Both the position numbers and the translations under genes were made by a program. Positions 1-64,000 of a stretch of DNA of 64,000 bases are shown one piece after another. The stretch spans positions 842-64,841 of the forward strand of contig CAZBBB010000007.1 in assembly GCA_964490005.1 (NCBI GenBank), read 5' to 3'. Every line of letters starts with the position of its first letter. The first letter of the stretch is position 1. Origin of the DNA: an uncultured Phycisphaerales bacterium. Lineage in GTDB: Bacteria > Planctomycetota > B15-G4. Below the pieces are notes generated by a model, which saw only the letters and a program-made list of their open reading frames with translations, was not told the DNA's origin and ran no database searches.

Positions 1-2
1 TC

Positions 3-374
3 GAGGAGCGCCTCGAGCTCGAGGCGCGGACGCGCGCCCGGCGCGTCGAGGCCGAGGACCTGCTGCGCCTCGCCAAGGAGCGCTTCGCGGCGGCGCAGCG
101 CCAGCAGGCCGAGCTGGCCGAGAAGATCGTCCGCGAGCGCGACGAGGCCCAGGCGAAGGTGAAGGCGGCCGGCGACGCGATGGCGGCGGCGATGGCGCTG
201 CAGCGGCAGAGCTCGGACCGTTCGGTCGACGAGCGGCGCAAGGCGCAGGCCGAGTTCGACGAGGCCGCGCGCGCCCTCGAGCAGGCCGAACTCAAGTCGC
301 GCGAGATCTTCGAGGGCATCCGCCGGGCGATGCACAGCCAGGCCAAGGACGTCGAGATCCCCGACAGCATGTAG
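3..374 (+). CDS. 3' end of a coiled-coil protein (gene starts upstream of the window)
   Basis: Frame 3 is open from the window edge to TAG at 372-374. The sequence is Glu/Ala/Arg/Gln-rich and heptad-like (EERLELEAR...AELAEKIVRERDEAQAKV...). No family recognised. Confidence 0.45.
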   Translation, partial: EERLELEARTRARRVEAEDLLRLAKERFAAAQRQQAELAEKIVRERDEAQAKVKAAGDAMAAAMALQRQSSDRSVDERRKAQAEFDEAARALEQAELKSREIFEGIRRAMHSQAKDVEIPDSM

Positions 375-453
375 GGGGGCCGCGCGCCCGGCCTTGATCC
401 GCGAGGCCGCGATGGTGGAGACTGCGCCTGCCGCGCCCCGTGCGCGGCGACGT

Positions 454-529
454 GGGCGGATAGCTCAGTTGGTAGAGCACTGCACTGAAAATGCAGGTGT
501 CCCCGGTTCGAATCCGGGTCTGCCCACCA
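454..529 (+). tRNA. tRNA-Phe (anticodon GAA), CCA encoded
   Basis: Hand-folded cloverleaf: acceptor GGGCGGA/TCTGCCC, D arm GCTC-AGTTGGTA-GAGC, anticodon arm CTGCA-CTGAAAA-TGCAG, T arm CCCGG-TTCGAAT-CCGGG, discriminator A plus CCA. Length 76 nt. Confidence 0.95.
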
Positions 530-534
530 TGTCT

Positions 535-569
535 CCGCCCGCCCGCGGCGGCGCTCAGACGGCGGGCGG
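535..569. terminator. GC-rich hairpin between convergent tRNA-Phe and ribF (possible bidirectional terminator)
   Basis: CCGCCCGCC (535-543) pairs with GGCGGGCGG (561-569) around a 17-nt loop. There is no U-tract, and it overlaps the ribF stop codon. Confidence 0.25.
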
Positions 570-1505
570 CAGGCGGCGGGCCACGGCCCGCGCGGCCTGA
601 CAGTCGCGCGCGATCTGGGCGCGCAGCGCGTCGGCGTCCGCGAAGCGTTGCTCGCGCCGCAGCAGCTCGTGCAGGAACACCTCGACCGTCTCGCCGTAGA
701 GCGCGAGGTCCGTGCGGTCGAGCACGTGCACCTCGAACACGGCGTGCGACTCGTCCTGCCGGAAGGTCGGGCGCAGGCCGTAGTTCATCACGGCCGGCAG
801 ATCGCCCTGCGCGCAGCGCGCGGTCACGGCGTACACGCCCAGCGGCGGGAAGGCCTCGCTGTGCACCTCGAGGTTGGCGGTCGGGAACCCGAGGCTCGCG
901 CCGCGGCCGTCGCCGCGCACGACCGTGCCGAGCAGCGAGACCGGGCGGCCCAGCAGCCGCGCCGCGTGGGCCAGGGCGCCCTCCGCGATGGCGCGGCGCA
1001 CCGCCGTGGAGGAGACGACCTCGCCGTTCACCGTGACGCCGCCCACGGCCACGACGCGGAAGCCGTGGCGCCGCCCGGCCGCCGCGAGGAAGGCCGCGTC
1101 GCCGCGGCGCTGCCGGCCCACCGCCGTGTCGTGCCCGATGACCAGCTCGCGCGTCCCGAGGCGCCGGACGAGCAGCTGTTCGACGAAGTCCTCGGGTTCG
1201 GTCGCGGCCAGCGCGTCGGAGAACTCGAGCACGACGACGTCGCCCACGCCGGCGCGCTCGAGCAGCGCGAGGCGGTGCTCGAGCGAGAGGATCTGCCGCG
1301 GGGCCTCGCCGCGCAGCACCGCGCGGGGGTGCACCGAGAAGGTCACGCAGACCGAGGGCAGGCCGTGCTCGAGCGCCGCGCGCAGAAGGCGCTGCAGGAT
1401 CGACGCGTGGCCGAGGTGCACGCCGTCGAACACGCCGATGGTGACGACCGAGGCCGCGTGCAGGACGCCGAGCTGCGCGAGGTCGCCGACGCGGTGCCGG
1501 CGCAC
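555..1505 (-). CDS. ribF: bifunctional riboflavin kinase / FMN adenylyltransferase
   Basis: FAD-synthetase motif VVTIGVFDGVHLGH and a riboflavin-kinase half (GRPVSLLGTVVRGDGRGASLGFPTANL). The track start at 1742 would overlap def by about 235 nt. An in-frame GTG at 1505 lies 2 nt after the def stop and leaves about 20 aa before the motif, so I use it. Confidence 0.9.
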   Translation of the reverse strand: MRRHRVGDLAQLGVLHAASVVTIGVFDGVHLGHASILQRLLRAALEHGLPSVCVTFSVHPRAVLRGEAPRQILSLEHRLALLERAGVGDVVVLEFSDALAATEPEDFVEQLLVRRLGTRELVIGHDTAVGRQRRGDAAFLAAAGRRHGFRVVAVGGVTVNGEVVSSTAVRRAIAEGALAHAARLLGRPVSLLGTVVRGDGRGASLGFPTANLEVHSEAFPPLGVYAVTARCAQGDLPAVMNYGLRPTFRQDESHAVFEVHVLDRTDLALYGETVEVFLHELLRREQRFADADALRAQIARDCQAARAVARRLPPAV

Positions 1506-1507
1506 GC

Positions 1508-2017
1508 TCAGGTCGCGGCCTCGAGCAGTTCCTCGAGCTCGCGCCGCCAGCGGATGCGGTCGACCGGGCTCATCCGGTGCCAGAGCAGCACGCCGTCGAG
1601 GTGGTCCATCTCGTGCTGCAGGATGCGCGCGACGAAGTCGTTGAAGTCGGCTTCGTGGCGAGCGCCCTGCACGTCCTGCCAGGCGAGGCGCAGGCCCGCG
1701 GGCCGCTCGACCTCGACGAAGATGTCGGGGAAGGACAGGCAACCCTCCTCCTTGCGGTCCTTGCCCCAGCGCTTGAGCACGCGCGGGTTGATGACCGTCA
1801 GCGCGGCGCTCTCGTCGGCGCGCTCGCCGGCCGGATTGAGCACCAGCACGCGCGCGCTCCAGCCGACCTGCGGCGCCGCGAGGCCCACGCCGTGCTCCTC
1901 GTACATGATCGTGTACATCTCGGCCACGCGCGCGGCCAGCTCGTCGTCGAAGACCGTGACGGGCGGCGCGACGCGCGTGAGTTCGGGATCGGGGTACAGG
2001 CGCAGGGTGAGTTGCAT
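1508..2017 (-). CDS. def: peptide deformylase
   Basis: The three deformylase motifs GVGLAAPQ, EGCLSFP and HEMDH are present. 169 aa from ATG at 2017. The longer track ORF (to 3739) is an Arg/Ala-rich upstream extension antisense to the TPR gene. Confidence 0.95.
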   Translation of the reverse strand: MQLTLRLYPDPELTRVAPPVTVFDDELAARVAEMYTIMYEEHGVGLAAPQVGWSARVLVLNPAGERADESAALTVINPRVLKRWGKDRKEEGCLSFPDIFVEVERPAGLRLAWQDVQGARHEADFNDFVARILQHEMDHLDGVLLWHRMSPVDRIRWRRELEELLEAAT

Positions 2018-2098
2018 GGCGGGCGCATTATGGCACGGAGGCCGGCGCCTCCGCCCGCGCGCGGCGCGCGCACGCCGCCGTGTGCTAGTTTGCGCGCC

Positions 2099-3436
2099 AT
2101 GGACGTCGACAAGTTCATCGACAAGGCCGAGCAGGCGCTGCGGCGCCGCGCGCCCGACCAGGCCATCGCGCTGTACCGGCAGGTGCTCGTCGCGTCGCCG
2201 GGTCACGCGGCCGCGCGCCAGGGCCTGATGTCGGCCTACCGCAAGCGCGCCGAACTCAAGGGCGGCCCCTCGATGCTCGACCGGGCCGCCGCCAAGTCGC
2301 TGCATGCGGCCGCGCTCGGGCTGCGCGGCGGCAAGAAGTGGGAGGCCGTCGCCAAGAGCTGCGACGCGGCCCTCGAGAAGGCGCCCGCCGACGCGGGGCT
2401 GCTCGCGCTGCTGGCCGAGGCGCTCGAGGCGCTCGACCGCGGGCCCGAGGCCCTGGCGGTCTGGCGCGCGCAGCTCGACGCCGACGAGAACGACCTGACG
2501 GCGCTCAAGGCGGCGGGGCGGCTGCACTACCAGCAGCGCCAGATCGCCGAAGCGATGGAGTGCCTCGAGCGCGCCCACCGGCTCGACGCGCGTGATCCCG
2601 AGATCGAGCGGCTGCGCAAGAACCTGGCCGCCGAGGGCACGCTCGCGGCGACGCGCTACGAGACGGCGACCTCCTCGCGCGACGTCATCAAGGACAAGGA
2701 CGCCGTGCGCCGCGCCGAGCAGGCCGGGCGCGTGCACCGCGACGCCGCGCAACTGGGCGCCGACATCGACGCGCTCCGCGCGCGCTTCGACGGCGAGCCG
2801 GCCTCCGCCGACCTGCGCCGGCGGCTGGTCAAGGCCCTGACGGCCGCGGGCCGGCACGACGAGGTGCTCGCCGTGCTCGACCGGGCGGCCGACGCCCTGC
2901 CCGGCGACGAGGCCCTCGCCGACGAGCGGGGCGATGCCGCGCTGGCCGCCAACGAGGCGGGCCTGCGGGCGGCGCAGGCCGCCGGCGACGCCTCGGCCCT
3001 GGCGCGCCTGAAGGACGAGCGCACCGAACTCGAGATCGCCGAGTACGGCCGTCGGGCGCAGCTGCACCCCGGCGACGCCGGCGTGCGGCTGCGCCTGGGG
3101 CGCGCCTGCTACCGCGCGCAGCGCACCGAGGAGGCGATGGCGGCCTTCCAGGCGGCCATGGCCGACCCGCGCTGCAAGCTCGAGGCGCAGCAGGGGCTGG
3201 GGGCCTGCTTCGTGCGCAAGGGGCTCTTCCCGCTGGCGCAGCGCCAGTTCGAGGCGGCGCTCGAGGCGGCCGGGGGCGTGGGCAGCGAGCGCGGCAAGGA
3301 GATTTGCTACCATCTGGGGCTCGTCGCCGAGCGGATGAACGACCGCCCGGGGGCCCTGTCGCGGTATCTGGCGATCTACGAGGTCGACATCAACTACCGC
3401 GACGTGGCCGGCAAGCTCGACGAGCTGAAGACCTGA
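2099..3436 (+). CDS. tetratricopeptide-repeat (TPR) protein
   Basis: 445 aa from ATG 2099 (MDVDKFIDKAEQALRRRAPDQAIALYRQVL...). Repeated A-x-x-x-Y/L...P...A helical-hairpin pattern throughout. An alternative in-frame ATG at 2030 lies only 13 nt from the def start. Confidence 0.8.
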   Translation: MDVDKFIDKAEQALRRRAPDQAIALYRQVLVASPGHAAARQGLMSAYRKRAELKGGPSMLDRAAAKSLHAAALGLRGGKKWEAVAKSCDAALEKAPADAGLLALLAEALEALDRGPEALAVWRAQLDADENDLTALKAAGRLHYQQRQIAEAMECLERAHRLDARDPEIERLRKNLAAEGTLAATRYETATSSRDVIKDKDAVRRAEQAGRVHRDAAQLGADIDALRARFDGEPASADLRRRLVKALTAAGRHDEVLAVLDRAADALPGDEALADERGDAALAANEAGLRAAQAAGDASALARLKDERTELEIAEYGRRAQLHPGDAGVRLRLGRACYRAQRTEEAMAAFQAAMADPRCKLEAQQGLGACFVRKGLFPLAQRQFEAALEAAGGVGSERGKEICYHLGLVAERMNDRPGALSRYLAIYEVDINYRDVAGKLDELKT

Positions 3437-3493
3437 CCGCCCTTTCCCTCCGCCGCCGGCCCACGGCGGCCCCCAGAGACCGGACGACCTGAC

Positions 3494-3772
3494 ATGACGA
3501 GCAGCCTCCAAGCCGCCAAGCGCGTTCGCCAGAACGAGAAGCGTCGCCTGCGCAACCGCGCCAAGTCCTCCGCGATGAAGAGCTCGATGAAGCGCGTCGA
3601 GGGCGCCATCGCGGCCGGCGATGCGGCGGCCGTCAAGCTGGCCCTCGACGAGGCCTACAGCCGCATCGACAAGGCCGCGCGCAACAAGGTCATCCACCCG
3701 AACACGGCCGCCCGGCGCAAGGCGCTCATCGCGCGGCACGCCGCCGCCGCGGGCAGGACCGCCAAGGCCTGA
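3494..3772 (+). CDS. rpsT: 30S ribosomal protein S20
   Basis: 92 aa, basic, with a typical S20 N-terminus (SLQAAKRVRQNEKRRLRNRAKSSAMKS...IHPNTAARRKA). Confidence 0.95.
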   Translation: MTSSLQAAKRVRQNEKRRLRNRAKSSAMKSSMKRVEGAIAAGDAAAVKLALDEAYSRIDKAARNKVIHPNTAARRKALIARHAAAAGRTAKA

Positions 3773-3791
3773 GCGGCCCGCTCGCCGCCGC

Positions 3792-5312
3792 TCAGCGCGC
3801 GTAGCGCAGCGGCAACTCCATCGTGAGCGCGAGCAGCGCCGTGGCGTAGACGCGCCCGCCCTGCGAGCCCCAGGGGTCGAGTTGCGGGTCCCAGCTCCCG
3901 CGCAGCTCGCCCTGCGCGTGCTGTCCGGTCGTGACCGCGGCGATCAGCGACTTCTCCCAGGCGGGCCAGGCGCGGCCGCCCCGCTCGTGCAGCGCGTAGG
4001 CGCCGTAGTACCAGTAGTAGTAGTCGCGCCGGCCGGGCAGGGCCTCGTCCCAGGCGGGGGGCAGCGCCGCGAGGCGCGCCGCGCCGCGCTCGAGGCGTTC
4101 GGCCGCGGCCGGCTCGGTGACGCGCGCGCCGCCGAACAGCCGGCTCAGGACCGCGACGGCGGTCATCGACTCCGAGTCATCCGCGGGCCAGTGCCCGGCC
4201 GTCCCCGGCAGGCGCGCGGGACCCGCGCCGCGCTCGACGTAGCCGGCGCGGCCGGTGTCCGGGTCGGTGAGTTCCTCCACGAGGAGCAGGCCGTCGGCCC
4301 AGGCCCGCTCGTCGACCGGCAGGCCCGCCGTCTCGGCGGCCGCGAGCGCGAGCAGCGCCCACCCGGTCACGGAGAGGTCCTGCGCGTGCGCGGCCTGCTC
4401 GGGGTGCCCGGCGCGATAGCGCCAGCCGCCGCCCGGGGCGCGCAGCGCCGAGAGCCGGGCCAGCGCGCGCGTGGCCGGCTCGCGCAGCAGGCTGTCGCGC
4501 GACATCGCGTAGGCCTCGACGATCGCCAGCGTGGCGATGGCGTGATCGTAGGTCGACTGCAGCAGGCGCTCGTCGCCGAAGTCGCCGTCGGGCGCCTGCT
4601 GGTCGACCAGCCAGCGCAGCGCCTGGCGCACCTGCCCGGCCCAGGCGCCCGGCTGGCGATGATGGTGGCCGGCGCCGAGGAAGGCCAGCACCGCCAGCGA
4701 CGTGACGCCGACGTCGTGCTGCGGGTTGCCCAGGCCGTCGCAGACCGCGTCGTCGCCGAGCTTGCCGCACTCGACGTCGAAGGCCGCCGCCGACCAGTGG
4801 CCCGCCTCGCTCTGGTGCGCCGAGAGCCAGGTGAGCGCGGCCGTGACGACGGCCGAGTAGGCCGGGGGCAGCTCGCCGCCGCGACCGGGGTAGCCGCCGG
4901 GAGGGCCGCCCGCGCCCTCGGTTCCGCCGCCGAGGCCCAGCGGCGAGAACACGCTCGACGCGGCATCGGACGGTGTCGGACTCGCATCGACCAAGCTCGG
5001 CACGTCGGCGGGCGTCGGATCGGGCACGTCGACCAGGCTCGGCTCGAGTCGCGTCTCGGTCGGCGGAGGCTCGAGGGCCGTCTCGGGCGGCGGCACGATC
5101 GGCGGCGGCGGCTCGAGCAGCGCCTCGGGGCGCGCGGTCAGCACGCGCGCGGGGTCGGCGGGCGGCGGCGGGGCGGCCGTCGCGAGCAGCACGATCAGCA
5201 CCGCGTGCAGCGCGACCGAGATCGCGAGGTAGGGCGATTCGCGCAGCGCGTCGCGCAGCTGCTCGGCGAAGCCCGGTGCGTGGGCCAGAGTCGGGGATCC
5301 GGTGCTCGACAT
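3792..5312 (-). CDS. membrane-anchored prenyltransferase / terpene-cyclase-like (alpha/alpha toroid repeat) protein, copy 1
   Basis: ATG start. TM helix (SPYLAISVALHAVLIVLLA), a Pro-rich spacer, then repeated QxxxGxW/F-type motifs (HQSEAGHWS, DQQAPDGDFG, APGGGWRY). Paralogous to 5400-7010. Confidence 0.85.
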   Translation of the reverse strand: MSSTGSPTLAHAPGFAEQLRDALRESPYLAISVALHAVLIVLLATAAPPPPADPARVLTARPEALLEPPPPIVPPPETALEPPPTETRLEPSLVDVPDPTPADVPSLVDASPTPSDAASSVFSPLGLGGGTEGAGGPPGGYPGRGGELPPAYSAVVTAALTWLSAHQSEAGHWSAAAFDVECGKLGDDAVCDGLGNPQHDVGVTSLAVLAFLGAGHHHRQPGAWAGQVRQALRWLVDQQAPDGDFGDERLLQSTYDHAIATLAIVEAYAMSRDSLLREPATRALARLSALRAPGGGWRYRAGHPEQAAHAQDLSVTGWALLALAAAETAGLPVDERAWADGLLLVEELTDPDTGRAGYVERGAGPARLPGTAGHWPADDSESMTAVAVLSRLFGGARVTEPAAAERLERGAARLAALPPAWDEALPGRRDYYYWYYGAYALHERGGRAWPAWEKSLIAAVTTGQHAQGELRGSWDPQLDPWGSQGGRVYATALLALTMELPLRYAR

Positions 5313-5399
5313 GCTTCGGGCCTCCGTCGGGGGAACGACGGGGCCCGCTAGGCGGGGCCGCTCAGGCGGGCAACGGAACGCCGGGCCGCCGAGCGCGGC

Positions 5400-7010
5400 T
5401 CAGTGCGCGCCCATGACGGTGTCGTAGCGGTAGAAGACCTCGAGCGTCAGCGCCAGGATCGACGTGCTGTACACGCGGCCGCCGATGCTGCCCCACGGGT
5501 CTTCCTGCGGGTCCCAACTGCCCTTGCGCTCGCCCTCGCGGAACTGATGGTCGGCGATCGCGGGCACGATGGTCTTCTCCCACTCCTTCCACTCCTTGCC
5601 GCCCCACTGGTAGAGCGCGTAGCTGCCGTAATACCAGTAGTAGAAGTCGCGGCGCCCGGGCTTGGCGTCGTCCCAGACGGGGGGCAGCGCGCTGATGATC
5701 TTGACGCCCTTCTCGACCATCTCCTTGTTGTTGGGGCGCTCGAGCTTGGAGTCGGCGAAGATGCGGCACAGCACGCCGACCGCCGTCATCGACTCGGTCT
5801 GGTCCTCGGGCCAGTTGGTGCGCATCACGCCCTCTTCGCGCGCCGGCGAGCCGCCGCGGTCGTAGTAGCCCGTGACCCCGTCGAGCGGATTGGTCATCTC
5901 CTCCAGGAACAGCATGCTGTCCTCGAGCGCCGTCTCGTCGAAGGGCATGCCGTACTCGCGCGCGAGCGTCATCGCCATGATCGCCCAGCCCGTGACCGAC
6001 ATGTCGTTCATCTTGCCGGGGACCATCTCGGGGCTCGACGCGGCGTAGCGCCAGGCCGCCCCGGGATTGCGGATCGAGTACATGTACTTGAGCGCCTTCT
6101 CGGCCGGCGCCTTGAACATGTACTGCTTGGTGAGCGCGTAGGCCTCGACCACCGCCAGCGTGGCGATGAAGTGGTCGTAGGTGTAGTTCGCGACGAGCTC
6201 GTTGCCGAAGTTGCCGTCGCGCTGCTGGTTCTCGATCAGGTAGCGCAGGCCCGACTTGACCGTCTTGGCGTACTTGCCCTCCGTGTGGGTGTTGCCCGCA
6301 CCCAGGAAGGCGAGCAGCGCGAGGCCCGAGACGCCCACGTCGTACTGCGGCCGGCCCAGGCCGTCGCAGATGACGTCGTCGCCCTGCTTGCCGCACTCGG
6401 TGTCGAAGGCCGAGCAGCTCCAGTGGCCGCTCTCGATGCTCTGGTGGTTCATCAGCCACTTGAGCGCGTCGTCGACCGAGCGCTGGATGGCGTCGCCGGC
6501 GCGCCCGCCGCCCTTGCCGCGACCGCCGAGCTTGCCGAAGCCCGAGCCGCCGCCGCCGCCCACGCCGATGACGTCGTTGAGGCCCGTGCTGTCGAACTCG
6601 CCGCGGCTGTCGGAGATCGTCTCGACCTGGTCGACGACCTCCTCGGTGGTCTCGACCTCGGAGATCGTGGGGTCTTCGACGACCTCGACGACCTCTTCGA
6701 TCTTGGGTTCGGGCGGGGGAGGCGGCGGAGGAATGGGCTCCTCGAGCTCCTGGTTGCTGGCCTTGATCGTCTGCTCCTTGGGGGCGAGCGTCGGCGGCGA
6801 GGCCGTGGCGAAGATCAGCAGCAGGACGAAGTGCAGCGCGGCCGACGCGACGAGGTACGGAGAGCTGCGCAACAGCTCACGCAGCGTGTCCTCGAAGGTC
6901 TGCGCCTCCGAGCCATGGCCGGGTCGGTGATCGGCCTGCGTCACCAGCTCGGGAATGCCCTTGTCGGCCACGATGTCAGCTCCGGGGGACGATCGATTGC
7001 GCGCGCGCAC
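5400..7010 (-). CDS. membrane-anchored prenyltransferase / terpene-cyclase-like protein, copy 2
   Basis: Same architecture as copy 1 (SPYLVASAALHFVLLLIFA; NHQSIESGHWS, ENQQRDGNFG, NPGAAWRY; GRRDFYYWYYGSYAL). The longest ORF starts at GTG 7010. An in-frame GTG at 6971 has GGAG 8 nt upstream and may be the true start. Confidence 0.85.
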   Translation of the reverse strand: MRARNRSSPGADIVADKGIPELVTQADHRPGHGSEAQTFEDTLRELLRSSPYLVASAALHFVLLLIFATASPPTLAPKEQTIKASNQELEEPIPPPPPPPEPKIEEVVEVVEDPTISEVETTEEVVDQVETISDSRGEFDSTGLNDVIGVGGGGGSGFGKLGGRGKGGGRAGDAIQRSVDDALKWLMNHQSIESGHWSCSAFDTECGKQGDDVICDGLGRPQYDVGVSGLALLAFLGAGNTHTEGKYAKTVKSGLRYLIENQQRDGNFGNELVANYTYDHFIATLAVVEAYALTKQYMFKAPAEKALKYMYSIRNPGAAWRYAASSPEMVPGKMNDMSVTGWAIMAMTLAREYGMPFDETALEDSMLFLEEMTNPLDGVTGYYDRGGSPAREEGVMRTNWPEDQTESMTAVGVLCRIFADSKLERPNNKEMVEKGVKIISALPPVWDDAKPGRRDFYYWYYGSYALYQWGGKEWKEWEKTIVPAIADHQFREGERKGSWDPQEDPWGSIGGRVYSTSILALTLEVFYRYDTVMGAH

Positions 7011-7046
7011 CTCGCTCGCCGGAGCGGGCGGCCGAACGGCGCGATT

Positions 7047-8078
7047 CTAGGGGCGCGACGGAGGGTTGGCAACCGCGGCCGGCGCGTCGTGAAACAGCTC
7101 GCGCGGCCACACGAGGGCCTTCTGCGAGAGGGTCACGACGAGGTGCCGGCGGGCCTCGGCCAGCAGATCGTCGAGCAGCAGCGTGCGCAGTCGCTGCTGC
7201 GAGGACGCGTAGTCGGCCTCCCGGGCCGGGAGGCGCTCGGCCACGACGAGCACGAAGGGGCCCTCGCCGGTGCTGAAGGCCTGCCCCGCGCCGGGCGCGG
7301 CCTCGCGCGCGAACTCGGCCAGCGCGGCCGGGAAGACGCGCGGCAAATCGACGAGCGCCAGCGTGCGCCTTGCGGGCGGCGGGCCGGGCGGCCGCTCGCC
7401 GCGCGCCAGCGCCTGCTCGTGGCCGAGCGCCGCGGCCGGGTCGTCGAAGCGCAGCAGGTCGCAGACGACGCGCTCGGGCGTGCCCAAAGAGTCGCGGTTG
7501 GCCTCGAAGGCCGCGCGCAGCTGGCTCGGCGTCACGCTCACGAGCCGCACCAGCAGCGGATCGGGCGTGAGCAGGTTGCCGTGCTCGTTGCGCAGTCCCA
7601 CGCGGTGCAACAGGTACAGCTCGGCGAGCGCCGCGCGGTGGGCCAGGTCCTTCTGGCGCGCGACGCTCGTGCCCGTCAGCGCGGCGATCGCCTGGTAGTC
7701 GGGCGCCGAGCCGCGGCGGCGCTCCCAGTACTCGCTCACGTCGCGCTCGGTGAGGTGCACGCCGAGCCGGCTGGCCTCGCCGGCGAGCAGGATCTCCTCG
7801 CCGATCGAGCGGCGCGCCGCGTGGTTCAGGCTGGCGAGCGGCACGTCGGGGTAGTCCTCGGCCAGCAGGCGCACGTGGACGGCGATGTCCTCGGGCGTGA
7901 TGGCCTCGCCGTTGACGGTCGCGGGGCGCTCCCAGCGGGCGCTCGGCGGGGCGGACGCGGGTGTCGACGCGCTGCCGGGCGCCGCGCCCTGCGCCGCGAG
8001 GCTGCCGGCGCAGACCAGCGACGCGCCGAGCGCGGCGAGCAGGCGGCAGGCGGGCGCGGGCGGCATGCGCGCCATCAT
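7047..8078 (-). CDS. SurA/PpiD-like periplasmic chaperone (signal peptide)
   Basis: Signal peptide MMARMPPAPACRLLAALGASLVCAGSLAAQG followed by a SurA-N-like segment (TVNGEAITPEDI...). The ATG at 8078 overlaps the mfd stop (ATGA). The rest of the 1102-aa track ORF is out of frame over mfd. Confidence 0.75.
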   Translation of the reverse strand: MMARMPPAPACRLLAALGASLVCAGSLAAQGAAPGSASTPASAPPSARWERPATVNGEAITPEDIAVHVRLLAEDYPDVPLASLNHAARRSIGEEILLAGEASRLGVHLTERDVSEYWERRRGSAPDYQAIAALTGTSVARQKDLAHRAALAELYLLHRVGLRNEHGNLLTPDPLLVRLVSVTPSQLRAAFEANRDSLGTPERVVCDLLRFDDPAAALGHEQALARGERPPGPPPARRTLALVDLPRVFPAALAEFAREAAPGAGQAFSTGEGPFVLVVAERLPAREADYASSQQRLRTLLLDDLLAEARRHLVVTLSQKALVWPRELFHDAPAAVANPPSRP

Positions 8079-11000
8079 AGGGAACGCGCGCGGCGGGCGG
8101 GCGCCGGGTCGGCCGCGCCCGCGGAGAAGCGCCGCAGCAGCCACTCCAGGCGTTCGTGTCCGGCGCGCGCCTCGCGCGGCCACTCGATGCGCCAGCGGCC
8201 GGGCGCCAGCGGGGTCAGTTCGTCGCGCGTGAAGGGGCTGCGCTGCGCCCAGCGCGGCGGATCGGACACCACGAGCACCGCGCCGCCGTGGCCGTCGGTG
8301 AGCAGCGAGGCGAGCCCGGCGAGCTTGACCGCGCGGCGCAACCGGAACAGGTCGAGCAGTTGCGCGGCCGGGCGCGGCAGCTTGCCGAAGCGGTCGACGA
8401 GTTCGCGCTGCAGCAGGTCGAGCCGGCGCCGGCCGCCCTCGGCCATGCGGCGCAGCAGGCTCATGCGCAGCCCCTCGTCGGGCACGTAGTCGACGGGCAG
8501 ATACGCCGTCAGGCCGAGTTCGACCTCGGTTTCGCCGGCCTCGTCCTCGACCGCCTCGCCGCGCGCGCTCCCGACCGCGCGCCGCAGCAGGCGGCAGTAC
8601 ATGTCGTAGCCGACCGTGAAGATGTGGCCCGACTGCTCGCCGCCGAGCAGGTTGCCCGCGCCGCGCAGCTCGAGGTCGCGCAGCGCGATGGGCAGCCCCG
8701 AGCCGAGGCGGCTGTACTCCTCGATGGCCTTGAGGCGGCGCTCGGCGTCGCCGGCCAGCGGCGCGTCGCGGGGCACGAGGAAGTGCGCCCAGGCCTGCGT
8801 GTGCTCGCGGCCGACGCGCCCGCGCAACTGGTGCAGGTCGGCCAGCCCGTAGCGGTCGCTGTCGGTGACGATGATCGTGTTGGCGCGCGGGATGTCGATG
8901 CCCGACTCGACGATCGAGGTGCAGACCATCACGTCGATCTCGCCGTCGGCGAAGGCGGCGACGGCGGCGCGCAGCTCGGCGGCCGAGAGCTGCCCGTGCG
9001 CCTCGCGCACGCGCGCGGTCGGCACGAGACGGCGCACGCGCTCGGCGACCGTCCCCAGCGTCTGCACGCGGTTGTGCAGCACGAAGACCTGCCCACCGCG
9101 GCCGACCTCGTGCAGGATCGCGGCGCGCAGCGCGCCGTCCTCGTCGTAGCCGACCTTGGTGATCACGGCGCGCCGGCCGGGCGGCGGCGTGCGGATGGTG
9201 GAGATGTCGCGCAGGCCCGACATCGCCATGTGCAGCGTGCGCGGGATGGGCGTGGCCGAGAGGGTCAGGACGTCGACGGTGGCGCGCAGCCGCTTGAGGC
9301 GCTCCTTGTGCGCGACGCCGAAGCGCTGCTCCTCGTCGACGATTAGGAGCCCCCGCTCGGTGAAGCGCACGTCGGCGCCGAGCAGCCGGTGCGTCCCGAT
9401 GACGATGTCGACCTTGCCGGCGGCCAGGTCGGCCAGCACCGCCTTGATCTCGCCCTCGCTGCGGAAGCGCGAGAGCACTTCGAGGCGCACGGGCTCCTCC
9501 GCCATGCGGCTCGAGAAGGTCTCGTGATGCTGCTCGGCGAGGATCGTCGTCGGCACGAGCACGGCGCACTGCCTGCCGGCCAGCACGCACTTGTAGGCCG
9601 CGCGCACGGCGATCTCGGTCTTGCCGAAACCCACGTCGCCGACGAGCAGGCGGTCCATCGGCCGGGGCCGCTCCATGTCGAGCCGGATCTCGCGCCAGAC
9701 GGTCTCCTGGTCGGGCGTGTCGGCGTGCGGAAAGGCGGCCTCGAAGCGCGCCTGGCTGCCGTCGTCGGGGGGGAAGGCGAAGCCCGCGCCGTCGGCGCGC
9801 CGGCTCTGCACCTCGAGCAGTTCGCTGGCCAGGTCGGCCACGGCGCGCGCGACCTTGTCCTTGCGGCGCTTCCAGGTGCGCCCGCCGATGCGGTCGAGCT
9901 TCGGCGGGCGCGCGTCGGCGCCGATGAAGCGCTCCACCAGGTCGATGCGGCTGGCCGGCACGTAGAGCCGCGTCTCCTCGGCGAACTCGAGCACGAGGAA
10001 GTCCTCCTCGCCCTGCTCGCGCGCGCGGCGCTCCATGCCCAGGTAGCGGCCCACGCCGTGCGTGAGGTGCACGACGTGGTCGCCGGCGTGCAGCTCGGCG
10101 AGATCGGCCAGAGCGCGCGTGGCGAGCACGCGGCGCACGGGGCTGCGGCGCACCGGCCGCCGGCCGATGAGTTCGTGGTGGTGCACGAGCACCGGCCCCT
10201 CGTCCGGCAGCGCGAAGCCCGTCGCGAGGCGGCCGACGGCCAGGTGCAGGCCCTCCCAGGGCGGCGTGCCGCGCTCGGCGAGCGCCTCCGCGAGCCGCTC
10301 GCACTCGGCCTGCGTGTCGGAGAGCAGCCAGACGCCGCGCCCGGCCCGTCGCCACGCGTCGAGCACGACGTGCTCGGGACGCCCGTCGCCGGCGACCGAT
10401 CGCAGCGAGAGGTCGCGCGCCGGATCGCCGAGGTCCAGCGGCCAGCAGTCGGCGCCCGGGCTCTGCGCGAGACGCGCGCGCAGCGCTTCGATCTCGGCCG
10501 GGTGGCGGCCGTGCTCGAAGGCGACCTCCGCGAGGCGGTCCTTCAGGCGCGCGGGGTCGAGCACGACGATCGGCAGCTCGGGCGGCACGCGCTCGAGCAG
10601 GCGGCTCGTGCGGCCGCCGGCGCGCGGCGCGCCGCCAAGCGGCAGGACGACCTCGTCGAGCACCGCCACCGAACGCTGAGTCTCGATGTCGAAGCGGCGC
10701 AGCTCCTCGATCTCGTCGTCGAGCAGCTCGACGCGCAGCGGGGCCGACGCCGCCCAGGCGTAGACGTCGAGGATGTCGCCGCGCACCGAGAACTCGCCCG
10801 GCGCGGCGACGAGGTGCGCGCGCACCAGGCCCGCGTCGAGCAGGCGGGCGACGAGCGCCTCGCGGTCGAGGCGTGCGCCGCGGCGCAGCGCGAGGCGCTC
10901 GCCTTCGTCGGCCGGCAGCTCCTCGAGCAGCACGGGCCCCGGCACGATCAGCCAGCCGTCGCCGGAGCCCTGCAGCTCGGCCAGCGCGACGAGGCGCTCG

Positions 11001-11314
11001 GAGCGGTTGGCCGCCAGCTCGGGGCCCTCGCTCAGACCCTCCTCCTCGACCGGCAGGAGCGTGACGGGGACGTGGGGAAACAGCAGCGCGAGGTCGAGCG
11101 TCAGCGCGTCGGCCGCCTCGGCGGCGGGCGCGACGATCAGCGCGCGGCCGCGGCCCGCCAGCAGCAGGCCCGCGACGAGCGCGCCGCCACTGCCCCAGGC
11201 GCCGCCGATCTCGTGGCGCGCGTCGGGCCGCGCGCGCGCCGCCCGCAGCACCGGGTGCGCGCAGAGCGCCTCGTGCAGCGCCCGCAGGGCGCCGGCGTCC
11301 TCAGTCCTCGTCAT
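8075..11314 (-). CDS. mfd: transcription-repair coupling factor
   Basis: 1079 aa. Contains an UvrB-homology N-terminal region, helicase motifs GDVGFGKTE and VDEEQRFG, a TRG-like region and a C-terminal domain typical of Mfd. Confidence 0.97.
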   Translation of the reverse strand: MTRTEDAGALRALHEALCAHPVLRAARARPDARHEIGGAWGSGGALVAGLLLAGRGRALIVAPAAEAADALTLDLALLFPHVPVTLLPVEEEGLSEGPELAANRSERLVALAELQGSGDGWLIVPGPVLLEELPADEGERLALRRGARLDREALVARLLDAGLVRAHLVAAPGEFSVRGDILDVYAWAASAPLRVELLDDEIEELRRFDIETQRSVAVLDEVVLPLGGAPRAGGRTSRLLERVPPELPIVVLDPARLKDRLAEVAFEHGRHPAEIEALRARLAQSPGADCWPLDLGDPARDLSLRSVAGDGRPEHVVLDAWRRAGRGVWLLSDTQAECERLAEALAERGTPPWEGLHLAVGRLATGFALPDEGPVLVHHHELIGRRPVRRSPVRRVLATRALADLAELHAGDHVVHLTHGVGRYLGMERRAREQGEEDFLVLEFAEETRLYVPASRIDLVERFIGADARPPKLDRIGGRTWKRRKDKVARAVADLASELLEVQSRRADGAGFAFPPDDGSQARFEAAFPHADTPDQETVWREIRLDMERPRPMDRLLVGDVGFGKTEIAVRAAYKCVLAGRQCAVLVPTTILAEQHHETFSSRMAEEPVRLEVLSRFRSEGEIKAVLADLAAGKVDIVIGTHRLLGADVRFTERGLLIVDEEQRFGVAHKERLKRLRATVDVLTLSATPIPRTLHMAMSGLRDISTIRTPPPGRRAVITKVGYDEDGALRAAILHEVGRGGQVFVLHNRVQTLGTVAERVRRLVPTARVREAHGQLSAAELRAAVAAFADGEIDVMVCTSIVESGIDIPRANTIIVTDSDRYGLADLHQLRGRVGREHTQAWAHFLVPRDAPLAGDAERRLKAIEEYSRLGSGLPIALRDLELRGAGNLLGGEQSGHIFTVGYDMYCRLLRRAVGSARGEAVEDEAGETEVELGLTAYLPVDYVPDEGLRMSLLRRMAEGGRRRLDLLQRELVDRFGKLPRPAAQLLDLFRLRRAVKLAGLASLLTDGHGGAVLVVSDPPRWAQRSPFTRDELTPLAPGRWRIEWPREARAGHERLEWLLRRFSAGAADPAPARRARSL

Positions 11315-13181
11315 CGTCGCCCGTCGCGGACTGCAGGCCGGCGCGCGCCCGCAGCGCCCGCAGCGCGGCGCGCGCGGCGCGCTGCTCGGCCTGCCGCTTG
11401 TTGCGCCCGGTGGCGACGGCCAGCTCCTCGCCGTCGACGACGGCCGCGACGGTGAAGGTCTTGGCGTGGTCGGGGCCGCTGGCCTGCAGCACGCGGTACT
11501 CGGGCGTGCTGCCGTCCTTGCCCTGCGTGAGCGTCTGCAGGTCCGACTTGGCGTTGGCGCTGCGATGGCGGTCGGACGAGGCCTCGATGAGCGGGCCGAA
11601 GTCGGTCTCGACGATGCGCCGCACGGCCGCGAGCCCGCCGTCGAGATAGACCGCGCCGAGCACGGCCTCGACCGCGTCGGCCACGACCGAGGGCGGGATC
11701 GATCCGATCGAGCGGATGCCGCCGCCCAGATCGAGCAGCGGCGCCAGGCCCCAGGCGCCGGCGATGCGGCGCAGCGCGTGGCGGCTCACGACCGCGCTCT
11801 TGATGCGCGAGAGCTCGCCCTCGTCGCGCTCGGGGTAGCGCCGATACAGATCGGCCGCGACGCACAGCCCGAGGATCGCGTCGCCCAAAAACTCGAGGCG
11901 CTCGTTGGGCGCCTGCTCGGCCGAGCGCGCCGACGCGTGGGTCAGCGCCGTCGCCGCCAGCGCACGGTCGTGGAAGGCGTGGCCGATGGCGTGCTCGAGC
12001 GCGGCGACGCGCGCGTCGAGCTGCGGGCTGCGCGCCGGCGCCGCGATCGTCACGCGCGCCTCGGCCAGCCGCCGGCTCTCGTCCATCGCGAAACGGTCGG
12101 TCATGCCGGCGACGTAGTCGCAGACGCTGCGCGGCAGGCCCTCGGCCTCGGCGCGCGCGCGGTAGTCGTCGGGCAGTTCGTCGGCGTGGCTCGCGTAGTG
12201 GCGCACGATCACGGCGATGGCCTGCCGCGCCGTGGCCGCCGAGCGCAGCACGCGCGGGTGCCGGTAGAAGCGCTCGAGCAGGAAGCCGCCGAGCGCCGCG
12301 TGCAGCCTGGCCCGCTCGGGCGAGAAGCGCACCAGCCTGCCTTCGCGCGCCGCGACCTGCTCGGCGCTCGTGCAGCCGGAGGCCGCGATCGCCGCCGACG
12401 CGCTCGCCACGATGTCGTGCAGGCTGGCCTTGACCATCACGTTCAGGATCGCCTTGCGCGCGTGGCGATCGCCGCCGCGCCCCGCCGCGCCGGCCTCGTC
12501 GCGCGCGCGGCGCCAGATCTCGAGTTCGTCGAGTTCCTCGGCGCGCAGGATGCCGGCGCGCAGTCCGTCCTCGAGATCGTGGTGCTGGTAGGCGGTGCTG
12601 TCGGCCAGGTCGACCACCTGCGCCTCGAGCAGCAGCCCCGGCGCGATCGGCGCGCCCCGTCCCGCATCGCCTCCGTGCTTGAGGATCGAGCGGCGCAGCA
12701 CCTGCGTGAGGTTGAGCCCCGGGCGATCGGCATACGGGCTCTCGAGCACATCGACGATGCGCAGCGCCTGCGCATTGTGATCGAAGGGCACGCCTGCCTC
12801 CTCCTCGAGGATGCGCTCGCCCTCGTGTCCGAAGGGCGGGTGCCCGCTGTCGTGCACCAGCGCGAGCGATTCGCCCACCGTCTCGTTGAGCCGCAGCGCC
12901 CGGCACAGAAAGCGCGCCATCTGCGCGACCTCGAGCGTGTGCGTCAGCCGCGTGCGGTAGAAGTCGCCCTCGTCGATCACGAAGACCTGCGTCTTGTCCT
13001 TCAGCCGCCGGAACGCTCCGCAATGCACGATGCGGTCGCGGTCGCGCACGAAGGCCGTGCGGAACGGATCGGGGGGCTCGGGAACCGGGCGCGCATCATG
13101 CGCGTCGGAGAAGCACGCCGGTGCGATGAGCGTCGCGCGCTCGGCTCGCTCGGCGTCCTCGCGCGTGGCGATGGACGACAT
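11301..13181 (-). CDS. single ORF fusing a dGTPase-like HD phosphohydrolase (N-terminal, about 376 aa) to ribonuclease III (C-terminal, about 250 aa)
   Basis: N-terminal part has RLTHTLEVAQ, HDSGHPPFGH and DYVAGMTDRFA (Dgt family). C-terminal part has the RNase III signature ERLEFLGDA, ADAVEAVLGAVYLD and a dsRBD (PEYRV...GPDHAKTFTV...NKRQAEQRAARAAL). There is no stop between the two parts. An internal in-frame GTG lies at 12053. Confidence 0.85.
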   Translation of the reverse strand: MSSIATREDAERAERATLIAPACFSDAHDARPVPEPPDPFRTAFVRDRDRIVHCGAFRRLKDKTQVFVIDEGDFYRTRLTHTLEVAQMARFLCRALRLNETVGESLALVHDSGHPPFGHEGERILEEEAGVPFDHNAQALRIVDVLESPYADRPGLNLTQVLRRSILKHGGDAGRGAPIAPGLLLEAQVVDLADSTAYQHHDLEDGLRAGILRAEELDELEIWRRARDEAGAAGRGGDRHARKAILNVMVKASLHDIVASASAAIAASGCTSAEQVAAREGRLVRFSPERARLHAALGGFLLERFYRHPRVLRSAATARQAIAVIVRHYASHADELPDDYRARAEAEGLPRSVCDYVAGMTDRFAMDESRRLAEARVTIAAPARSPQLDARVAALEHAIGHAFHDRALAATALTHASARSAEQAPNERLEFLGDAILGLCVAADLYRRYPERDEGELSRIKSAVVSRHALRRIAGAWGLAPLLDLGGGIRSIGSIPPSVVADAVEAVLGAVYLDGGLAAVRRIVETDFGPLIEASSDRHRSANAKSDLQTLTQGKDGSTPEYRVLQASGPDHAKTFTVAAVVDGEELAVATGRNKRQAEQRAARAALRALRARAGLQSATGDDDED

Positions 13182-13374
13182 GGGGGCAGCCTCTGGAAGT
13201 GTCTCAGGGCCGCCCGTGGCGAAAAGTCACCGGGCGCTGACTCGCGGAGCCCGGTGGCCTGCCGTCACGGACGATGGGACGCGGCATCGTAGCACCGGGG
13301 CGGGAACGGCGTCGGGCGGCCGTGCGCGACGGCACATCACGGCACGGCGCCGGGCGGCACCCGCTCAGGGCGCT

Positions 13375-13491
13375 CGCGCGAGGGAGTGCCCCGAGGCTCG
13401 GACAGACTCCCTCGCCTTCGCGAGCGGTGACGGTGAAGCTGTCACCGCTCTCGAAGGCTACGAAGCTCGCCTCGGAGCACTCCCTCGCGCG
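13375..13491. repeat. two-tier imperfect inverted repeat (long hairpin) in the divergent intergenic region
   Basis: Outer arms 13375-13397 and 13469-13491 pair at 22 of 23 positions. Inner arms 13415-13431 and 13441-13457 pair at 16 of 17 positions, with a 9-nt apical loop. All pairs checked by hand. Confidence 0.9.
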
Positions 13492-13600
13492 CCGCCCGCC
13501 GATGCACGGGGGGTGGCGGGGGGCGCGAACTGCGGGACGGGGCGTGTCGAGCGGCGGATCGGGCGTGAGTAGCATCTCGTTGAGACGAGAGGAGGTCATC

Positions 13601-14974
13601 GTGAAGGCTTCGTCGGTACCTTTGCAGAGTGTGGTGGCGCTTGCGTTCATCACTTGCATCGGATGCATGGCTCCTGCCGTGATCGAGACGGCATGGGGGC
13701 CGGCCCACTGGGAGCACGCACTCGCTCCGGGGGTCGTGGTCGGCTCGCTGACATGCATCGACGATGTCGACGGCGACGGTTGCGCCGAGATCGTGGCGAG
13801 ACTCTCGACCGACCGCGCGATGAATGGCGAGCAAGTGCATGACGAGAGCGGTGCCGAACTCGTCGCGATGGATGCCGAGCGCGTGCTCCTGCTGAGCGGC
13901 CGAACGGGAATCGTATTGCGTACGATCGCCTCCGAGCACGGTTCGTGGTCTTTGGGGCAGTCGACTGCCGTGCTCGGGTCGGGTGACGGCGGGCCGCACC
14001 TCGCGATCGGGGATCCGGATGCCGAGGGCCTCGCGGGCCGGGTCGTGCTGTGCGCCGCGACGGCGTCGGACGGGGTGAGGTTCATGGCGGCGCCCGAGGG
14101 TGCACGAGGATTTGGAAGGGGTCTGCTTGCGACGCGCGATCTGGACGGAGACGGCGAACGCGACCTGCTTGTCGTCGCGCCCGGCTCATCGGGCCGTCAT
14201 GGACTCGTTGGAGCGAGCGCGATCTACGCCATGTCCTCGCGTCGGGACGAGATGCTCTGGGCTCTTCACGACGATCGCCGATACGGGTCGGCGCTCTGGC
14301 CCATGAGCGCGGCCGGCGAGTCGGCCTCTGACGCGCTGCACGTTGCGGCATGGGGCGGCGGACAGGCCAACTGCCCTCTTCGGGTGTTCTGCTTCGACGT
14401 GCGCAGCGGTGCCATCGTGTGGGAGTCGGAGCTGCGAATCGAGCCCTACGAAATCGGCAGCATCCTGCGCGGAGTGTGCGTCGGCGATGTCGATGGCGAC
14501 GGCGAGGTCGATGTCGTCGTGCTGGTGAGGACTGGGCCTCGGGGCGGAGGCAAGCAGAACAACACACTAGTGGTGCTGTCCGGCGCGAGCGGCGACGTGC
14601 TTGCGAGTTGCGCCACACGCGAAGGCTGGCGCTGGATGGCCTTCGACCTGGTGCCGTTCCGATGGCATTCAGGTGCGGACTCCGCGGCCGGCCTGTTGAT
14701 GCTGACCTGCGTCGATGAGGCGTACGGACCGCGTTGGTCGAAGGGGCTCGACCTCACGCGCTTCGCACTCGGCCACGTCGATGATCGCGTCTCGTTCGCG
14801 GTGTCCGCGCACCGCTTCGTGGCTGCTGAGGGCGACGTGATGGCATGCCTGCTTGCGGACGATGCCGACCCGTTCGCCGCATGGCCAAGGCCGGTCGTCG
14901 CCATCGCGCGGAGATCGCCCGGCGAACTCGTGCGCACGTCCATCATCGTGCTTCCGTCACCAGGCGGAGACTGA
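13601..14974 (+). CDS. FG-GAP/VCBS-repeat lipoprotein
   Basis: GGAGG lies 5 nt upstream of GTG 13601. Signal peptide with a lipobox-like ALAFITCIGC. Repeated Ca-binding-type DxDGDG motifs (DDVDGDGCAE, RDLDGDGERD, GDVDGDGEVD). The track ORF start (13274) adds Arg-rich junk. Confidence 0.8.
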   Translation: MKASSVPLQSVVALAFITCIGCMAPAVIETAWGPAHWEHALAPGVVVGSLTCIDDVDGDGCAEIVARLSTDRAMNGEQVHDESGAELVAMDAERVLLLSGRTGIVLRTIASEHGSWSLGQSTAVLGSGDGGPHLAIGDPDAEGLAGRVVLCAATASDGVRFMAAPEGARGFGRGLLATRDLDGDGERDLLVVAPGSSGRHGLVGASAIYAMSSRRDEMLWALHDDRRYGSALWPMSAAGESASDALHVAAWGGGQANCPLRVFCFDVRSGAIVWESELRIEPYEIGSILRGVCVGDVDGDGEVDVVVLVRTGPRGGGKQNNTLVVLSGASGDVLASCATREGWRWMAFDLVPFRWHSGADSAAGLLMLTCVDEAYGPRWSKGLDLTRFALGHVDDRVSFAVSAHRFVAAEGDVMACLLADDADPFAAWPRPVVAIARRSPGELVRTSIIVLPSPGGD

Positions 14975-15015
14975 CTCGCCTCCGATCACTCGCGTGTGGT
15001 CGCTGCGATGCGCGG

Positions 15016-15636
15016 CTAGTTCGCGTCGGGTATCCAGGTCGCGGCGGACTCGAGGCGGTCGATCGCGTTCAGCACGGCCTTGAACGTCGGGTGCTCGTCA
15101 TCGTCGAGCAGGACCATCGAACCGAGAACGCAGTCGGGGCGATCGCGACGACTCACGAAGACGAAGGCCGTCTCGCAGTGCGTGCCCCAGGTCGTGACCG
15201 CCTCTCCTTCGAAGCGGAAGAGGCCCGACTCCGCGACTACGCGGGTGAGCGCATTCCACTGGTCCTCTGAGACGGTTCCGTACGCCTCGGACGACTCACG
15301 AGCCTTGAATGAGCCGATCCCTTCGGGAGGAGCTTCAATGGGGACGCGAATCGAGCGCTTGGCGGAGAGTCTGTCCCGAATCACGATGTCCTTTTCGACG
15401 AAGGACATGCCGCCCGCGCTTCGTTCGAGCCGTATCGCCGTGATCGTGCTGGCGTCCGAGGCCCACTCGGGTGCGGGGCCGGCTCCGTGGCACGCATCAC
15501 AGCGCATCTTCGGAAAGAACGCCATCGCTTCCTCGGCTCGTGCCAGCCCTGGATCGATGGGCTCGCGAGGCTCCACCGTGCAGCCGACACCGGCCCACAG
15601 CGCGACGCACAGTGCGAGCAGCCGTCGTGAGGTCAA
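15016..15636 (-). CDS. lipoprotein with a single CxxCH haem-c-type motif
   Basis: TTG start. Signal peptide plus lipobox (LLALCVALWAGVGC). The motif FFPKMRCDACHGAG is present. Lower GC and ordinary amino-acid composition support coding. Confidence 0.7.
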   Translation of the reverse strand: MTSRRLLALCVALWAGVGCTVEPREPIDPGLARAEEAMAFFPKMRCDACHGAGPAPEWASDASTITAIRLERSAGGMSFVEKDIVIRDRLSAKRSIRVPIEAPPEGIGSFKARESSEAYGTVSEDQWNALTRVVAESGLFRFEGEAVTTWGTHCETAFVFVSRRDRPDCVLGSMVLLDDDEHPTFKAVLNAIDRLESAATWIPDAN

Positions 15637-15822
15637 GCGTCACGCTCGCCGTGCGGAGGTTGAGTGCGCACCGGTTGCGGCAATCCGGACGCTTGCCCCA
15701 AGCATTGCGTGCTCATGCGCCGACCATGCTACCCATGTTATTGGGGGCGATGGTCGCCGCGCATGCGGGGTGCGTTGCGGCGGAGCGGGAAGGCCTCTGC
15801 TCGCAATGTCCGGCGAGGATTG

Positions 15823-17511
15823 TCAGTCACGCAGCGCTTCGACGAGCACGCGGCCGTCGAGGTCGCGCGGGGCGGGGACGCGCGCGAGGTGCGCGAGCGT
15901 CGGGGCGAGGTCGAGGGGGGCGGCGGTGGTGCGCAGCACGCCGGGTTGGATGCCTGCGCCGTAGAGCAGCACCGGGACGTGGCGGTCGTCGGGGTGGTGG
16001 CCGCCGTGGTCGGCTTTCACGCCGCGGGGCATGGAGGTGCCGGGGGCGAGGAGGAAGAGCACGTCGCCGGAGCGGGTGGGGTGCAGGTCGAGGGCGAGCG
16101 CGTGGAGGTCGGGGTCGACGGACGGCGCGGAGGTGGAAGACGACGCGATGAGTTGCAGCTCGGTGTGCGTGGCGGCGTGGCTGACGCCGGGGATCGTGAG
16201 GAGCACGTCGACGAGTCCGCGGGCGAGGTCCTCGCGCGCGCGGCCTGAGCCCTCGACGGCGGCGTGTGCGAGCCAGAGCGACGGGCGGTAGAAGTCGGCG
16301 AGCCAGGTGCCGCCGGCGGGCTCGCCGTAGCGCTTCGTCATGCCGGCTTCGATCGCGGCCACGAACTCGGTGTCGACCATGGCGGTGCCGCCGGTCTGCT
16401 CGGCGAGGGGCACGACGCCGTGGTCGCTGCTCAGCGCGAGCGTCCAGCGGCCGGGGCCGACGCGCTCGTCGAGCCGCTGCATGAGTCGCGCGAGGCAGCG
16501 GTCGACGCCGAGCAGCACGTCGAGCACTTCGCGGCTGTCGGGGCCCCAGGTGTGTCCGGCGTAGTCGAGGGCCGAGAAGCCGATGGCGAGCAGGTCGGTG
16601 CGGCGATCCTGGCCGAGCGACTCGTGCTCCAGTGCGCCGAGCGCGACCTGCAGCACGAGTTCGTCGGCGCAGGGCGTGTGCGCGACGGCGCCGGAGAGCG
16701 CGCGCATGTCGTCGGCCGGGGGCAGTCGGCGCGGGAAGCTCGCGCCGAGCGGCGGGGCGTCGTCCTCGCCGGGGGCGAGGTCGGGGCCGGTGAGCGCGGC
16801 CGCCTCGGCCTCGCCCAGCGCGGGCGTCCAGGCGCGCTCGGCGAGCCGCGCGACGGGGCCGCGGCGATCGAGCGTCGCGAGCCAGTCGGGCAGCCGCGCG
16901 CGCAGCGCGCTCGTCGTGACCCAGGTGCCGCTGTTGCGCTCCATGAACCAGCTGTCGCCGCCGGCGCGCGCGCCGAGCAGCAGCGCCGAGCGGTCCTTCC
17001 ACGAGACGCTGACGATGCGCGTCGCGGGGCCCTGCGCGGCGAGCATCCAATCGGCCAGCGTCGACCGCTCGAGCTGCGCGGCCGAGACGCGCGCGTCGGG
17101 CAGGCCCGGCACCGCGCCGACGAGTCGCGCGTCGGGATCGGCGACGCAGTAGACCTTCTTCTGCGTGTCGACGGCGAGCCAGACGTTCTCGGGCATGCCG
17201 GCGCGCGCGGGCAGGCAACCCGTCGCAATCGCCGCGTGCCCCGGGCCCGTCGACGTGGCCGTGTGCGTGTGCGCCGCGTTCACGAACCAGGCGCCGTCCT
17301 CCATCAGGCGCCGCAAGCCGCCCTCGCCGAAAGCCGGCTCGAAGCGCGGCAGGTAGTCCGAGCGCAACATGTCGACCACGACCAGCACGATGAGACGCGG
17401 CGGCTCGTCGGCGCCCGTCGTCTCTGTCTGCGCCGTGGCGCCGGACAGCACCGCCACCGACAAGATCCACGCGCGAATCATCCGACGCAGCATCCCGCCG
17501 ATCGTATCCAT
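15823..17511 (-). CDS. alkaline-phosphatase-superfamily nucleotide pyrophosphatase/phosphodiesterase-type enzyme (secreted)
   Basis: Signal peptide (MLRRMIRAWILSVAVLSGATAQ). Metal/nucleophile motifs VVVDMLRSDY, TSTGPGHAAIATG, DYAGHTWGP and SSDHG. The start could be the second ATG at 17493. Confidence 0.85.
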   Translation of the reverse strand: MDTIGGMLRRMIRAWILSVAVLSGATAQTETTGADEPPRLIVLVVVDMLRSDYLPRFEPAFGEGGLRRLMEDGAWFVNAAHTHTATSTGPGHAAIATGCLPARAGMPENVWLAVDTQKKVYCVADPDARLVGAVPGLPDARVSAAQLERSTLADWMLAAQGPATRIVSVSWKDRSALLLGARAGGDSWFMERNSGTWVTTSALRARLPDWLATLDRRGPVARLAERAWTPALGEAEAAALTGPDLAPGEDDAPPLGASFPRRLPPADDMRALSGAVAHTPCADELVLQVALGALEHESLGQDRRTDLLAIGFSALDYAGHTWGPDSREVLDVLLGVDRCLARLMQRLDERVGPGRWTLALSSDHGVVPLAEQTGGTAMVDTEFVAAIEAGMTKRYGEPAGGTWLADFYRPSLWLAHAAVEGSGRAREDLARGLVDVLLTIPGVSHAATHTELQLIASSSTSAPSVDPDLHALALDLHPTRSGDVLFLLAPGTSMPRGVKADHGGHHPDDRHVPVLLYGAGIQPGVLRTTAAPLDLAPTLAHLARVPAPRDLDGRVLVEALRD

Positions 17512-17570
17512 TCAGCGCCCGCTCTCCTCTCTCCGGGCCGAGGTGGTGGCCATCGTATGATGCGCGCGCC

Positions 17571-18756
17571 TTGACGAGCCGAGACCTGACCGCGCCGCTC
17601 GGAGTCGCCCTGCTGCTCAAGGCGGTGCTCATCGCGCTGCTGCTCGCGGCCGCGGCCCGCTGGCCGGCGGATCTCTCGCACGTGGGGCCGCGCGAGCCCG
17701 GTGCGCCCGAGGCGGTGTGGCAACTCGCGCGCGGCTGGGACAGCCACGCGTATCAGCGCCTGGCCGCGAACGGCTACGAGAACGCGTTCAGTCGCGCCTT
17801 TCCGCCGGGGTATCCGTGGCTGATCGCCGCGGCCGCGCCGCTCTGCGGCGGCACGCAGACCGCGGCGCTGCTCGTGGCGAACTTCGGCGCGCTGATCGCG
17901 CTGCTGCTCTTCGCGGCGCTCGCGCGGCGCTACGCGACGCGCCTCGGGCGCGGCGACGTGACTCTGGCGATCCTGATCTTCGCCTGCATGCCCGGCGTGC
18001 TGGCCTACGGCAGCGTCGCGTACAGCGAAGGCCCCTTCCTCGCGCTGCTGCTCGGCGCGTGGCTGGCCTATCTCGCCGCGGAGGGGCCGGCGGCATCGCC
18101 GGGAACCGACGCGACCGCGCCGCGCCCCGCTTCGGTGGCCGACGCGCCGCGCTCGCTCCCGCTGCTCGCCCTCGCCGCGCTGCTCGGCCTCGCCGCGACC
18201 TTCGTGCGCAACGCGGCGGTGGTGCTGTTCCTCGCGTGGGGCGCGTGCGAGTTCCGGCGCGTGATCGTCGCGGACGCCGCGCGCCGCGGCCGCGCGCTGG
18301 GCGAAGCCGTCGCGCTGCTGTGGGGCGGCCTGGCCCTGCTGCCGTGGTTCGCCTGGCAATACGGCGCCCACGATCTGGCCGGCGCGCAGCGCGAGGGTGT
18401 TCGGCATGGAGTTCTCCTTCCTCGGCGGCCTGCCCTCGCTGCTGCGTCTCGGCACTGCGCCCGAGTACATCGTGCAGATCCTGTTCTCGCTGCCGCTCGT
18501 CGGGCTGCTCATCGGGCGGCTGCTGCGCGTCGACGCGCGCCTCGCGCTGCTGGCGCTGCTGCTCGCCGTGCTCTCGCTCTCCTACACCGGCATCGCCGCG
18601 CAGTCGGCGGGCCGCTACCTGTGGAGCATCGGCCCGCTCGCTCTCGGCGCGCTGCTCATCACCGACCGCGCGCTGGGCTACGCGCTCGCGGCGTTCCTCT
18701 TTCTGCTCTCGCTGCAGGCCGGCATCGGCCACGTCCTCGGAACTTCGATGCTGTGA
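17571..18756 (+). pseudogene. PIG-V-type (GT-C fold) integral-membrane mannosyltransferase, interrupted by a +1 frameshift near 18395-18397
   Basis: Frame 0 (17571 onward) gives a multi-TM protein with WDSHAYQRLAANGYE...FPPGYPW. It turns into Arg-rich junk after ...AQREG. The hydrophobic continuation (FGMEFSFLGGLPSLL...) is in frame +1 (18397-18756). Deleting one G from the GGG run joins the two parts. Confidence 0.6.
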
Positions 18757-18971
18757 GCTTTGCGTTCCGACCACCACCTCGCCACACGACGCGAATCGCG
18801 GGGCGCGCGGTGCGGGGGTGGTCCGCCGCGAGTTAGCGGAGGCGGAGGGCGCTGCTGCCCGGAGAGTGTTGTGCGCTGGGAGTGCGTCGGGGGCAGCAGC
18901 GCCCGCAGCCGGAGCGTGTCTGAGCGCCGGACCACCCCCGCACCGCGCGCCCTGAGCGCCTTCCGCCGCCC

Positions 18972-19559
18972 TCAACTCCCGAGCAGTTGCTGCTGACTCA
19001 GCGCCTCGGGCGCCGCGACGATCGTCGTGCCGCCATCGGCCGCGACGGTCAACTCGACGACGCCGAGCGTCGGCACGAAGTGGCGCATCGATTCGGCCGG
19101 GCTCCAGCCGGCGGCGCGGGCCATGAGGACGCGCACGACGTGGGCATGCGCGACGATGATCAGCAGCGGGGGACTCGCCGCGGTGCCGGCGCCCGCGCCG
19201 GCGCGTCGCAACTCGCCGAGCAGGTTCGCGAAGGCGCGCTCCACGCGCGCGACGAGCTGGCTCTCGCGCTCGCCGCCCGGCGCCGCGTGGCCCTCGGGAT
19301 CCTCCGCGTAGCGCGCGATGCGGCCCGGCGACTCGCGCTCGATGTCGGCCTTGGCGCGGCCGGCCCAGGCGCCGCGATCGAGTTCGCGCAGATCGGCGTC
19401 GGGCAGCAGCGGGCAGCCGGCCGCGCTCGCGATGGCCGCCGCCAGCGTGTGCGCGCGGGCCAGCGGCGAGCAGCCGACGAGCGTCGGCTTGCGCCCGGCG
19501 AGTCGCGGCGCCAGCTCGAGGCTCTGTATCAGGCCCCGCTCGGAGAGCGGGACGTCCAT
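18972..19559 (-). CDS. histidine phosphatase (phosphoglycerate-mutase-like) family protein
   Basis: Family pattern D.PLSERG...ELDRG.W.G...PGGES. The catalytic RHGE motif (TVLLVRHGEVAAP) is encoded in frame upstream of the first canonical start, so the true start is probably near 19616 (CTG). Confidence 0.75.
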   Translation of the reverse strand: MDVPLSERGLIQSLELAPRLAGRKPTLVGCSPLARAHTLAAAIASAAGCPLLPDADLRELDRGAWAGRAKADIERESPGRIARYAEDPEGHAAPGGERESQLVARVERAFANLLGELRRAGAGAGTAASPPLLIIVAHAHVVRVLMARAAGWSPAESMRHFVPTLGVVELTVAADGGTTIVAAPEALSQQQLLGS

Positions 19560-19632
19560 GCAGCCGTAGAAGGTGCCTCGATGCGGCGCCGCGACTTCGC
19601 CGTGGCGGACCAGCAGGACGGTGGCCGGCGCC

Positions 19633-20283
19633 TCAGAGCGCAGCCGCGTGGTCCTTGAGGTAGGTGGCCACGCCCGCGGCCGTGGGCTTCATGCCCGCCT
19701 TGCCGGAGGACCAGTTGGCCGGGCAGACCTCGCCGTTCTTGGTGTGGAAGTCGAGCGCGTCGACCATGCGCAGCATCTCGTCGATGTTGCGGCCGAGCGG
19801 CAGGTCGTTGACGACCTGGTGGCGCACGACGCCGTTCTCGTCGATCAGGAAGCTGCCGCGCAGGGCGACGCCGCCGCCCAGCTCGCAGCGCGTGTTGCCG
19901 TCCTTGTCGGTGAAGCAGGCGTTGCCGAGCAGCACGTCGTACTTGGCCGCGATGGTCTTGTTGAGGTCGGCGACGAGCGGGTAGCCCAGCTTGCCGATGC
20001 CGCCCTGCTCGACCTTGGTGTTGCTCCACGCCAGGTGCGTGAAGTGGCTGTCGACCGAGCAGCCCACGACCTGCGTGCCGCGCTTCTCGAACTCCTTGAT
20101 GCGGTTGTGGAAGGCCAGCAGCTCGGAGGGGCACACGAAGGTGAAGTCGAGCGGATAGAAGAACAGCACGACCTTCTTCTTGCCCTTGTAGTCGCTGAGC
20201 TTGAAGTCGGCCTTGAAGCTGCCGTCGGGCATGAGCGCCGTGGCGGTGAAGTCGGGGGCGGGCTTGGTGACGAGAACGGCCAT
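19633..20283 (-). CDS. ahpC: typical 2-Cys peroxiredoxin (AhpC/Tsa family)
   Basis: Peroxidatic Cys motif DFTFVCPSE and resolving Cys EVCPANW. Strong RBS GAGGAG 6 nt before the ATG. Confidence 0.93.
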
Positions 20284-20337
20284 CGGAAACTCCTCGTGGG
20301 TCGTTGGATGCGTGGGGGAAAGGGTGCGGTGGGGGCT

Positions 20338-20354
20338 GGGCGCTTTGCGCGCCC
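20338..20354 (-). terminator. short hairpin just downstream of bfr
   Basis: GGGCGC-TTTGC-GCGCCC (6-bp stem) sits 9 nt after the bfr stop. No U-tract. Confidence 0.3.
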
Positions 20355-20362
20355 CGGAACGC

Positions 20363-20848
20363 TCAGTCGGCCTTGGCGTCGCCGTACTGCTGGTGCGCGA
20401 GCCAGTGTTCGATGCCGATGCGCTCGATCTTGGCGAGCTGCGTCTCGATCCAGTCGATGTGCTGCTCCTCGTTCACGAGGATGTGCTCGAACAGCTCGCG
20501 CGTGCCGTGGTCGTTGTGCGCCATGGCGGTCGCGATGCCGGCGCGCAGATGCTCGAGCGCGCGCAGCTCGAGACCGAGGTCGGCCTCGAGCATGCCCTTG
20601 GCGTCGGCGCCGACCTTGATCTTCTCGTAGCGCATCATGTTCGGCGCGCCGTCGAGGTAGAGCATGCGGTCGATGACCTGGTCGGCGTGGCGCATCTCGT
20701 CGAGCGACTCGTTCCACTCGAACTTCGCCAGGCGCTCGAAGCCCCAGTTCTTGGCCATCTTCGAATGGATGAAGTACTGGTTGATGCCGGTCAGCTCCAT
20801 CGTGAGCACGACCTGCAGCGCGTCGAGGATCTCTTTGTGGCCCTTCAC
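20363..20848 (-). CDS. bfr: bacterioferritin
   Basis: Ferritin-like di-iron residues and the haem-ligand Met context ([13 protein letters not shown]). GTG at 20848 ([11 protein letters not shown]) has AGAGG 6 nt upstream and gives 161 aa. The track start at 20884 adds 12 aa. Confidence 0.93.
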
Positions 20849-21046
20849 GATGTGCCTCTTGCCGGGGGCGGGCGTCGAACGCACCTGAATAACACGCGGG
20901 CCGCGCGACGCGCCACCGCGGGGCGGCCCGCGCGCGGCCGTTCATGACGCGAGGGCGCCGAGTCCGCGGGCCACTCGCGTGGCCGGGGCCTCGACGCCCT
21001 CGCACACGACGCCTCCGTCAGGAGGTCGTCGTCGACAAGCCGGAAC

Positions 21047-21292
21047 TCAGTTGGTCGCGCCGGTCGACGGGCACTCCTTGGCCGTCTCGCTGCACTCGGT
21101 CTTGGCCTTCTCCGAGCACTCCTTGGCGGCGGCCTCGCAGGCGGCCTTCTTCTCGGCGCTGCACTCGGTGGCGCAGTTCTTGGCGTTGGCGTCGAAGCCG
21201 ACCGAGGCCTCGTCGGCCGTCGTGGCCGTGCTGCCGCAGGCGACGAGACCGAAGGCGAGGATGGCCGAGCTGAGGATGTTGCGGGTACGCAT
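21047..21292 (-). CDS. small Cys-rich lipoprotein (81 aa)
   Basis: Signal peptide plus lipobox (ILAFGLVAC). The mature part is Lys/Glu/Ala-rich with six further Cys spaced 4, 8, 7, 8 and 7 residues apart (NCATECSAEKKAACEAAAKECSEKAKTECSETAKEC). Locally lower GC. Confidence 0.65.
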   Translation of the reverse strand: MRTRNILSSAILAFGLVACGSTATTADEASVGFDANAKNCATECSAEKKAACEAAAKECSEKAKTECSETAKECPSTGATN

Positions 21293-21453
21293 GGATCAGG
21301 AACTCCGGACAGGGGGATGGTGCCCGGCGATTCTAGCAAAACCCTGCGGGTGCCGGGCCGGGGGACCGCGTGGAGGGCCGACTGACGGATCGCGCCGGAG
21401 GGCCGTTGGATGGCAAGGTGGCGCGCGTCACCGCCCCGTCCCGGGACCGATCC

Positions 21454-22719
21454 ATGTCCGATGCCTCGCCTCGCGCCCCGGGAGGCGGTCCGCGACGGCG
21501 CGCCGACGAGCGCTCGCCGCTCGGCGCGCACTGGGGCCTCGACCCCGACATCACCTTCCTGAACCACGGCTCGTACGGGGCCTGCCCGCTCGTCGTGCGG
21601 CAGGCGCAGCAGCGCTGGCGCGACCGGCTCGAGGCCGAGCCCGTCGACTTCATGCAGCGGCAGCTCGAGCCCGCGCTCGAGCGGGCCCGGCAGGCGCTGG
21701 CGGACTTCGTCGGGGCCGACGCCGAGGACCTGGTGTTCGTCCCCAACGCGACCACCGGCGTGAGCACCGTGCTCGCGAGCCTGCCGCTGCAGTCCGGCGA
21801 CGAGCTGCTCGTCACCGACCACGCCTACAACGCCTGCCGCAACGCGCTCGATGTCGCGGCGCGGCGGCACGGCGCGCGCGTCGTCGTGGCGCGCGTGCCC
21901 TTCCCGCTCGCGAGCCTCGAGCAGGTCGACGAGGCCGTGCTTTCGGCCGCCGGCCGCCGCACGCGCCTGGTGCTGCTCGACGCGGTGACGAGCCCGACCG
22001 GCCTCGTGCTGCCCGTGGCGCGGCTCGTCGCGGCGCTCGCCGAGCGCGGCATCGACACGCTCGTCGACGCGGCGCACGCGCCCGGAATGCTGCCGCTCGA
22101 CCTGCGCGCGCTGGGGGCCGCGTACGTCACGGGCAACGCGCACAAGTGGCTGTGCACGCCGAAGGGCAGCGCCTTCCTGCACGTGCGGCGCGACCGGCAG
22201 GCGGCCCTCGCGCCGCTCGTGACCAGCCACGGCCACAACTCGCCGCGCCGCGACCGCTCGCGCTTCCAGCTCGAGTTCTCGTGGGGAGGCACCGACGACC
22301 CCTCGCCGTATCTGTGCCTGCCCGACGCGCTCGAGTTCATGGGCGGACTGTTCCCCGGCGGCTGGCCCGAACTGCGGGCGCGCAACCGGGCCCTGGCCTT
22401 GCAGGCGCGGGCGACGCTCTGCGCCGCGCTCGGCACCGCGCCCGCCGCGCCCGAGGAGGCGATCGGCGCGCTCGCGACCGTGGTCCTGCCCGAGGGCGGC
22501 CCCCCGCGGCCCGCGCCCGGCCAGCGTGACGTCCTGCACGACCGGCTGTTCGAGACGCACCGCATCGAAGTGCCGGTGATGCACTTTCCCGGGTCAAGCC
22601 TGCGCCTGCTGCGCGTTTCGGCCCAGGCCTACAACGCGCCGGCCGAATACGAACGGCTCGCGGCGGCCCTCTCGGCCGAGTGGGGAAGCGGGCTCCCCGG
22701 AGCGCCCGCCAGGCGGTAG
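21454..22719 (+). CDS. class V (PLP-dependent) aminotransferase, isopenicillin-N-epimerase/cysteine-desulfurase-like
   Basis: FLNHGSYGA, PNATTG and the PLP-lysine context GNAHKWL. ATG at 21454 is preferred over the GTG at 21370. Confidence 0.88.
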   Translation: MSDASPRAPGGGPRRRADERSPLGAHWGLDPDITFLNHGSYGACPLVVRQAQQRWRDRLEAEPVDFMQRQLEPALERARQALADFVGADAEDLVFVPNATTGVSTVLASLPLQSGDELLVTDHAYNACRNALDVAARRHGARVVVARVPFPLASLEQVDEAVLSAAGRRTRLVLLDAVTSPTGLVLPVARLVAALAERGIDTLVDAAHAPGMLPLDLRALGAAYVTGNAHKWLCTPKGSAFLHVRRDRQAALAPLVTSHGHNSPRRDRSRFQLEFSWGGTDDPSPYLCLPDALEFMGGLFPGGWPELRARNRALALQARATLCAALGTAPAAPEEAIGALATVVLPEGGPPRPAPGQRDVLHDRLFETHRIEVPVMHFPGSSLRLLRVSAQAYNAPAEYERLAAALSAEWGSGLPGAPARR

Positions 22720-22752
22720 ATTGCACCGCGCTCCCGCCGGGCCTCTCTCGGC

Positions 22753-23547
22753 GTGCATCCGACGTCCGGTCGGGGGCAGACGCCAGTCCAGACCCGACCC
22801 CTGCGACCGGCGGAGGCGCACCGCGACGTGGACCCGTCCGCGCTGAGGCATCGTCTGCAGTCCCTGCCCGAGGCGTCGAGCCTGCGGCATCTGCCGCACT
22901 TCGACGCGCGCGACGACGCGCACCTCGAGGAGGCGGCGGCCTTCCTCATCGAGCGCTTCCGCGCGACCAACGACGCCGAGGCGCTCGCGCTGCTGTTCGA
23001 ACTGAGCCACGAGCGACTGCACCGCATCGCGCGGCAGGTCACGCGGCAGCTCGCCGTGGCGCTCGACCCCGACGACCTGGTCGCGGGCTTCATGGCGCGG
23101 CTGTTCGTCGACGTGCGCCGCCCGCTTCCGACGGTGCGCCGCTTCCTCGGGCTGGCGCACACGGCGATGCGCAACGACGCGCGCAACCAGTTGCGCGCCG
23201 CCTCGCGCGCCTTCAAGCGCGGCCTGGCCTGGCACGCCCTGCAGATCGCGCCCGACGATCCGGCGCGCGCTCTCGACGAGCGCGAGCGCGCGGCGGCCTG
23301 CGCCCGCATCGGCGCGACGGTCGCGGCGGTCGTCCAGGGCTGCTTCCACGGCCTGGCCGCGCGCGACCGGCGCATCCTGCTGCTGCGCGAGGTCGAGTCG
23401 CTGAGCTACGAAGATCTGTCCCGCGAGATGGGCCTGCCGGCCAACCAGGTCGGCACCGTGCTCAAGCGGGCCAGGGACCGACTGCTGCGCCGCGTGGCGC
23501 AGACGCTCGCGGCCGGTGGCGCCGCGTCGAAGGAGGACGGAGCATGA
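22753..23547 (+). CDS. ECF-type sigma-70 family RNA polymerase sigma factor with an N-terminal extension
   Basis: Region 2-like segment (ALALLFELSHERLHRIARQV...DLVAGFMARLF) and region 4 HTH (LLLREVESLSYEDLSREMGLPANQVGTVLKRARDRL). GTG start; about 60 aa precede region 2. Confidence 0.85.
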   Translation: MHPTSGRGQTPVQTRPLRPAEAHRDVDPSALRHRLQSLPEASSLRHLPHFDARDDAHLEEAAAFLIERFRATNDAEALALLFELSHERLHRIARQVTRQLAVALDPDDLVAGFMARLFVDVRRPLPTVRRFLGLAHTAMRNDARNQLRAASRAFKRGLAWHALQIAPDDPARALDERERAAACARIGATVAAVVQGCFHGLAARDRRILLLREVESLSYEDLSREMGLPANQVGTVLKRARDRLLRRVAQTLAAGGAASKEDGA

Positions 23548-24407
23548 ACGACCGACCGCTCGACCCCGCGCTGCGCCCCGAGCGGCGCTTTCTGCCCGAG
23601 GCGCTCGGCTACCTCTCGGGCGAGGGCCGTCGCCACGACGCCGAACAGCTGCTGGCGCGCCTGCGCGAACGCTTCCGGCACGAGGGCCGCCTCAAGCTGG
23701 CCGACCTGCTCTACGAGATGGCCAAGGCCTGCCTCACGTCGCTCCCCGACTTCTCGGTGCGCACGCTGCTGCGCGAGGTGCCGCGCGCGCCCGAGGTCAT
23801 CGCCGGCGAGCTGTCGACGCTGGGCGAGTGCCTGGCGAGCGTGGACGCCCCGGCCGAGCTCGGGCGCGTGGCGCGCCGGCGCCCGGAGGCCGACGCGGCG
23901 CTCGCCGATGCCCGCAAGTGTCTCGACGCCCTCGGCGCGCTCGAGCGCGACTCGGGCCGTCGACAGCTGGCGCTCGCGCTGCTCGCGATCCACGCCGGGC
24001 GCCCCGACGACGCCGAGCCGCTGCTGCGCGAGCTGCTCGAGCGCGCCGCCGAGAGCGACGAGATCCGGCGCATCGCCGAGGTGAACCTGGCCTTCTCGCT
24101 CGTGCGGCAGGGGCGCTACCAGCCGGCGCTGGCCGTGGCCGAATCGGCGCGCGAGAAGTCGCCCGACGACCCGGTCCCGCTCTTCAACCTGCTCGCGGCC
24201 GCCGCCGAACTGCACGATCTGGCGCGCTTCGAGCAGGGCGTCGAGCGGCTGCGCGCGCTGTATCTGCGGACGCGCGCGCCGCTGATCCTCAACTGGATCG
24301 AGCACGACCTGCCGATGCTGTGCCGCGTGGCCGGCGTCGACGGCGCGCGGGCGCAGCGGCTCACGACGTGGCGCGGCGAGACCTCCGAGACCGGAGGGAG
24401 CAACTGA
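23544..24407 (+). CDS. soluble helical-repeat (TPR-like) protein, translationally coupled to the ECF sigma gene
   Basis: AGGAGG RBS. The ATG overlaps the sigma stop (ATGA). 287 aa with no TM segment. The C-terminal half has TPR-like helices (AEVNLAFSLVRQGRYQPALAVAESA...). Confidence 0.75.
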   Translation: MNDRPLDPALRPERRFLPEALGYLSGEGRRHDAEQLLARLRERFRHEGRLKLADLLYEMAKACLTSLPDFSVRTLLREVPRAPEVIAGELSTLGECLASVDAPAELGRVARRRPEADAALADARKCLDALGALERDSGRRQLALALLAIHAGRPDDAEPLLRELLERAAESDEIRRIAEVNLAFSLVRQGRYQPALAVAESAREKSPDDPVPLFNLLAAAAELHDLARFEQGVERLRALYLRTRAPLILNWIEHDLPMLCRVAGVDGARAQRLTTWRGETSETGGSN

Positions 24408-24409
24408 TC

Positions 24410-25018
24410 ATGAGGCGGGTCTCGCGCATCGCCGTGCTGTCGTGGCTGGTGCTCGCCGGAGCGGCGAGCGCGGCGGCGCAGTCGGCGGCGGGCCCGCCGG
24501 GCCACGGCGGCGGACCGTACACGACCTCCGGCTCGGGCGGCGGCGAACTGCCCAAGGCCATGCCCAAGACCCCGCCGGGGACGCCCGGCGGCCCGGTCGT
24601 CAGCGCACCGCACCCGCCCGGCACGGGCGGGATGCCGCCCAAGGTGAAGGTGTCGGGCGGCGTGTCGACGTCGCCTGGCGGCGGGCACGGTTCGGGCGGC
24701 GGCGGCGGTACAGGCGGCGGCGGCGGTGGCTCGGGCGGCGGTACCGGCGGCGGCGATCCCCCCGACGACGGCAGCGGCGGCAGCCTGGCCGCCGGGGCGC
24801 CGCCGTCGACGCGCGTTGTGCCTCGGGCCGCACCCGATGATGGCGACTCGGTGTCGTCGAGCGCGTTGCGCCTGTTCGTCGTCGCCGACGCACGGGGCGT
24901 CCTGCGCGGCTGGCTGCTGCGGATCGACGCGCGCGGCGCGGTGCGCGCCTCGCTCGAGATCGACGGCGAGACGCTGCACGCGCTGCTCGGCGTGCGCCGG
25001 GGCCCGCCGCACCCGTAG
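24410..25018 (+). CDS. secreted Gly/Pro-rich protein
   Basis: GGAGGGAG RBS; the ATG is 2 nt after the previous stop. Signal peptide (RIAVLSWLVLAGAASAAAQ), about 130 aa of Gly/Pro-rich low complexity, then about 60 aa of ordinary sequence. Confidence 0.7.
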   Translation: MRRVSRIAVLSWLVLAGAASAAAQSAAGPPGHGGGPYTTSGSGGGELPKAMPKTPPGTPGGPVVSAPHPPGTGGMPPKVKVSGGVSTSPGGGHGSGGGGGTGGGGGGSGGGTGGGDPPDDGSGGSLAAGAPPSTRVVPRAAPDDGDSVSSSALRLFVVADARGVLRGWLLRIDARGAVRASLEIDGETLHALLGVRRGPPHP

Positions 25019-25077
25019 CATGGTGCGCGGACGCGTGCGCCCCGCGGCGCGCGCGCCGGCCTTCCGGAGCCCCGCCC

Positions 25078-28000
25078 ATGAATCCCGCCACGACGTCCTC
25101 CGCGTCCCCGCCCAAGCGCCGTCGCTGGCCGCTCGTCGTCGGCGGCACGCTCGCGCTGCTCGTGGTGCTCGTGATCGTGGCGCCGCTGATCGCGGCGCCG
25201 ATCGTGCGCGGTCTCATCGAGGAGCAGGGGAGCGCGAACATCCACGGCACGGTGGCGCTCGCCGACCTCTCGCTCTCGCTGGGCGGCTCGGCCAGCGCGC
25301 GCGGCCTGGAGGTCGTCGACGACCGCGGCGAGCGCGTGGCGACGATCGGCCTGATCGACGTGCAGGCGGAAGTGCTGCCCGCGCTCTCGGGGCGCTACCG
25401 CGCCGATGTGATCGTCGAAGACCTCGAACTGCACGTGCGGCGCGACGCGGACGGCACGCTCAACCTCGCGCGGTTGGCGAAGCCCGCCGCCGCGGGGGAC
25501 GCGGCCAGCCCGGGCAGCAGGGCGGGCGCCGGCGGGGCCTCGACGATTCCGGACGTGACGGCCAGCCTCAAGCTGCAGCGCGGCACCGTCATCGTGCATG
25601 GCACGGCCGGCCGCACCGAACTGCGCGACCTCACGCTGCAGGCCCACGTCGTGGCCCTCGACCAACCGGCCCCCTTCGACCTGAGCGCGCGCGTCGTCGG
25701 CCCCTCCGGCGAGGGCGGCACGCTGCGGGTCAGCGGCAGCGCGACGGCGGCGGGCAACGGCCGGCTCGACGGCAGCGGGCTGTCGGCGGTCGTCGAGTAC
25801 GCGCTCGACTCGCTGCTGCTCGAGGCGCTCGCTCCGGCGGTCTCGGCCTTCGCGCCCGTCGACGCGTTGGGCGGCGGGCTGCAGGCGAGCGGCTCCTGGG
25901 CCTGGAACGGCGGGCTCGCGCTCACCGGCCAGACCGAGTGGGCGCTGTCGAACGTGCGGGTCGTGGCCGCGGCGCTGGGCGAGGAGGCGGTGGCGATCCC
26001 CTCGATGCGGCTGTCGGCGCGCGCCGAACTCGACGCGCAGGGTGACGGCCGGCAGGGGGTGCAGATCGACGCCGGCTCGCTGCTCACGCTGCGCTACGAG
26101 GGCACGGTGCGCGGCGCGACGGGCGCCGCGCCGGCGCTCGCGGGCACCGTTCAGGCCAGCGGCCAGCTCGCCGAAGTGCTGGCGCTGGCGGGCGAGCATC
26201 TCTCATTGAAGGCCGGCGTGCAGCCTTCGGGTGCGTTCACGGCGGGTGCCGAGTTCGACCTGCAATTCTCGGAGACGGGCCTGCCGGGCGGGCGCCTGTC
26301 CGCCAACGTGGGGCTGGCCGAACTGGCGGCGCGCGACGCCGAGGGTCGGCCGATCGACCTCGGCGAACTCACGTCGGTCGACGTCGCGGTCGCGGCCACG
26401 GCCGATCCGTCCGCGGGGCGCATGGAGTTGACCTCTCTGCAGCTCACGGCCGGGCCCGTCGTGGCGCGGGCCCAGGGCCGGATCAGCGGCTGGATCCCCG
26501 ACGGCGATCCGGCCCGCCTCGAGGTCTCCGACGGCGAACTCTTCGCGAGCGCGGACCTCGATCGGCTGCAGACGCTGCTCGCGCCGCTGCTGGCGTCCGG
26601 CGTGCCGGCGCTGGGAGGCCGCGTCGAGATCGAGTCGACGCTCGGCATGCGCGAGGGGCGCCTGGCGGCGCTGAGCAACGTGCGCGTCGAGCGGCTGCTC
26701 GCGCGCGGCGTGCCCGCGGGCGACGGCCTCGCCGACCTCGGGCCGCTCGACCTGACGCTGCTGCAGGAGGCCGATTTCGACCCGGCGCCGGGCGGCGAGG
26801 CGCGGCTGCATCGCCTGCAACTGCGCTCGGCCGCGCTCGACGTCGACGCCTCCGGCGCCGTGAAGGACCCGCTCGATGCGGCGCGTCGCGCCGGGCGCAT
26901 CACGCAGTCGGTGCGCGTGCGGCCGGCGCTGGCCGCGCAGCAGTTCGGCGCCTTCCTGGCGGGTTTCGTGCCTGCCGGTGAGGCGCTGACGATCGACCAG
27001 ACGCTCGACATCGACGGGGCGCAGCTCAGCGTCGCCGCGCGCGTGACGGCGCCGCAGCTCGCGGTGCATGGCGGCGCGCTCGGCGAAGAGGGCGCGCGCG
27101 TCGCGGACCTCGACGTCGAACTCGCGGCGGCGGCCGGGATGGAGACGCTCGCCGTCGACGTGCGCTCGTTCCGCGCCGCGTTCAGTGCGTTGAGCGCGAT
27201 GGGCAGCGAGCTGCCTGCCGTGGCTGCCACGCTGCAGGCGCGCTGGGATCCGGCCGCCGGGCTGCTCGAGGTCCCGTCCTTGCGACTCGACTCGCCGCTG
27301 CTCGCAGGCGGAGGCAGCGTGCGCGTGGGCGGTCTGCCCGACGCGCCGGCCGCGTCGGCCGATCTGGTCTTCGAAGGCCAGACCGAGCCGCTCCGGGCCT
27401 TCGTCGCCGGCTTCCTGCCGGCGCTCGCGCCGGCACGCGGCGAAGGTTCCTGGCGCGTGGCGCTTTCGGCCGCCAACGAGGGCCAGCGCACGCGCGTGCA
27501 GCCGGAGTTCCGCACGACGGGCCTGTCGCTCACCGGGCTCGTCGTGGACGGCCGCGAGTTGCCCCTGCGGGACGCCGACCTGGCGCTCACGGGCGACATC
27601 GACTTCGACGCGTCGGGCGGCGGGCGCGCGCTCATCGAAGCGCTGCGGTTCGTCGGCCCCGGAGTCGAACTGGACGTCAAGGGCAGCGCCGCCGGCCTGC
27701 TGGCGCTCACGCCCGGGGCGCTGCTGCCGCCCGAACTCGAGAGCGAACTCCAGGTGCAGCTGCAGGCGCAGCCCGGCCTGCTCGCCGAGCGCCTGTCGGC
27801 CTTCCTCGGCGGCCTCGGCCTGCAGGGCGAGGCGCTGGCCGCCGGCGTCGATCTCGCGACCCGCGACGGACGCGCGCAGGTCAAGGCGCAGCTCTCCGGC
27901 CCGCGTCTGCGCATCGACCTGCCGCCCGACGAGGCGAGCGGCAAGGGGCCGGCCACGATCGAGCAGCGCGACCTGGCGCTGAACGTCGACGCGGAGGCGG

Positions 28001-29727
28001 ACCTGCGCGCGGGCTCGGACCTGCTCACGATCCGCGCGGCGGAGTTCCGTTCCGCGACGGCGCAGGCCTCGGTGGTCGGCGAGGTGCGCAGCTTCCTGCA
28101 GCCGGCGGCGCTCTCGAGCGACCTGACCCTGCGCGTCGACGCGACGCTGCAGCGGCTGCTCGCCGACCTGGGCGCGGTGCTGCCGCTGGCCGGCTGGCAG
28201 GGGAGCGGCGCGCTCGCGCTGGAAGGCGCGGTGCGCGGCACCGCCGGGCGCGTCGGCGTGCGGGCGCGCGCGAGCATCGCCGACCTCGACCTCAAGCTGC
28301 CGGCCTCGACGCCCGGCGGCGCGCCGGTGGCGATCGCCGATCGCGACGTCGCGCTCGACATCGATGCCGACGTGACGCTGCCCGCCGTCGACCTCGACTT
28401 GCGGGAGGCGACGGTACGTTCGAGCTTCCTGCGCGGCACGCTGAGCGGCCAGGCCCGCGCGCTGGCGCGCGCCGGCGCCGGGCCCGACGCCGCGGGCGCC
28501 GTCGCGACGCTCGCCCCGTTGAAGGGCGAGCTGTACTACGTGCCCGACAAGCTCGGCGCGCTGCTCGCACCCTTCGTGCCCGTCAAGCTCTCGGGCGCCG
28601 ACGAGCGCCCGCTGAGCTTCCGCTTCGACGGGCCGCTCTCGTCCTTCGATCCGGTCGCGCTGCTGGGCGGGCTGCAAGGCGAGGCGACGGTGGGGCTGGG
28701 CCGGCTCGAACTGGCGGGCTTCACCGCGGGCGGGGCGCTGAGCACGCGCCTCGCCGAGGGCCGGGCCGATGTCGACGGCACGCTGCAGCTGCTCGGCGGC
28801 GCGGTCACGGTGCAGGCCCGGCTCGATGCGCGCCCGGCGGGCGCCGGTCCCGTCTCGCGTCTGCAGGTCACGGCCAAGGACGTGGGCGCCGACGGCAGCC
28901 TGGGCCCGCTGCTGGCGATGGTGCACCCGCTGCTCGCGGGCGCCAAGGATGCCGACGTCGGCAGCTACGGCGCGCGCCTGTCCACGACGCTCGACTTCAG
29001 CTGGGCCGGGGCGCTGCCCCTCGACGGCGCGCTGCCGACCGACTTCAAGGCGCTCTCCGGCACCGGCCTGGTCGACCTCAGCCAGCTGAAGCTCTCGGCT
29101 TCGCCGCTGCTGGGCCAGATGCTCAGTCAGCTCGATCAGGGCTCGACGAAGGAGTTCGCGCTGCAGCCGCTGGAGTTCGCGGTCAAGGACGGGCGCGTCG
29201 GCTACACGAAACCTTGGGTCTGGTCGATCTCGAAGGTGCCGACCAGCTTCACGGGATCGGTTGGCCTCGACGGCAGCCTCGACCTGACGTGGAACGTGCC
29301 GGTCACGGACAAGCTGCGCGAGAAGCACAAGTTCCTCGCCAAGCTGGGCGCCGAGTCGCTGGCGATCCCGATCCGCGGATCGGCCGCCGCGCCCGACCTG
29401 CAGTGGGGCGCGACGCTCGAGAATCTCGCCAAGCAGGCCCTCGAGAAGGAGCTCAAGGACAAGGTCGACGAGAAACTCGGCGGAGTGCTCGGCGGACTGG
29501 GCGGACTGGGCGGACTGGGCGGCGCGAAGGACGATGCGCCCCCGCCTCCCGGCGGGGCGAACGTGACGCCTGAGGCGCTGCTCGCCCAGGCCGACGCGTT
29601 GTGGGCGCAGGGCAACAAGGCCGACGCGATGCCGCTCTATCAGCGCCTGAAGGACGACTTCAAGCTGACGATGGTGTTCATCCTCAACAAGAAGAAGATC
29701 GAGAAGCGCGCCAAGGGCGAGGACTGA
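25078..29727 (+). CDS. AsmA/TamB-like giant envelope protein (1549 aa)
   Basis: N-terminal TM anchor (WPLVVGGTLALLVVLVIVAPLIAAP). Long beta-rich Ala/Leu/Gly/Asp repetitive body. AsmA-like C-terminal region (PLEFAVKDGRVGY...IPIRGSAAAPDLQW) followed by a Lys-rich tail. Confidence 0.85.
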   Translation: MNPATTSSASPPKRRRWPLVVGGTLALLVVLVIVAPLIAAPIVRGLIEEQGSANIHGTVALADLSLSLGGSASARGLEVVDDRGERVATIGLIDVQAEVLPALSGRYRADVIVEDLELHVRRDADGTLNLARLAKPAAAGDAASPGSRAGAGGASTIPDVTASLKLQRGTVIVHGTAGRTELRDLTLQAHVVALDQPAPFDLSARVVGPSGEGGTLRVSGSATAAGNGRLDGSGLSAVVEYALDSLLLEALAPAVSAFAPVDALGGGLQASGSWAWNGGLALTGQTEWALSNVRVVAAALGEEAVAIPSMRLSARAELDAQGDGRQGVQIDAGSLLTLRYEGTVRGATGAAPALAGTVQASGQLAEVLALAGEHLSLKAGVQPSGAFTAGAEFDLQFSETGLPGGRLSANVGLAELAARDAEGRPIDLGELTSVDVAVAATADPSAGRMELTSLQLTAGPVVARAQGRISGWIPDGDPARLEVSDGELFASADLDRLQTLLAPLLASGVPALGGRVEIESTLGMREGRLAALSNVRVERLLARGVPAGDGLADLGPLDLTLLQEADFDPAPGGEARLHRLQLRSAALDVDASGAVKDPLDAARRAGRITQSVRVRPALAAQQFGAFLAGFVPAGEALTIDQTLDIDGAQLSVAARVTAPQLAVHGGALGEEGARVADLDVELAAAAGMETLAVDVRSFRAAFSALSAMGSELPAVAATLQARWDPAAGLLEVPSLRLDSPLLAGGGSVRVGGLPDAPAASADLVFEGQTEPLRAFVAGFLPALAPARGEGSWRVALSAANEGQRTRVQPEFRTTGLSLTGLVVDGRELPLRDADLALTGDIDFDASGGGRALIEALRFVGPGVELDVKGSAAGLLALTPGALLPPELESELQVQLQAQPGLLAERLSAFLGGLGLQGEALAAGVDLATRDGRAQVKAQLSGPRLRIDLPPDEASGKGPATIEQRDLALNVDAEADLRAGSDLLTIRAAEFRSATAQASVVGEVRSFLQPAALSSDLTLRVDATLQRLLADLGAVLPLAGWQGSGALALEGAVRGTAGRVGVRARASIADLDLKLPASTPGGAPVAIADRDVALDIDADVTLPAVDLDLREATVRSSFLRGTLSGQARALARAGAGPDAAGAVATLAPLKGELYYVPDKLGALLAPFVPVKLSGADERPLSFRFDGPLSSFDPVALLGGLQGEATVGLGRLELAGFTAGGALSTRLAEGRADVDGTLQLLGGAVTVQARLDARPAGAGPVSRLQVTAKDVGADGSLGPLLAMVHPLLAGAKDADVGSYGARLSTTLDFSWAGALPLDGALPTDFKALSGTGLVDLSQLKLSASPLLGQMLSQLDQGSTKEFALQPLEFAVKDGRVGYTKPWVWSISKVPTSFTGSVGLDGSLDLTWNVPVTDKLREKHKFLAKLGAESLAIPIRGSAAAPDLQWGATLENLAKQALEKELKDKVDEKLGGVLGGLGGLGGLGGAKDDAPPPPGGANVTPEALLAQADALWAQGNKADAMPLYQRLKDDFKLTMVFILNKKKIEKRAKGED

Positions 29728-29752
29728 ACCGGGGCGGGCGCGGGCCGCGGTC

Positions 29753-31006
29753 TCAGCCCGACGCGGCGCGCACGCCCGCCGAGAGCGCCTCGATCAGGCG
29801 CGGCACGGCCGCGACCGGCGTGCTGCACAGCGCCACGCGGACGGCGCCGGCCAGCGGCACGACGAACACGCCCGACTCGCGCATGCGGGCCGCCGTGCGT
29901 TCGGCGTCGGGCGTGGCGACCGTGACGAAGAAACCGCCCTCGTAGCGGGGGTGGCGCAGCTTGGCCGCGGCCGCGCCCGCGTTGAAGGCCGCGACGCGCT
30001 CGTCGAGCAGGCGGCGCAGGCGGTCGCGCTCGGCGTCGGCGCGCCGCTTGAGGCTCGGGTCGGTCAGCAGGTCGGTGATCGCGAGCATGCCGTGGTGGTT
30101 GCAGTTCGACCAGGTGCCGCGGCAGGAGAAGGACAGGGCGTTGCCGATGCGCGCGCGCTCGTCGTCGTCCGGCGTGCAGGCCAGCAGGGCACCGACGCGC
30201 GCGCCGTACTGCGCGAAGGCCTTGCTGGCCGTCCAGGCGACGAGCAGCAGCACCTCGCCGAGCAGGGGCTGCACGTGCCGCAGCCAGCGCATCGGGTCGC
30301 CGCCGGCGAAGCGGGCGTAGGCGAAGTCGATGAGCAACGCGACGGGGCCGGCCGCCGCCGCGGCGCGCAGGCTGGCCGCCACGCCCTCCCAGTCGGCGTC
30401 GTCGAGCGAGTAGCCGGTCGGGTTGTGGCAGGGCGTGTTCAGGATGAGCAGGGCGCGGCCCTGCTTCTGCATCTGCCCCTTGAGCGTGCGGTCGAGCGCG
30501 GCGCCGTCGAAGCGTCCGACCGCGTCGAACATGGTGAAGGTCTCGACGCGCCGCCGCGTGTGGGTCGCGAGCGTGCCGTACGGACCCCAGTAGAAGTGGC
30601 TCGTGAGCAGCGCCTCGCCGGGCTGCAGGAAGTTCACGATCGCGTGGTGCAGCGCGCCCGTGCCGCCGGGCGTGGCGGCCGCGACGCAGTGCGCCGCGAG
30701 CGGACCGTCCCCGAAGAGGTCGCGCGCGACGGCCGCGAGGAACGCGGGCTGGCCGGCGATGGGGGCATAGGCGGCGGCCTTCTCCGGCGGCACGCGGCCC
30801 AGCGCCTCGAAGACGGAGGGCATGATCGCCAGCCGCCCGTCGTCCTCCATGAGGGCGCCCAGGGTGGCGTTGAGGACGGACTCCCCCGCCCGGGCGCGAC
30901 GGACGGCCTCGGCGTTCAGGGCGAAGATGGGGTCGTCGGCCGGGCGCTGGCTGCTGTCGGGGATGAGGTAGCCGGTGGTGCGATCAGACGAGGTGATGGG
31001 TGGCAA
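29753..31006 (-). CDS. class I aspartate/aromatic-amino-acid aminotransferase
   Basis: AspC/TyrB-type motifs: DPIFALN, NPCHNPTG-like (NTPCHNPTG) and the PLP-lysine context ASKAFAQYGARVG. TTG start at 31006. Confidence 0.9.
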   Translation of the reverse strand: MPPITSSDRTTGYLIPDSSQRPADDPIFALNAEAVRRARAGESVLNATLGALMEDDGRLAIMPSVFEALGRVPPEKAAAYAPIAGQPAFLAAVARDLFGDGPLAAHCVAAATPGGTGALHHAIVNFLQPGEALLTSHFYWGPYGTLATHTRRRVETFTMFDAVGRFDGAALDRTLKGQMQKQGRALLILNTPCHNPTGYSLDDADWEGVAASLRAAAAAGPVALLIDFAYARFAGGDPMRWLRHVQPLLGEVLLLVAWTASKAFAQYGARVGALLACTPDDDERARIGNALSFSCRGTWSNCNHHGMLAITDLLTDPSLKRRADAERDRLRRLLDERVAAFNAGAAAAKLRHPRYEGGFFVTVATPDAERTAARMRESGVFVVPLAGAVRVALCSTPVAAVPRLIEALSAGVRAASG

Positions 31007-31375
31007 TTTCGGGAGCTCGGCCGGGCGGAAGGCAGGGGAGGGCCCTGTTTATCACATGCGCCGAGGGCGGCGCGCGCGGCCCGAAATGCCATCGGCACGC
31101 CACTTTTTGCCAGAAACGTATTGAATTGGCGTCTCCCCGCCTCCTCCACCCGGGCCGGCGGTCGTCGCGACCGATCCTCTCAAGTGCGACGAATCGCCCG
31201 ACCGATGTGGCCGTGCCTTTCCTGAGTTCGGGACCGGCGACTTGATCGACCCTCAGGAATGCATGGGCTAAAGTAGATGGATTTCCTCTCCCTTCGGCAA
31301 TTCGGCTCGTCGCTGTCGAAGTCTCGCGCCAGGCAACAGCCCACACCCCGATCTGCATTCACACAGGAGCAACGC

Positions 31376-33088
31376 ATGTCCTTCAACGTCCCCGGATCTC
31401 TCTGCGCCCGAACTGCCCTCGTGGCAGTCGCCCTCGGATCCGCCTTGGCCTTCCCGGTCACGGCGCAGAACTCACCCGGCAAGGTCACTTCGGGAGCGAA
31501 GATCAGCTCGACCAGTGGTTCGGGCCCGGTCTCCGCGGACGGTGACCGCTTCGGCGAGGCGGTGGCCGCTCTCGGCGACCTCGACAACGACGGCGTCGAA
31601 GACATCGCCGTCGGCGCCTACTTCGCGGACGCCGGTGGCACCGACCGCGGCCAGGTCTACGTGCTGTTCCTGAACTCCGACGGTTCGGTGAAGTCGTCGA
31701 CCTCGATCGGTCACGGCACGGCGGGCATCAGCTTGGCCGACGGGGACTGGTTCGGCCGCTCGCTGGCGGGTCTCGACGACGTCGACGGTGACGGCGTCAC
31801 CGACCTGGCGATCGGCGCGGTGAAGGACGACACGGGCGGCCCGGACCGCGGCGCCGTGTACGTCTGCATGCTCAACACGAACGGCACCGTGAAGGGGACC
31901 GCGACGAAGATCACGTCGGCCTCGGTCGCGGGCATCGCCGACGGCGACTTCTTCGGCAACGCCGTCTCCTCGATCGGCGACCTCGACACCGACGGCGTCT
32001 GCGACCTCGCGATCGGCGCCATCCGTGACGACACCGGCGGCAGCAACCGTGGCGCGGTCTACGTCTGCTTCCTGAACGCGGACGGCACGGTGGACTCCAG
32101 CGTCAAGCTCGCCGACGGCACGGGCGGCTTCAGCGGCGTGCTCGCGAACGGCGACGAGTTCGGCGAGTCGATCGCCGACCTCGGCGACGTCGACGACGAC
32201 GGCGTGACGGACCTCGTCGTCGGTGCGCCCCGCTCGGACGTGGGCGGAGCCGATCGCGGTTCGGTCTTCGTCGTCTTCATGAACGCCAACGGCACCGCCA
32301 AGGGCCAGTTGAAGATCGCGGACGGCGCGGGCGGCTTCGCCGGCGGTCAGCTCGACGACTCCGACTTCTTCGGCTGGTCGGTGGCGCGCCTCGGCGATCT
32401 CGACAACGACGACGTCCCGGACATGGCCGTGGGCGCCGTGCTCGACGACGATGGCGGCACGAACCGCGGTGCGTTCTACGTGCTGTTCCTGACCGCGACG
32501 GGCACGGTGAAGTCTTCGGTCAAGGTGAGCGACACGACCGGCCTGCTCGCGGGCGGCGGGATCGCCGTCCTCGACAACGACGATTCCTTCGGCCGTTCGC
32601 TCGCGTGCCCCGGCGACATCAACGGTGACCTGATCAACGACCTGGTCATCGGCGCCTACCTCGACGACGACGGCGGCCCCGATCGCGGCGCGGTGTGGGT
32701 CGGTTTCATGCACTCGAGCATCATCGAGGACCTCGGCAACGCCCTGCCCGGAACGAACGGGACCGCGTTGCTCGACGGCATCGGCTCGATGGTGCCCGGT
32801 GAGTCGTTCCGCCTGAACCTGACGAACGCCAAGGGCTCGGCTCCGCTGTTCATCTTCATCGGGTTCTTCGCGATCAACGCGCCGTTCAAGGGCGGCACGC
32901 TGGTGCCGGATGCCGGTCTGACCTTCGCCTTCGCGACGTCGCCGAGCGGCACCTTCCCGATCGGTCCGCTGCCGTGGCCGGCGGGAATCCCCACGGGCTT
33001 CCAGCTCTGGATCCAGGAGTGGTTCGCGGACGCGGGCGGGCCCAACGGTGCGGCCGCCAGCAACGCGATCCGGCTCAAGACGCCGTGA
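31376..33088 (+). CDS. secreted FG-GAP (integrin-alpha-type beta-propeller) repeat protein
   Basis: AGGAG RBS and a signal peptide. Six clear repeats of about 60 aa (DGD.FG..v..lGDlD.DGv.DlaiGA..dD.GG.dRGAvYV.F) plus a C-terminal beta-rich domain. Confidence 0.9.
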   Translation: MSFNVPGSLCARTALVAVALGSALAFPVTAQNSPGKVTSGAKISSTSGSGPVSADGDRFGEAVAALGDLDNDGVEDIAVGAYFADAGGTDRGQVYVLFLNSDGSVKSSTSIGHGTAGISLADGDWFGRSLAGLDDVDGDGVTDLAIGAVKDDTGGPDRGAVYVCMLNTNGTVKGTATKITSASVAGIADGDFFGNAVSSIGDLDTDGVCDLAIGAIRDDTGGSNRGAVYVCFLNADGTVDSSVKLADGTGGFSGVLANGDEFGESIADLGDVDDDGVTDLVVGAPRSDVGGADRGSVFVVFMNANGTAKGQLKIADGAGGFAGGQLDDSDFFGWSVARLGDLDNDDVPDMAVGAVLDDDGGTNRGAFYVLFLTATGTVKSSVKVSDTTGLLAGGGIAVLDNDDSFGRSLACPGDINGDLINDLVIGAYLDDDGGPDRGAVWVGFMHSSIIEDLGNALPGTNGTALLDGIGSMVPGESFRLNLTNAKGSAPLFIFIGFFAINAPFKGGTLVPDAGLTFAFATSPSGTFPIGPLPWPAGIPTGFQLWIQEWFADAGGPNGAAASNAIRLKTP

Positions 33089-33109
33089 GCTGAGCTGCGG
33101 ACTCTCGGA

Positions 33110-33958
33110 TCAGGGACCCAGCGGGTCGGCGGCTCCGGTCGCCGGCCCGCTGGCGTTCAGGCCGACCGTCGGCGCGTCCGCGTGGTCCGTCCAGCGCGCT
33201 TCGAAGCGCCGCAACTCGTCGGGCGCGTAGAAGCGCCGCACCCACGGTGCCGCGTACGCGGCGCGGACGACGCGGGCGGGCAGGCGAACGTCCTGCAGGA
33301 AGCGCGCGTACAGCGCGCCCGCGACTCCATCCACGCCGCGGTGCACCGGCCGCCAATCGATGCCGGCGAGACCGAGCAGCCGGCCGAGCGCCGCGGGCGC
33401 CACGCGATCGAGGTCCTCGAGGCGCAACAGGAGCAGTTCGGCCCGGGGTGATGCGTGCCGCGCATGCCCCTGGTCCCACGGGAAGTCGCGGGCGCAGACG
33501 TCGAGGCCGGTCAGCGGCCGCAGTTCCTCGTCGAACCAGCGCGTCGACTGCGCCAGCCAGAAGTCCAGTCGCTCCAGGAGCGCCGCCTGCAGCCGGGACG
33601 ACACGTCGCCGGGGTGCGCACCCGGATCGATCAACTCGGGATGTCGTCGCGGCAGCGTGTGGAAGAAGGCCGAGACGGCGCGCGCCACGGGCTCGCGCAC
33701 GGTCGTCACCACCGCGATGCGCGCGTCGATCGCCGCGATGGAGGCCGCCAGCCGGCGCAGCCGCTCTCCCTTGGCGGCGTACTTGTCCGTGCCGGGAAAC
33801 TCGCGCTGCAGCGCGTCGTAGCGCTCGGCCGCCTGCGCCGAGAGGGCGTGCGCGTGATGCACGGGAACGCTGCCGGCGGCGCGCTTGAGCGCCTCGTGCA
33901 GCGTCTTGGAACCGCACTTGGGGAGTTGGAAGACGAGCAGGGCACCGAAGGCGCTCAT
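33110..33958 (-). CDS. sulfotransferase-family protein
   Basis: 282 aa from ATG 33958. N-terminal PAPS-loop-like VFQLPKCGSKTL. The 561-aa track ORF continues across the tRNA-Gly gene and is not credible upstream of 33958. Confidence 0.7.
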   Translation of the reverse strand: MSAFGALLVFQLPKCGSKTLHEALKRAAGSVPVHHAHALSAQAAERYDALQREFPGTDKYAAKGERLRRLAASIAAIDARIAVVTTVREPVARAVSAFFHTLPRRHPELIDPGAHPGDVSSRLQAALLERLDFWLAQSTRWFDEELRPLTGLDVCARDFPWDQGHARHASPRAELLLLRLEDLDRVAPAALGRLLGLAGIDWRPVHRGVDGVAGALYARFLQDVRLPARVVRAAYAAPWVRRFYAPDELRRFEARWTDHADAPTVGLNASGPATGAADPLGP

Positions 33959-34049
33959 CGATGGCGGCACTCGACGCGGCCGCGCTCCGGGGGCACGGCG
34001 CCGGGGATGCGGCAGAGCCGCGACGGAGCGCGCGGGCGGCGCCGATCGG

Positions 34050-34125
34050 TGGAGCGGGTGACCGGGTTCGAACCGGCGACATTCAGCTTGGGAAGCTGAC
34101 ACTCTGCCAACTGAGTTACACCCGC
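34050..34125 (-). tRNA. tRNA-Gly (anticodon CCC), CCA encoded
   Basis: Hand-folded: acceptor GCGGGTG/CACCCGC, D arm ACTC-AGTTGGCA-GAGT, anticodon arm TCAGC-TTCCCAA-GCTGA, T arm GCCGG-TTCGAAC-CCGGT, discriminator U plus CCA. Length 76 nt. Confidence 0.95.
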
Positions 34126-34163
34126 GACCTCGGTCGCCCGGTACGGGACGACCTCCGGCCGAG

Positions 34164-34193
34164 AGGATATTCGCGACTCGCACGGGCTGGCAA
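34164..34193 (-). promoter_or_regulatory. candidate sigma-70-type promoter for tRNA-Gly
   Basis: On the minus strand: TTGCCA, 18-nt spacer, TATCCT. The -10 ends 38 nt before the mature tRNA 5' end. It lies in one of the few AT-containing patches nearby. Confidence 0.35.
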
Positions 34194-34303
34194 GGGCCGT
34201 GCGTCGTCGCCCACGACGCTCGCGCGATCGCCGATTGACTCGCCGGGGCGCCGCGCCGGACACTCGCGATTCCTTCCGACCACGGCCCGCAGCGGCGCCA
34301 CGC

Positions 34304-34816
34304 ATGGTCTCCGATCGCCCCTCGACCACCCTCCTGCGCAGTCTGCGCCTGGTCGTCTTCGATTTCGACGGCGTGTTCACGGACAACACCGTGATCGTGC
34401 ACCAGGACGGGACCGAGTCGGTGCGTTGCTGGCGCAGCGACGGCTTGGGGATCGCGCGCCTGCGGGCCACCGGCGTGGAACTCGCGGTGCTCTCGACGGA
34501 GCAGAACCCGGTCGTCAGCGCGCGCTGCGCCAAGTTGCGCCTCGAGTGCATCCAGGGTTGCGAGGAGAAGGGCGCCGCCCTGCGCGCGCTCGCGGCGCGC
34601 CGTGCCGTTCCGCTGGCGCGGGTCGCATACGTCGGCAACGACGTGAACGACATCACGAGTCTCCGGCTCGCGGGTCTGCCGATCGCGGTCGCCGATGCCC
34701 ACCCGAGCATCCTCCCGTTGGCGGAATACCGCACGCGGGCCCGCGGAGGCCGCGGTGCCGTGCGCGAGATCTGCGACATGATCGCCGCCGCGCACGAGGC
34801 GTCGCCCGAGTGCTGA
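34304..34816 (+). CDS. HAD-superfamily YrbI/KdsC-type ulosonate-phosphate phosphatase
   Basis: VFDFDGVFTDN nucleophile motif, then S-T...K and GNDVND motifs typical of KDO-8-P/KDN-9-P phosphatases. ATG at 34304; the track start adds an Arg-rich extension. Confidence 0.85.
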   Translation: MVSDRPSTTLLRSLRLVVFDFDGVFTDNTVIVHQDGTESVRCWRSDGLGIARLRATGVELAVLSTEQNPVVSARCAKLRLECIQGCEEKGAALRALAARRAVPLARVAYVGNDVNDITSLRLAGLPIAVADAHPSILPLAEYRTRARGGRGAVREICDMIAAAHEASPEC

Positions 34817-34887
34817 GGCGCCTGCGCCTCGATGGCAAGCCCGCGACCTCCGCGATACGATGCGCCGTGCAGCGTCGTGATGGGTGA

Positions 34888-37131
34888 ATGGCGCGTCGCA
34901 CGTTCACGATTCGAGCCGGGATGTCACGCACGACCAAGGGACTCTTCGCGCTGGCCGCCGCCGCGATCCTGAGCTGCGGCGCCTGGTACGGCGGCCTGGA
35001 CGGGGCGAGTCTGGCCCTGCTGGCCGTCTTCGCGGCTGCGAGCTGGGTCGCCTACCGGCGAGTCATGCGCCGGCAGCACAAGGACACGGTGCTGCTCGCC
35101 GACGCCTTGGACGAGCAGGCGCGCGCGTGCGCCGAGTTGCGCCGGCAATTGGATTCCCGCACGGAGAGCCTCGAGGAGGTCGTGCGCGGGACGAGCACGG
35201 CGCTCGCGGCGGCGCTGTCGGCCCGCTTCGACGAACTCAAGAAACGATCGGCGGCGACCGACGAGGCGCTCCGGGAACTCGACACCCGGCTGCGGCTCGC
35301 GACCGAGGACCAGCGCGGCCGTCTCGACGAAGTCCGCGCCGAGGGACGTGAGCGGGCCGGGAAGCTCGAGCAGATCGTCGCCGAGCACGCACTGCGCGCG
35401 GAGGAGGCGCGCCGGGTCGCCGAAGCCGTGCGCGCGGCCGCGGCGTCCGGCGAGCACGCGCTGTCCCGCCTCGACGCCCTGGTCCGCGGACACTCCGAGG
35501 CCCTGGACACGCATGCGCGGAGTCTGGAGGAAGCGCTCGACCTCCGTGCACGCCGCTTGGACGAAGTGCTGGAGACCCGTGCCCGGGACCTGGCCGAGGC
35601 CCTGGACACGCATGCGCGGCGTCAGGCGGAGGCGCATGCGGCGCTGCTGCGCGAGCAGGCCGAAGCGACCTCGCGCCTCGATGCGCTCGCGCAGGGCCAG
35701 GCGAGCGGCGGCGAGGGCGACCGCATCCGGCACGCCGAACTCGTCGCGGCGCTCCAGCGACTCGAGTCCGCCGGGAGCGCCGCGGCCGACGCCACCGCCC
35801 GGCACGGTGACGCGCTGATCCGCGCCAGCGAGAGGATGCTCGCGGGCATCGAACTCGTCCGGGAGGCGCAGCGATCGTCGACGACCTCGCACGCGCAGTT
35901 CTCGGAGCGCCTCGAGCGCGAGCTGGCCGGCCTCGCCCGCGCGGAGGACCTCGCCCGCCTGCTCGAGGCGGGGCGACGGCTGAAGGAATCCTCTGAGGAG
36001 AACTTCGACGGGCTGCGCCAGGCACTGGGAGCGCTCGCCGGAGACCTCGAGCGGCAGACCGCACCGGCAGCGACGAAACTGGCCGACCTGCTGCGGGCCG
36101 CCGACGCGACGAGCGTGCGACTCGACGCGTTGGGGGAGCAGGCGCGCGCCGCGCACGCCACGCTCGAGCGCCTCGCGGAGCAGGCGGCGCGGCTGCCGTC
36201 CGCGCCGGACGCCGAGCGCCTGCAGGCCGAGTTTCGCGACGCGGCGAAGGCGCGCGCCAAGGTCGTCAAGGCGGTGCGCGTGTCCGGCGAGTCGCTCCAG
36301 CGCGAGCTGCGCTACCTCGTCGACACGATGCTGCACGACAAGCTCCATCCGCCCGCGGCCCCGGACAACGAACTCGCGAAGTACGCGCAGCGGCGCTTCG
36401 AGAAGCACCGGGAGACGATCGACTTCGCGCGGGCCGTCGAGGACAGCCGGCTGCGCGAGCTGTATCTGGCCGAGATCCTGCCCGACGTCGCCAAGGTGTC
36501 GCTCCCCGTCGGGGCCGTGCAGGAACTCACCGGCCACGCGAACAAGGTGGACATGCTGTTCGTGTGCGCCATCGCCAAGCACCGCAAGGCCCGGCGCATC
36601 CTCGAGTTCGGCACCTACCTCGGGCGCACGACCTACCACCTCACGTACGCGTCTCCCTCGGCGCACGTCACCACCGTGGCCCTGCCCGACGCGCAGGCGG
36701 CGGTCTACGGCGCGTTCGAGGTCGGCAGCTTCTACCGAGGCACCGCTCGGGAGAAGCGCATCACCGAACTGCGCCTCGACTCGGGGCAGCTCGACGAGCA
36801 GGAGTACGAGCAGCGGTTCGACTTCATCCTGATCGACGGCGACCACAGCTACGAGGGCGTGCGGAGCGACTCCGAGAAGGCCTTCAAGATGCTGCGCCGG
36901 GGCGGCGCGATCCTGTGGCACGACTTCGCGCCCAAGACGCCGGGCGTCGTCCGCTATGCTCGCGAACTGTCGCAGCAGCTGCCGCTGTTCCGGATCAAGC
37001 GCACGAGCCTGCTCATGCACATCGACGGCGTCGATCCGCTGGGCTTCAAGGAGCACCCGCTGCCCGACTCGCTCGAGTTGCGGCGCCTGCGCGAGGACCC
37101 GTTCTTCATCGAGGAGCTCTACCATGCGTGA
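34888..37131 (+). CDS. membrane-anchored long coiled-coil protein with a C-terminal class I SAM-dependent methyltransferase domain
   Basis: Two N-terminal hydrophobic helices, then about 430 aa of heptad-like E/R/A/L sequence. C-terminal domain has ILEFGTYLGRTT...FDFILIDGDHSYEG...GGAILWHD (Methyltransf_24 / O-MT family 3-like). Confidence 0.85.
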   Translation: MARRTFTIRAGMSRTTKGLFALAAAAILSCGAWYGGLDGASLALLAVFAAASWVAYRRVMRRQHKDTVLLADALDEQARACAELRRQLDSRTESLEEVVRGTSTALAAALSARFDELKKRSAATDEALRELDTRLRLATEDQRGRLDEVRAEGRERAGKLEQIVAEHALRAEEARRVAEAVRAAAASGEHALSRLDALVRGHSEALDTHARSLEEALDLRARRLDEVLETRARDLAEALDTHARRQAEAHAALLREQAEATSRLDALAQGQASGGEGDRIRHAELVAALQRLESAGSAAADATARHGDALIRASERMLAGIELVREAQRSSTTSHAQFSERLERELAGLARAEDLARLLEAGRRLKESSEENFDGLRQALGALAGDLERQTAPAATKLADLLRAADATSVRLDALGEQARAAHATLERLAEQAARLPSAPDAERLQAEFRDAAKARAKVVKAVRVSGESLQRELRYLVDTMLHDKLHPPAAPDNELAKYAQRRFEKHRETIDFARAVEDSRLRELYLAEILPDVAKVSLPVGAVQELTGHANKVDMLFVCAIAKHRKARRILEFGTYLGRTTYHLTYASPSAHVTTVALPDAQAAVYGAFEVGSFYRGTAREKRITELRLDSGQLDEQEYEQRFDFILIDGDHSYEGVRSDSEKAFKMLRRGGAILWHDFAPKTPGVVRYARELSQQLPLFRIKRTSLLMHIDGVDPLGFKEHPLPDSLELRRLREDPFFIEELYHA
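35495..35619 (+). repeat. exact 26-nt direct repeat inside the coiled-coil region
   Basis: CCGAGGCCCTGGACACGCATGCGCGG occurs at 35495-35520 and 35594-35619, offset 99 nt (33 codons). It encodes (S/A)EALDTHAR twice. Confidence 0.9.
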
Positions 37132-38773
37132 GGCGCCGGGCGGCACGCCGCCCGCCCCCGGCGGCTGGGCGGGGCTCCTCGGCCGGGACGCGGCGGCCTG
37201 GGAGCGGGCGCGCGCCGACGCGCAGGGGCCGCGCGTGCTGTTCGCGACGAGCATGGGCGGCTTCGTGCTCGGCTCGCTGGTCGAGAGCGCGCTGGCCGCC
37301 GCGCTCACGCTGCGCGGAGCGCGCGTCGAGTTCCTGCTCTGCGACAGCGCCCTGCCCGGCTGCCAGCAGACCGAGATCGGCAACACGACGCCCGCGCAGG
37401 TGCGCGAGGCTCCGCCGCTGCCCCGCTGCGAGAAGTGCGAGCGCGTGGGCGGCGAGATCCTCGACCCGCTCGGCCTCGTGGTCCACCGCTACGGCGACGA
37501 GCTCGAACCCCGCGACCGGGAGGAGGCGGCGCGCCTCGCCGCGTCGGTGCCGCTCGCGGAGGTCGGCGCCTTCCGGCACGACGGGCTCGCGGTCGGCGAG
37601 CACGCCCGCGCCGGCGCCCTGCGCTATTTCGCGCGGGGCGACTTCGAGGGCGAGCCCGAGGCCCCGCTCGTCGTGCGCCGCTTCCTCGAAGCCGCGCTGC
37701 TCACGGTTCGCGCCACGCGCCGCCTCATCGCGCGGCGCGGCATCGAGATCGCCTGCTTCCACCACGGGATCTACGTGCCGCAGGGCCTGATCGGCGAGGT
37801 CTGCCGGTCGATGGGCGTGCGCGTCGTGAACTGGAACCCCTCCTACCGCCGCGGCACCTTCGTCTTCAGCCACCACGACAGCTACCACCGCACGATGATC
37901 AGCGAACCGGTCGCGACCTGGGAGGACCGGCCGTGGGGGCCCGAGACGGAGCGCGCGACGATGGCCTACCTCGCGAGCCGCCGCCGCGGCACCGAGGACT
38001 GGATCTGGTTCCACGAGACGCCCGAGGAGGACGCGCGCGCCATCGAGCGCGCCTGCGGCGTGGACTTCTCGCGACCGTGCGTCGCGCTGCTGACCAGCGT
38101 CGTGTGGGACGCGCAACTGCACTACGCGAGCAACGCCTTTCCCGACATGACGAGCTGGGTGCTGCGCACGATCGAGTGGTTCGCCGGCCGGCCCGACCTG
38201 CAGCTCGTCGTGCGCGTCCATCCCGCCGAGATCCACGGGGGCGTCCCCTCGCGGCAGCGGATGGCCGACGAGATCGCCCGCCGCTTCGCCGCGCTGCCGC
38301 CGAACGTGTTCGTGCTCGGTCCGGAGAGCAGCGCGAGCACCTACACGATCGTCGACCGCTGCAACGCCGCACTCATCTACAACACCAAGACCGGCATCGA
38401 GGTCAGCGCGCAGGGCATCCCCGTGATCGTGGCCGGGGAGGCCTGGGTGCGCGGCAAGGGCTTCACGCTCGACGCCCGCAGCGCGGCCGAGTACTTCGAA
38501 CTGCTCGGCCGCCTGCCGCTCCCGGGCCGCCTGCCGGCCGCGCAGGTGCTGCGCGCGCGCCGCTACGCGCACCACTTCTTCTTCCGGCGGATGATCCGCC
38601 TGCCCTTCGTGGCTCAGGACCCCAAGGGCCGCTTCGTGCTCGGCGTGGAGAGCCTGCAGCGGCTCGCGCCGGGCGCGACGCCCGAACTCGACGCGGTGTG
38701 CGCCGGCATCCTCGAGGGGCTGCCGTTCGTGTTCGATCCCGCGCCGCGGGAGGGCGTCGCGCATGGGGCCTGA
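37124..38773 (+). CDS. capsule-polysaccharide-biosynthesis (KpsC/KpsS-like, Capsule_synth family) protein, paralogue A
   Basis: 549 aa. The ATG overlaps the previous gene's end. Conserved blocks are shared with 48052-49755 (HHG.YVPQGLIG, VVNWNP, VVWDAQLHY, LVVRVHPAE, GIPVIVAGEAWVRGKG). 4-Cys motif LLCD.ALP.C...C..C. Confidence 0.7.
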   Translation: MREAPGGTPPAPGGWAGLLGRDAAAWERARADAQGPRVLFATSMGGFVLGSLVESALAAALTLRGARVEFLLCDSALPGCQQTEIGNTTPAQVREAPPLPRCEKCERVGGEILDPLGLVVHRYGDELEPRDREEAARLAASVPLAEVGAFRHDGLAVGEHARAGALRYFARGDFEGEPEAPLVVRRFLEAALLTVRATRRLIARRGIEIACFHHGIYVPQGLIGEVCRSMGVRVVNWNPSYRRGTFVFSHHDSYHRTMISEPVATWEDRPWGPETERATMAYLASRRRGTEDWIWFHETPEEDARAIERACGVDFSRPCVALLTSVVWDAQLHYASNAFPDMTSWVLRTIEWFAGRPDLQLVVRVHPAEIHGGVPSRQRMADEIARRFAALPPNVFVLGPESSASTYTIVDRCNAALIYNTKTGIEVSAQGIPVIVAGEAWVRGKGFTLDARSAAEYFELLGRLPLPGRLPAAQVLRARRYAHHFFFRRMIRLPFVAQDPKGRFVLGVESLQRLAPGATPELDAVCAGILEGLPFVFDPAPREGVAHGA

Positions 38774-40553
38774 ACCGCGCCGGCCGCTCGCGCTCGGCAT
38801 CCACTGGGCGCACGACGCGGCCGTCGCCATCTGCTCGCCCGACGGCCTCGTCTTCGCGCTCGCCGAGGAGCGGCTGTCGCGCATCAAGCACCACTACGGC
38901 TTTCCGATCCGCGCCGTTCGCGAGGCGCTCTCGGCTTGCGGCCTGAGCGGCGCCGACATCGACGTCTTCGCGTTCTCCTCGACCAAGCGCTTCTTCCCGC
39001 AGCATCGCAACGACGCGATCGTCCAGCAGGACGGCCGCTGCACGCTGCCGGAGCCGCCGCCCGGCGGCTTCGTGACGCCGAGTCCACGCGTCCATCCCGC
39101 CCCCGAGACGCTCGGCCCGCAGTGGCGCGGGTTCGAGGACCGCCACTGGGCGCACCACGCGCCCGAGCTCGAGCGCCTGGGCCTGATGGACGAGCGCATC
39201 CGCTACTACTGCGTGGCGCACCACCGCGCCCACGCCGCGAGCGCCTTTCGCCTCGGCGGCATGGAGGAGGCCGCCGTGCTCACGATCGACGGCAAGGGCG
39301 ACGGCCTGGGGGCGACGATCAGCCGCGGCCACGCCGACGGCCGGCTCGAGCTGCTGCGGACCTCGCGCGCGCAGGACAGCCTCGGATCCTTCTACCAGGC
39401 CGTGACCGAGACGCTCGGCTTCGTGCCCGTCGACGGCGAGTACAAGACGATGGGGCTGGCGGCCCTGGCCGAGGCGCCGCCGGACGCCAATCCCTTCGAG
39501 GGCCTCGTGCGCGTCGAGGACGGCGTGCTGCACTCGCGGATGGCCTGGGAGTTCCGCGACTTCAACGCCGCCAACCCGGCCCTGGCCGTGCCCAACCCGA
39601 TCACCTCGCCGCGGCAGTGCGAGGACTTCAAGCGCTTCCTGCGCGAGCTGTCGCGCGAGCAGCTCGCGGCGCACGCCCAGGCGCACTGCGAGCAGAACGT
39701 GCTGGCGCTGGCGCGCGACGCGCTGCGCCTCACGGGGCGGCGGCGGCTCGTCGCGGCGGGCGGCGTGATGCTCAACGTGAAGGCCAATGCGCGCATCCGG
39801 GACGAGCTGGGCCTGGCGCAGGACGACGTGTTCGTGTTCCCCGACGCCTCCGACTCCGGCCTCGCGGCCGGCGCGGCGATGGAGGCGCTCTGGCAGGCCG
39901 GCGCCGTGCGCGCGCCGCTGCGCCTGCACTCGCCGTATCTCGGGCCCGCGTTCGCGCCGGCCGCGATCGACGCGGCGGTCGCCGACTGGCGCGCGACGGG
40001 CCGCGTCCTCGCCGAACCCTGCACGCCCGCGCAGCTCGCCGGCCACCTCGCGGGCGGCGCCGTCGTCGGCAGCTTCCAGGGACGCATGGAGATGGGGCCG
40101 CGCGCCCTCGGCAACCGCTCGGTGCTCGCCGATCCGCGCGACCCGCGCGTCAAGGACCGCATCAACGGCATGCTCAAGGGCCGCGAGTGGTTCGTGCCCT
40201 TCGCGCCCGCGGTGCTGGCCGACGAGGCCCCGGGGCTGTGGGACGGCGGAGGCGAGCACCGCTTCATGACCTTCGCCGTGCGCGCGAGCGAGCGGGCGCG
40301 GCGCGTCGCGCCCGCGGTCGTGCACGTCGACGGCACGATGCGGCCCCAGGTCGTCACGCCCGAATCCAACGCCTGGCTGCACGAGGTGCTGAGCGCGTTC
40401 CGCGCGCGCACGGGCGTCGGAGTGCTGCTGAACACCTCCTTCAATCGCCACGGCCTGCCGATCGTGGGTTCGCCCGGCGACGCGCTCGAGCACCTCGAGC
40501 GCGGCTGGGTCGACGCGCTCGCGATCGGGCGCTGGTACGTGCGGCGGAGCTGA
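38763..40553 (+). CDS. carbamoyltransferase (NodU/CmcH family)
   Basis: 596 aa. Contains HDAAVAI, ERLSRIKH, VAHHRAHAASAF, GGVMLNVKAN and NTSFN motifs typical of the family. Confidence 0.92.
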   Translation: MGPEPRRPLALGIHWAHDAAVAICSPDGLVFALAEERLSRIKHHYGFPIRAVREALSACGLSGADIDVFAFSSTKRFFPQHRNDAIVQQDGRCTLPEPPPGGFVTPSPRVHPAPETLGPQWRGFEDRHWAHHAPELERLGLMDERIRYYCVAHHRAHAASAFRLGGMEEAAVLTIDGKGDGLGATISRGHADGRLELLRTSRAQDSLGSFYQAVTETLGFVPVDGEYKTMGLAALAEAPPDANPFEGLVRVEDGVLHSRMAWEFRDFNAANPALAVPNPITSPRQCEDFKRFLRELSREQLAAHAQAHCEQNVLALARDALRLTGRRRLVAAGGVMLNVKANARIRDELGLAQDDVFVFPDASDSGLAAGAAMEALWQAGAVRAPLRLHSPYLGPAFAPAAIDAAVADWRATGRVLAEPCTPAQLAGHLAGGAVVGSFQGRMEMGPRALGNRSVLADPRDPRVKDRINGMLKGREWFVPFAPAVLADEAPGLWDGGGEHRFMTFAVRASERARRVAPAVVHVDGTMRPQVVTPESNAWLHEVLSAFRARTGVGVLLNTSFNRHGLPIVGSPGDALEHLERGWVDALAIGRWYVRRS

Positions 40554-40560
40554 GCGGCAC

Positions 40561-41661
40561 GTGCGCGTCCTCCACGTCATCCCCGACAGCGCCGGGAAGG
40601 AGCGCCATCGCTTTCTCGGCAGCACCAAGGACGCCCTCGGCCGCACGGAGTACTTCGAGGCGCGCGGCATCGCCTGCGAGACGATGCCGGTTCCCGAGCG
40701 CTCGGACGAGCGGTTGCGCGAGCAGCTGCGCGCCGCCGACCTGCGCGGCTTCGACGCGGCGGTCCTCGAGCTGCCGCTCTACCCGAAGTCGATCGCCTGG
40801 CTGCGGCGCACGCACCCGGCGCTGCGGATCTTCACGCGCGCGATCAACGCCGAGTTCCTGCACCAGCTGCACCTGGTCCGCAGCCACCGGCGCTACCCGT
40901 TCGCGGGCAAGAACCGCCACGAGGCGCTGCGCGACGTCGCGCGGGGGCTGCTGCGCCTGCGCCTCGACCGGGCCTGCGCGCGCCGCTCGCACGCGCTGCT
41001 CAGCATCACGGAGTGGGAGTCGCGCCACTACTGGCGCCGCCTGGCGGGCGCCGAGCGCGTGCGCACCGTGCCGTACTTCCTGCCGCGCGCGTACGTCGAC
41101 GAGATCCCGCGCGGCGTCGCCAAGGCCAACCATTGCGTCTGCATGCTGAGCACGTCATTCTCGCTGACGCCCTTCCCGCTCGACGCGGCCAGCAACTTCG
41201 GCGAGATGGTCCGCCACCTCGGTGCCAAGCGCCCGGAGTGGGAATTCTCGATCACCGGCTCGCTGGAGGTGCGCACGCGCCACTACCGCGTGCTGGACAC
41301 GACGTTGTGGATGCCGCCGCGCGTGCGCAAGCTGGGTTTCGTCGAGTCGCCGCTGGACGTGCTGGCCGGCGCGCGCGTGATGGCCGTGCTGAGCGACCTC
41401 GGCTACGGCTTCAAGACGAAGATCCTCGACGCCATCCTGAGCGGCTGCCACGTGCTCGTGACGGCCCGCTTGCTCGAGCGCCTGCCCGAAGTCGTCCGGC
41501 CGCACTGCCTCGTCGTCGACCTCGCGCACCCGCGCACCTTCTTCGAGGCGCTCGACCGCTGCCGCGACGCCGAGCCGGCCGGCGAGCCCAACACGGCGCT
41601 GCGCGGGCAGGCCTTCGCGGCGCTCGACGCGCTGTTCGCTCCGGCCGGGGGCCGTCCGTGA
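40561..41661 (+). CDS. divergent GT-B-fold glycosyltransferase-like protein (function unknown)
   Basis: GTG start. N-terminal MRVLHVIPD and C-terminal YGFKTKILDAILSGCHVLV resemble GT-B nucleotide-sugar transferases. No canonical EX7E motif seen. Confidence 0.65.
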   Translation: MRVLHVIPDSAGKERHRFLGSTKDALGRTEYFEARGIACETMPVPERSDERLREQLRAADLRGFDAAVLELPLYPKSIAWLRRTHPALRIFTRAINAEFLHQLHLVRSHRRYPFAGKNRHEALRDVARGLLRLRLDRACARRSHALLSITEWESRHYWRRLAGAERVRTVPYFLPRAYVDEIPRGVAKANHCVCMLSTSFSLTPFPLDAASNFGEMVRHLGAKRPEWEFSITGSLEVRTRHYRVLDTTLWMPPRVRKLGFVESPLDVLAGARVMAVLSDLGYGFKTKILDAILSGCHVLVTARLLERLPEVVRPHCLVVDLAHPRTFFEALDRCRDAEPAGEPNTALRGQAFAALDALFAPAGGRP

Positions 41662-42950
41662 GCGCCTCGGGCCGCACGGTCGACGTGCTCTGGCTGTTCG
41701 AGCACGTGGCCCGCGAACTCGACGTGGCCTGCGCCTGCGCCGCGATCCTGCGCGAGGCGCACGGGCTGAGCGTCGACGTGCGGCACGTCTACCGCGACGC
41801 GCGCGCCTGCCTCGAGGGACCGACGCCGCGCGTCGTCGCGCATCCCTTCGTCTACTTCATCGAGGGCGCGCTGGCGACCGAGGACTACGTGCGCGCCTGG
41901 CCCGCGGCGGTGCACTTCAACCTGGCCTGGGAGCAGCTGCACTACTCGGCCAACGTGAAGATGAAGGCGCCCGCCGACGCGTTCACGCGCGAGCGCGTGC
42001 GGCACCACGCCTGGGGGCGCTTCTACGGCGACTGGCTCGTGCGGCAGGGCGTCCCCGCCGACGGCGTGTTCGTCAACGGGCAGCCGGCCTACGCGCTCTA
42101 CCGGCCGCCGTACCGCGGGGGCTTCGAGTCGCGCGCCGAACTGGCCGCCCGGCACGGCCTCGACGCGGAGCGGCGCTGGGTCTTCGTGCCGGAGAACTAC
42201 CGCTGGGCCTTCGTGTCCGACAAGCGGCTGGCGACGCTCGTCGCGTGGGGGGGCGACGCCGACGAGATCCGCGAACTGCGCGCGGTCTCGCACGCCTCGC
42301 TCGCCGAGCTGCTGCGCTGGTGCCGCGACCTGGGGCGGCACGACGGGGTCGAGGTCGTCTTCCGCACGCGGCCGGCGACCGGCGAGGCGCTCATGCGGCG
42401 CTTCTTCGACGAGCAGGTGGGCGAGGGCTCGGCCGGCCTGCGCTTCCTCAAGGAGGGTTCGGTGCGCGAGTGGGTCCTGGCGTCCGATCTCACCGTCTCC
42501 TCCTACAGCACGAGCCTGATCGAAGCCGCGGTGGCCGGCCGGCACGCACTCATGGCGCTGCCGCGCGCGCTGCCCGCCGGCCTGCACTGCGACTGGTACG
42601 ACCTCGCGCCCTGCGTGCGCGATCAGGCGGCCTTCGAGCGCGTCTGCCTGGAAGGCGGCGCGCCGGCGACGGCGCTGGCGGCCTGGGCCGAGCGCGAATT
42701 GCTGCCGGCCGCCGACCCCATCGGCGCCCTGGCGGACGAGGTCGCGCGCCTCGTCCGCGAGCAGGCGGGCCGCGCGGCGCCCGCGCCCGCGCCCGTCGCG
42801 GCGCCGCCGGCCGACAGGACGTACTTCAATCCCGCCACGCATGACCGGGACGACCTGTCCCTCGCCGAGATCGAGGCCCGCATCGCACACTGGTCGCGGG
42901 TGCTGCGGCCACGGACGCCGTGCACTCCGGAGAGCATCGCCGAGCCATGA
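41658..42950 (+). CDS. polysaccharide-biosynthesis protein of unknown function (TagF/GT-B-like C-terminal half)
   Basis: The GTG start overlaps the upstream stop (GTGA). 430 aa. The segment LASDLTVSSYSTSLIEAAVAGRHAL resembles the C-terminal sugar/polyol-phosphate-transferase pattern. Confidence 0.65.
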   Translation: MSASGRTVDVLWLFEHVARELDVACACAAILREAHGLSVDVRHVYRDARACLEGPTPRVVAHPFVYFIEGALATEDYVRAWPAAVHFNLAWEQLHYSANVKMKAPADAFTRERVRHHAWGRFYGDWLVRQGVPADGVFVNGQPAYALYRPPYRGGFESRAELAARHGLDAERRWVFVPENYRWAFVSDKRLATLVAWGGDADEIRELRAVSHASLAELLRWCRDLGRHDGVEVVFRTRPATGEALMRRFFDEQVGEGSAGLRFLKEGSVREWVLASDLTVSSYSTSLIEAAVAGRHALMALPRALPAGLHCDWYDLAPCVRDQAAFERVCLEGGAPATALAAWAERELLPAADPIGALADEVARLVREQAGRAAPAPAPVAAPPADRTYFNPATHDRDDLSLAEIEARIAHWSRVLRPRTPCTPESIAEP

Positions 42951-43825
42951 ACGAGATCATCAACCGCACCATGAGCCGGGCCGACCTGCTCACCGAGGAG
43001 GGGCGCGCCGACTGCCGCGCCATCGACGAGCTGCTGCGGCGGCTGCGCGCGCGCGGACTGGCGACCTCGTCGTGGGTCGGAACGCTGCCGCCGCGCGAGG
43101 CCGAGCTGGCGGCCGCCGCCGCGGACGGCGGGCCGGCCTCCGGCATCGACGCCGACGGCATCGGCATGGATCAGCGCCTCGACTACCAACCCGTGCCGGG
43201 CGCGGCCGAGGACGCCCGCATCCCCTGGTTCCTGTACTGGGAGATCCACTGGGTGCTGCACGTGACGCGGCCGCTGCTCCGCCCCGGCATGCGCCTGCTG
43301 GACGCGGGCGGGGCGAGTTCGCTGTTCTCGTGCTTCCTCGCGTCGATGGGCTATCGCCTCGACACCGTCGACCTCAAGCAGGACCTCATGGACAACGGCA
43401 ACCTCATCGCCCGCGAGATGGGGTGGCCGGCGCGCGCGCACCGCATGGACCTGCGCGCGCTCGACTTCCCCGACGCGACCTTCGACCATGCCTATTCGAT
43501 CTGCGTCTTCGAGCACATCGACCACCCCGTGAAGCTGCAGGCGCTGGCCGAGATCGCGCGCGTGCTCAAGCCCGGCGGAATGCTCAGCCTGACCTTCGAC
43601 TGGCGCAACCCCGCTCCGGGCGTCAAGGGCTTCGGCAAGGACACGCGCCCCCAGAACCAGCTCGCGACCCAGGCCGACCTCGAGCGCAGCCTGCTCGCCG
43701 AGCCGCGCTTCGAACTGGTCGGCAACCGCCGCTTCGTGGACAACGGCGAGAACTACCTCGTGCACCGGCGCTTCGGCGACACGCCCTACACCTTCGGCGC
43801 GCTGTTCCTCAGGAAACGCGCGTGA
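42947..43825 (+). CDS. class I SAM-dependent methyltransferase
   Basis: ATGA overlap with the upstream stop. Motif I-like RLLDAGGASS and a post-I/II region (FDHAYSICVFEHI...LKPGGMLSLTF). Confidence 0.8.
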   Translation: MNEIINRTMSRADLLTEEGRADCRAIDELLRRLRARGLATSSWVGTLPPREAELAAAAADGGPASGIDADGIGMDQRLDYQPVPGAAEDARIPWFLYWEIHWVLHVTRPLLRPGMRLLDAGGASSLFSCFLASMGYRLDTVDLKQDLMDNGNLIAREMGWPARAHRMDLRALDFPDATFDHAYSICVFEHIDHPVKLQALAEIARVLKPGGMLSLTFDWRNPAPGVKGFGKDTRPQNQLATQADLERSLLAEPRFELVGNRRFVDNGENYLVHRRFGDTPYTFGALFLRKRA

Positions 43826-44781
43826 ACCCGATGATCTCGGTCATCGTCTGCACCTACAACCGCGAGGCGCTGCTCGCGCGTTGCCTGGACAGCCTGGCCG
43901 AGCAGACGCTGGACCGCGCGCTCTACGAGGTGGTCGTCGTCGAGAACAACTGCACCGACGGGACGCGGGCGCTGCTCGAGCGCCGCGCCGCTGCACAGGC
44001 CAACCTGCAGTGGACCTCCGAGACGAACCAGGGGCTGTCCTGGTCGCGCAACCGCGGGGCCACGGTGGCGCGCGGCGCCTGGCTGGCCTACATCGACGAC
44101 GACGCGCTGGCGCCGCCCGAGTACCTGCGCGGCATCCACGACGTGATCCGCGAGCACGCGCCGGACATGATCGGCGGCCCGATCCTGCCCTACTACCTCG
44201 ACAGGAAGCCGAGCTGGTTCCTCGACGAGTACGAGATCCGCAAGTACCAGGACGCGTCGGGCTTCTCGCGGACCTGCGGCGTCAAGGGCAGCAACTACGT
44301 CCTGCGCAAGGACCTGCTCGCGAAGCTGGGCGACTTCGACGTCGAGCTCGGCATGAAGGGCACGACCTCGGCCTACGGCGAGGACCGCGCGCTGCTCGTG
44401 AAGTACCGCGCGACGACGCCCAAGGCCGAGCAGCGCGTCTACTACGCGGCGCACTGTCCGATCCTGCACCTCGTGCCGCGCCACAAGATGCGGCTGGGCT
44501 ACATCATGCGCCGCCAGTACGAGGGCGGCCGCATCAGCATCTCGCTCAAGGGCAAGGTGCGCAGCGGCCGCGAGGGTCTGCGCATGCTCGCCCGCCTGCC
44601 CCTCGAGTACCTCTACGACGTGCGCAAGATCGACCGCGGTCGTCCCGAGCGGAGCTACTTCGCGGTCGAGTTCCTGCGTCGCTCGGCGCTCTACGCCGGC
44701 AAGCTGGTCGAGTGCGTCCGCATGACGGCGGGCTTCGCGCTGCGGCGGCTGTCCGGTCGCGCGCCGCGGCGGCGGGACTGA
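43822..44781 (+). CDS. family 2 glycosyltransferase
   Basis: ISVIVCTYNRE, NNCTDGT and YIDDDA motifs. GTG 43822 overlaps the upstream stop; ATG 43831 is an alternative start. Confidence 0.9.
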   Translation: MNPMISVIVCTYNREALLARCLDSLAEQTLDRALYEVVVVENNCTDGTRALLERRAAAQANLQWTSETNQGLSWSRNRGATVARGAWLAYIDDDALAPPEYLRGIHDVIREHAPDMIGGPILPYYLDRKPSWFLDEYEIRKYQDASGFSRTCGVKGSNYVLRKDLLAKLGDFDVELGMKGTTSAYGEDRALLVKYRATTPKAEQRVYYAAHCPILHLVPRHKMRLGYIMRRQYEGGRISISLKGKVRSGREGLRMLARLPLEYLYDVRKIDRGRPERSYFAVEFLRRSALYAGKLVECVRMTAGFALRRLSGRAPRRRD

Positions 44782-44794
44782 GCGCGACGGCGCC

Positions 44795-46042
44795 TCAGTG
44801 CGCCGCGGCGGCGCCCCGGCCCTCGTCGCGCGGGGCGCCCGCGGCCGACGGCTGGCCGGGCTCGTCGTCCGGCGCGGCTTGCGCCGACCACGCGCTCTCG
44901 ACGACCAGATCGCCCCACTTGTTCGGCGGGAGGCGGCCGGTGCCGAGGCAGTCGGAGTCGCTCACGGCCAGGCTGCACAGGTTGACGAGCTTGTCGGCCA
45001 GCTGGCGATCGGCGAAGCAGCTCACGACGAGGTCGTAGGTGCCCGGCAGCAGCGGCAGGCGCGGCACCGTGCAGACCCAGCGGCCGCGCCGCCCGGCCCG
45101 CGCGAGCGGCGTGCGCGCGATCTCGCTGCCCAGTCCGAACAGGCGGCTGCCCTTGCTGCCCTCGACGATCACCGTGAGCGTGACCTCGCCCGGCGGTTCG
45201 GGCAGCGCGCTCTCGTAGTCGAAGACGAGGCGCGCCGGCGCGCCCGCCGGCACCGCGGGCACCGGCGTGCCGGCGCCGTCCTGCAGCTCGAAGCGGACGA
45301 TCCGCAGCGCGCCGCTGCCCTTGCGGCCTTCGCTGCGGCGCAGCACGGCGCCGCCGCCGGGGCCCAGCATGAGTTCGCGGTAGGCCTTGATCACCGCGTT
45401 GGGTGCGTCGTCCAGGCGGAGCTCGCCGCCTTCGAGCAGGATCGCGCGCGAGCACAGCGACTGCACCGCGCCCAGGCTGTGGCTCACGAACAGGACCGTG
45501 CGCCCCTCGCCCGACGTGAGGTCGCCCATCTTCTGCAGGCAGCGCTCGCGGAAGGCGATGTCGCCGACGGCGAGCACCTCGTCCACGAGCAGGATCGCCG
45601 TGTCGAGGTGCGCCGCGACCGCGAAGGCCAGGCGCGCCTTCATCCCCGACGAGTACTTGCGCACGGGCGTGTCGATGAAGGCGCCGACGCCCGAGAACTC
45701 GACGATCGCATCGAGCCGCGCGCGGATGTCCTGCGGGCTCATGCCCAGGATCGTGCCGTTGAGCGCGATGTTCTCGCGCCCCGAGAGGCTCTCGTGCATG
45801 CCGGTGCCGGTCTCGAGCAGCGTGCCCACGCGACCGCGCACGCGGGCGCGGCCTTCCGTGGGCGAGGTGATGCGCGCGAGGATCTTCAGCAGCGTGCTCT
45901 CGCCCGCCCCGTTGCGGCCGATGATGCCGAGCACCTCGCCGGGCGCGACTTGCAGGTCGACGTGCCGCAGCGCCCAGAACTCCCGGCCCTTGAGGTCGTA
46001 GCGCTTGCCGAGGCCGGCGATCTCGAGGGCGGGCAGGCTCAC
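44795..46042 (-). CDS. Wzt/TagH-type polysaccharide ABC-exporter ATPase with a C-terminal Wzt_C-like extension; Walker A lysine replaced by Glu
   Basis: Walker A GRNGAGEST (Glu codon at 45899-45901), signature YSSGMKARL, Walker B LLVDEVLAVGD and H-loop VSHS. A beta-rich tail of about 170 aa follows the NBD. The GTG overlaps the permease stop (GTGA). Confidence 0.9.
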   Translation of the reverse strand: MSLPALEIAGLGKRYDLKGREFWALRHVDLQVAPGEVLGIIGRNGAGESTLLKILARITSPTEGRARVRGRVGTLLETGTGMHESLSGRENIALNGTILGMSPQDIRARLDAIVEFSGVGAFIDTPVRKYSSGMKARLAFAVAAHLDTAILLVDEVLAVGDIAFRERCLQKMGDLTSGEGRTVLFVSHSLGAVQSLCSRAILLEGGELRLDDAPNAVIKAYRELMLGPGGGAVLRRSEGRKGSGALRIVRFELQDGAGTPVPAVPAGAPARLVFDYESALPEPPGEVTLTVIVEGSKGSRLFGLGSEIARTPLARAGRRGRWVCTVPRLPLLPGTYDLVVSCFADRQLADKLVNLCSLAVSDSDCLGTGRLPPNKWGDLVVESAWSAQAAPDDEPGQPSAAGAPRDEGRGAAAAH

Positions 46043-46923
46043 AGCGTGTCGACCAGTCGGCTCTCGACGCGACTGAAGGCGCGCAGGCCGAGCCACAGCA
46101 GGAGCGCGATCGCCGCCGCCGACCAGGCCAGCGCGCCGGCGGGCGGCGGCGTGTCGCCCATGAGGGCCCAGCGGAAGCCCTGCAGCAGGCCCGCGAGCGG
46201 ATTGGCGTAGTAGACGGCCTGCCAGCGCTCGGGGATGAGCGAGGCGGGATAGGTGACGGGCGAGGCGTAGAGCAGCGCGCGCAGCGCGACGGGCAGCGCG
46301 ATCTGGACGTCGCGCCGTTCGACCGAGAGCGCGGCGAGCAGCAGGCCCGCGCCGAGCGCGAGCAGCACGACCGCGAGCAGCAGCGGGAGGGCGGCGAGCG
46401 CGCCCCAGCCGGGGGCGATCCCGTAAGCGGCCATCAGGAGCAGGCAGATGCCGAGCACCGCGAGCAGGTCGAAGCTGCCGGTGCTCACGCTCGTGAGCGG
46501 CGCGATCAGGCGCGGGTAGTAGACCTTCGAGAAGGTGCCGACGTGCGCGGCGAGCGAGCCGGCCGTCTGGCGCACTGCCCCGCTGAAGAACAGGTAGATC
46601 CCCACGCCCGAGAAGATGAACAGCGGGATCGGGATGCGGTCGGCGCGCACGCCGAGCAGCACGCCGAAGACCAGCCAGTACACCGCGGCCAGCAGCAGCG
46701 GCTGCAGCAGCACCCACCAGAAGCCGAAGAAGGTGGAGCGGTAGCGCGCACGCAGCTCGCGCAGCACGAAGTGCTTCAGCAGGTGCCGGTAGGCCCACGC
46801 CTGCGGCAACCCGTAGCCGCGCCCGACCGAGTCGGGGCCGATCTCGACGCACGCGTCGGGGCCTGCGTCCGCCGGGTCGCCGACCGGGGGCGCATTCGGG
46901 AGCGTCAGGTCGGACATGGACAT
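46039..46923 (-). CDS. ABC-2-type polysaccharide exporter permease (Wzm/KpsM-like)
   Basis: 294 aa from ATG 46923, with GAGG 5 nt upstream. Six hydrophobic segments and an N-terminal YRHLLKHFVLRELRARYRSTFFGFWW motif typical of ABC-2 permeases. Confidence 0.9.
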   Translation of the reverse strand: MSMSDLTLPNAPPVGDPADAGPDACVEIGPDSVGRGYGLPQAWAYRHLLKHFVLRELRARYRSTFFGFWWVLLQPLLLAAVYWLVFGVLLGVRADRIPIPLFIFSGVGIYLFFSGAVRQTAGSLAAHVGTFSKVYYPRLIAPLTSVSTGSFDLLAVLGICLLLMAAYGIAPGWGALAALPLLLAVVLLALGAGLLLAALSVERRDVQIALPVALRALLYASPVTYPASLIPERWQAVYYANPLAGLLQGFRWALMGDTPPPAGALAWSAAAIALLLWLGLRAFSRVESRLVDTL

Positions 46924-46945
46924 TCTCGCCTCGGTCGCGCGCGGA

Positions 46946-48052
46946 TCACGGCGCGCCCGGGACCGGGGAGTCCGCAGGGTATGCGGCGGCGCGGCCCTCG
47001 ACAATGCCGAGGAAGGCGGCGGCCGCGTCCGCCCAGCGGAAGCGCGCGGCGCGCCGTCGCCCGCGCTCGGCGAGTTCGCGCCGCGCCTCGGGATCGCCCA
47101 GCAGCTCCGCCAGCGCGCGCGCGAGCGCCGCGTCGTCGCCCGTCTCGAAGAAGCGCGCGGCGTCGGCGCAGACCTCGGGCAGCGCGCCGGCCCGCGCCGC
47201 CAGGACCGGCACGCCGACCGCCAGGGCCTCGAGCGCCGGAAGGCCGAAGCCCTCGTGCCGCGACGGATGCACGAGGAGGTCGGCGGCGGCGTACAGGCGC
47301 GCGAGGCGGGCGTCGTCGACGCGACCGGTCCACTCGATGTCGGCGCCGGAGGCCGCACGCGCCCGCGCCGGGGAAGCGCCGACGATCGTCAGCCGCCGCC
47401 CGGCGCGCGCGGCCGGCGGCAGGCGCGCCCAGGCGCGCAGCAGGGTCGGCGCGTCCTTGCGCGGCGAGCCCGCGCCCACGCACAGCACGCGGCGCGGGCC
47501 CTCGGCAGGGGGCGGCGCGGGCCCGAGGAACAACTCCGGCACGCCGTGGGGCACGACGTGCAGGCGCGCGGCCGGCGCGACGCCGCAGCGCAGCAGCTCG
47601 TCGCGCGAGAAGGCGCTGACCGTGACCACGGCCTGCACGCGGCGGCCCAGCCGCGGCTGCAGCCAGCGGTAGGCGCGCGCGAAGGCCCACGGGAACCAGC
47701 GCGGTTCGACGAACACCGCGGCGTCGTGGATCGTCAGGATCTGCCGCGGCACGTCGAGCGGCCCCGTGTTCGCGGGGCACCACAGCAGCTCGCCGTCCCA
47801 GCGCCGCAGCCAGTGCGCCAGGCGCAGCTGCTCCCAGGCGTGGCCGCCCAGCGGGGCGCGGTCGACGAGCAGCTCGACGCCGGGCGGCGCGCCCGCCCGC
47901 GCCGCCGCCTCGGCCCGCGCCGGGACGACGACGCCCAGCGCCCAACCCTCCGGCCGCGCGCGCGCGAGCGCCGTGAGCAGTTCGCGCGCGGCGCGCTGCA
48001 CGCCGCCCGCGGGCTGGCCGAAGAAGCGCCCGTTGACGAGCAGGCGTCGCAT
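46946..48052 (-). CDS. family 4 (GT-B) glycosyltransferase
   Basis: 368 aa. PSRHEGFGLPALEALAVGVPVLA (EX7E region). The ATG overlaps the upstream stop (ATGA at 48055-48052 region). Confidence 0.9.
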   Translation of the reverse strand: MRRLLVNGRFFGQPAGGVQRAARELLTALARARPEGWALGVVVPARAEAAARAGAPPGVELLVDRAPLGGHAWEQLRLAHWLRRWDGELLWCPANTGPLDVPRQILTIHDAAVFVEPRWFPWAFARAYRWLQPRLGRRVQAVVTVSAFSRDELLRCGVAPAARLHVVPHGVPELFLGPAPPPAEGPRRVLCVGAGSPRKDAPTLLRAWARLPPAARAGRRLTIVGASPARARAASGADIEWTGRVDDARLARLYAAADLLVHPSRHEGFGLPALEALAVGVPVLAARAGALPEVCADAARFFETGDDAALARALAELLGDPEARRELAERGRRRAARFRWADAAAAFLGIVEGRAAAYPADSPVPGAP

Positions 48053-49755
48053 CAGCGCGCGACGGGCGCGTCGGCTGCGGAGTGGATGAAGGCGCGCCGT
48101 TCGAGGATGCCGCGGCAGATCGTGTCGAGCCCCGGGTCGGCGCCCGGCCGCAGCGCGTCGAGCGAGCGCGCCGCGACGCGGTACAGCGGGCGTCCCGCCG
48201 CGGGCCGCACCGAGCGCACGGGGATCATGCGGCGGTCGAAGAAGTGCCAGGCGTAGCGGCGCGCGCGCGCGACGGCGTCCGCGCCCAGGCGCCGCCCGAA
48301 GGGCAGCCGTTCCAGCAGCGCGAAGTACGCGTCGGCGTCGCTCGCGTCGTGCGTCAGGCCCTTGCCGCGCACCCAGGCCTCGCCCGCGACGATGACCGGG
48401 ATCCCCATGCTGGCGAGTTCGACGCCGGCCTTGGTGCCGTAGATCAGCGCCGCGTCGCAGCAGCGCAGGATGCCGTAGGTGCTCAGCGGATCGTCGGGGC
48501 CGACGACCCGCACGTTCGCCGGCAGGCGCTCGAAGGCGCGCGCCAGCTCGGCCTCGACCGGTTGCCGCGAGACGATGCGCGCGCGCGTCTCGGCGGGGTG
48601 CACGCGGACGACGAGCTGCAGCGCCGGGTGGCGCTCGAACCAGGCGATCGTGCGCATGAGCCAGTCGAGCATGTCGGGGAAGGCGCGCGCGGGGTAGTGC
48701 AGCTGCGCGTCCCAGACGACGTTCGTGAGCAACCCGATCCAGGGACGCGCGGGGTCGAGGCCCAGGCGCCGGGCGATCTCCGCCGGCCGCTCCTCGGTGG
48801 CGTCGTGGAAGCGGATCCAGTCCTCGCTGCCGCGCCGGCGGCTGGCCAGGTAGGCGTCGAGCGCGGCCTCCTCGCGCGGCTCGAGCGCGCGATCCTCCCA
48901 GGCGGAGGTCGGCTCGCGCATGAGCTCGTGGTGGTAGGTCTCGCCGTGGCTGAACAGGAAGCGGCCGCGCCGCACGGCGGGGTTCCAGTTGACGACGCGC
49001 ACGCCCTGCTCGCGCGCCGCGTCGCCGATGAGCCCCTGCGGCACGTACAGCCCGTGATGGAAGACGGCGACCTCGGGCCGGCGCGCGTCGAGCAGACGCC
49101 GCGCCGCGTGCATCGCGAGCAGCGCGGCCTCGACGTAGGCGCGCAGCACGCTCTCGCCGCGGGGCTCGTCGTCGAGCGTGCCGCGCGCGAAGAAGCGCAG
49201 CGCCCCGGCGAGCGCGTGCTCGCCGACGGCGACGCCGCCGTCGCGCAGCGTGGCGATGCGCTCGCGGGCCAGCGTGCGGGCGCGCAGCCGCGCGTCGGCG
49301 CGCGCCTCGGGCGCGAGCAGTTCCGAGTAGCGGTGCACGTGCAGCCCGAGCGGCGCGAAGACGGCCTCGCCCGGCGCCGCGCAGGAGCCGCACAGATGCG
49401 CGCTCACGCGGCCGTCGCCGAGCGCCGCGGGCTGTTCGTGCCAGGCGAAGGTGGCTTCCATGCAGGCCGGCAGGGCCTCGTCGCACAGCAGCAGCTCGAC
49501 CTCCGCCCCGCGCAGGGTGAGTGCCACGGCCAGCAGGCTCTCGAGCGTGGTGCCCGGCCGGAAGCCGCCGACGCTCGTGGCGACGAGCACCCGCGGGCCG
49601 CCGCGCGCCGCGGCCCGCGCGCGCTCCCAGGCCTGCCGCTCGGCGCCCAGGAGCGAGGCCCAGTCGGCGTAGGCGGCCGGCCGCGCGTAGAAGCGCCGCA
49701 GCCAGCGGCGCACCCGCGGCGATCCGTCGTGCAGCCGGCGCAGGGCGTCGATCAT
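48052..49755 (-). CDS. capsule-polysaccharide-biosynthesis (KpsC/KpsS-like) protein, paralogue B
   Basis: 567 aa. Roughly half of the positions are identical by eye to 37124-38773 over the full length. Same 4-Cys motif (LLCDEALPAC...LCGSC). The ATG overlaps the transketolase stop. Confidence 0.7.
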   Translation of the reverse strand: MIDALRRLHDGSPRVRRWLRRFYARPAAYADWASLLGAERQAWERARAAARGGPRVLVATSVGGFRPGTTLESLLAVALTLRGAEVELLLCDEALPACMEATFAWHEQPAALGDGRVSAHLCGSCAAPGEAVFAPLGLHVHRYSELLAPEARADARLRARTLARERIATLRDGGVAVGEHALAGALRFFARGTLDDEPRGESVLRAYVEAALLAMHAARRLLDARRPEVAVFHHGLYVPQGLIGDAAREQGVRVVNWNPAVRRGRFLFSHGETYHHELMREPTSAWEDRALEPREEAALDAYLASRRRGSEDWIRFHDATEERPAEIARRLGLDPARPWIGLLTNVVWDAQLHYPARAFPDMLDWLMRTIAWFERHPALQLVVRVHPAETRARIVSRQPVEAELARAFERLPANVRVVGPDDPLSTYGILRCCDAALIYGTKAGVELASMGIPVIVAGEAWVRGKGLTHDASDADAYFALLERLPFGRRLGADAVARARRYAWHFFDRRMIPVRSVRPAAGRPLYRVAARSLDALRPGADPGLDTICRGILERRAFIHSAADAPVAR

Positions 49756-51647
49756 CGGCCGGCGGCGAGCGCCTCGCGCAGGCGCGCGTCGAGCGACGCG
49801 GCGTCGAGGCGGTGCGCCGCGAGCACCTCGTCGTTCTGCCCGCCCGCCGGCAGGCCCTCGACGCCGAAGCTGAAGGCGCGCACGCGCGCGGCGAGCGGCG
49901 CGCGGGCCAGTTCGGCCAACAGCCGCTCGCCCTGGCCGCCGGCGAGGTAGTGGTCGTCGAGCGTGAAGATCGCCGGCTGCCCCGCGACGACGTCGGCGAG
50001 CCAGTCGAGGTCGAAGACGTTGAGCCAGGGCAGGTTGACGAGCTTCAGCCGGACCCCGTGCTCGCGCCGCAGCGTCTCGATCGCGTCGAAGGCCTGGCTG
50101 AGCATCACCGGCCCGTAGGCGAACAGCACGCCGTCGCTGCCCTCGGTGAGGGCCCAGCCGCGGCCGCGGCGCAGTTCGGTGCGCTCGGGCGTGGCGAAGG
50201 GCACGATCCAGGGGATCGAGCACAGCCGCAGGTAGCCCGGGCCGGCGTGGCGTTCGAGCAGGTAGGCGGCGCACAGCTCGACCTCGCGTTCGGTCGCCGG
50301 AGCGAGCAGTTCCATGCCGGGCATCGCGCCCAGCGCCGAGATGTCGCGCACCGCCTGGTGCGAGTGCCCCGGCGTGCCCGGCAGCAGTCCCGCGAGCGTG
50401 GCGACGTGCACGACGTGGCTGCCCTCGGTCGCGTTCGTGTAGATCTGCTCGTTGGGGCGCGCCGAGAGGAAGCACGCGAAGGAGTGCACGACCGGCAGCA
50501 GGCCCTTCAGGGCCAGCCCGCCCGCCTGGCTGACCATGTCCTGCTCGGCGATGCCGCACTCGATGAAGCGCTCGGGGAAGCGCTCGGCGAACGGCCCGAG
50601 GCCGCAGTCCTTGACGAGGTCGGCGTCGAGCGCGACGAGGCGCGGCTCGCGCTCGGCGTGCGCCACGAGCGTACGCGACCAGGCCTCCACCAGTCGCTGG
50701 CGGGGCGCCGGCGAGTGGCTCACGGCGTGCGCCTGCGTCTCGGTGCGCAGCGGCGCCGCGTCCAGTCTCGCGAGGCGGCTCTCGACGTCGGCGCGCAGCT
50801 CGGCCAGCGCGCGCTCGTAGCTGTCGTCGTCGGGCGCGCCGCTGTGGAAGGCGTAGAAGCGCCCCTCGGCTTCGAAGCGCTCCATGAACGAGACGCCGCG
50901 TCCCTTGATCGTGTCGGCGAGGATCACGCGCGGGCGGGGCGCGCCCGCGCCGAAGGACCTCCACGCGCGGGCGAGCGCGTCCACGTCGTGGCCGTCGCAG
51001 CGCGCCACCTGCCAGCCGCAGGAGGAGAAGCGGGCCGGCAGGTCGCCGAGATCGCAGACGCGCGCGACCCAGGTGTCGGACTGGATCGCGTTGCGGTCCA
51101 CGATCACGGTGAGTTCCGACAGGCCGCGGTTGGCGGCGCCGACGAGCGACTCCCAGATCTGGCCCTCCTGCAGCTCGCCGTCGCCGGTCAGGACCACGAT
51201 GCGGCCGCGCGGCCCGAGCCGCCGCCGGGCCTCGGCCATGCCCTTGGCCTTCGAGATCCCCATGCCCAGCGAGCCGGTGTTCGCCTCCATGAAGGGGATG
51301 CGCACCTCGGGGTGCCCCGGCAGGCCGTCGCGGCGGCGCAGGCGCCGCAGCAGCGCCGGGTCGAGGCGCCCGAGGCCCGCGAGCGCCGCGTAGAAGGCCG
51401 GCGCGTCGTGCCCCTTCGACGAGAACACGATGTCCTGCGGCAGGCGCAGCTCCTCGAGCATCAGCCACGAGACGATGTCGAGGCAGCTGAAGGAGGTGCC
51501 GAGGTGGCCCGAGCCGGCGTGCTTCACCATCGTGAGCACCTGCAGGCGGCACATCGAGGCGAACAGCGCGGTGCGCTCGTGTCCGGCGCCTTCGAGGGCC
51601 AGCACGCGCTCGAACTCGTCCGGCGGGATCCAGTGCAGTTCAACCAC
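49752..51647 (-). CDS. transketolase-family thiamine-diphosphate enzyme (N- and C-terminal halves fused)
   Basis: 631 aa. GSGHLG, the TPP-binding GDGELQEG...NAIQSD, and a pyrimidine-binding half (FIECGIAEQDMV). GTG start; 8-nt overlap with the upstream gene. Confidence 0.9.
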   Translation of the reverse strand: MVELHWIPPDEFERVLALEGAGHERTALFASMCRLQVLTMVKHAGSGHLGTSFSCLDIVSWLMLEELRLPQDIVFSSKGHDAPAFYAALAGLGRLDPALLRRLRRRDGLPGHPEVRIPFMEANTGSLGMGISKAKGMAEARRRLGPRGRIVVLTGDGELQEGQIWESLVGAANRGLSELTVIVDRNAIQSDTWVARVCDLGDLPARFSSCGWQVARCDGHDVDALARAWRSFGAGAPRPRVILADTIKGRGVSFMERFEAEGRFYAFHSGAPDDDSYERALAELRADVESRLARLDAAPLRTETQAHAVSHSPAPRQRLVEAWSRTLVAHAEREPRLVALDADLVKDCGLGPFAERFPERFIECGIAEQDMVSQAGGLALKGLLPVVHSFACFLSARPNEQIYTNATEGSHVVHVATLAGLLPGTPGHSHQAVRDISALGAMPGMELLAPATEREVELCAAYLLERHAGPGYLRLCSIPWIVPFATPERTELRRGRGWALTEGSDGVLFAYGPVMLSQAFDAIETLRREHGVRLKLVNLPWLNVFDLDWLADVVAGQPAIFTLDDHYLAGGQGERLLAELARAPLAARVRAFSFGVEGLPAGGQNDEVLAAHRLDAASLDARLREALAAGR

Positions 51648-52407
51648 CGTCGTGCTCCCGTCGAGTGCCGGCCGCGACGGCAGCCACCTCCGGCAGCCGT
51701 GCCTCGCCGGTGCGCGCGAGGTGCTCGGCCACGATCCAGTCGAGCGGGTCGTTGATGTCGAAGCCCTCGTGGCCGCGCGTGAGGAAGGGCACGATCTCGG
51801 TGCCCGCGATCGTGCGCGTGGCGCGCACGACCGCGACCCGGGCGATCTCGAGGCTGGCGTTCTGCACGAGCACGGGCGGCAGGGCCTGATAGGGCGTGCT
51901 GTGCCAGGGCGGGTCGACGGGGCCGCCTTCGAGCAGCGGGCGCAGCCGCTCGCCGTCCCGCACCCACATCTTGCCGGGATGCTGGCGGCAGGGTTCGACG
52001 GCGCGGAGCGAGTGCGCTTCGGGCTGCGCCTCGAAGGTCGCCGCGGCGCGCCGGATCGTCTCGGCCGTGCGGAAGGGGCTCGTCGGACGCAGCAAGGCGA
52101 AGGCCTCGGGGCGCCGCCCGGACTGCGCCAGCGCGTCGAGCGCGTGCAGCACCCAGTCGATGTCGGGCGAAGTCGGGCCGGCCAGCTCGGCGGGCCGCAG
52201 GAAGGGCGTCTCGGCGCCGTACGCGCGCGCGATCGCGGCGATGCGCGCGTCGTCCGTCGACACGATCAGGGCGTCGAACAGCCCGCTGTCGCGCGCCGCA
52301 CAGATGGTGTAGGCGATCATCGGGTGCCCGGCGAGCGTCCGGATGTTCTTGCCGGGGACGCGCGCCGAGCCGCCGCGCGCCGGGATGAGGGCGATGCAGG
52401 CGCGCAC
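51640..52407 (-). CDS. acylneuraminate/ulosonate cytidylyltransferase (CMP-sugar synthetase family)
   Basis: N-terminal LIPARGGSARVPGKN motif and the family pattern ...STDD...; 255 aa; GTG start. Confidence 0.88.
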   Translation of the reverse strand: MRACIALIPARGGSARVPGKNIRTLAGHPMIAYTICAARDSGLFDALIVSTDDARIAAIARAYGAETPFLRPAELAGPTSPDIDWVLHALDALAQSGRRPEAFALLRPTSPFRTAETIRRAAATFEAQPEAHSLRAVEPCRQHPGKMWVRDGERLRPLLEGGPVDPPWHSTPYQALPPVLVQNASLEIARVAVVRATRTIAGTEIVPFLTRGHEGFDINDPLDWIVAEHLARTGEARLPEVAAVAAGTRREHDGG

Positions 52408-52411
52408 GGGC

Positions 52412-53875
52412 TCAGGTCTCGCCGGGCGCCGAGTGCAGGTAGACCGTCTTCCACTCCGAGTAGACGTCGAGCGCCTCGGTGCCGGCCTCGCGCGTGCCGT
52501 TGCCCGACAGGCCGAGGCCGCCGAAGGGCAGGTGCGGCTCGCTGCCGTAGGTCGCGCCGTTCACCGAGACGACGCCGGTGCGGACGCGATTCATGAACAC
52601 GAGCGCGCGGTTCACGTCGCGCGTGTGGATGGCGGCCGTGAGGCCGAAGGGCGAATCGTTGGCCAGCGCGAGCGCGGCCTCGAAGTCGGGCACGCGGTGC
52701 AGCACGGTGATCGGGCCGAACAGCTCGCAGGCGGAGAGCGGGTCGCCCGGCGGCAGCTCCTCGAGCACGGTGGGCGCCATGTAGCAGCCGGCGGCGCGGC
52801 CCGCATCCGTCAGGCGCGTGCCGCCGATCGCGACGCGCGCTCCGCGGCCCGTCGCGGCCTGCACGGACTGCAGCATCGCGCGCAGTTGCGTCTCGTTGAT
52901 CACCGGCCCGAGGTCGTCCTCGTCGAAGGGGCCCACGCGCAGCGCGCGCGTGCGCTCGAGCAGCGCCCGGCGGAAGGGTTCGTACACGGACTCGAACACG
53001 ATCAGCCGGCTGGCCGCGGCGCAGCGCTGGCCGGCGTTGCTGAAGGCCGAGAGCACGGCGACGTCGGCGGCGCGCTCGAGTTCGGCGTCGTCGCAGACCA
53101 CGAGCGCGTTCTTGCCGCCGAGTTCGAGGCAGGTGCGCGCCAGGCGCCGGCCGGCGGCGACCGCGATGCCGCGCCCGACCTCGGCCGAACCGGTGAAGCT
53201 GACGAGGTCGACGCCGGCGTGCTCGACGAGCGGCGCGCCGGCCTCCGGGCCGAGCCCGTGCAGCGTGTTGAGCACGCCGGCCGGCAGGCCGGCCTCGTGG
53301 AGCAGCCGGCCGAACAGCGCCGCCGTGGCGGGGGCGTCCTCGCTCGACTTGAGCACGGCGGCGTTGCCGCAGAGCAGCGCCGGAAAGGCCTTCCAGGCGA
53401 CGTTCGCGATCGGCGTGTTCGCGGGCACGATCAGCCCCGCGACGCCGACCGGCTGACGCAGCGTGAGCGCCTGGCGGTGGGGCACGGCGCTCGTCGTCGT
53501 GCGGCCGTAGAGCCGGCGACCCTCGCCCGCCACGAACAGGCCCATCTCGATCGCGGCCGAGGTCTCGCCGCGCGCGTCCTTCAGGGACTTGCCGGTCTCG
53601 AGGTGCACGACGCGCGCGACGTCCTCGAGGCGCTCGCGCAGGGCCAGCGCGCCCGCCCGCAGCAGATCGCCGCGCTCGACCGCCGTGCGGGCCGCCCAGG
53701 CCGGCTGCGCCGCGCGGGCGGAGGCCACCGCCGCCGCCACGTCGGCCGCGCGCGAGCGCGCCGCCGTGCACAGTTCGCGTCCGTCGACCGGGGACTGCTT
53801 GGGAAAGCGCTCGCCGTCGGCCGCCGGCCGCTCGCGGCCGGCGATGACGTTGTCGATCCGCGCCGGGATCACCAT
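52412..53875 (-). CDS. NAD(P)-dependent aldehyde dehydrogenase
   Basis: 487 aa. Catalytic Glu context LELGGKNA and Cys context NAGQRCAAAS. ATG at 53875 overlaps the SDR stop by 7 nt. Confidence 0.92.
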   Translation of the reverse strand: MVIPARIDNVIAGRERPAADGERFPKQSPVDGRELCTAARSRAADVAAAVASARAAQPAWAARTAVERGDLLRAGALALRERLEDVARVVHLETGKSLKDARGETSAAIEMGLFVAGEGRRLYGRTTTSAVPHRQALTLRQPVGVAGLIVPANTPIANVAWKAFPALLCGNAAVLKSSEDAPATAALFGRLLHEAGLPAGVLNTLHGLGPEAGAPLVEHAGVDLVSFTGSAEVGRGIAVAAGRRLARTCLELGGKNALVVCDDAELERAADVAVLSAFSNAGQRCAAASRLIVFESVYEPFRRALLERTRALRVGPFDEDDLGPVINETQLRAMLQSVQAATGRGARVAIGGTRLTDAGRAAGCYMAPTVLEELPPGDPLSACELFGPITVLHRVPDFEAALALANDSPFGLTAAIHTRDVNRALVFMNRVRTGVVSVNGATYGSEPHLPFGGLGLSGNGTREAGTEALDVYSEWKTVYLHSAPGET

Positions 53876-54678
53876 GCCGTGTACCCGCCGTCGACGCGCA
53901 GTTCGATGCCGGTGACGTAGCGCGCGGCGCGCGACGCGAGGAAGACCAGCGGGCCGCCGAGTTCGTCCTCCTGCGCGAGCCGTCCGAGCGGGACGTGCGC
54001 GCCGTAGCGGGCCTTGAAGCGCTCGTCCTGCCCGCCGAGCACGCCGCCCGGGGACAGCGCGTTGACGCGCACGCCGTGCGCGCCCCAGTGCGCCGCCAGA
54101 TAGCGCGTGAAGCCGAGGACGGCCGACTTCGAGGCGCCGTAGGCCAGCGGCTTGACGAAGGGCGGATCGCGGTCGAGATGCTCGTAGTAGCGCGGGTCGG
54201 GCGCGCGCGAGGCGTAGACCGAACCGATGTTCACGATCGAGCCGCGACCGGCGCGACACATCGGTCCGCCGAAGACCTGGCTGCACGTGACGGTGCCCAC
54301 CAGGTTGACGTCGAGGATCTGGCGCGTGAGTTCGGCGGGGAAGTCCTCGATGGCCCACGTGGGGGCGCCGGGTGCGGGCGGCTGGTCGATGCCGGCGTTG
54401 TTCACCAGGATCGAGGCCGGGCCCAGCTCGCGCGCCGCGAGGTCGCGCGCGGCGCGCAGCGCGTCGGCGTCGCGGACGTCGGCCTCGAGCCGGAGCAGCG
54501 CCTCGCCGTGCCGGTCGGCCAGCGCCTGGAAGCGCGCGTCGGGCGCGACGCCGGGCCGGTCGAGCGCGAGCACGCGCGCGCCGGCCGCGGTCAGCGCCTC
54601 GACCCAGACGGGCCCCAGACGCCCGAGCGCTCCGGTGACGACGGCCGACTCCCCGTCGAGCGAGAAGTCGGGCCTCAT
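53869..54678 (-). CDS. short-chain dehydrogenase/reductase (SDR)
   Basis: VVTGALGRLG cofactor motif, NNAG, and the catalytic S...YGASK. The ATG overlaps the NeuB-like stop (ATGA). Confidence 0.92.
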   Translation of the reverse strand: MRPDFSLDGESAVVTGALGRLGPVWVEALTAAGARVLALDRPGVAPDARFQALADRHGEALLRLEADVRDADALRAARDLAARELGPASILVNNAGIDQPPAPGAPTWAIEDFPAELTRQILDVNLVGTVTCSQVFGGPMCRAGRGSIVNIGSVYASRAPDPRYYEHLDRDPPFVKPLAYGASKSAVLGFTRYLAAHWGAHGVRVNALSPGGVLGGQDERFKARYGAHVPLGRLAQEDELGGPLVFLASRAARYVTGIELRVDGGYTAW

Positions 54679-55775
54679 GGGGCCGGATCGGCGGCCCGTG
54701 CGCGCGGCGTCTCCGCCGCGGCGAGCGGCTCGAGGTGCCCGAGCGCGAGCGGCACCTCGACGTCGAGCGCGACGCGCAGCGCGCGTCCGAGCACCGCGCC
54801 GAGTTCGGCGGGCGGCACGCCGCCCCCGGGCGACTTGATGCGCAGGTCGCCCTCGGCGAGCACGTGGCCGACCGGCAGCGCACGCGCGGTGTACAGGCTC
54901 TTGCCCATCTTGCGTCGGGCCTCGGCCTCGATCGGCAGCACGCGCTTGACGCCGTCGCCGAGCGCGACGCGCGCGCGCTCGAGGTCCCGCACCATCTTGC
55001 GCAGACCGGCGGGCTCGAGCGAGAAGGCGTGGTCGGTGCCCTTCATGGCGCGATTGAGCGTGAAGTGCTTCTCGATCACGCGCGCGCCCAGGACGTAGGC
55101 CGCGACGGCCATGGCGATGCCGCTGTCGTGCATCGAGGCGCCGATGACGGCGCCCGGCAGTTCGCGGCGGTAGCTGTCGATGACGTTCAGGTTGAGGTCG
55201 GAGAACTCGTTCGGGTAGCTGGCCGTGCACTGCAGCAGCGCCAGCTGCGGGTTGATCGGCATGATCGTGTCGTGCGCGCGCCGCACGTCGAGCATCGCGG
55301 CCGCGCCCGTGCTCACGATCATCGGCTTGCCGATGCGCGCCACGTGCCGCAGGAGCGGCAGGTTCGTCAGGTCGCCCGAGGCGATCTTGACGGCCGGAAC
55401 GTCGAGTTCGGCCAGGAAGTCGGCGCTCTCGAAGTCGAAGGCCGTCGCGAAGAAGGCCAGGCCGAGTTCGTCGCAGCGGCGTCGCAGCACGAGGTACTCG
55501 TCGCGGCCGAACTCCAGGAACTCGCGATGCTGACCGTAGGTGCGGCCGAAGGAGTTCTCGCTCTCGTAGGGCCGATCGTACATCTCCCGCGTGTAGAGCG
55601 AGCGGTTGTCCCGCTTCTGCAGCTTGACCGCGTGCGCCCCGGCCTCGTGCGCCGCCTCGACCAGCTTGAGCGCCGTCTCGAGACTGCCCTGGTGATTGTG
55701 GCCGACCTCGGCGATGACGTAGCAGGGTGCGTCGTCACGCACGGTGACGCCGCCGATCACGATCTCTCGGTTCAA
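54675..55775 (-). CDS. NeuB-family ulosonic (sialic-acid-type) acid synthase with a C-terminal SAF domain
   Basis: YVIAEVGHNHQG, AVKLQKR, KIASGD, IVSTG and EKHFT motifs plus a SAF-like tail. TTG at 55775 (GGAG 9 nt upstream) leaves 18 aa before IAEVG. The track start at 55871 adds Arg-rich junk. Confidence 0.9.
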   Translation of the reverse strand: MNREIVIGGVTVRDDAPCYVIAEVGHNHQGSLETALKLVEAAHEAGAHAVKLQKRDNRSLYTREMYDRPYESENSFGRTYGQHREFLEFGRDEYLVLRRRCDELGLAFFATAFDFESADFLAELDVPAVKIASGDLTNLPLLRHVARIGKPMIVSTGAAAMLDVRRAHDTIMPINPQLALLQCTASYPNEFSDLNLNVIDSYRRELPGAVIGASMHDSGIAMAVAAYVLGARVIEKHFTLNRAMKGTDHAFSLEPAGLRKMVRDLERARVALGDGVKRVLPIEAEARRKMGKSLYTARALPVGHVLAEGDLRIKSPGGGVPPAELGAVLGRALRVALDVEVPLALGHLEPLAAAETPRARAADPAP

Positions 55776-55917
55776 GGTTCGCTGCTCCCGCCGCTCTCGA
55801 TGCGCTGGCCCGCCGGCCGCGCCGGGCGCCCGCTCCGGCCGACGCCGGAACGCGGGCGCAGAGTATACCAACGCGCCGAACGGCGGCGGAGCGGAGCGGA
55901 CGCTCGCGGCGCCCTGC

Positions 55918-56667
55918 TCAGTGCGCCGCGCGGCGATGGATCAGGTTGAGGATGCGCGTGCCCTTGACCAGGCGCGGCGCGTTGCCCGGCACGCCGTCGT
56001 CGCGCTGCAGGCCGGCCGCGCTCAGCACGCGTCCGATCTCCGCGACCTCGTCCGCGTCGTCGAGGTCGACCTCGACGAGCACCGAGCGCAGCTCCGGCGC
56101 CGCGAAGGTGCGGGCGCCGCCGCGCACGACGGCCGTCTCGAGGCCGTCGACGTCGATCTTGACGTGCTGCGGCGCGGGCAGCCCGTACTGCTCGCGCAAC
56201 GCGTCGATGCTCAGCGCGAGCGCCCCCTGCTGCCAGGCCGGCACGAAGGTCTCGCGCTTGAAGTCGACGGCGCTCCCGAACACGTGCAGCGAGCCGCCGA
56301 CGCGGTTGTCGCGCATGCGCAGCGTGTCGATGCGGCAGCGCTCGTCGAGCGCGAGGGGCAGGGCCCGCACCCGGGCGTCGAGGCCGTTGCGGAGGATGTT
56401 GCAGTTGAGGCCGTGGAAGTTGGCCGCTCCGGGCTCGAAGGCCCAGACGGTGCAGTCGCGCGCCACGGCGGCGTAGAGCGCGTAGGTGCCGACGTTGGCG
56501 CCGATGTCCCACAGCACCTCGCCCGGCCGGAAGCCGTCGATCCAGGCGATCGTGCCCGGCTCCTTGTCGAAGAGCGTCTCGGCGCGCCGGCGCGCGAGTT
56601 CGGTGGGGCACTCGAAGGCCAGCGTCCGGCCGGCGATGCGGTGCGTCACGATGGGGGGCTCGTCCAC
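55918..56667 (-). CDS. FkbM-family methyltransferase
   Basis: VLWDIGANVGTYALYAA...VWAFEP pattern typical of FkbM-type SAM methyltransferases. GTG start. Confidence 0.85.
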   Translation of the reverse strand: MDEPPIVTHRIAGRTLAFECPTELARRRAETLFDKEPGTIAWIDGFRPGEVLWDIGANVGTYALYAAVARDCTVWAFEPGAANFHGLNCNILRNGLDARVRALPLALDERCRIDTLRMRDNRVGGSLHVFGSAVDFKRETFVPAWQQGALALSIDALREQYGLPAPQHVKIDVDGLETAVVRGGARTFAAPELRSVLVEVDLDDADEVAEIGRVLSAAGLQRDDGVPGNAPRLVKGTRILNLIHRRAAH

Positions 56668-56840
56668 CTCGGCCTCGATCCTCCGTGCGCGGCGCGCGAG
56701 CGGCCCGCGCGCGCACCGCGCGCGACGCGTGGGCCGTGCATCCTGCGCTTCGCCGCGCGACGCGTCCAGATCGGCCGGCGCGGGAAGCGCGCAGGCGCCT
56801 GGTAGACTCGCGACGCCGAGCCAGGGGATCCTGCACCGCG

Positions 56841-57974
56841 GTGAGCACGCAGAACGACGCCCGCTTCCTGTTCCTCGCCGGCGGGCCGCGAACCGGGACG
56901 AGCATGCTCGTCCGGCACTTCGACGCGCACCCCGACCTGCTCGTGTTCCCGATCGAGGTCTCGCTCCTCCGCGACGTGGCGCGCACCGGCGACTGCGCCG
57001 AGGCCGCGCGCGAGTACCGCGCGCCCGCCGGCAGCGCCCGCAAGGAGCTGTTCTTCATCGAGCGCGCCCGGCTCGAGGCCTATGTCGGTCGACTGCAGGC
57101 CGAGGGGCTCGACCGCGCCGACCTGTACCGTCAGGTCGACGGCGCGCGCTTCGCGGAGGCGCTCGCGGCGGCCCTGCGCGCGCCGGGCCCGGAGGGCCCC
57201 GGCAAGCTGCTGCTCGCGCTGGGCGCGGCGCTCTCGGCCGGACATCCCGCCGCCGGGCCGCCGCCCTCGGCCGGGCGCGCGCTGGCGCTCAAGCTGCCGT
57301 TCTACGCGGAGATGGCGGCGCCCGCGCTGGCCGCGGCGCTCCCCGGCGCCCGCTTCGTGCACCTGCTGCGCGAGCCGCTGCCGCGCTACGTCTCGAGCAA
57401 GGCGCGCCGCCTGCGCACGCGCGGCGGGCGCGTCGGGGCGGTCGGGACCGTCGACTACACGACCTTCCAGATCGAGCTCGGGATCGCCTCGCGCGTGCTC
57501 GCCGAGGACAACGCGCGGCGCCTCGGGTCGCGCTACGTGCACGTGCGCTTCGAGGACCTCGTCGCCGACTCCGAACGCGCGCTGCGCGGCTTGTGCGCCG
57601 CGCTCGGCCTCCGCTACGATCCCGTGCTGCTCGCGCAGACGGCCTTCGGGCAGGAGCAGCGCGTCCCCTCCTCCCACGGGTTCATCGACCATGAGCCTGA
57701 GCGCGATGCGGCACGCCGACAGGCCGCGACGTTGCGGATCACGAACGCCGACGAGCGCGAATACGTCTCGGCGCGCTGCGAGGCGGCCTTCGGCGCGCCC
57801 GACCCCGAGCGCCTGGCCGCGCTCATGCGCCGGCGCATGGCGCACGAGGACGACGAGGCCGCCGAACTGCGCCGCGCCGCGGCCGGGCGCCTGCAGGTCG
57901 AGGCGCTGTCGGCGCGCGCGACCTGCGAGCGCGTGCTCGCCGCGCTGCGCGACAAGCCGCTGCCGCTGATCTGA
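56841..57974 (+). CDS. sulfotransferase-family protein
   Basis: GTG 56841. 5'-PSB-like FLFLAGGPRTGTSML and 3'-PB-like RFVHLLREPLPRYVS. The track start (56685) adds Arg-rich sequence. Confidence 0.75.
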   Translation: MSTQNDARFLFLAGGPRTGTSMLVRHFDAHPDLLVFPIEVSLLRDVARTGDCAEAAREYRAPAGSARKELFFIERARLEAYVGRLQAEGLDRADLYRQVDGARFAEALAAALRAPGPEGPGKLLLALGAALSAGHPAAGPPPSAGRALALKLPFYAEMAAPALAAALPGARFVHLLREPLPRYVSSKARRLRTRGGRVGAVGTVDYTTFQIELGIASRVLAEDNARRLGSRYVHVRFEDLVADSERALRGLCAALGLRYDPVLLAQTAFGQEQRVPSSHGFIDHEPERDAARRQAATLRITNADEREYVSARCEAAFGAPDPERLAALMRRRMAHEDDEAAELRRAAAGRLQVEALSARATCERVLAALRDKPLPLI

Positions 57975-57985
57975 GCCGACGCACC

Positions 57986-59146
57986 GTGCGCATCCTGCAT
58001 CTCTTCGCCAACTGGAAGTGGACCGGCCCGGCCGAGCCGGCGCTCAACGTCGCCTGGCGGCAGGCGCGCGCGCACGAGGTGCGCTTCCTGAGCGGCACGC
58101 CGCCCGAGGGGCAGACCTCGCGCATCGAACCGCAGGCGCAGGCGCGTGGCGTGCCGACCGAGGGCGGCTACTACCTGGGCAAGCACGCCCGGCTGCGCCG
58201 CAACCGGCACGACGCGCGCCGCCTGGCCGAATTGCTGCGCTCGTTCCGGCCCGAGATCGTGCACTGCCATCTCGACAACGACCACCGCATCGCGTCGATG
58301 GCGGTCGCGCGCACCGGCATCGGCCGGCTCGTCCGCACGGCCTACGACGTGGAGGGCCTGCGCTCGACGCTGCGGCTGCGGCGCGTCGCGCGGCGGGCGC
58401 TCGCGGGCCTCATCGTCAGCACGCGCGCCGGCCGCGAGGCGACGCTGGCGGCCTGGGGCGGCTCGGAGCGCTCGATCTCGGTGGGCGCGCGCGTGTGCCC
58501 GATGACGCTCGTCGAGGGCGCGATCGACCTGGCGCGCTTCGACCCCGAACGCTTCGACCGCGCCGCGACGCGCGCGCGTCTGGGCCTGCAGCCGGACGAC
58601 GTGGCCGTCGGCATCGTCGCCCGCGTGCAGGCGCACCGCCGCTTCGAGATCCTGCTCGAGGCGCACGAGCGCGTCGCGAAGCTCGACCCGCGGCTCAAGC
58701 TCGTCGTCATCGGCCGCGGCACGCAGATCGGCCCGCTGCTGCTGCGCCCGATCGAGGCGCGCGGGCTGCAGGGCAGCGTACTCACCACGGGCTACCTCGC
58801 GGGCGACGCCTATCCCGAGGCGCTGGCCGCGCTCGACGCCTGCCTGTTCCTCGTGCCGGGCAGCGACGGGACCTGCCGCGCGCTGCGCGAACTGCAGGCC
58901 ATGGGGCTGGCCGCGATCGTGACGCCGCGGCCGCCGCTGCCCGAGATCGTCGAAGAGGGCAGCAGCGGCCTGGTCGTGGCCGAGTCGGCCGCGGGGCTCG
59001 CCGACGGGCTGTCGCGGCTGGTCGCCGGGCAGGCGCTGCGCGAACGCCTGCGCCGGGGCGCCCTCGACTCGGCGCGCCGGCGCTTCGATCTCGACGAGCA
59101 GGCCCGGCGCATCGAGGCCTTCTACGCGCAGGTGCTGGCGGGCTGA
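57986..59146 (+). CDS. GT-B-fold (family 4-like) glycosyltransferase
   Basis: N-terminal MRILHLFANWKWTGPAEP and a C-terminal GT4-like half (VGIVARV...LKLVVIG...). The EX7E region is divergent. Confidence 0.8.
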   Translation: MRILHLFANWKWTGPAEPALNVAWRQARAHEVRFLSGTPPEGQTSRIEPQAQARGVPTEGGYYLGKHARLRRNRHDARRLAELLRSFRPEIVHCHLDNDHRIASMAVARTGIGRLVRTAYDVEGLRSTLRLRRVARRALAGLIVSTRAGREATLAAWGGSERSISVGARVCPMTLVEGAIDLARFDPERFDRAATRARLGLQPDDVAVGIVARVQAHRRFEILLEAHERVAKLDPRLKLVVIGRGTQIGPLLLRPIEARGLQGSVLTTGYLAGDAYPEALAALDACLFLVPGSDGTCRALRELQAMGLAAIVTPRPPLPEIVEEGSSGLVVAESAAGLADGLSRLVAGQALRERLRRGALDSARRRFDLDEQARRIEAFYAQVLAG

Positions 59147-59149
59147 GCC

Positions 59150-60340
59150 TCAGCCGGCGCGCTCGACGAGCGCGACGGCCCGCACCTCGATCGCCGCCCC
59201 CTCGCCGACGGGGCCGAGCCGCTCGAAGGTCTTGCCCTTCACGGCGACCTGGCCCGGCTCGAGCCCGAGCGCGTCCGCGATCGAGGCCCCCAGACGCGCG
59301 CGCAGCGGCGCGATCTTCGGCGCCTCCGCCAGCACGATCGCGTCGACGTTGAGCACGCGCACGCCGGCCGCGGCGAGGCGGCCGGCCACGTCGCGCGCCA
59401 TGGCGAGGCTCGACGCGCCCGCATGGCGCGGGTCGGAGTCGGGGTAGAGCGAACCGAGGTCGGGCAGCCCGGCCGCCGACAGCAGCGCGTCGAGGATCGC
59501 GTGCAGCAGCACGTCGCCGTCCGAGTGCGCCACCAAGCCGCGCTCGTCCGGCAGCGTGAGGCCGCCGAGCACGAGCGGTCGCTGCGCGCCCGTGCGGTGC
59601 ACGTCGAATCCCAGACCGACGGCCAGTCGTCCCATGGGGCGGTCTCCCGTGCCGGAACCGGCCTGCAGCGTCGCCTGCGCGAGCGCCAGGTCCGCCGGCG
59701 TCGTGATCTTGAAGTTGCGGGCCGAGCCGGGCACGCAGGCGATCGGCGCCCCGTCGGCCTCGTACAGCGCCGCCTCGTCGGTGACGGTGCGGCCTTCGGC
59801 CTGAGCGCGCTGCAGGCGCTCGAGCAGTTCGCGCCGACGGAAGGCCTGCGGCGTCTGCGCCGCGTGCAGCGCCTCGCGCGGGAGCGTGGTCTCGACGCGC
59901 GCGCCGCGCACCTGCTTGATCGTGTCGGCGAGCGGTTGCGTGAGCAGCGCGGCGCCGTGCGCGGCCGCCGCGTCCGCCAGCGCGGCCAGCGCGTCGACCG
60001 GCACGAAGGGCCGCGCCGCGTCGTGCACGAGCACGATCGGCGGAGCGTCGTCGCCGAGCGCGCGCAGGCCGGCCTGCACCGAGTCCTGCCGGCGCGCGCC
60101 GCCCGCGACGAGCGACACGGGCCGCGGCCAGTGCGCCGCGAGCGCCTCGACCTCGGCGCGGTCCTCGGCGTGGACCACGAGCACCACCGGGTCGAGCCAC
60201 GGCAGCTTCAGCAGCCGCAGCAGCGCGTGCTCGAGCAGCGGCCGCCCGCCGAGCCGCACGAGCGCCTTGTGCCGCGCGGCGCCCAGCCGCGACCCGGTGC
60301 CGGCCGCGACGATCACCAGGCCCGCGCGTTCAGTCGGCAT
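59150..60340 (-). CDS. ispDF: bifunctional 2-C-methyl-D-erythritol 4-phosphate cytidylyltransferase / MEcPP synthase
   Basis: IspD part (VIVAAGTGSRLG...VLVHDAARPF...TPQAF) fused to an IspF part (GLGFDVHR...AHSDGDVLLHA...). 396 aa. Confidence 0.95.
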   Translation of the reverse strand: MPTERAGLVIVAAGTGSRLGAARHKALVRLGGRPLLEHALLRLLKLPWLDPVVLVVHAEDRAEVEALAAHWPRPVSLVAGGARRQDSVQAGLRALGDDAPPIVLVHDAARPFVPVDALAALADAAAAHGAALLTQPLADTIKQVRGARVETTLPREALHAAQTPQAFRRRELLERLQRAQAEGRTVTDEAALYEADGAPIACVPGSARNFKITTPADLALAQATLQAGSGTGDRPMGRLAVGLGFDVHRTGAQRPLVLGGLTLPDERGLVAHSDGDVLLHAILDALLSAAGLPDLGSLYPDSDPRHAGASSLAMARDVAGRLAAAGVRVLNVDAIVLAEAPKIAPLRARLGASIADALGLEPGQVAVKGKTFERLGPVGEGAAIEVRAVALVERAG

Positions 60341-60375
60341 GCGGACCGGCCTGCGTCGGGCTGTAGGATGAGGCC

Positions 60376-60975
60376 ATGCTCGTTCTCGGCATCGACCCCG
60401 GCAGCCGCGTCACGGGCTGGGGGCTCGTGGCTCGCGAGGGTAGCCGATGGGTGCTGAGAGACTGCGGCCTGATCCGGCTGCCGGCGGGCGCGGCCCTGCA
60501 CGAGCGCCTCGCGCAGCTGCATGCGGCCATCGCCGAACTGTGCGCCCGCCACCGCCCGGAGGCGGCGGCCATCGAGGCGGTCTTCCACGGCGTGAACACG
60601 CGCTCGCTGGTGACGCTCGGCCAGGCGCGCGGCGCCGCGATGGCGGCGGTCGGCGCCTGCCGTCTGCCGCTCACCGAACTCTCGCCGGCCGAGATCAAGA
60701 AGGCCGTCACGGGCCGCGGTCAGGCGAGCAAGGAACAGGTCGCGCAGATGGTCGGCGTGCTGCTCGGCCCGCAGGCCCGCGCGCGGCTCGCGCAACTCGG
60801 GCGCCTCGATGCCTCCGACGCCCTGGCCGTCGCGCTCGCGGCCCTTCATCGCGGCGCCTTCGCCGGCAAGCTCGCCGAAGCGCAGGCGCGCGGGTCAAAT
60901 CATTCAGCCGAGGATCTTTCGGGAAAGGGGGAGGAGGTTTTTACGCGCGGGTGTCGCACAACCTCGGCTGAATGA
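60376..60975 (+). CDS. ruvC: crossover junction endodeoxyribonuclease RuvC
   Basis: LGIDPGSRVTGWG, IEAVF and DASDALAVAL catalytic motifs. The C-terminal tail of about 40 aa is unusually long and coincides with an AT-richer inverted repeat. Confidence 0.92.
   Translation: MLVLGIDPGSRVTGWGLVAREGSRWVLRDCGLIRLPAGAALHERLAQLHAAIAELCARHRPEAAAIEAVFHGVNTRSLVTLGQARGAAMAAVGACRLPLTELSPAEIKKAVTGRGQASKEQVAQMVGVLLGPQARARLAQLGRLDASDALAVALAALHRGAFAGKLAEAQARGSNHSAEDLSGKGEEVFTRGCRTTSAE
60900..60975. repeat. perfect 14-bp inverted repeat spanning the last 25 codons and stop of ruvC
   Basis: TCATTCAGCCGAGG (60900-60913) and CCTCGGCTGAATGA (60962-60975), separated by 48 nt of lower-GC sequence containing GGGGGAGGAGGTTTTT. 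Confidence 0.9.
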
Positions 60976-61161
60976 CGGTTTGACAACCGTTCGGCCGTTG
61001 GGCTGGCTCCTCGTCGTGGCGGCCCATTCGGGCAGTCAGGGACGCTCGTTTCTCGGGGCCCGACCGAACGGCCCGTAGACTAGCGCAGCCCGCCGATCCT
61101 TGCACGCCGGCGAGAAAAGCTTTTCGCGCCTTCCGCCGCCGCGTCGCAGGGCGCGGCCGCC

Positions 61162-61191
61162 TTGCCCCCCCGGCGCCGCCTCGGCTATTCT
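61162..61191 (+). promoter_or_regulatory. candidate sigma-70-type promoter for the CAU tRNA
   Basis: TTGCCC, 18-nt spacer, TATTCT. The -10 ends 22 nt before the tRNA 5' end. Same TTGCC-18-TAT.CT layout as upstream of tRNA-Gly. Confidence 0.35.
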
Positions 61192-61213
61192 CCGCCCCCC
61201 GCGCGCGAGCGCT

Positions 61214-61290
61214 GGCGGAGTAGCTCAGATGGTTAGAGCAGCGGATCCATAATCCGCGTGTCGGGGGTTCGATTCCCTCCTCCGCTACCA
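61214..61290 (+). tRNA. tRNA with CAU anticodon (Met-like; Ile2/lysidine identity not excluded), CCA encoded, atypical C33 and G1-U72
   Basis: Hand-folded: acceptor GGCGGAG/CTCCGCT, D arm GCTC-AGATGGTTA-GAGC, anticodon arm GCGGA-TCCATAA-TCCGC, T arm GGGGG-TTCGATT-CCCTC, discriminator A plus CCA. Length 77 nt. Confidence 0.75.
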
Positions 61291-61354
61291 CCCCGCGCCG
61301 CCGAGCCTGCCGTTTCGACCGCTTCGCGCCCCCCGGGGGGCCGTTCGGCGGGCT

Positions 61355-62263
61355 TCAGGGGCCCCGGCGCCAGCGGCCGCACAGTCCGGCGGGCAGCAGG
61401 CGCTCGCCGCCCTGCTGCGCGATGGCCAGTTCGCCGGCCTCGATCTCCCCGGCGCCGAACTCGCCGAGCAGGTTGCGAAAGGCGAGCGGCGAGGTGCCCA
61501 CCGCGTAGCACGAGAGCACGACGAAGGCCGGCCCCGGTGCGAGCAGCCCGCGGCAGGCTTCGAGCAGCCCGGCGACGTCCTTCTCGAACTCCCACAGTTC
61601 GCCCTGCGGGCCGCGGCCGTAGGGCGGCGGGTCGAGCAGGATGCCGCGGTAGCGCCGGCCGCGTCGCGCTTCGCGCGCGACGAAGCGCGCCGCGTCGTCC
61701 TCGATCCAGCGCACGGCGTCGTCGGCCAGCGCCGAGCGCTGCGCGTTCTCGCGCGCCCAGCGCAGGGCCGGCTTGCTGGCATCGACGTGCGTCACGAACG
61801 CGCCGGCCCGGCTCGCCAGCACCGTCGCGGCGCCGGTGTAGGCGAACAGGTTGAGCAGCGCGGGGCGCGGCTCGTGCGCGCGCAGCTCTTCGACGCGCTG
61901 GCCGACCCACGACCAGTTGCCGGCCTGCTCGGGAAACAGGCCGATGTGCTTGAAGGGCGTGGGACGCAGGATGAAGCGCGCGCCGCGATGCGACAGCTCC
62001 CATGACTCGGGCACGGCGCGGCGAGTGCCGCGGCCCGGCTCCCAGCGGCCGCCGCGATCGTTCTCGCGCACGAAGACCAGTTCGGCCGAGTCCCAGTCGC
62101 TCGCGGGCAGCGTCGGCCGCCACATCGCCTGCGGGTCGGGTCGGCGCAGGCGCACGCCGCCGACCTGTTCGAGCTTCTCGCCGGCGCCGCAGTCGAGCAG
62201 CGCGTAGCCGTCGACCGGCTCGACGGGCAGCACGCCCGGAGGGAGATCGCGTTCCGCCACCAT
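61355..62263 (-). CDS. class I SAM-dependent methyltransferase (COG1092 / RlmI-RlmK-like catalytic domain)
   Basis: 302 aa from ATG 62263. LLNLFAYTGAATV (motif I), HVDASK and ILLDPPPYG (motif IV). The upstream part of the 873-aa track ORF is antisense to the next gene. Confidence 0.85.
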   Translation of the reverse strand: MVAERDLPPGVLPVEPVDGYALLDCGAGEKLEQVGGVRLRRPDPQAMWRPTLPASDWDSAELVFVRENDRGGRWEPGRGTRRAVPESWELSHRGARFILRPTPFKHIGLFPEQAGNWSWVGQRVEELRAHEPRPALLNLFAYTGAATVLASRAGAFVTHVDASKPALRWARENAQRSALADDAVRWIEDDAARFVAREARRGRRYRGILLDPPPYGRGPQGELWEFEKDVAGLLEACRGLLAPGPAFVVLSCYAVGTSPLAFRNLLGEFGAGEIEAGELAIAQQGGERLLPAGLCGRWRRGP

Positions 62264-62485
62264 GTCGCTGCGATCATGACATGCCGACGCCGCGGCTTGC
62301 GCGTTTCGCGAACGGGGCCTAGAGTCCCCCTCGTCGCGCGGTTCGGGCCGCGGCGGGCGGATTTCGGGTCGCCCCCGCGACGTACCGCGCGCGTTTGCGG
62401 ACGTCGTGCTTCGTTGGAGATCTCTCCTCTCCTCGAGACGCGTCGTCGGTGCCGTGCCGCCGGGGGGCGCGCGGCGCGGCGGCGC

Positions 62486-64000
62486 ATGCTGTGGGCGTGC
62501 ATCGTGGCCGCGTGCGGCTCGATCACGACGGCCTCGGCGTCCATCCAGGCGTTGGGCATCGACGCCGACGCCGCCGAGCGCGAGGCGGCGCCTTCGCGCG
62601 ACGAGGCGCGGAGCTTCGCCTTCCGACCCGTGCCGGCGCGCGAGAGCGGCCTGGCCTTCGTGCATCGCTCGGGTCGCGCGGGCGCCGCCAAGGGCTGGAT
62701 GCTGGAGTGCGTGGGCGCCGGCCTGGCGCTGTTCGACGCCGACGGCGACGGCGACCTCGACCTGTACTTCCCGCAGGGCGGCGGCGTCGACGAGGCCGGC
62801 GTGCCCGAAGCCGACCCGGAGGGCGACCAGCTCTACCTGAACGACGGGCGCGCGCGCTTCTCGCGCGCGACGACCGGCGAACTCGGACGCGGCTTCGCCT
62901 TCGGCGTGTGCGCGGCGGATGTCGACGCCGACGGCGACGAGGACCTGTTCGTCGCGTGCCTCGGCGCCAATCGCCTGCTGCTCAACGACGGGCACGGCCG
63001 CTTCACGCCGGCTCCCGACGCGGGCGGCCTGGCGGGAGGCGCGCGGGACTGGAGCGTCGCGGCCGCCTTCGCCGACGCCGACGGCGACGGCGACCTCGAC
63101 GCCTACGTCGTGAACTACCTCGCGCACGACCTGTCCCATCCCCAGCTCGGCGGCCCGAGCCGCTGCCGCTGGCTCGGCTGCGTCGTGCCCTGCGGGCCGC
63201 GCGGGCTCGACGCGCAGGCCGATCGCTTCTTCCTCAACGACGGCACCGGGCGCTTCACCGAGGCCGGCGACGCGTGCGGACTGGGCCAAGTCGCGCCGGC
63301 CTACGGCTTCCAGGCGTCGTGGACCGACGCCGACGGCGACGGCGATCCCGACCTGTTCGTCGCCAACGACACGCTGCCCAACTTCCTGTTCGAGAACCTC
63401 GGCCCGGCGCCGGACGGTCGCCCGCGCTTTCGCGAGGTCGCGCTGCGCGCCGGCGTGGCGCTCTCGGACGTCGGGCGCGAGCAGGCCGGCATGGGTGTCG
63501 CGGCGGGCGACGTCGACGGCGACGGCGGCATCGACCTGTTCCTCACGAACTTCAGCCAGGAGCCGAACACGCTCTACCGCAACGCGAGCACCGTCGGCAG
63601 CGGGCCGCTGTACTTCGACGAGACCGCGCGCAGCGGACTGGCCTGGCCCAGCTACTTCGACCTGGCCTGGGGCGCCAGCTTTCTCGACGCCGACCTCGAC
63701 GGCGACCTCGATCTGTACGTCGCGAACGGGCACGTCTATCCGCAGGTGGACGGCTGCGAGCTGAGCCGCATCGAGTACGCGCAGCGCGACCGGCTGTTCG
63801 AGAACGCCGGCGGCGGCGTGTTCCTCGACGCCAGCGAGCGCGCGGGCGAGGGGCTGCGTCTGCGGCTGCCGAGCCGCGGCTGCGCGGCCGGCGACCTCGA
63901 CGGCGACGGCGACCTCGACCTCGTCGTGACGACGCTCGACGGCCCGCCGGTGCTGCTGCTCAACGAGACCGAGCACGCCGGAGGCTGGCTGGCCGTCGCG
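62486..64000 (+). CDS. CRTAC1/ASPIC-UnbV-type FG-GAP/VCBS repeat protein (3' end beyond the window)
   Basis: Not in the ORF track because there is no stop in the window. Frame 2 is open to the edge. Lipoprotein-like N-terminus (MLWACIVAACGS). Repeated FDADGDGDLDLY, ADVDADGDEDLFV, ADADGDGDLDAYV, TDADGDGDPDLFVAND, GDVDGDGGIDLFLTN, DADLDGDLDLYVANG. An alternative TTG start lies at 62414. Confidence 0.85.
   Translation, partial: MLWACIVAACGSITTASASIQALGIDADAAEREAAPSRDEARSFAFRPVPARESGLAFVHRSGRAGAAKGWMLECVGAGLALFDADGDGDLDLYFPQGGGVDEAGVPEADPEGDQLYLNDGRARFSRATTGELGRGFAFGVCAADVDADGDEDLFVACLGANRLLLNDGHGRFTPAPDAGGLAGGARDWSVAAAFADADGDGDLDAYVVNYLAHDLSHPQLGGPSRCRWLGCVVPCGPRGLDAQADRFFLNDGTGRFTEAGDACGLGQVAPAYGFQASWTDADGDGDPDLFVANDTLPNFLFENLGPAPDGRPRFREVALRAGVALSDVGREQAGMGVAAGDVDGDGGIDLFLTNFSQEPNTLYRNASTVGSGPLYFDETARSGLAWPSYFDLAWGASFLDADLDGDLDLYVANGHVYPQVDGCELSRIEYAQRDRLFENAGGGVFLDASERAGEGLRLRLPSRGCAAGDLDGDGDLDLVVTTLDGPPVLLLNETEHAGGWLAVA

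Follow-up and report, generated by a model that had tools for sequence, protein, structure and literature searches.

A conserved NeuB–transketolase cassette that probably makes a trimmed, two-acid ulosonic sugar for a cell-surface polysaccharide

The pathways for KDN and Kdo are close to the locus described here. Bacteroides thetaiotaomicron uses BT1714 (KDN-9-P synthase), BT1713 (KDN-9-P phosphatase) and a CMP-KDN synthetase, and the Kdo pathway uses KdsA, KdsC and KdsB. Both rely on a PEP-dependent synthase that uses a sugar phosphate, then on dephosphorylation by a YrbI-family (C0 HAD) phosphatase and then on activation of the free acid by a cytidylyltransferase. A free ulosonic acid can also be modified before activation, as in the synthesis of Kdo8N in Shewanella, where the alcohol dehydrogenase KdnB and the aminotransferase KdnA act on free Kdo before the CMP step. 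Transketolases with non-canonical cleavages include the sulfofructose transketolase SqwGH, the apulose-4-P transketolase AptAB and Rif15 of AHBA synthesis; we know of no link from any of them to a NeuB-type synthase or a CMP-sugar. KpsC and KpsS (GT107) are β-Kdo transferases, and the β-Kdo-capped O-antigens of Klebsiella O12 and Raoultella (WbbB) are exported by Wzm/Wzt.

The window, the whole 64,000-nucleotide stretch of Phycisphaerales DNA that was analysed, contains a locus that shares the synthase, phosphatase and cytidylyltransferase logic of the KDN and Kdo pathways and, like them, is free of amino-sugar tailoring. It differs from both in holding three additional conserved enzymes, a short-chain dehydrogenase (SDR), an aldehyde dehydrogenase (ALDH) and a transketolase. 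The features are as follows.

34304–34816, plus strand: YrbI/KdsC-family phosphatase (NCBIfam scores, DFDGV motif)
37124–38773, plus strand: second KpsC-like glycosyltransferase (PF05159, 23.4 bits, cut-off 20)
44795–46042, minus strand: Wzt-type ABC ATPase with C-terminal carbohydrate-binding domain (ABC_tran and Wzt_C)
46039–46923, minus strand: Wzm-type ABC-2 permease (PF01061)
46946–48052, minus strand: GT4 glycosyltransferase (Glycos_transf_1, Glyco_transf_4)
48052–49755, minus strand: KpsC/KpsS-like glycosyltransferase (weak PF05159, fold match)
49752–51647, minus strand: fused transketolase of a distinct family (Transketolase_N, Transket_pyr, Transketolase_C)
51640–52407, minus strand: NeuA-like CMP-ulosonate synthetase, the predicted cytidylyltransferase (CTP_transf_3, PF02348, 74 bits)
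52412–53875, minus strand: ALDH (Aldedh, PF00171, 476 bits)
53869–54678, minus strand: classical SDR, predicted NAD-type (adh_short_C2, 144 bits)
54675–55775, minus strand: NeuB-family ulosonate synthase (PF03102, 256 bits, and SAF domain)
55918–56667, minus strand: FkbM-family methyltransferase (PF05050, TIGR01444)

A sequence-only reading had described the synthase, SDR, ALDH, cytidylyltransferase and fused transketolase as five translationally coupled minus-strand genes, and the open reading frames and their junctions confirm this. The synthase starts with TTG at 55775, downstream of a Shine-Dalgarno-like GGGAG, and is joined to the SDR by an ATGA overlap. The SDR and ALDH genes overlap by 7 nt (ATGGTGA), a 4-nt gap separates ALDH from the cytidylyltransferase, and the cytidylyltransferase and transketolase genes overlap by 8 nt (GTGGTTGA). 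The coupled unit is longer than the five genes of that reading and continues through the KpsC-like gene at 48052–49755 (ATGA overlap with the transketolase), the GT4 gene (TGATG overlap), Wzm and Wzt, the last two sharing a GTGA in which Wzt starts (GTG) and Wzm stops. Translational coupling spans NeuB through Wzt.

A scan based on the transketolase found relatives in at least 578 species genomes, and neighbours were counted over the 58 loci with enough flank. Cultured carriers include Kallotenue papyrolyticum JKG1 and Ciceribacter sichuanensis S101. The gene order NeuB–[YrbI HAD]–SDR–ALDH–CMP–TK–[HAD_2]–[KpsC-like GT] is largely kept across Acidobacteriota, Gemmatimonadota, Chloroflexota, Proteobacteria, Cyanobacteria/Melainabacteria, Actinomycetota, Planctomycetota and CPR. 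The transketolase is accompanied by NeuB in 48/58 loci, SDR in 49/58, ALDH in 47/58 and the cytidylyltransferase in 48/58, with all four present in 39 of the 58; a KpsC-like gene follows the cassette in 24. Since this gene set, its order mostly unchanged, adjoins the transketolase family in most of these multi-phylum loci, the grouping is not due to chance, and the cross-phylum synteny bears out the proposal that transketolase, ALDH and SDR share a pathway with NeuB. Variants occur. ALDH is missing from L020, L028, L046, L059, L068, L084 and the Streptomyces locus L086, which read NeuB–SDR–CMP–TK in L020, L028 and L046 and NeuB–SDR–TK in L059 and L086; in Moorena only the cytidylyltransferase, transketolase and HAD_2 genes are grouped, and solitary transketolases of the family also occur. 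No further gene universally linked to the cassette was found among the related loci, and the substrate of the synthase must therefore be a common metabolite.

The phosphatase belongs to the system. It is of the YrbI type in 16 of the 58 loci and of the HAD_2 type in 17, and the two were never found together; in half of the phosphatase-carrying loci, HAD_2 thus replaces the YrbI-type enzyme used for KDN and Kdo. In the window, the phosphatase at 34304–34816 lies 15 kb from the five-gene set, and NCBIfam scores uphold its earlier assignment as YrbI/KdsC-type: 122 bits against KdsC (NF007019), 103.2 bits against TIGR01670 (cut-off 106.95) and 82 bits against KDN-9-P phosphatase, which leaves it under the equivalog score of both KdsC and KDN-9-P phosphatase. 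Its solved matches rank the uncharacterised HAD protein 3mmz (129 bits) above E. coli KdsC (101) and BT1713 (66). With 53–61% identity to the cassette-embedded copies, it is by sequence the orthologue of the phosphatase that other loci carry between their NeuB and SDR genes. AHBA-associated phosphatases match the HAD_2 protein weakly, at 24 bits.

NeuB-family enzymes convert hexoses into nine-carbon acids. Compared with N. meningitidis NeuB, the window's synthase retains the metal-binding His and the Lys/Gln residues, while the N-acetyl-binding Arg314 is replaced by Ser (IKSPGGG); it would use PEP and an aldose, probably a hexose 6-phosphate. Its scores against TIGR03569 (280.7 bits, cut-off 399.65) and TIGR03586 (229.3 bits, cut-off 340.25) place it outside the curated Neu5Ac and Pse equivalogs, in support of the earlier reading. 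The cytidylyltransferase scores 133 bits against PseF (cut-off 205.7), and its closest solved structures are NeuA/CMP-Neu5Ac synthetases (9ftb, 1eyr), well before KdsB, which marks it by sequence as NeuA-like rather than KdsB-like. NeuB family, YrbI-type phosphatase and CMP-transferase together support the phosphorylated-substrate logic proposed for the locus. Of the two products first considered, a Kdn/Kdo-like or a new ulosonic acid, a new ulosonic-acid derivative is most likely, because the pathway uses a phosphorylated substrate, the synthase lies outside the equivalogs, and the syntenic transketolase, ALDH and SDR act in the same pathway.

Annotated with Pfam, the genes called over the whole window include no UDP-GlcNAc 2-epimerase, 4,6-dehydratase, DegT-family sugar aminotransferase or GNAT, in agreement with the earlier view that the window is without NeuC and the Pse and Leg tailoring genes. 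The only aminotransferases, both outside the locus, are a class-V enzyme at 21454–22719 (85.3 bits, with a weak DegT_DnrJ_EryC1 match of 23.0 bits, cut-off 19.8) and a class-I/II enzyme at 29753–31006. An ordinary synthase for Neu5Ac, Leg, Pse or Kdn whose tailoring genes lie elsewhere in the genome, with transketolase, SDR and ALDH as mere passengers, is a very unlikely reading. The survey of tailoring genes covers the window and not the rest of the genome, and the NeuB and PseI profiles do match (281 and 229 bits); however, these scores are well under the equivalog cut-offs, Arg314 is replaced, and the three enzymes recur with this NeuB clade in dozens of unrelated genomes. Decorating enzymes are abundant at the locus and include a carbamoyltransferase, a sulfotransferase and several methyltransferases. 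The FkbM methyltransferase directly upstream of NeuB is a possible O-methylase of the sugar; an FkbM gene likewise lies directly upstream of NeuB in Kallotenue papyrolyticum, and about 3.3 kb upstream, with three genes between, in L005.

The transketolase lies under the cut-off of every transketolase and DXS equivalog, and its best solved match is human transketolase (4kxu, 170 bits). The catalytic residues (H48, H80, H112, D156, N186, K248, H268, E368 and H430) are kept in it and in all 84 homologues. Using the phosphate-site and stereo-site residues listed for the human enzyme (PMC8016368), mapped by a pairwise HMMER alignment with strong posterior support for D347, L418 and P426 and more moderate support for V320 and S477, we found the phosphate-binding residues swapped: Arg318 for Val/Ile (V320, 82/84), Ser345 for D347 and His416 for L418 (84/84 each), and Arg474 for S477 (83/84). 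The stereo-determining Asp424 has become P426 (83/84). D347, L418, P426, H428, R434 and S477 form the active-site signature of the family. The loss of the phosphate-binding residues argues against sugar-phosphate substrates. It also removes the usual acceptors. The enzyme resembles SqwGH, AptAB and Rif15 in being a transketolase homologue within a dedicated pathway operon, with a proposed non-standard ketose substrate, but differs in belonging to a family with its own signature, and those three serve catabolism or antibiotic-precursor synthesis.

The SDR carries a YGASK motif, and its residue 40 is acidic, as it is throughout the family (59/59); this is typical of NAD-dependent enzymes and points to an NAD-type SDR. 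Among curated families it best matches mannonate oxidoreductase, gluconate 5-dehydrogenase and KduD; among solved structures, galactitol dehydrogenase (2wdz), gluconate-5-dehydrogenase (1vl8), L-xylulose reductase and the sorbitol/mannitol dehydrogenases. These nearest characterised relatives all oxidise the carbon beside the terminal CH2OH of polyols or sugar acids and form terminal ketols. Transketolase donors require an HOCH2-C(=O)-CHOH motif, and the terminal ketol is that motif. The ALDH shows ELGGKN and GQRC motifs, and its best curated matches, all below cut-off, are 2,5-dioxovalerate/α-ketoglutarate-semialdehyde dehydrogenases, which oxidise a 2-keto-3-deoxy ω-aldehyde. The SDR and ALDH likenesses, which are to whole subfamilies and under every curated cut-off, suggest the class of substrate.

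These relationships bear on the order of the pathway. The sequence-only reading had placed transketolase, SDR and ALDH before the synthase, where they would make or remodel an unusual aldose phosphate for condensation with PEP by NeuB; cleavage of a ketose phosphate by the transketolase would, for example, free a tetrose or other sugar phosphate, and after condensation a terminal CH2OH might be turned into a carboxylate by the SDR and ALDH. The co-conservation of the genes speaks for such a model, which would likewise yield an ulosaric acid, and a transketolase feeding a PEP-condensing enzyme has a precedent in the rifamycin AHBA pathway, where it supplies imino-erythrose-4-P to aminoDAHP synthase; the weak HAD_2 match to AHBA-associated phosphatases counts in the same direction. 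However, all four phosphate-binding residues of the transketolase are replaced family-wide, the SDR relatives oxidise penultimate secondary rather than primary alcohols, and hexoses, not tetroses, are normal for NeuB-family enzymes. A dedicated transketolase would also be redundant, with E4P and R5P already provided by the central enzyme. Finally, an ALDH cannot precede an aldehyde-consuming synthase because it destroys aldehydes, and upstream it would consume the one that the synthase requires. Given the lost phosphate site, the logic of the ALDH and the relatives of the SDR and ALDH, a role in building the precursor is not borne out; action of the three enzymes upstream of NeuB is unlikely, and we regard that model as improbable.

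Transketolase, SDR and ALDH fit better as tailoring enzymes that act once the ulosonic acid has lost its phosphate and before it is activated with CMP. Our best model, to which we assign a probability of roughly 0.45, is that the cassette makes a CMP-activated, side-chain-truncated ulosonic acid, a 3-deoxy-heptulosaric acid isomeric with Dha, for a polysaccharide exported by the ABC transporter. The NeuB-like synthase would condense PEP with a common hexose 6-phosphate to a 3-deoxy-nonulosonate 9-phosphate, which the YrbI-type phosphatase, or in other genomes the HAD_2 phosphatase, would dephosphorylate. The NAD-dependent SDR would then oxidise the glycerol-like side chain at its penultimate carbon, C8, to give the terminal ketol HOCH2-C(=O)-CH(OH)-. 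The transketolase would take this non-phosphorylated 8-keto-nonulosonate as donor, C8–C9 leaving as a ThDP-bound glycolaldehyde unit and C7 becoming an aldehyde, which the ALDH would oxidise to a carboxylate. The product would be a 3-deoxy-hept-2-ulosaric acid (C7H10O8), Dha isomer or relative; a pyranose ulosonate requires at least seven carbons. The NeuA-like enzyme would convert it to the CMP-sugar. As in the Kdo8N pathway of Shewanella, the far end of a free ulosonic acid would be tailored through an aldehyde between the phosphatase and cytidylyltransferase steps; Shewanella, however, oxidises and aminates the terminal carbon and loses none, whereas the cassette is proposed to combine ThDP-dependent removal of two carbons with an ALDH-made carboxylate.

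The loci without ALDH bear on the last oxidation. If the C7 aldehyde were instead reduced, aminated or kept, the ALDH might detoxify the glycolaldehyde released by the transketolase or serve only some lineages. Several otherwise complete cassettes (L020, L028, L046, L059 and Streptomyces L086) are without ALDH, and the transketolase has no obvious acceptor site for phosphorylated aldoses. Against this, 47 of the 58 loci do have ALDH, its gene flanked within the cassette by those for SDR and cytidylyltransferase, and its best matches are 2-keto-3-deoxy semialdehyde dehydrogenases rather than enzymes for glycolaldehyde or lactaldehyde; neither a reductase nor an aminotransferase was found conserved with the cassette. 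We judge such a non-diacid product unlikely; with ALDH missing from some loci, the carboxylate may not be universal. Chain extension, in which the transketolase would add a two-carbon ketol to a sugar-derived aldehyde and the SDR would reduce the ketone to give a higher-carbon ulosonic acid, is highly improbable. Transketolase reactions are reversible and the ALDH would be dispensable, as in the ALDH-less variants, but no cassette enzyme would first make the required aldehyde, the NAD-type SDR suggests oxidation, and in most loci an ALDH would draw on the same aldehyde.

It is also quite unlikely that the three enzymes make a small glycolyl- or glyceroyl-type acid as a substituent on a Kdn- or Kdo-like sugar, or belong to an unrelated pathway that travels with the locus. 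Natural-product pathways do use transketolase-derived glycolyl units, as for quinocarcin, and the abundance of carbamoyl-, sulfo- and methyltransferases would suit a decorated sugar. Yet no acyltransferase, ligase or carrier protein was found conserved with the cassette, the three genes are interleaved and coupled with those of the synthase and cytidylyltransferase across phyla, and the tightest partner of the transketolase in some genomes is the cytidylyltransferase.

In our best model, the two KpsC-like transferases would attach the sugar to a glycan for export by Wzm/Wzt. The two paralogues share 53% identity; PF05159 scores one of them at 16.7 bits and that at 37124–38773 at 23.4 bits, and weak PF05159 matches occur in 12 of 15 members of the family of 48052–49755. 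The AF2 model of 48052–49755 (pLDDT 87.4) has the KpsC β-Kdo transferases 6mgb, 8fuw and 6mgc as its best Foldseek PDB matches (E 1.7e-8, TM 0.53, target-normalised), and this protein is a probable transferase for the CMP-sugar. As in the KpsC/KpsS and WbbB systems, two such transferases lie near the genes for a CMP-ulosonate and for an ABC exporter, here with a carbohydrate-binding domain on Wzt. The window proteins are, however, marginally similar to KpsC/KpsS in sequence and, at about 560 aa, have one catalytic domain with additional N-terminal elements.

The predicted product shares its formula and functional groups with Dha, a 3-deoxy-2-keto acid of seven carbons and two carboxylates; published accounts still give the biosynthesis of Dha and its activated form as unknown (PMC3355719, PMC12168206, PMC4019464). 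The predicted configuration differs: natural Dha is D-lyxo, which a product made from common hexose phosphates (Man, Glc, Gal or All phosphates, or their N-acetyl forms) would not be, and one made from mannose-6-P, as in Kdn synthesis, would be L-arabino. We found no paper describing the cassette in the literature. It is widespread and uncharacterised, and, judged from its genes, it probably makes a sialic-acid-like sugar from which an unusual transketolase trims two tail carbons, giving a two-acid sugar for a cell-surface polysaccharide.

Genes in the window, which has a G+C content of about 74%, were called from third-position GC bias, and the gene junctions were inspected directly in the sequence. 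The NeuB-like synthase, SDR, ALDH, cytidylyltransferase and transketolase (TK) genes belong to a minus-strand operon that begins with a methyltransferase gene and reaches into glycosyl transfer and export.

Genes of the minus-strand operon, starting from its first gene
55918-56667, minus strand: FkbM-type methyltransferase, first gene of the operon
54675-55775, minus strand: NeuB-like synthase, with a TTG start and GGGAG before it
53869-54678, minus strand: SDR, ATGA overlap with the NeuB-like gene
52412-53875, minus strand: ALDH, 7-nt overlap with the SDR gene
51640-52407, minus strand: cytidylyltransferase, 4-nt gap after the ALDH gene
49752-51647, minus strand: fused TK, 8-nt overlap with the cytidylyltransferase gene
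48052-49755, minus strand: 567-aa protein, ATGA overlap with the TK gene, no Pfam match at the default threshold
46946-48052, minus strand: GT4 glycosyltransferase, TGATG overlap with the gene for the 567-aa protein
46039-46923, minus strand: Wzm, ABC-2 permease (PF01061)
44795-46042, minus strand: Wzt with a Wzt_C domain (PF00005 and PF14524), GTGA overlap with Wzm

The gene calls, junctions and family assignments bear out the five coupled minus-strand genes and the YrbI-type phosphatase described in the sequence-only reading, but the coupling continues past the TK gene, making the unit longer than was reported there. A plus-strand operon (34235-44781) converges on this one and contains the YrbI-type phosphatase, a second copy of the 567-aa family, a carbamoyltransferase, methyltransferases and glycosyltransferases. 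A promoter and terminator scan of the cassette operon returned nothing exceeding expectation. Pfam annotation of the called genes agrees with the earlier statement that the window holds no NeuC and no Pse/Leg tailoring genes: we found no NeuC, 4,6-dehydratase, DegT-family sugar aminotransferase or N-acetyltransferase, and a class-V aminotransferase outside the locus (21454-22719) matches DegT weakly and as a secondary hit only.

The polysaccharide locus as a whole (33110-59146) is unusually rich in decorating enzymes, among them a carbamoyltransferase (38763-40553), a sulfotransferase (56841-57974), an NKWYS-family protein (33110-33970), the FkbM methyltransferase and at least three other methyltransferases, and this abundance suggests that the glycan is heavily modified. 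Directly adjoining the locus is a fused IspD-IspF gene of the MEP pathway (59150-60340, minus strand). The remainder of the window consists of housekeeping genes and FG-GAP/TPR proteins, including three separate FG-GAP repeat proteins on the plus strand (13544-14974, 31562-33088 and 62414-64000). It also encodes a 1549-aa DUF748 protein (25078-29727, plus strand) and tandem proteins of about 510-540 aa with weak squalene-hopene cyclase C-terminal (prenyltransferase-like repeat) matches (3792-5312 and 5400-7010, both minus strand). A single 626-aa ORF at 11301-13181 (minus strand) joins an HD phosphohydrolase with HD_assoc (dGTPase-like) to a complete RNase III and a dsRNA-binding domain, and represents an unusual fusion of natural origin or else two neighbouring genes that a missing stop codon has merged. 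The G+C content of the 14-16 kb segment is 0.68, below that of the rest of the window.

Homologues of the TK number in the thousands at 55-62% identity and carry only the label 'transketolase'. A pattern scan for its relatives, taking one genome per species, recovered them in at least 578 species genomes from more than ten phyla, with carriers in Acidobacteriota, Gemmatimonadota, Chloroflexota, Alpha-, Beta- and Gammaproteobacteria, Myxococcota, Cyanobacteria, Melainabacteria, Actinomycetota, Planctomycetota, Verrucomicrobiota and CPR lineages. When the window proteins were compared by tblastn with 85 loci fetched around TK homologues, the recurrent gene order was NeuB, [YrbI phosphatase], SDR, ALDH, cytidylyltransferase, TK, [HAD_2 phosphatase], [567-aa protein], the brackets marking optional members. 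In the 58 loci whose flanks reach 6 kb or more upstream and 3 kb or more downstream of the TK gene, NeuB is present in 48, the SDR in 49, the ALDH in 47 and the cytidylyltransferase in 48, and all four occur together in 39. ORF clustering of 84 loci revealed no further widely shared gene beyond phosphatases and the glycosyltransferase, and no conserved isomerase, kinase or epimerase that would hint at the starting sugar; hence, the substrate of the synthase should be a common metabolite. Among cultured carriers, Kallotenue papyrolyticum JKG1 possesses the full FkbM-NeuB-YrbI-SDR-ALDH-CMP-TK-GT set, and Ciceribacter sichuanensis S101 is another example.

Some loci depart from the full cassette. 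In nine of them (L021, L023, L030, L035, L041, L045, L049, L056 and L084), mostly from Beta- and Gammaproteobacteria and usually with a YrbI-type phosphatase, the NeuB protein forms a second, more divergent clade that is 38-41% identical to the window NeuB, against 56-68% for the others; their cassettes are otherwise similar and might take a different sugar phosphate. In Moorena spp. (loci L001 and L006), only the cytidylyltransferase and a HAD_2 phosphatase accompany the TK, and in loci L014, L064, L073 and L080 (Methylococcales, Polyangiaceae) the TK stands alone among housekeeping genes. All of these TKs retain the altered active-site signature described below; their partner genes may be located at other sites, or a second role for the TK may be involved. 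A search of a plasmid collection with the TK protein gave a single match, on a linear plasmid of Streptomyces sp. NBC_01237 (NZ_CP108509.1, about 815-827 kb; locus L086), where NeuB-SDR-TK occur without the ALDH and cytidylyltransferase. After this core come genes for an RraA-like aldolase, an RmlD-like reductase, a HAD_2 phosphatase, an L-lysine 6-transaminase and then a LuxR regulator, and it is immediately preceded by hydroxyphenylglycine-type genes (a hydroxymandelate-synthase-like gene, an FMN-oxidase and an aminotransferase). The setting looks like a secondary-metabolite cluster, and the same core of three enzymes may thus supply a secondary metabolite. We considered the class-III aminotransferase of this plasmid as evidence for an aldehyde branch point and dropped the idea, as NCBIfam identifies it as L-lysine 6-transaminase (569 bits, cut-off 521).

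The window synthase is a complete member of the NeuB family (PF03102, 256 bits; SAF, 25 bits), and alignment with N. meningitidis NeuB shows that the HxxxxH(F)T metal site, K53/Q55 and K129/S132 are conserved. SpsE, PseI and N. meningitidis NeuB are all roughly equally distant from it, and it scores far below the cut-offs for N-acetylneuraminate synthase (TIGR03569, 280.7 versus 399.65 bits) and pseudaminic acid synthase (TIGR03586, 229.3 versus 340.25 bits). The position of N. meningitidis Arg314, the residue contacting the substrate N-acetyl group, is occupied by Ser. The low scores and the loss of this Arg argue against a Neu5Ac or Pse synthase, making a canonical sialic-acid pathway with TK, SDR and ALDH as passenger genes highly improbable. 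In 80 related loci, no NeuC, 4,6-dehydratase, DegT aminotransferase or N-acetyltransferase is conserved with the cassette, and DegT genes appear in only about 15 of them, as ordinary neighbours.

The phosphatase at 34304-34816 carries DFDGV, matching the DxDG nucleophile motif, and scores 103.2 bits with TIGR01670 (YrbI subfamily, cut-off 106.95), 122 bits with the KdsC equivalog (cut-off 208) and 82 bits with the KDN-9-P phosphatase equivalog (cut-off 180). It clearly shares the fold family of the YrbI/KdsC C0-type HAD phosphatases, and at these scores it matches neither of the two named orthologues. Distant from the cassette in the window, it is 53-61% identical to cassette-embedded copies elsewhere. 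Sixteen of the 58 loci have a YrbI-type phosphatase, 17 a HAD_2 type and none both. This looks like non-orthologous replacement and so makes dephosphorylation part of the pathway. The cytidylyltransferase (PF02348, CTP_transf_3, 74 bits) has the IPARxxSxxxxxKN-type N-terminal motif, LIPARGGSARVPGKN in translation, is NeuA-like and not KdsB-like in a comparison with PDB entries, and scores below the PseF equivalog (133 versus 205.7 bits). Together, the synthase, the YrbI phosphatase and the cytidylyltransferase follow the known logic of the Kdn and Kdo pathways.

The closest solved relative of the TK is the human enzyme, and a single pairwise HMMER alignment was used to map its active site onto the human active-site list of PMC8016368. 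The window TK keeps equivalents of human His37, His77, His110, Lys244, His258 and Glu366 together with the GDG...N ThDP/metal motif, these positions being invariant across 84 TK homologues, and has His at the human Gln428 position (yeast His481). Five positions are replaced relative to the human enzyme, Arg318 by Val, Ser345 by Asp, His416 by Leu, Arg474 by Ser and Asp424 by Pro, and all five are invariant or nearly so in the 84-member alignment, with Val or Ile at the Arg318 position. The first four correspond to yeast Arg359, Ser386, His469 and Arg528, which bind the substrate phosphate, and the last to yeast Asp477, which selects the configuration of the hydroxyl adjoining the reacting centre. 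In the same alignment His428, Arg434 and Arg474 (numbering of the window TK) are further family-specific residues, and the protein falls below all TK and DXS equivalog cut-offs. We read this as a ketol-transfer enzyme that is catalytically competent, has a substrate other than a sugar phosphate and would therefore act after the phosphatase. The possibility that the stand-alone TKs in housekeeping neighbourhoods are ordinary metabolic enzymes was also considered; they have the same altered site, so the signature is not explained away.

The best curated or solved relatives of the SDR are D-mannonate oxidoreductase, gluconate 5-dehydrogenase, KduD, galactitol dehydrogenase, L-xylulose reductase and sorbitol/mannitol dehydrogenases, each of which interconverts -CH(OH)-CH2OH and -C(=O)-CH2OH termini of polyols or sugar acids, the latter terminus being exactly the TK donor motif. 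It has the classical-SDR motifs TGALGRLG (TGxxxGxG) and YGASK (YxxxK), and Asp40 at the end of β-strand 2 is D or E in all 59 homologues, the usual mark of an enzyme that is probably NAD-dependent and oxidation-biased. The best curated matches of the ALDH are 2,5-dioxovalerate and α-ketoglutarate-semialdehyde dehydrogenases, enzymes that act on a 2-keto-3-deoxy omega-aldehyde. The similarities of these and the other cassette enzymes all lie below equivalog thresholds and indicate substrate class, not identity. The sequence-only reading placed the TK, ALDH and SDR upstream of the synthase, building or remodelling an unusual aldose phosphate. A TK in such a position has a precedent in AHBA biosynthesis, but with its phosphate site lost, and with both the SDR type and the direction of the ALDH chemistry in conflict with that order, we consider it unlikely.

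We infer instead a six-step scheme, to which as a whole we assign a probability of roughly 0.45. The NeuB-like synthase would condense PEP with a hexose 6-phosphate, and the phosphatase would release the free nine-carbon acid. The SDR would oxidise this nonulosonic acid at C8 to its 8-keto derivative, the TK would remove C8-C9 to leave an aldehyde at C7, and the ALDH would convert the aldehyde to a carboxylate, after which the NeuA-like cytidylyltransferase would form the CMP-sugar. The predicted product is a 3-deoxy-hept-2-ulosaric acid, C7H10O8, with the formula and functional groups of Dha, itself a heptulosaric acid. A nine-carbon start is favoured because it fits the NeuB family and is needed for the product to retain a pyranose ring; chain extension by the TK, the reverse of trimming, we regard as very improbable. 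By stereochemical reasoning, a mannose-6-P substrate would lead to an 8-keto intermediate configured at C7 and C6 as TKs usually prefer in their donors, and to a product that is L-arabino, not D-lyxo as in Dha. Tailoring of the free acid before CMP activation would have a parallel in Kdo8N synthesis. Several cassettes are without an ALDH, as would be expected if the side chain were trimmed and the product were not a diacid, an outcome that we think has a low chance; whichever the step order, a dicarboxylic ulosaric acid has a somewhat better than even chance of being the end product. That TK, SDR and ALDH make a separate substituent, or form an unrelated pathway travelling with the locus, seems to us quite improbable.

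The 567-aa protein and its paralogue (37124-38773) are 53% identical and come from a large family whose sole annotation is 'hypothetical'. They score 16.7 and 23.4 bits, respectively, with PF05159 (Capsule_synth, cut-off 20), and weak matches to this family occur in 12 of 15 members. A confident AlphaFold (AF2) model of the 567-aa protein (pLDDT 87.4, pTM 0.89) has the KpsC β-Kdo transferases as its best PDB match (E 1.7e-8), where the TM-score, normalised to the smaller target, is only 0.53; generic GT-B enzymes and 2-epimerases rank next. Searching the PDB sequences with a profile of the family gave nothing meaningful, and the KpsC link comes from the fold comparison only. The gene directly follows the TK gene in 24 of the 58 loci, and with the predicted KpsC-like fold this position makes the 567-aa protein the likely transferase for the new CMP-sugar. 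KpsC/KpsS capsule systems use an ABC transporter, and β-Kdo capped O-antigens exist; the coupling of Wzm/Wzt export genes to the cassette, with the carbohydrate-binding domain of Wzt, is reminiscent of both.

The cassette itself is genuine, occurs very widely and has no annotation of its own, its homologues being labelled only 'transketolase' or 'hypothetical protein'; its chemistry is still what we infer. Recruited TKs are known from sulfoquinovose catabolism, apiose catabolism and AHBA synthesis, and we know of no role for transketolases in trimming a side chain by two carbons in glycan biosynthesis. We found no description of a TK-SDR-ALDH trio within a NeuB cassette in the searchable literature, where the matches were unrelated or concerned plant RG-II. 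Dha is present in Acinetobacter haemolyticus LPS, and reviews of 2012 and 2025 still list its biosynthesis and activated form as unknown (PMC3355719, PMC12168206, PMC4019464). We tentatively suggest, at somewhat short of an even chance, that the cassette encodes the first pathway by which an ulosaric (dicarboxylic 3-deoxy-2-keto) sugar is made, with two-carbon trimming by a dedicated TK lacking the phosphate site.

Ulosonic acids such as sialic acids, Kdo, Pse and Leg shape the recognition of bacterial surfaces, and each new branch of their biosynthesis has brought new sugars and enzymes. If the proposal is true, it would add a new transketolase function, the trimming of the side chain of a free acidic sugar, and predict a new CMP-sugar. 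Even with the step order wrong, the conserved NeuB-SDR-TK core and the TK signature D347/L418/P426/S477 can serve as markers in genome mining and annotation. With the chemistry right, environmental bacteria would possess a previously unrecognised, phylogenetically widespread acidic sugar, and the cassette would open a testable way into a problem that is decades old, the synthesis and activation of heptulosaric acids such as Dha, with a concrete template for Dha formation in bacteria, green algae and plant RG-II.
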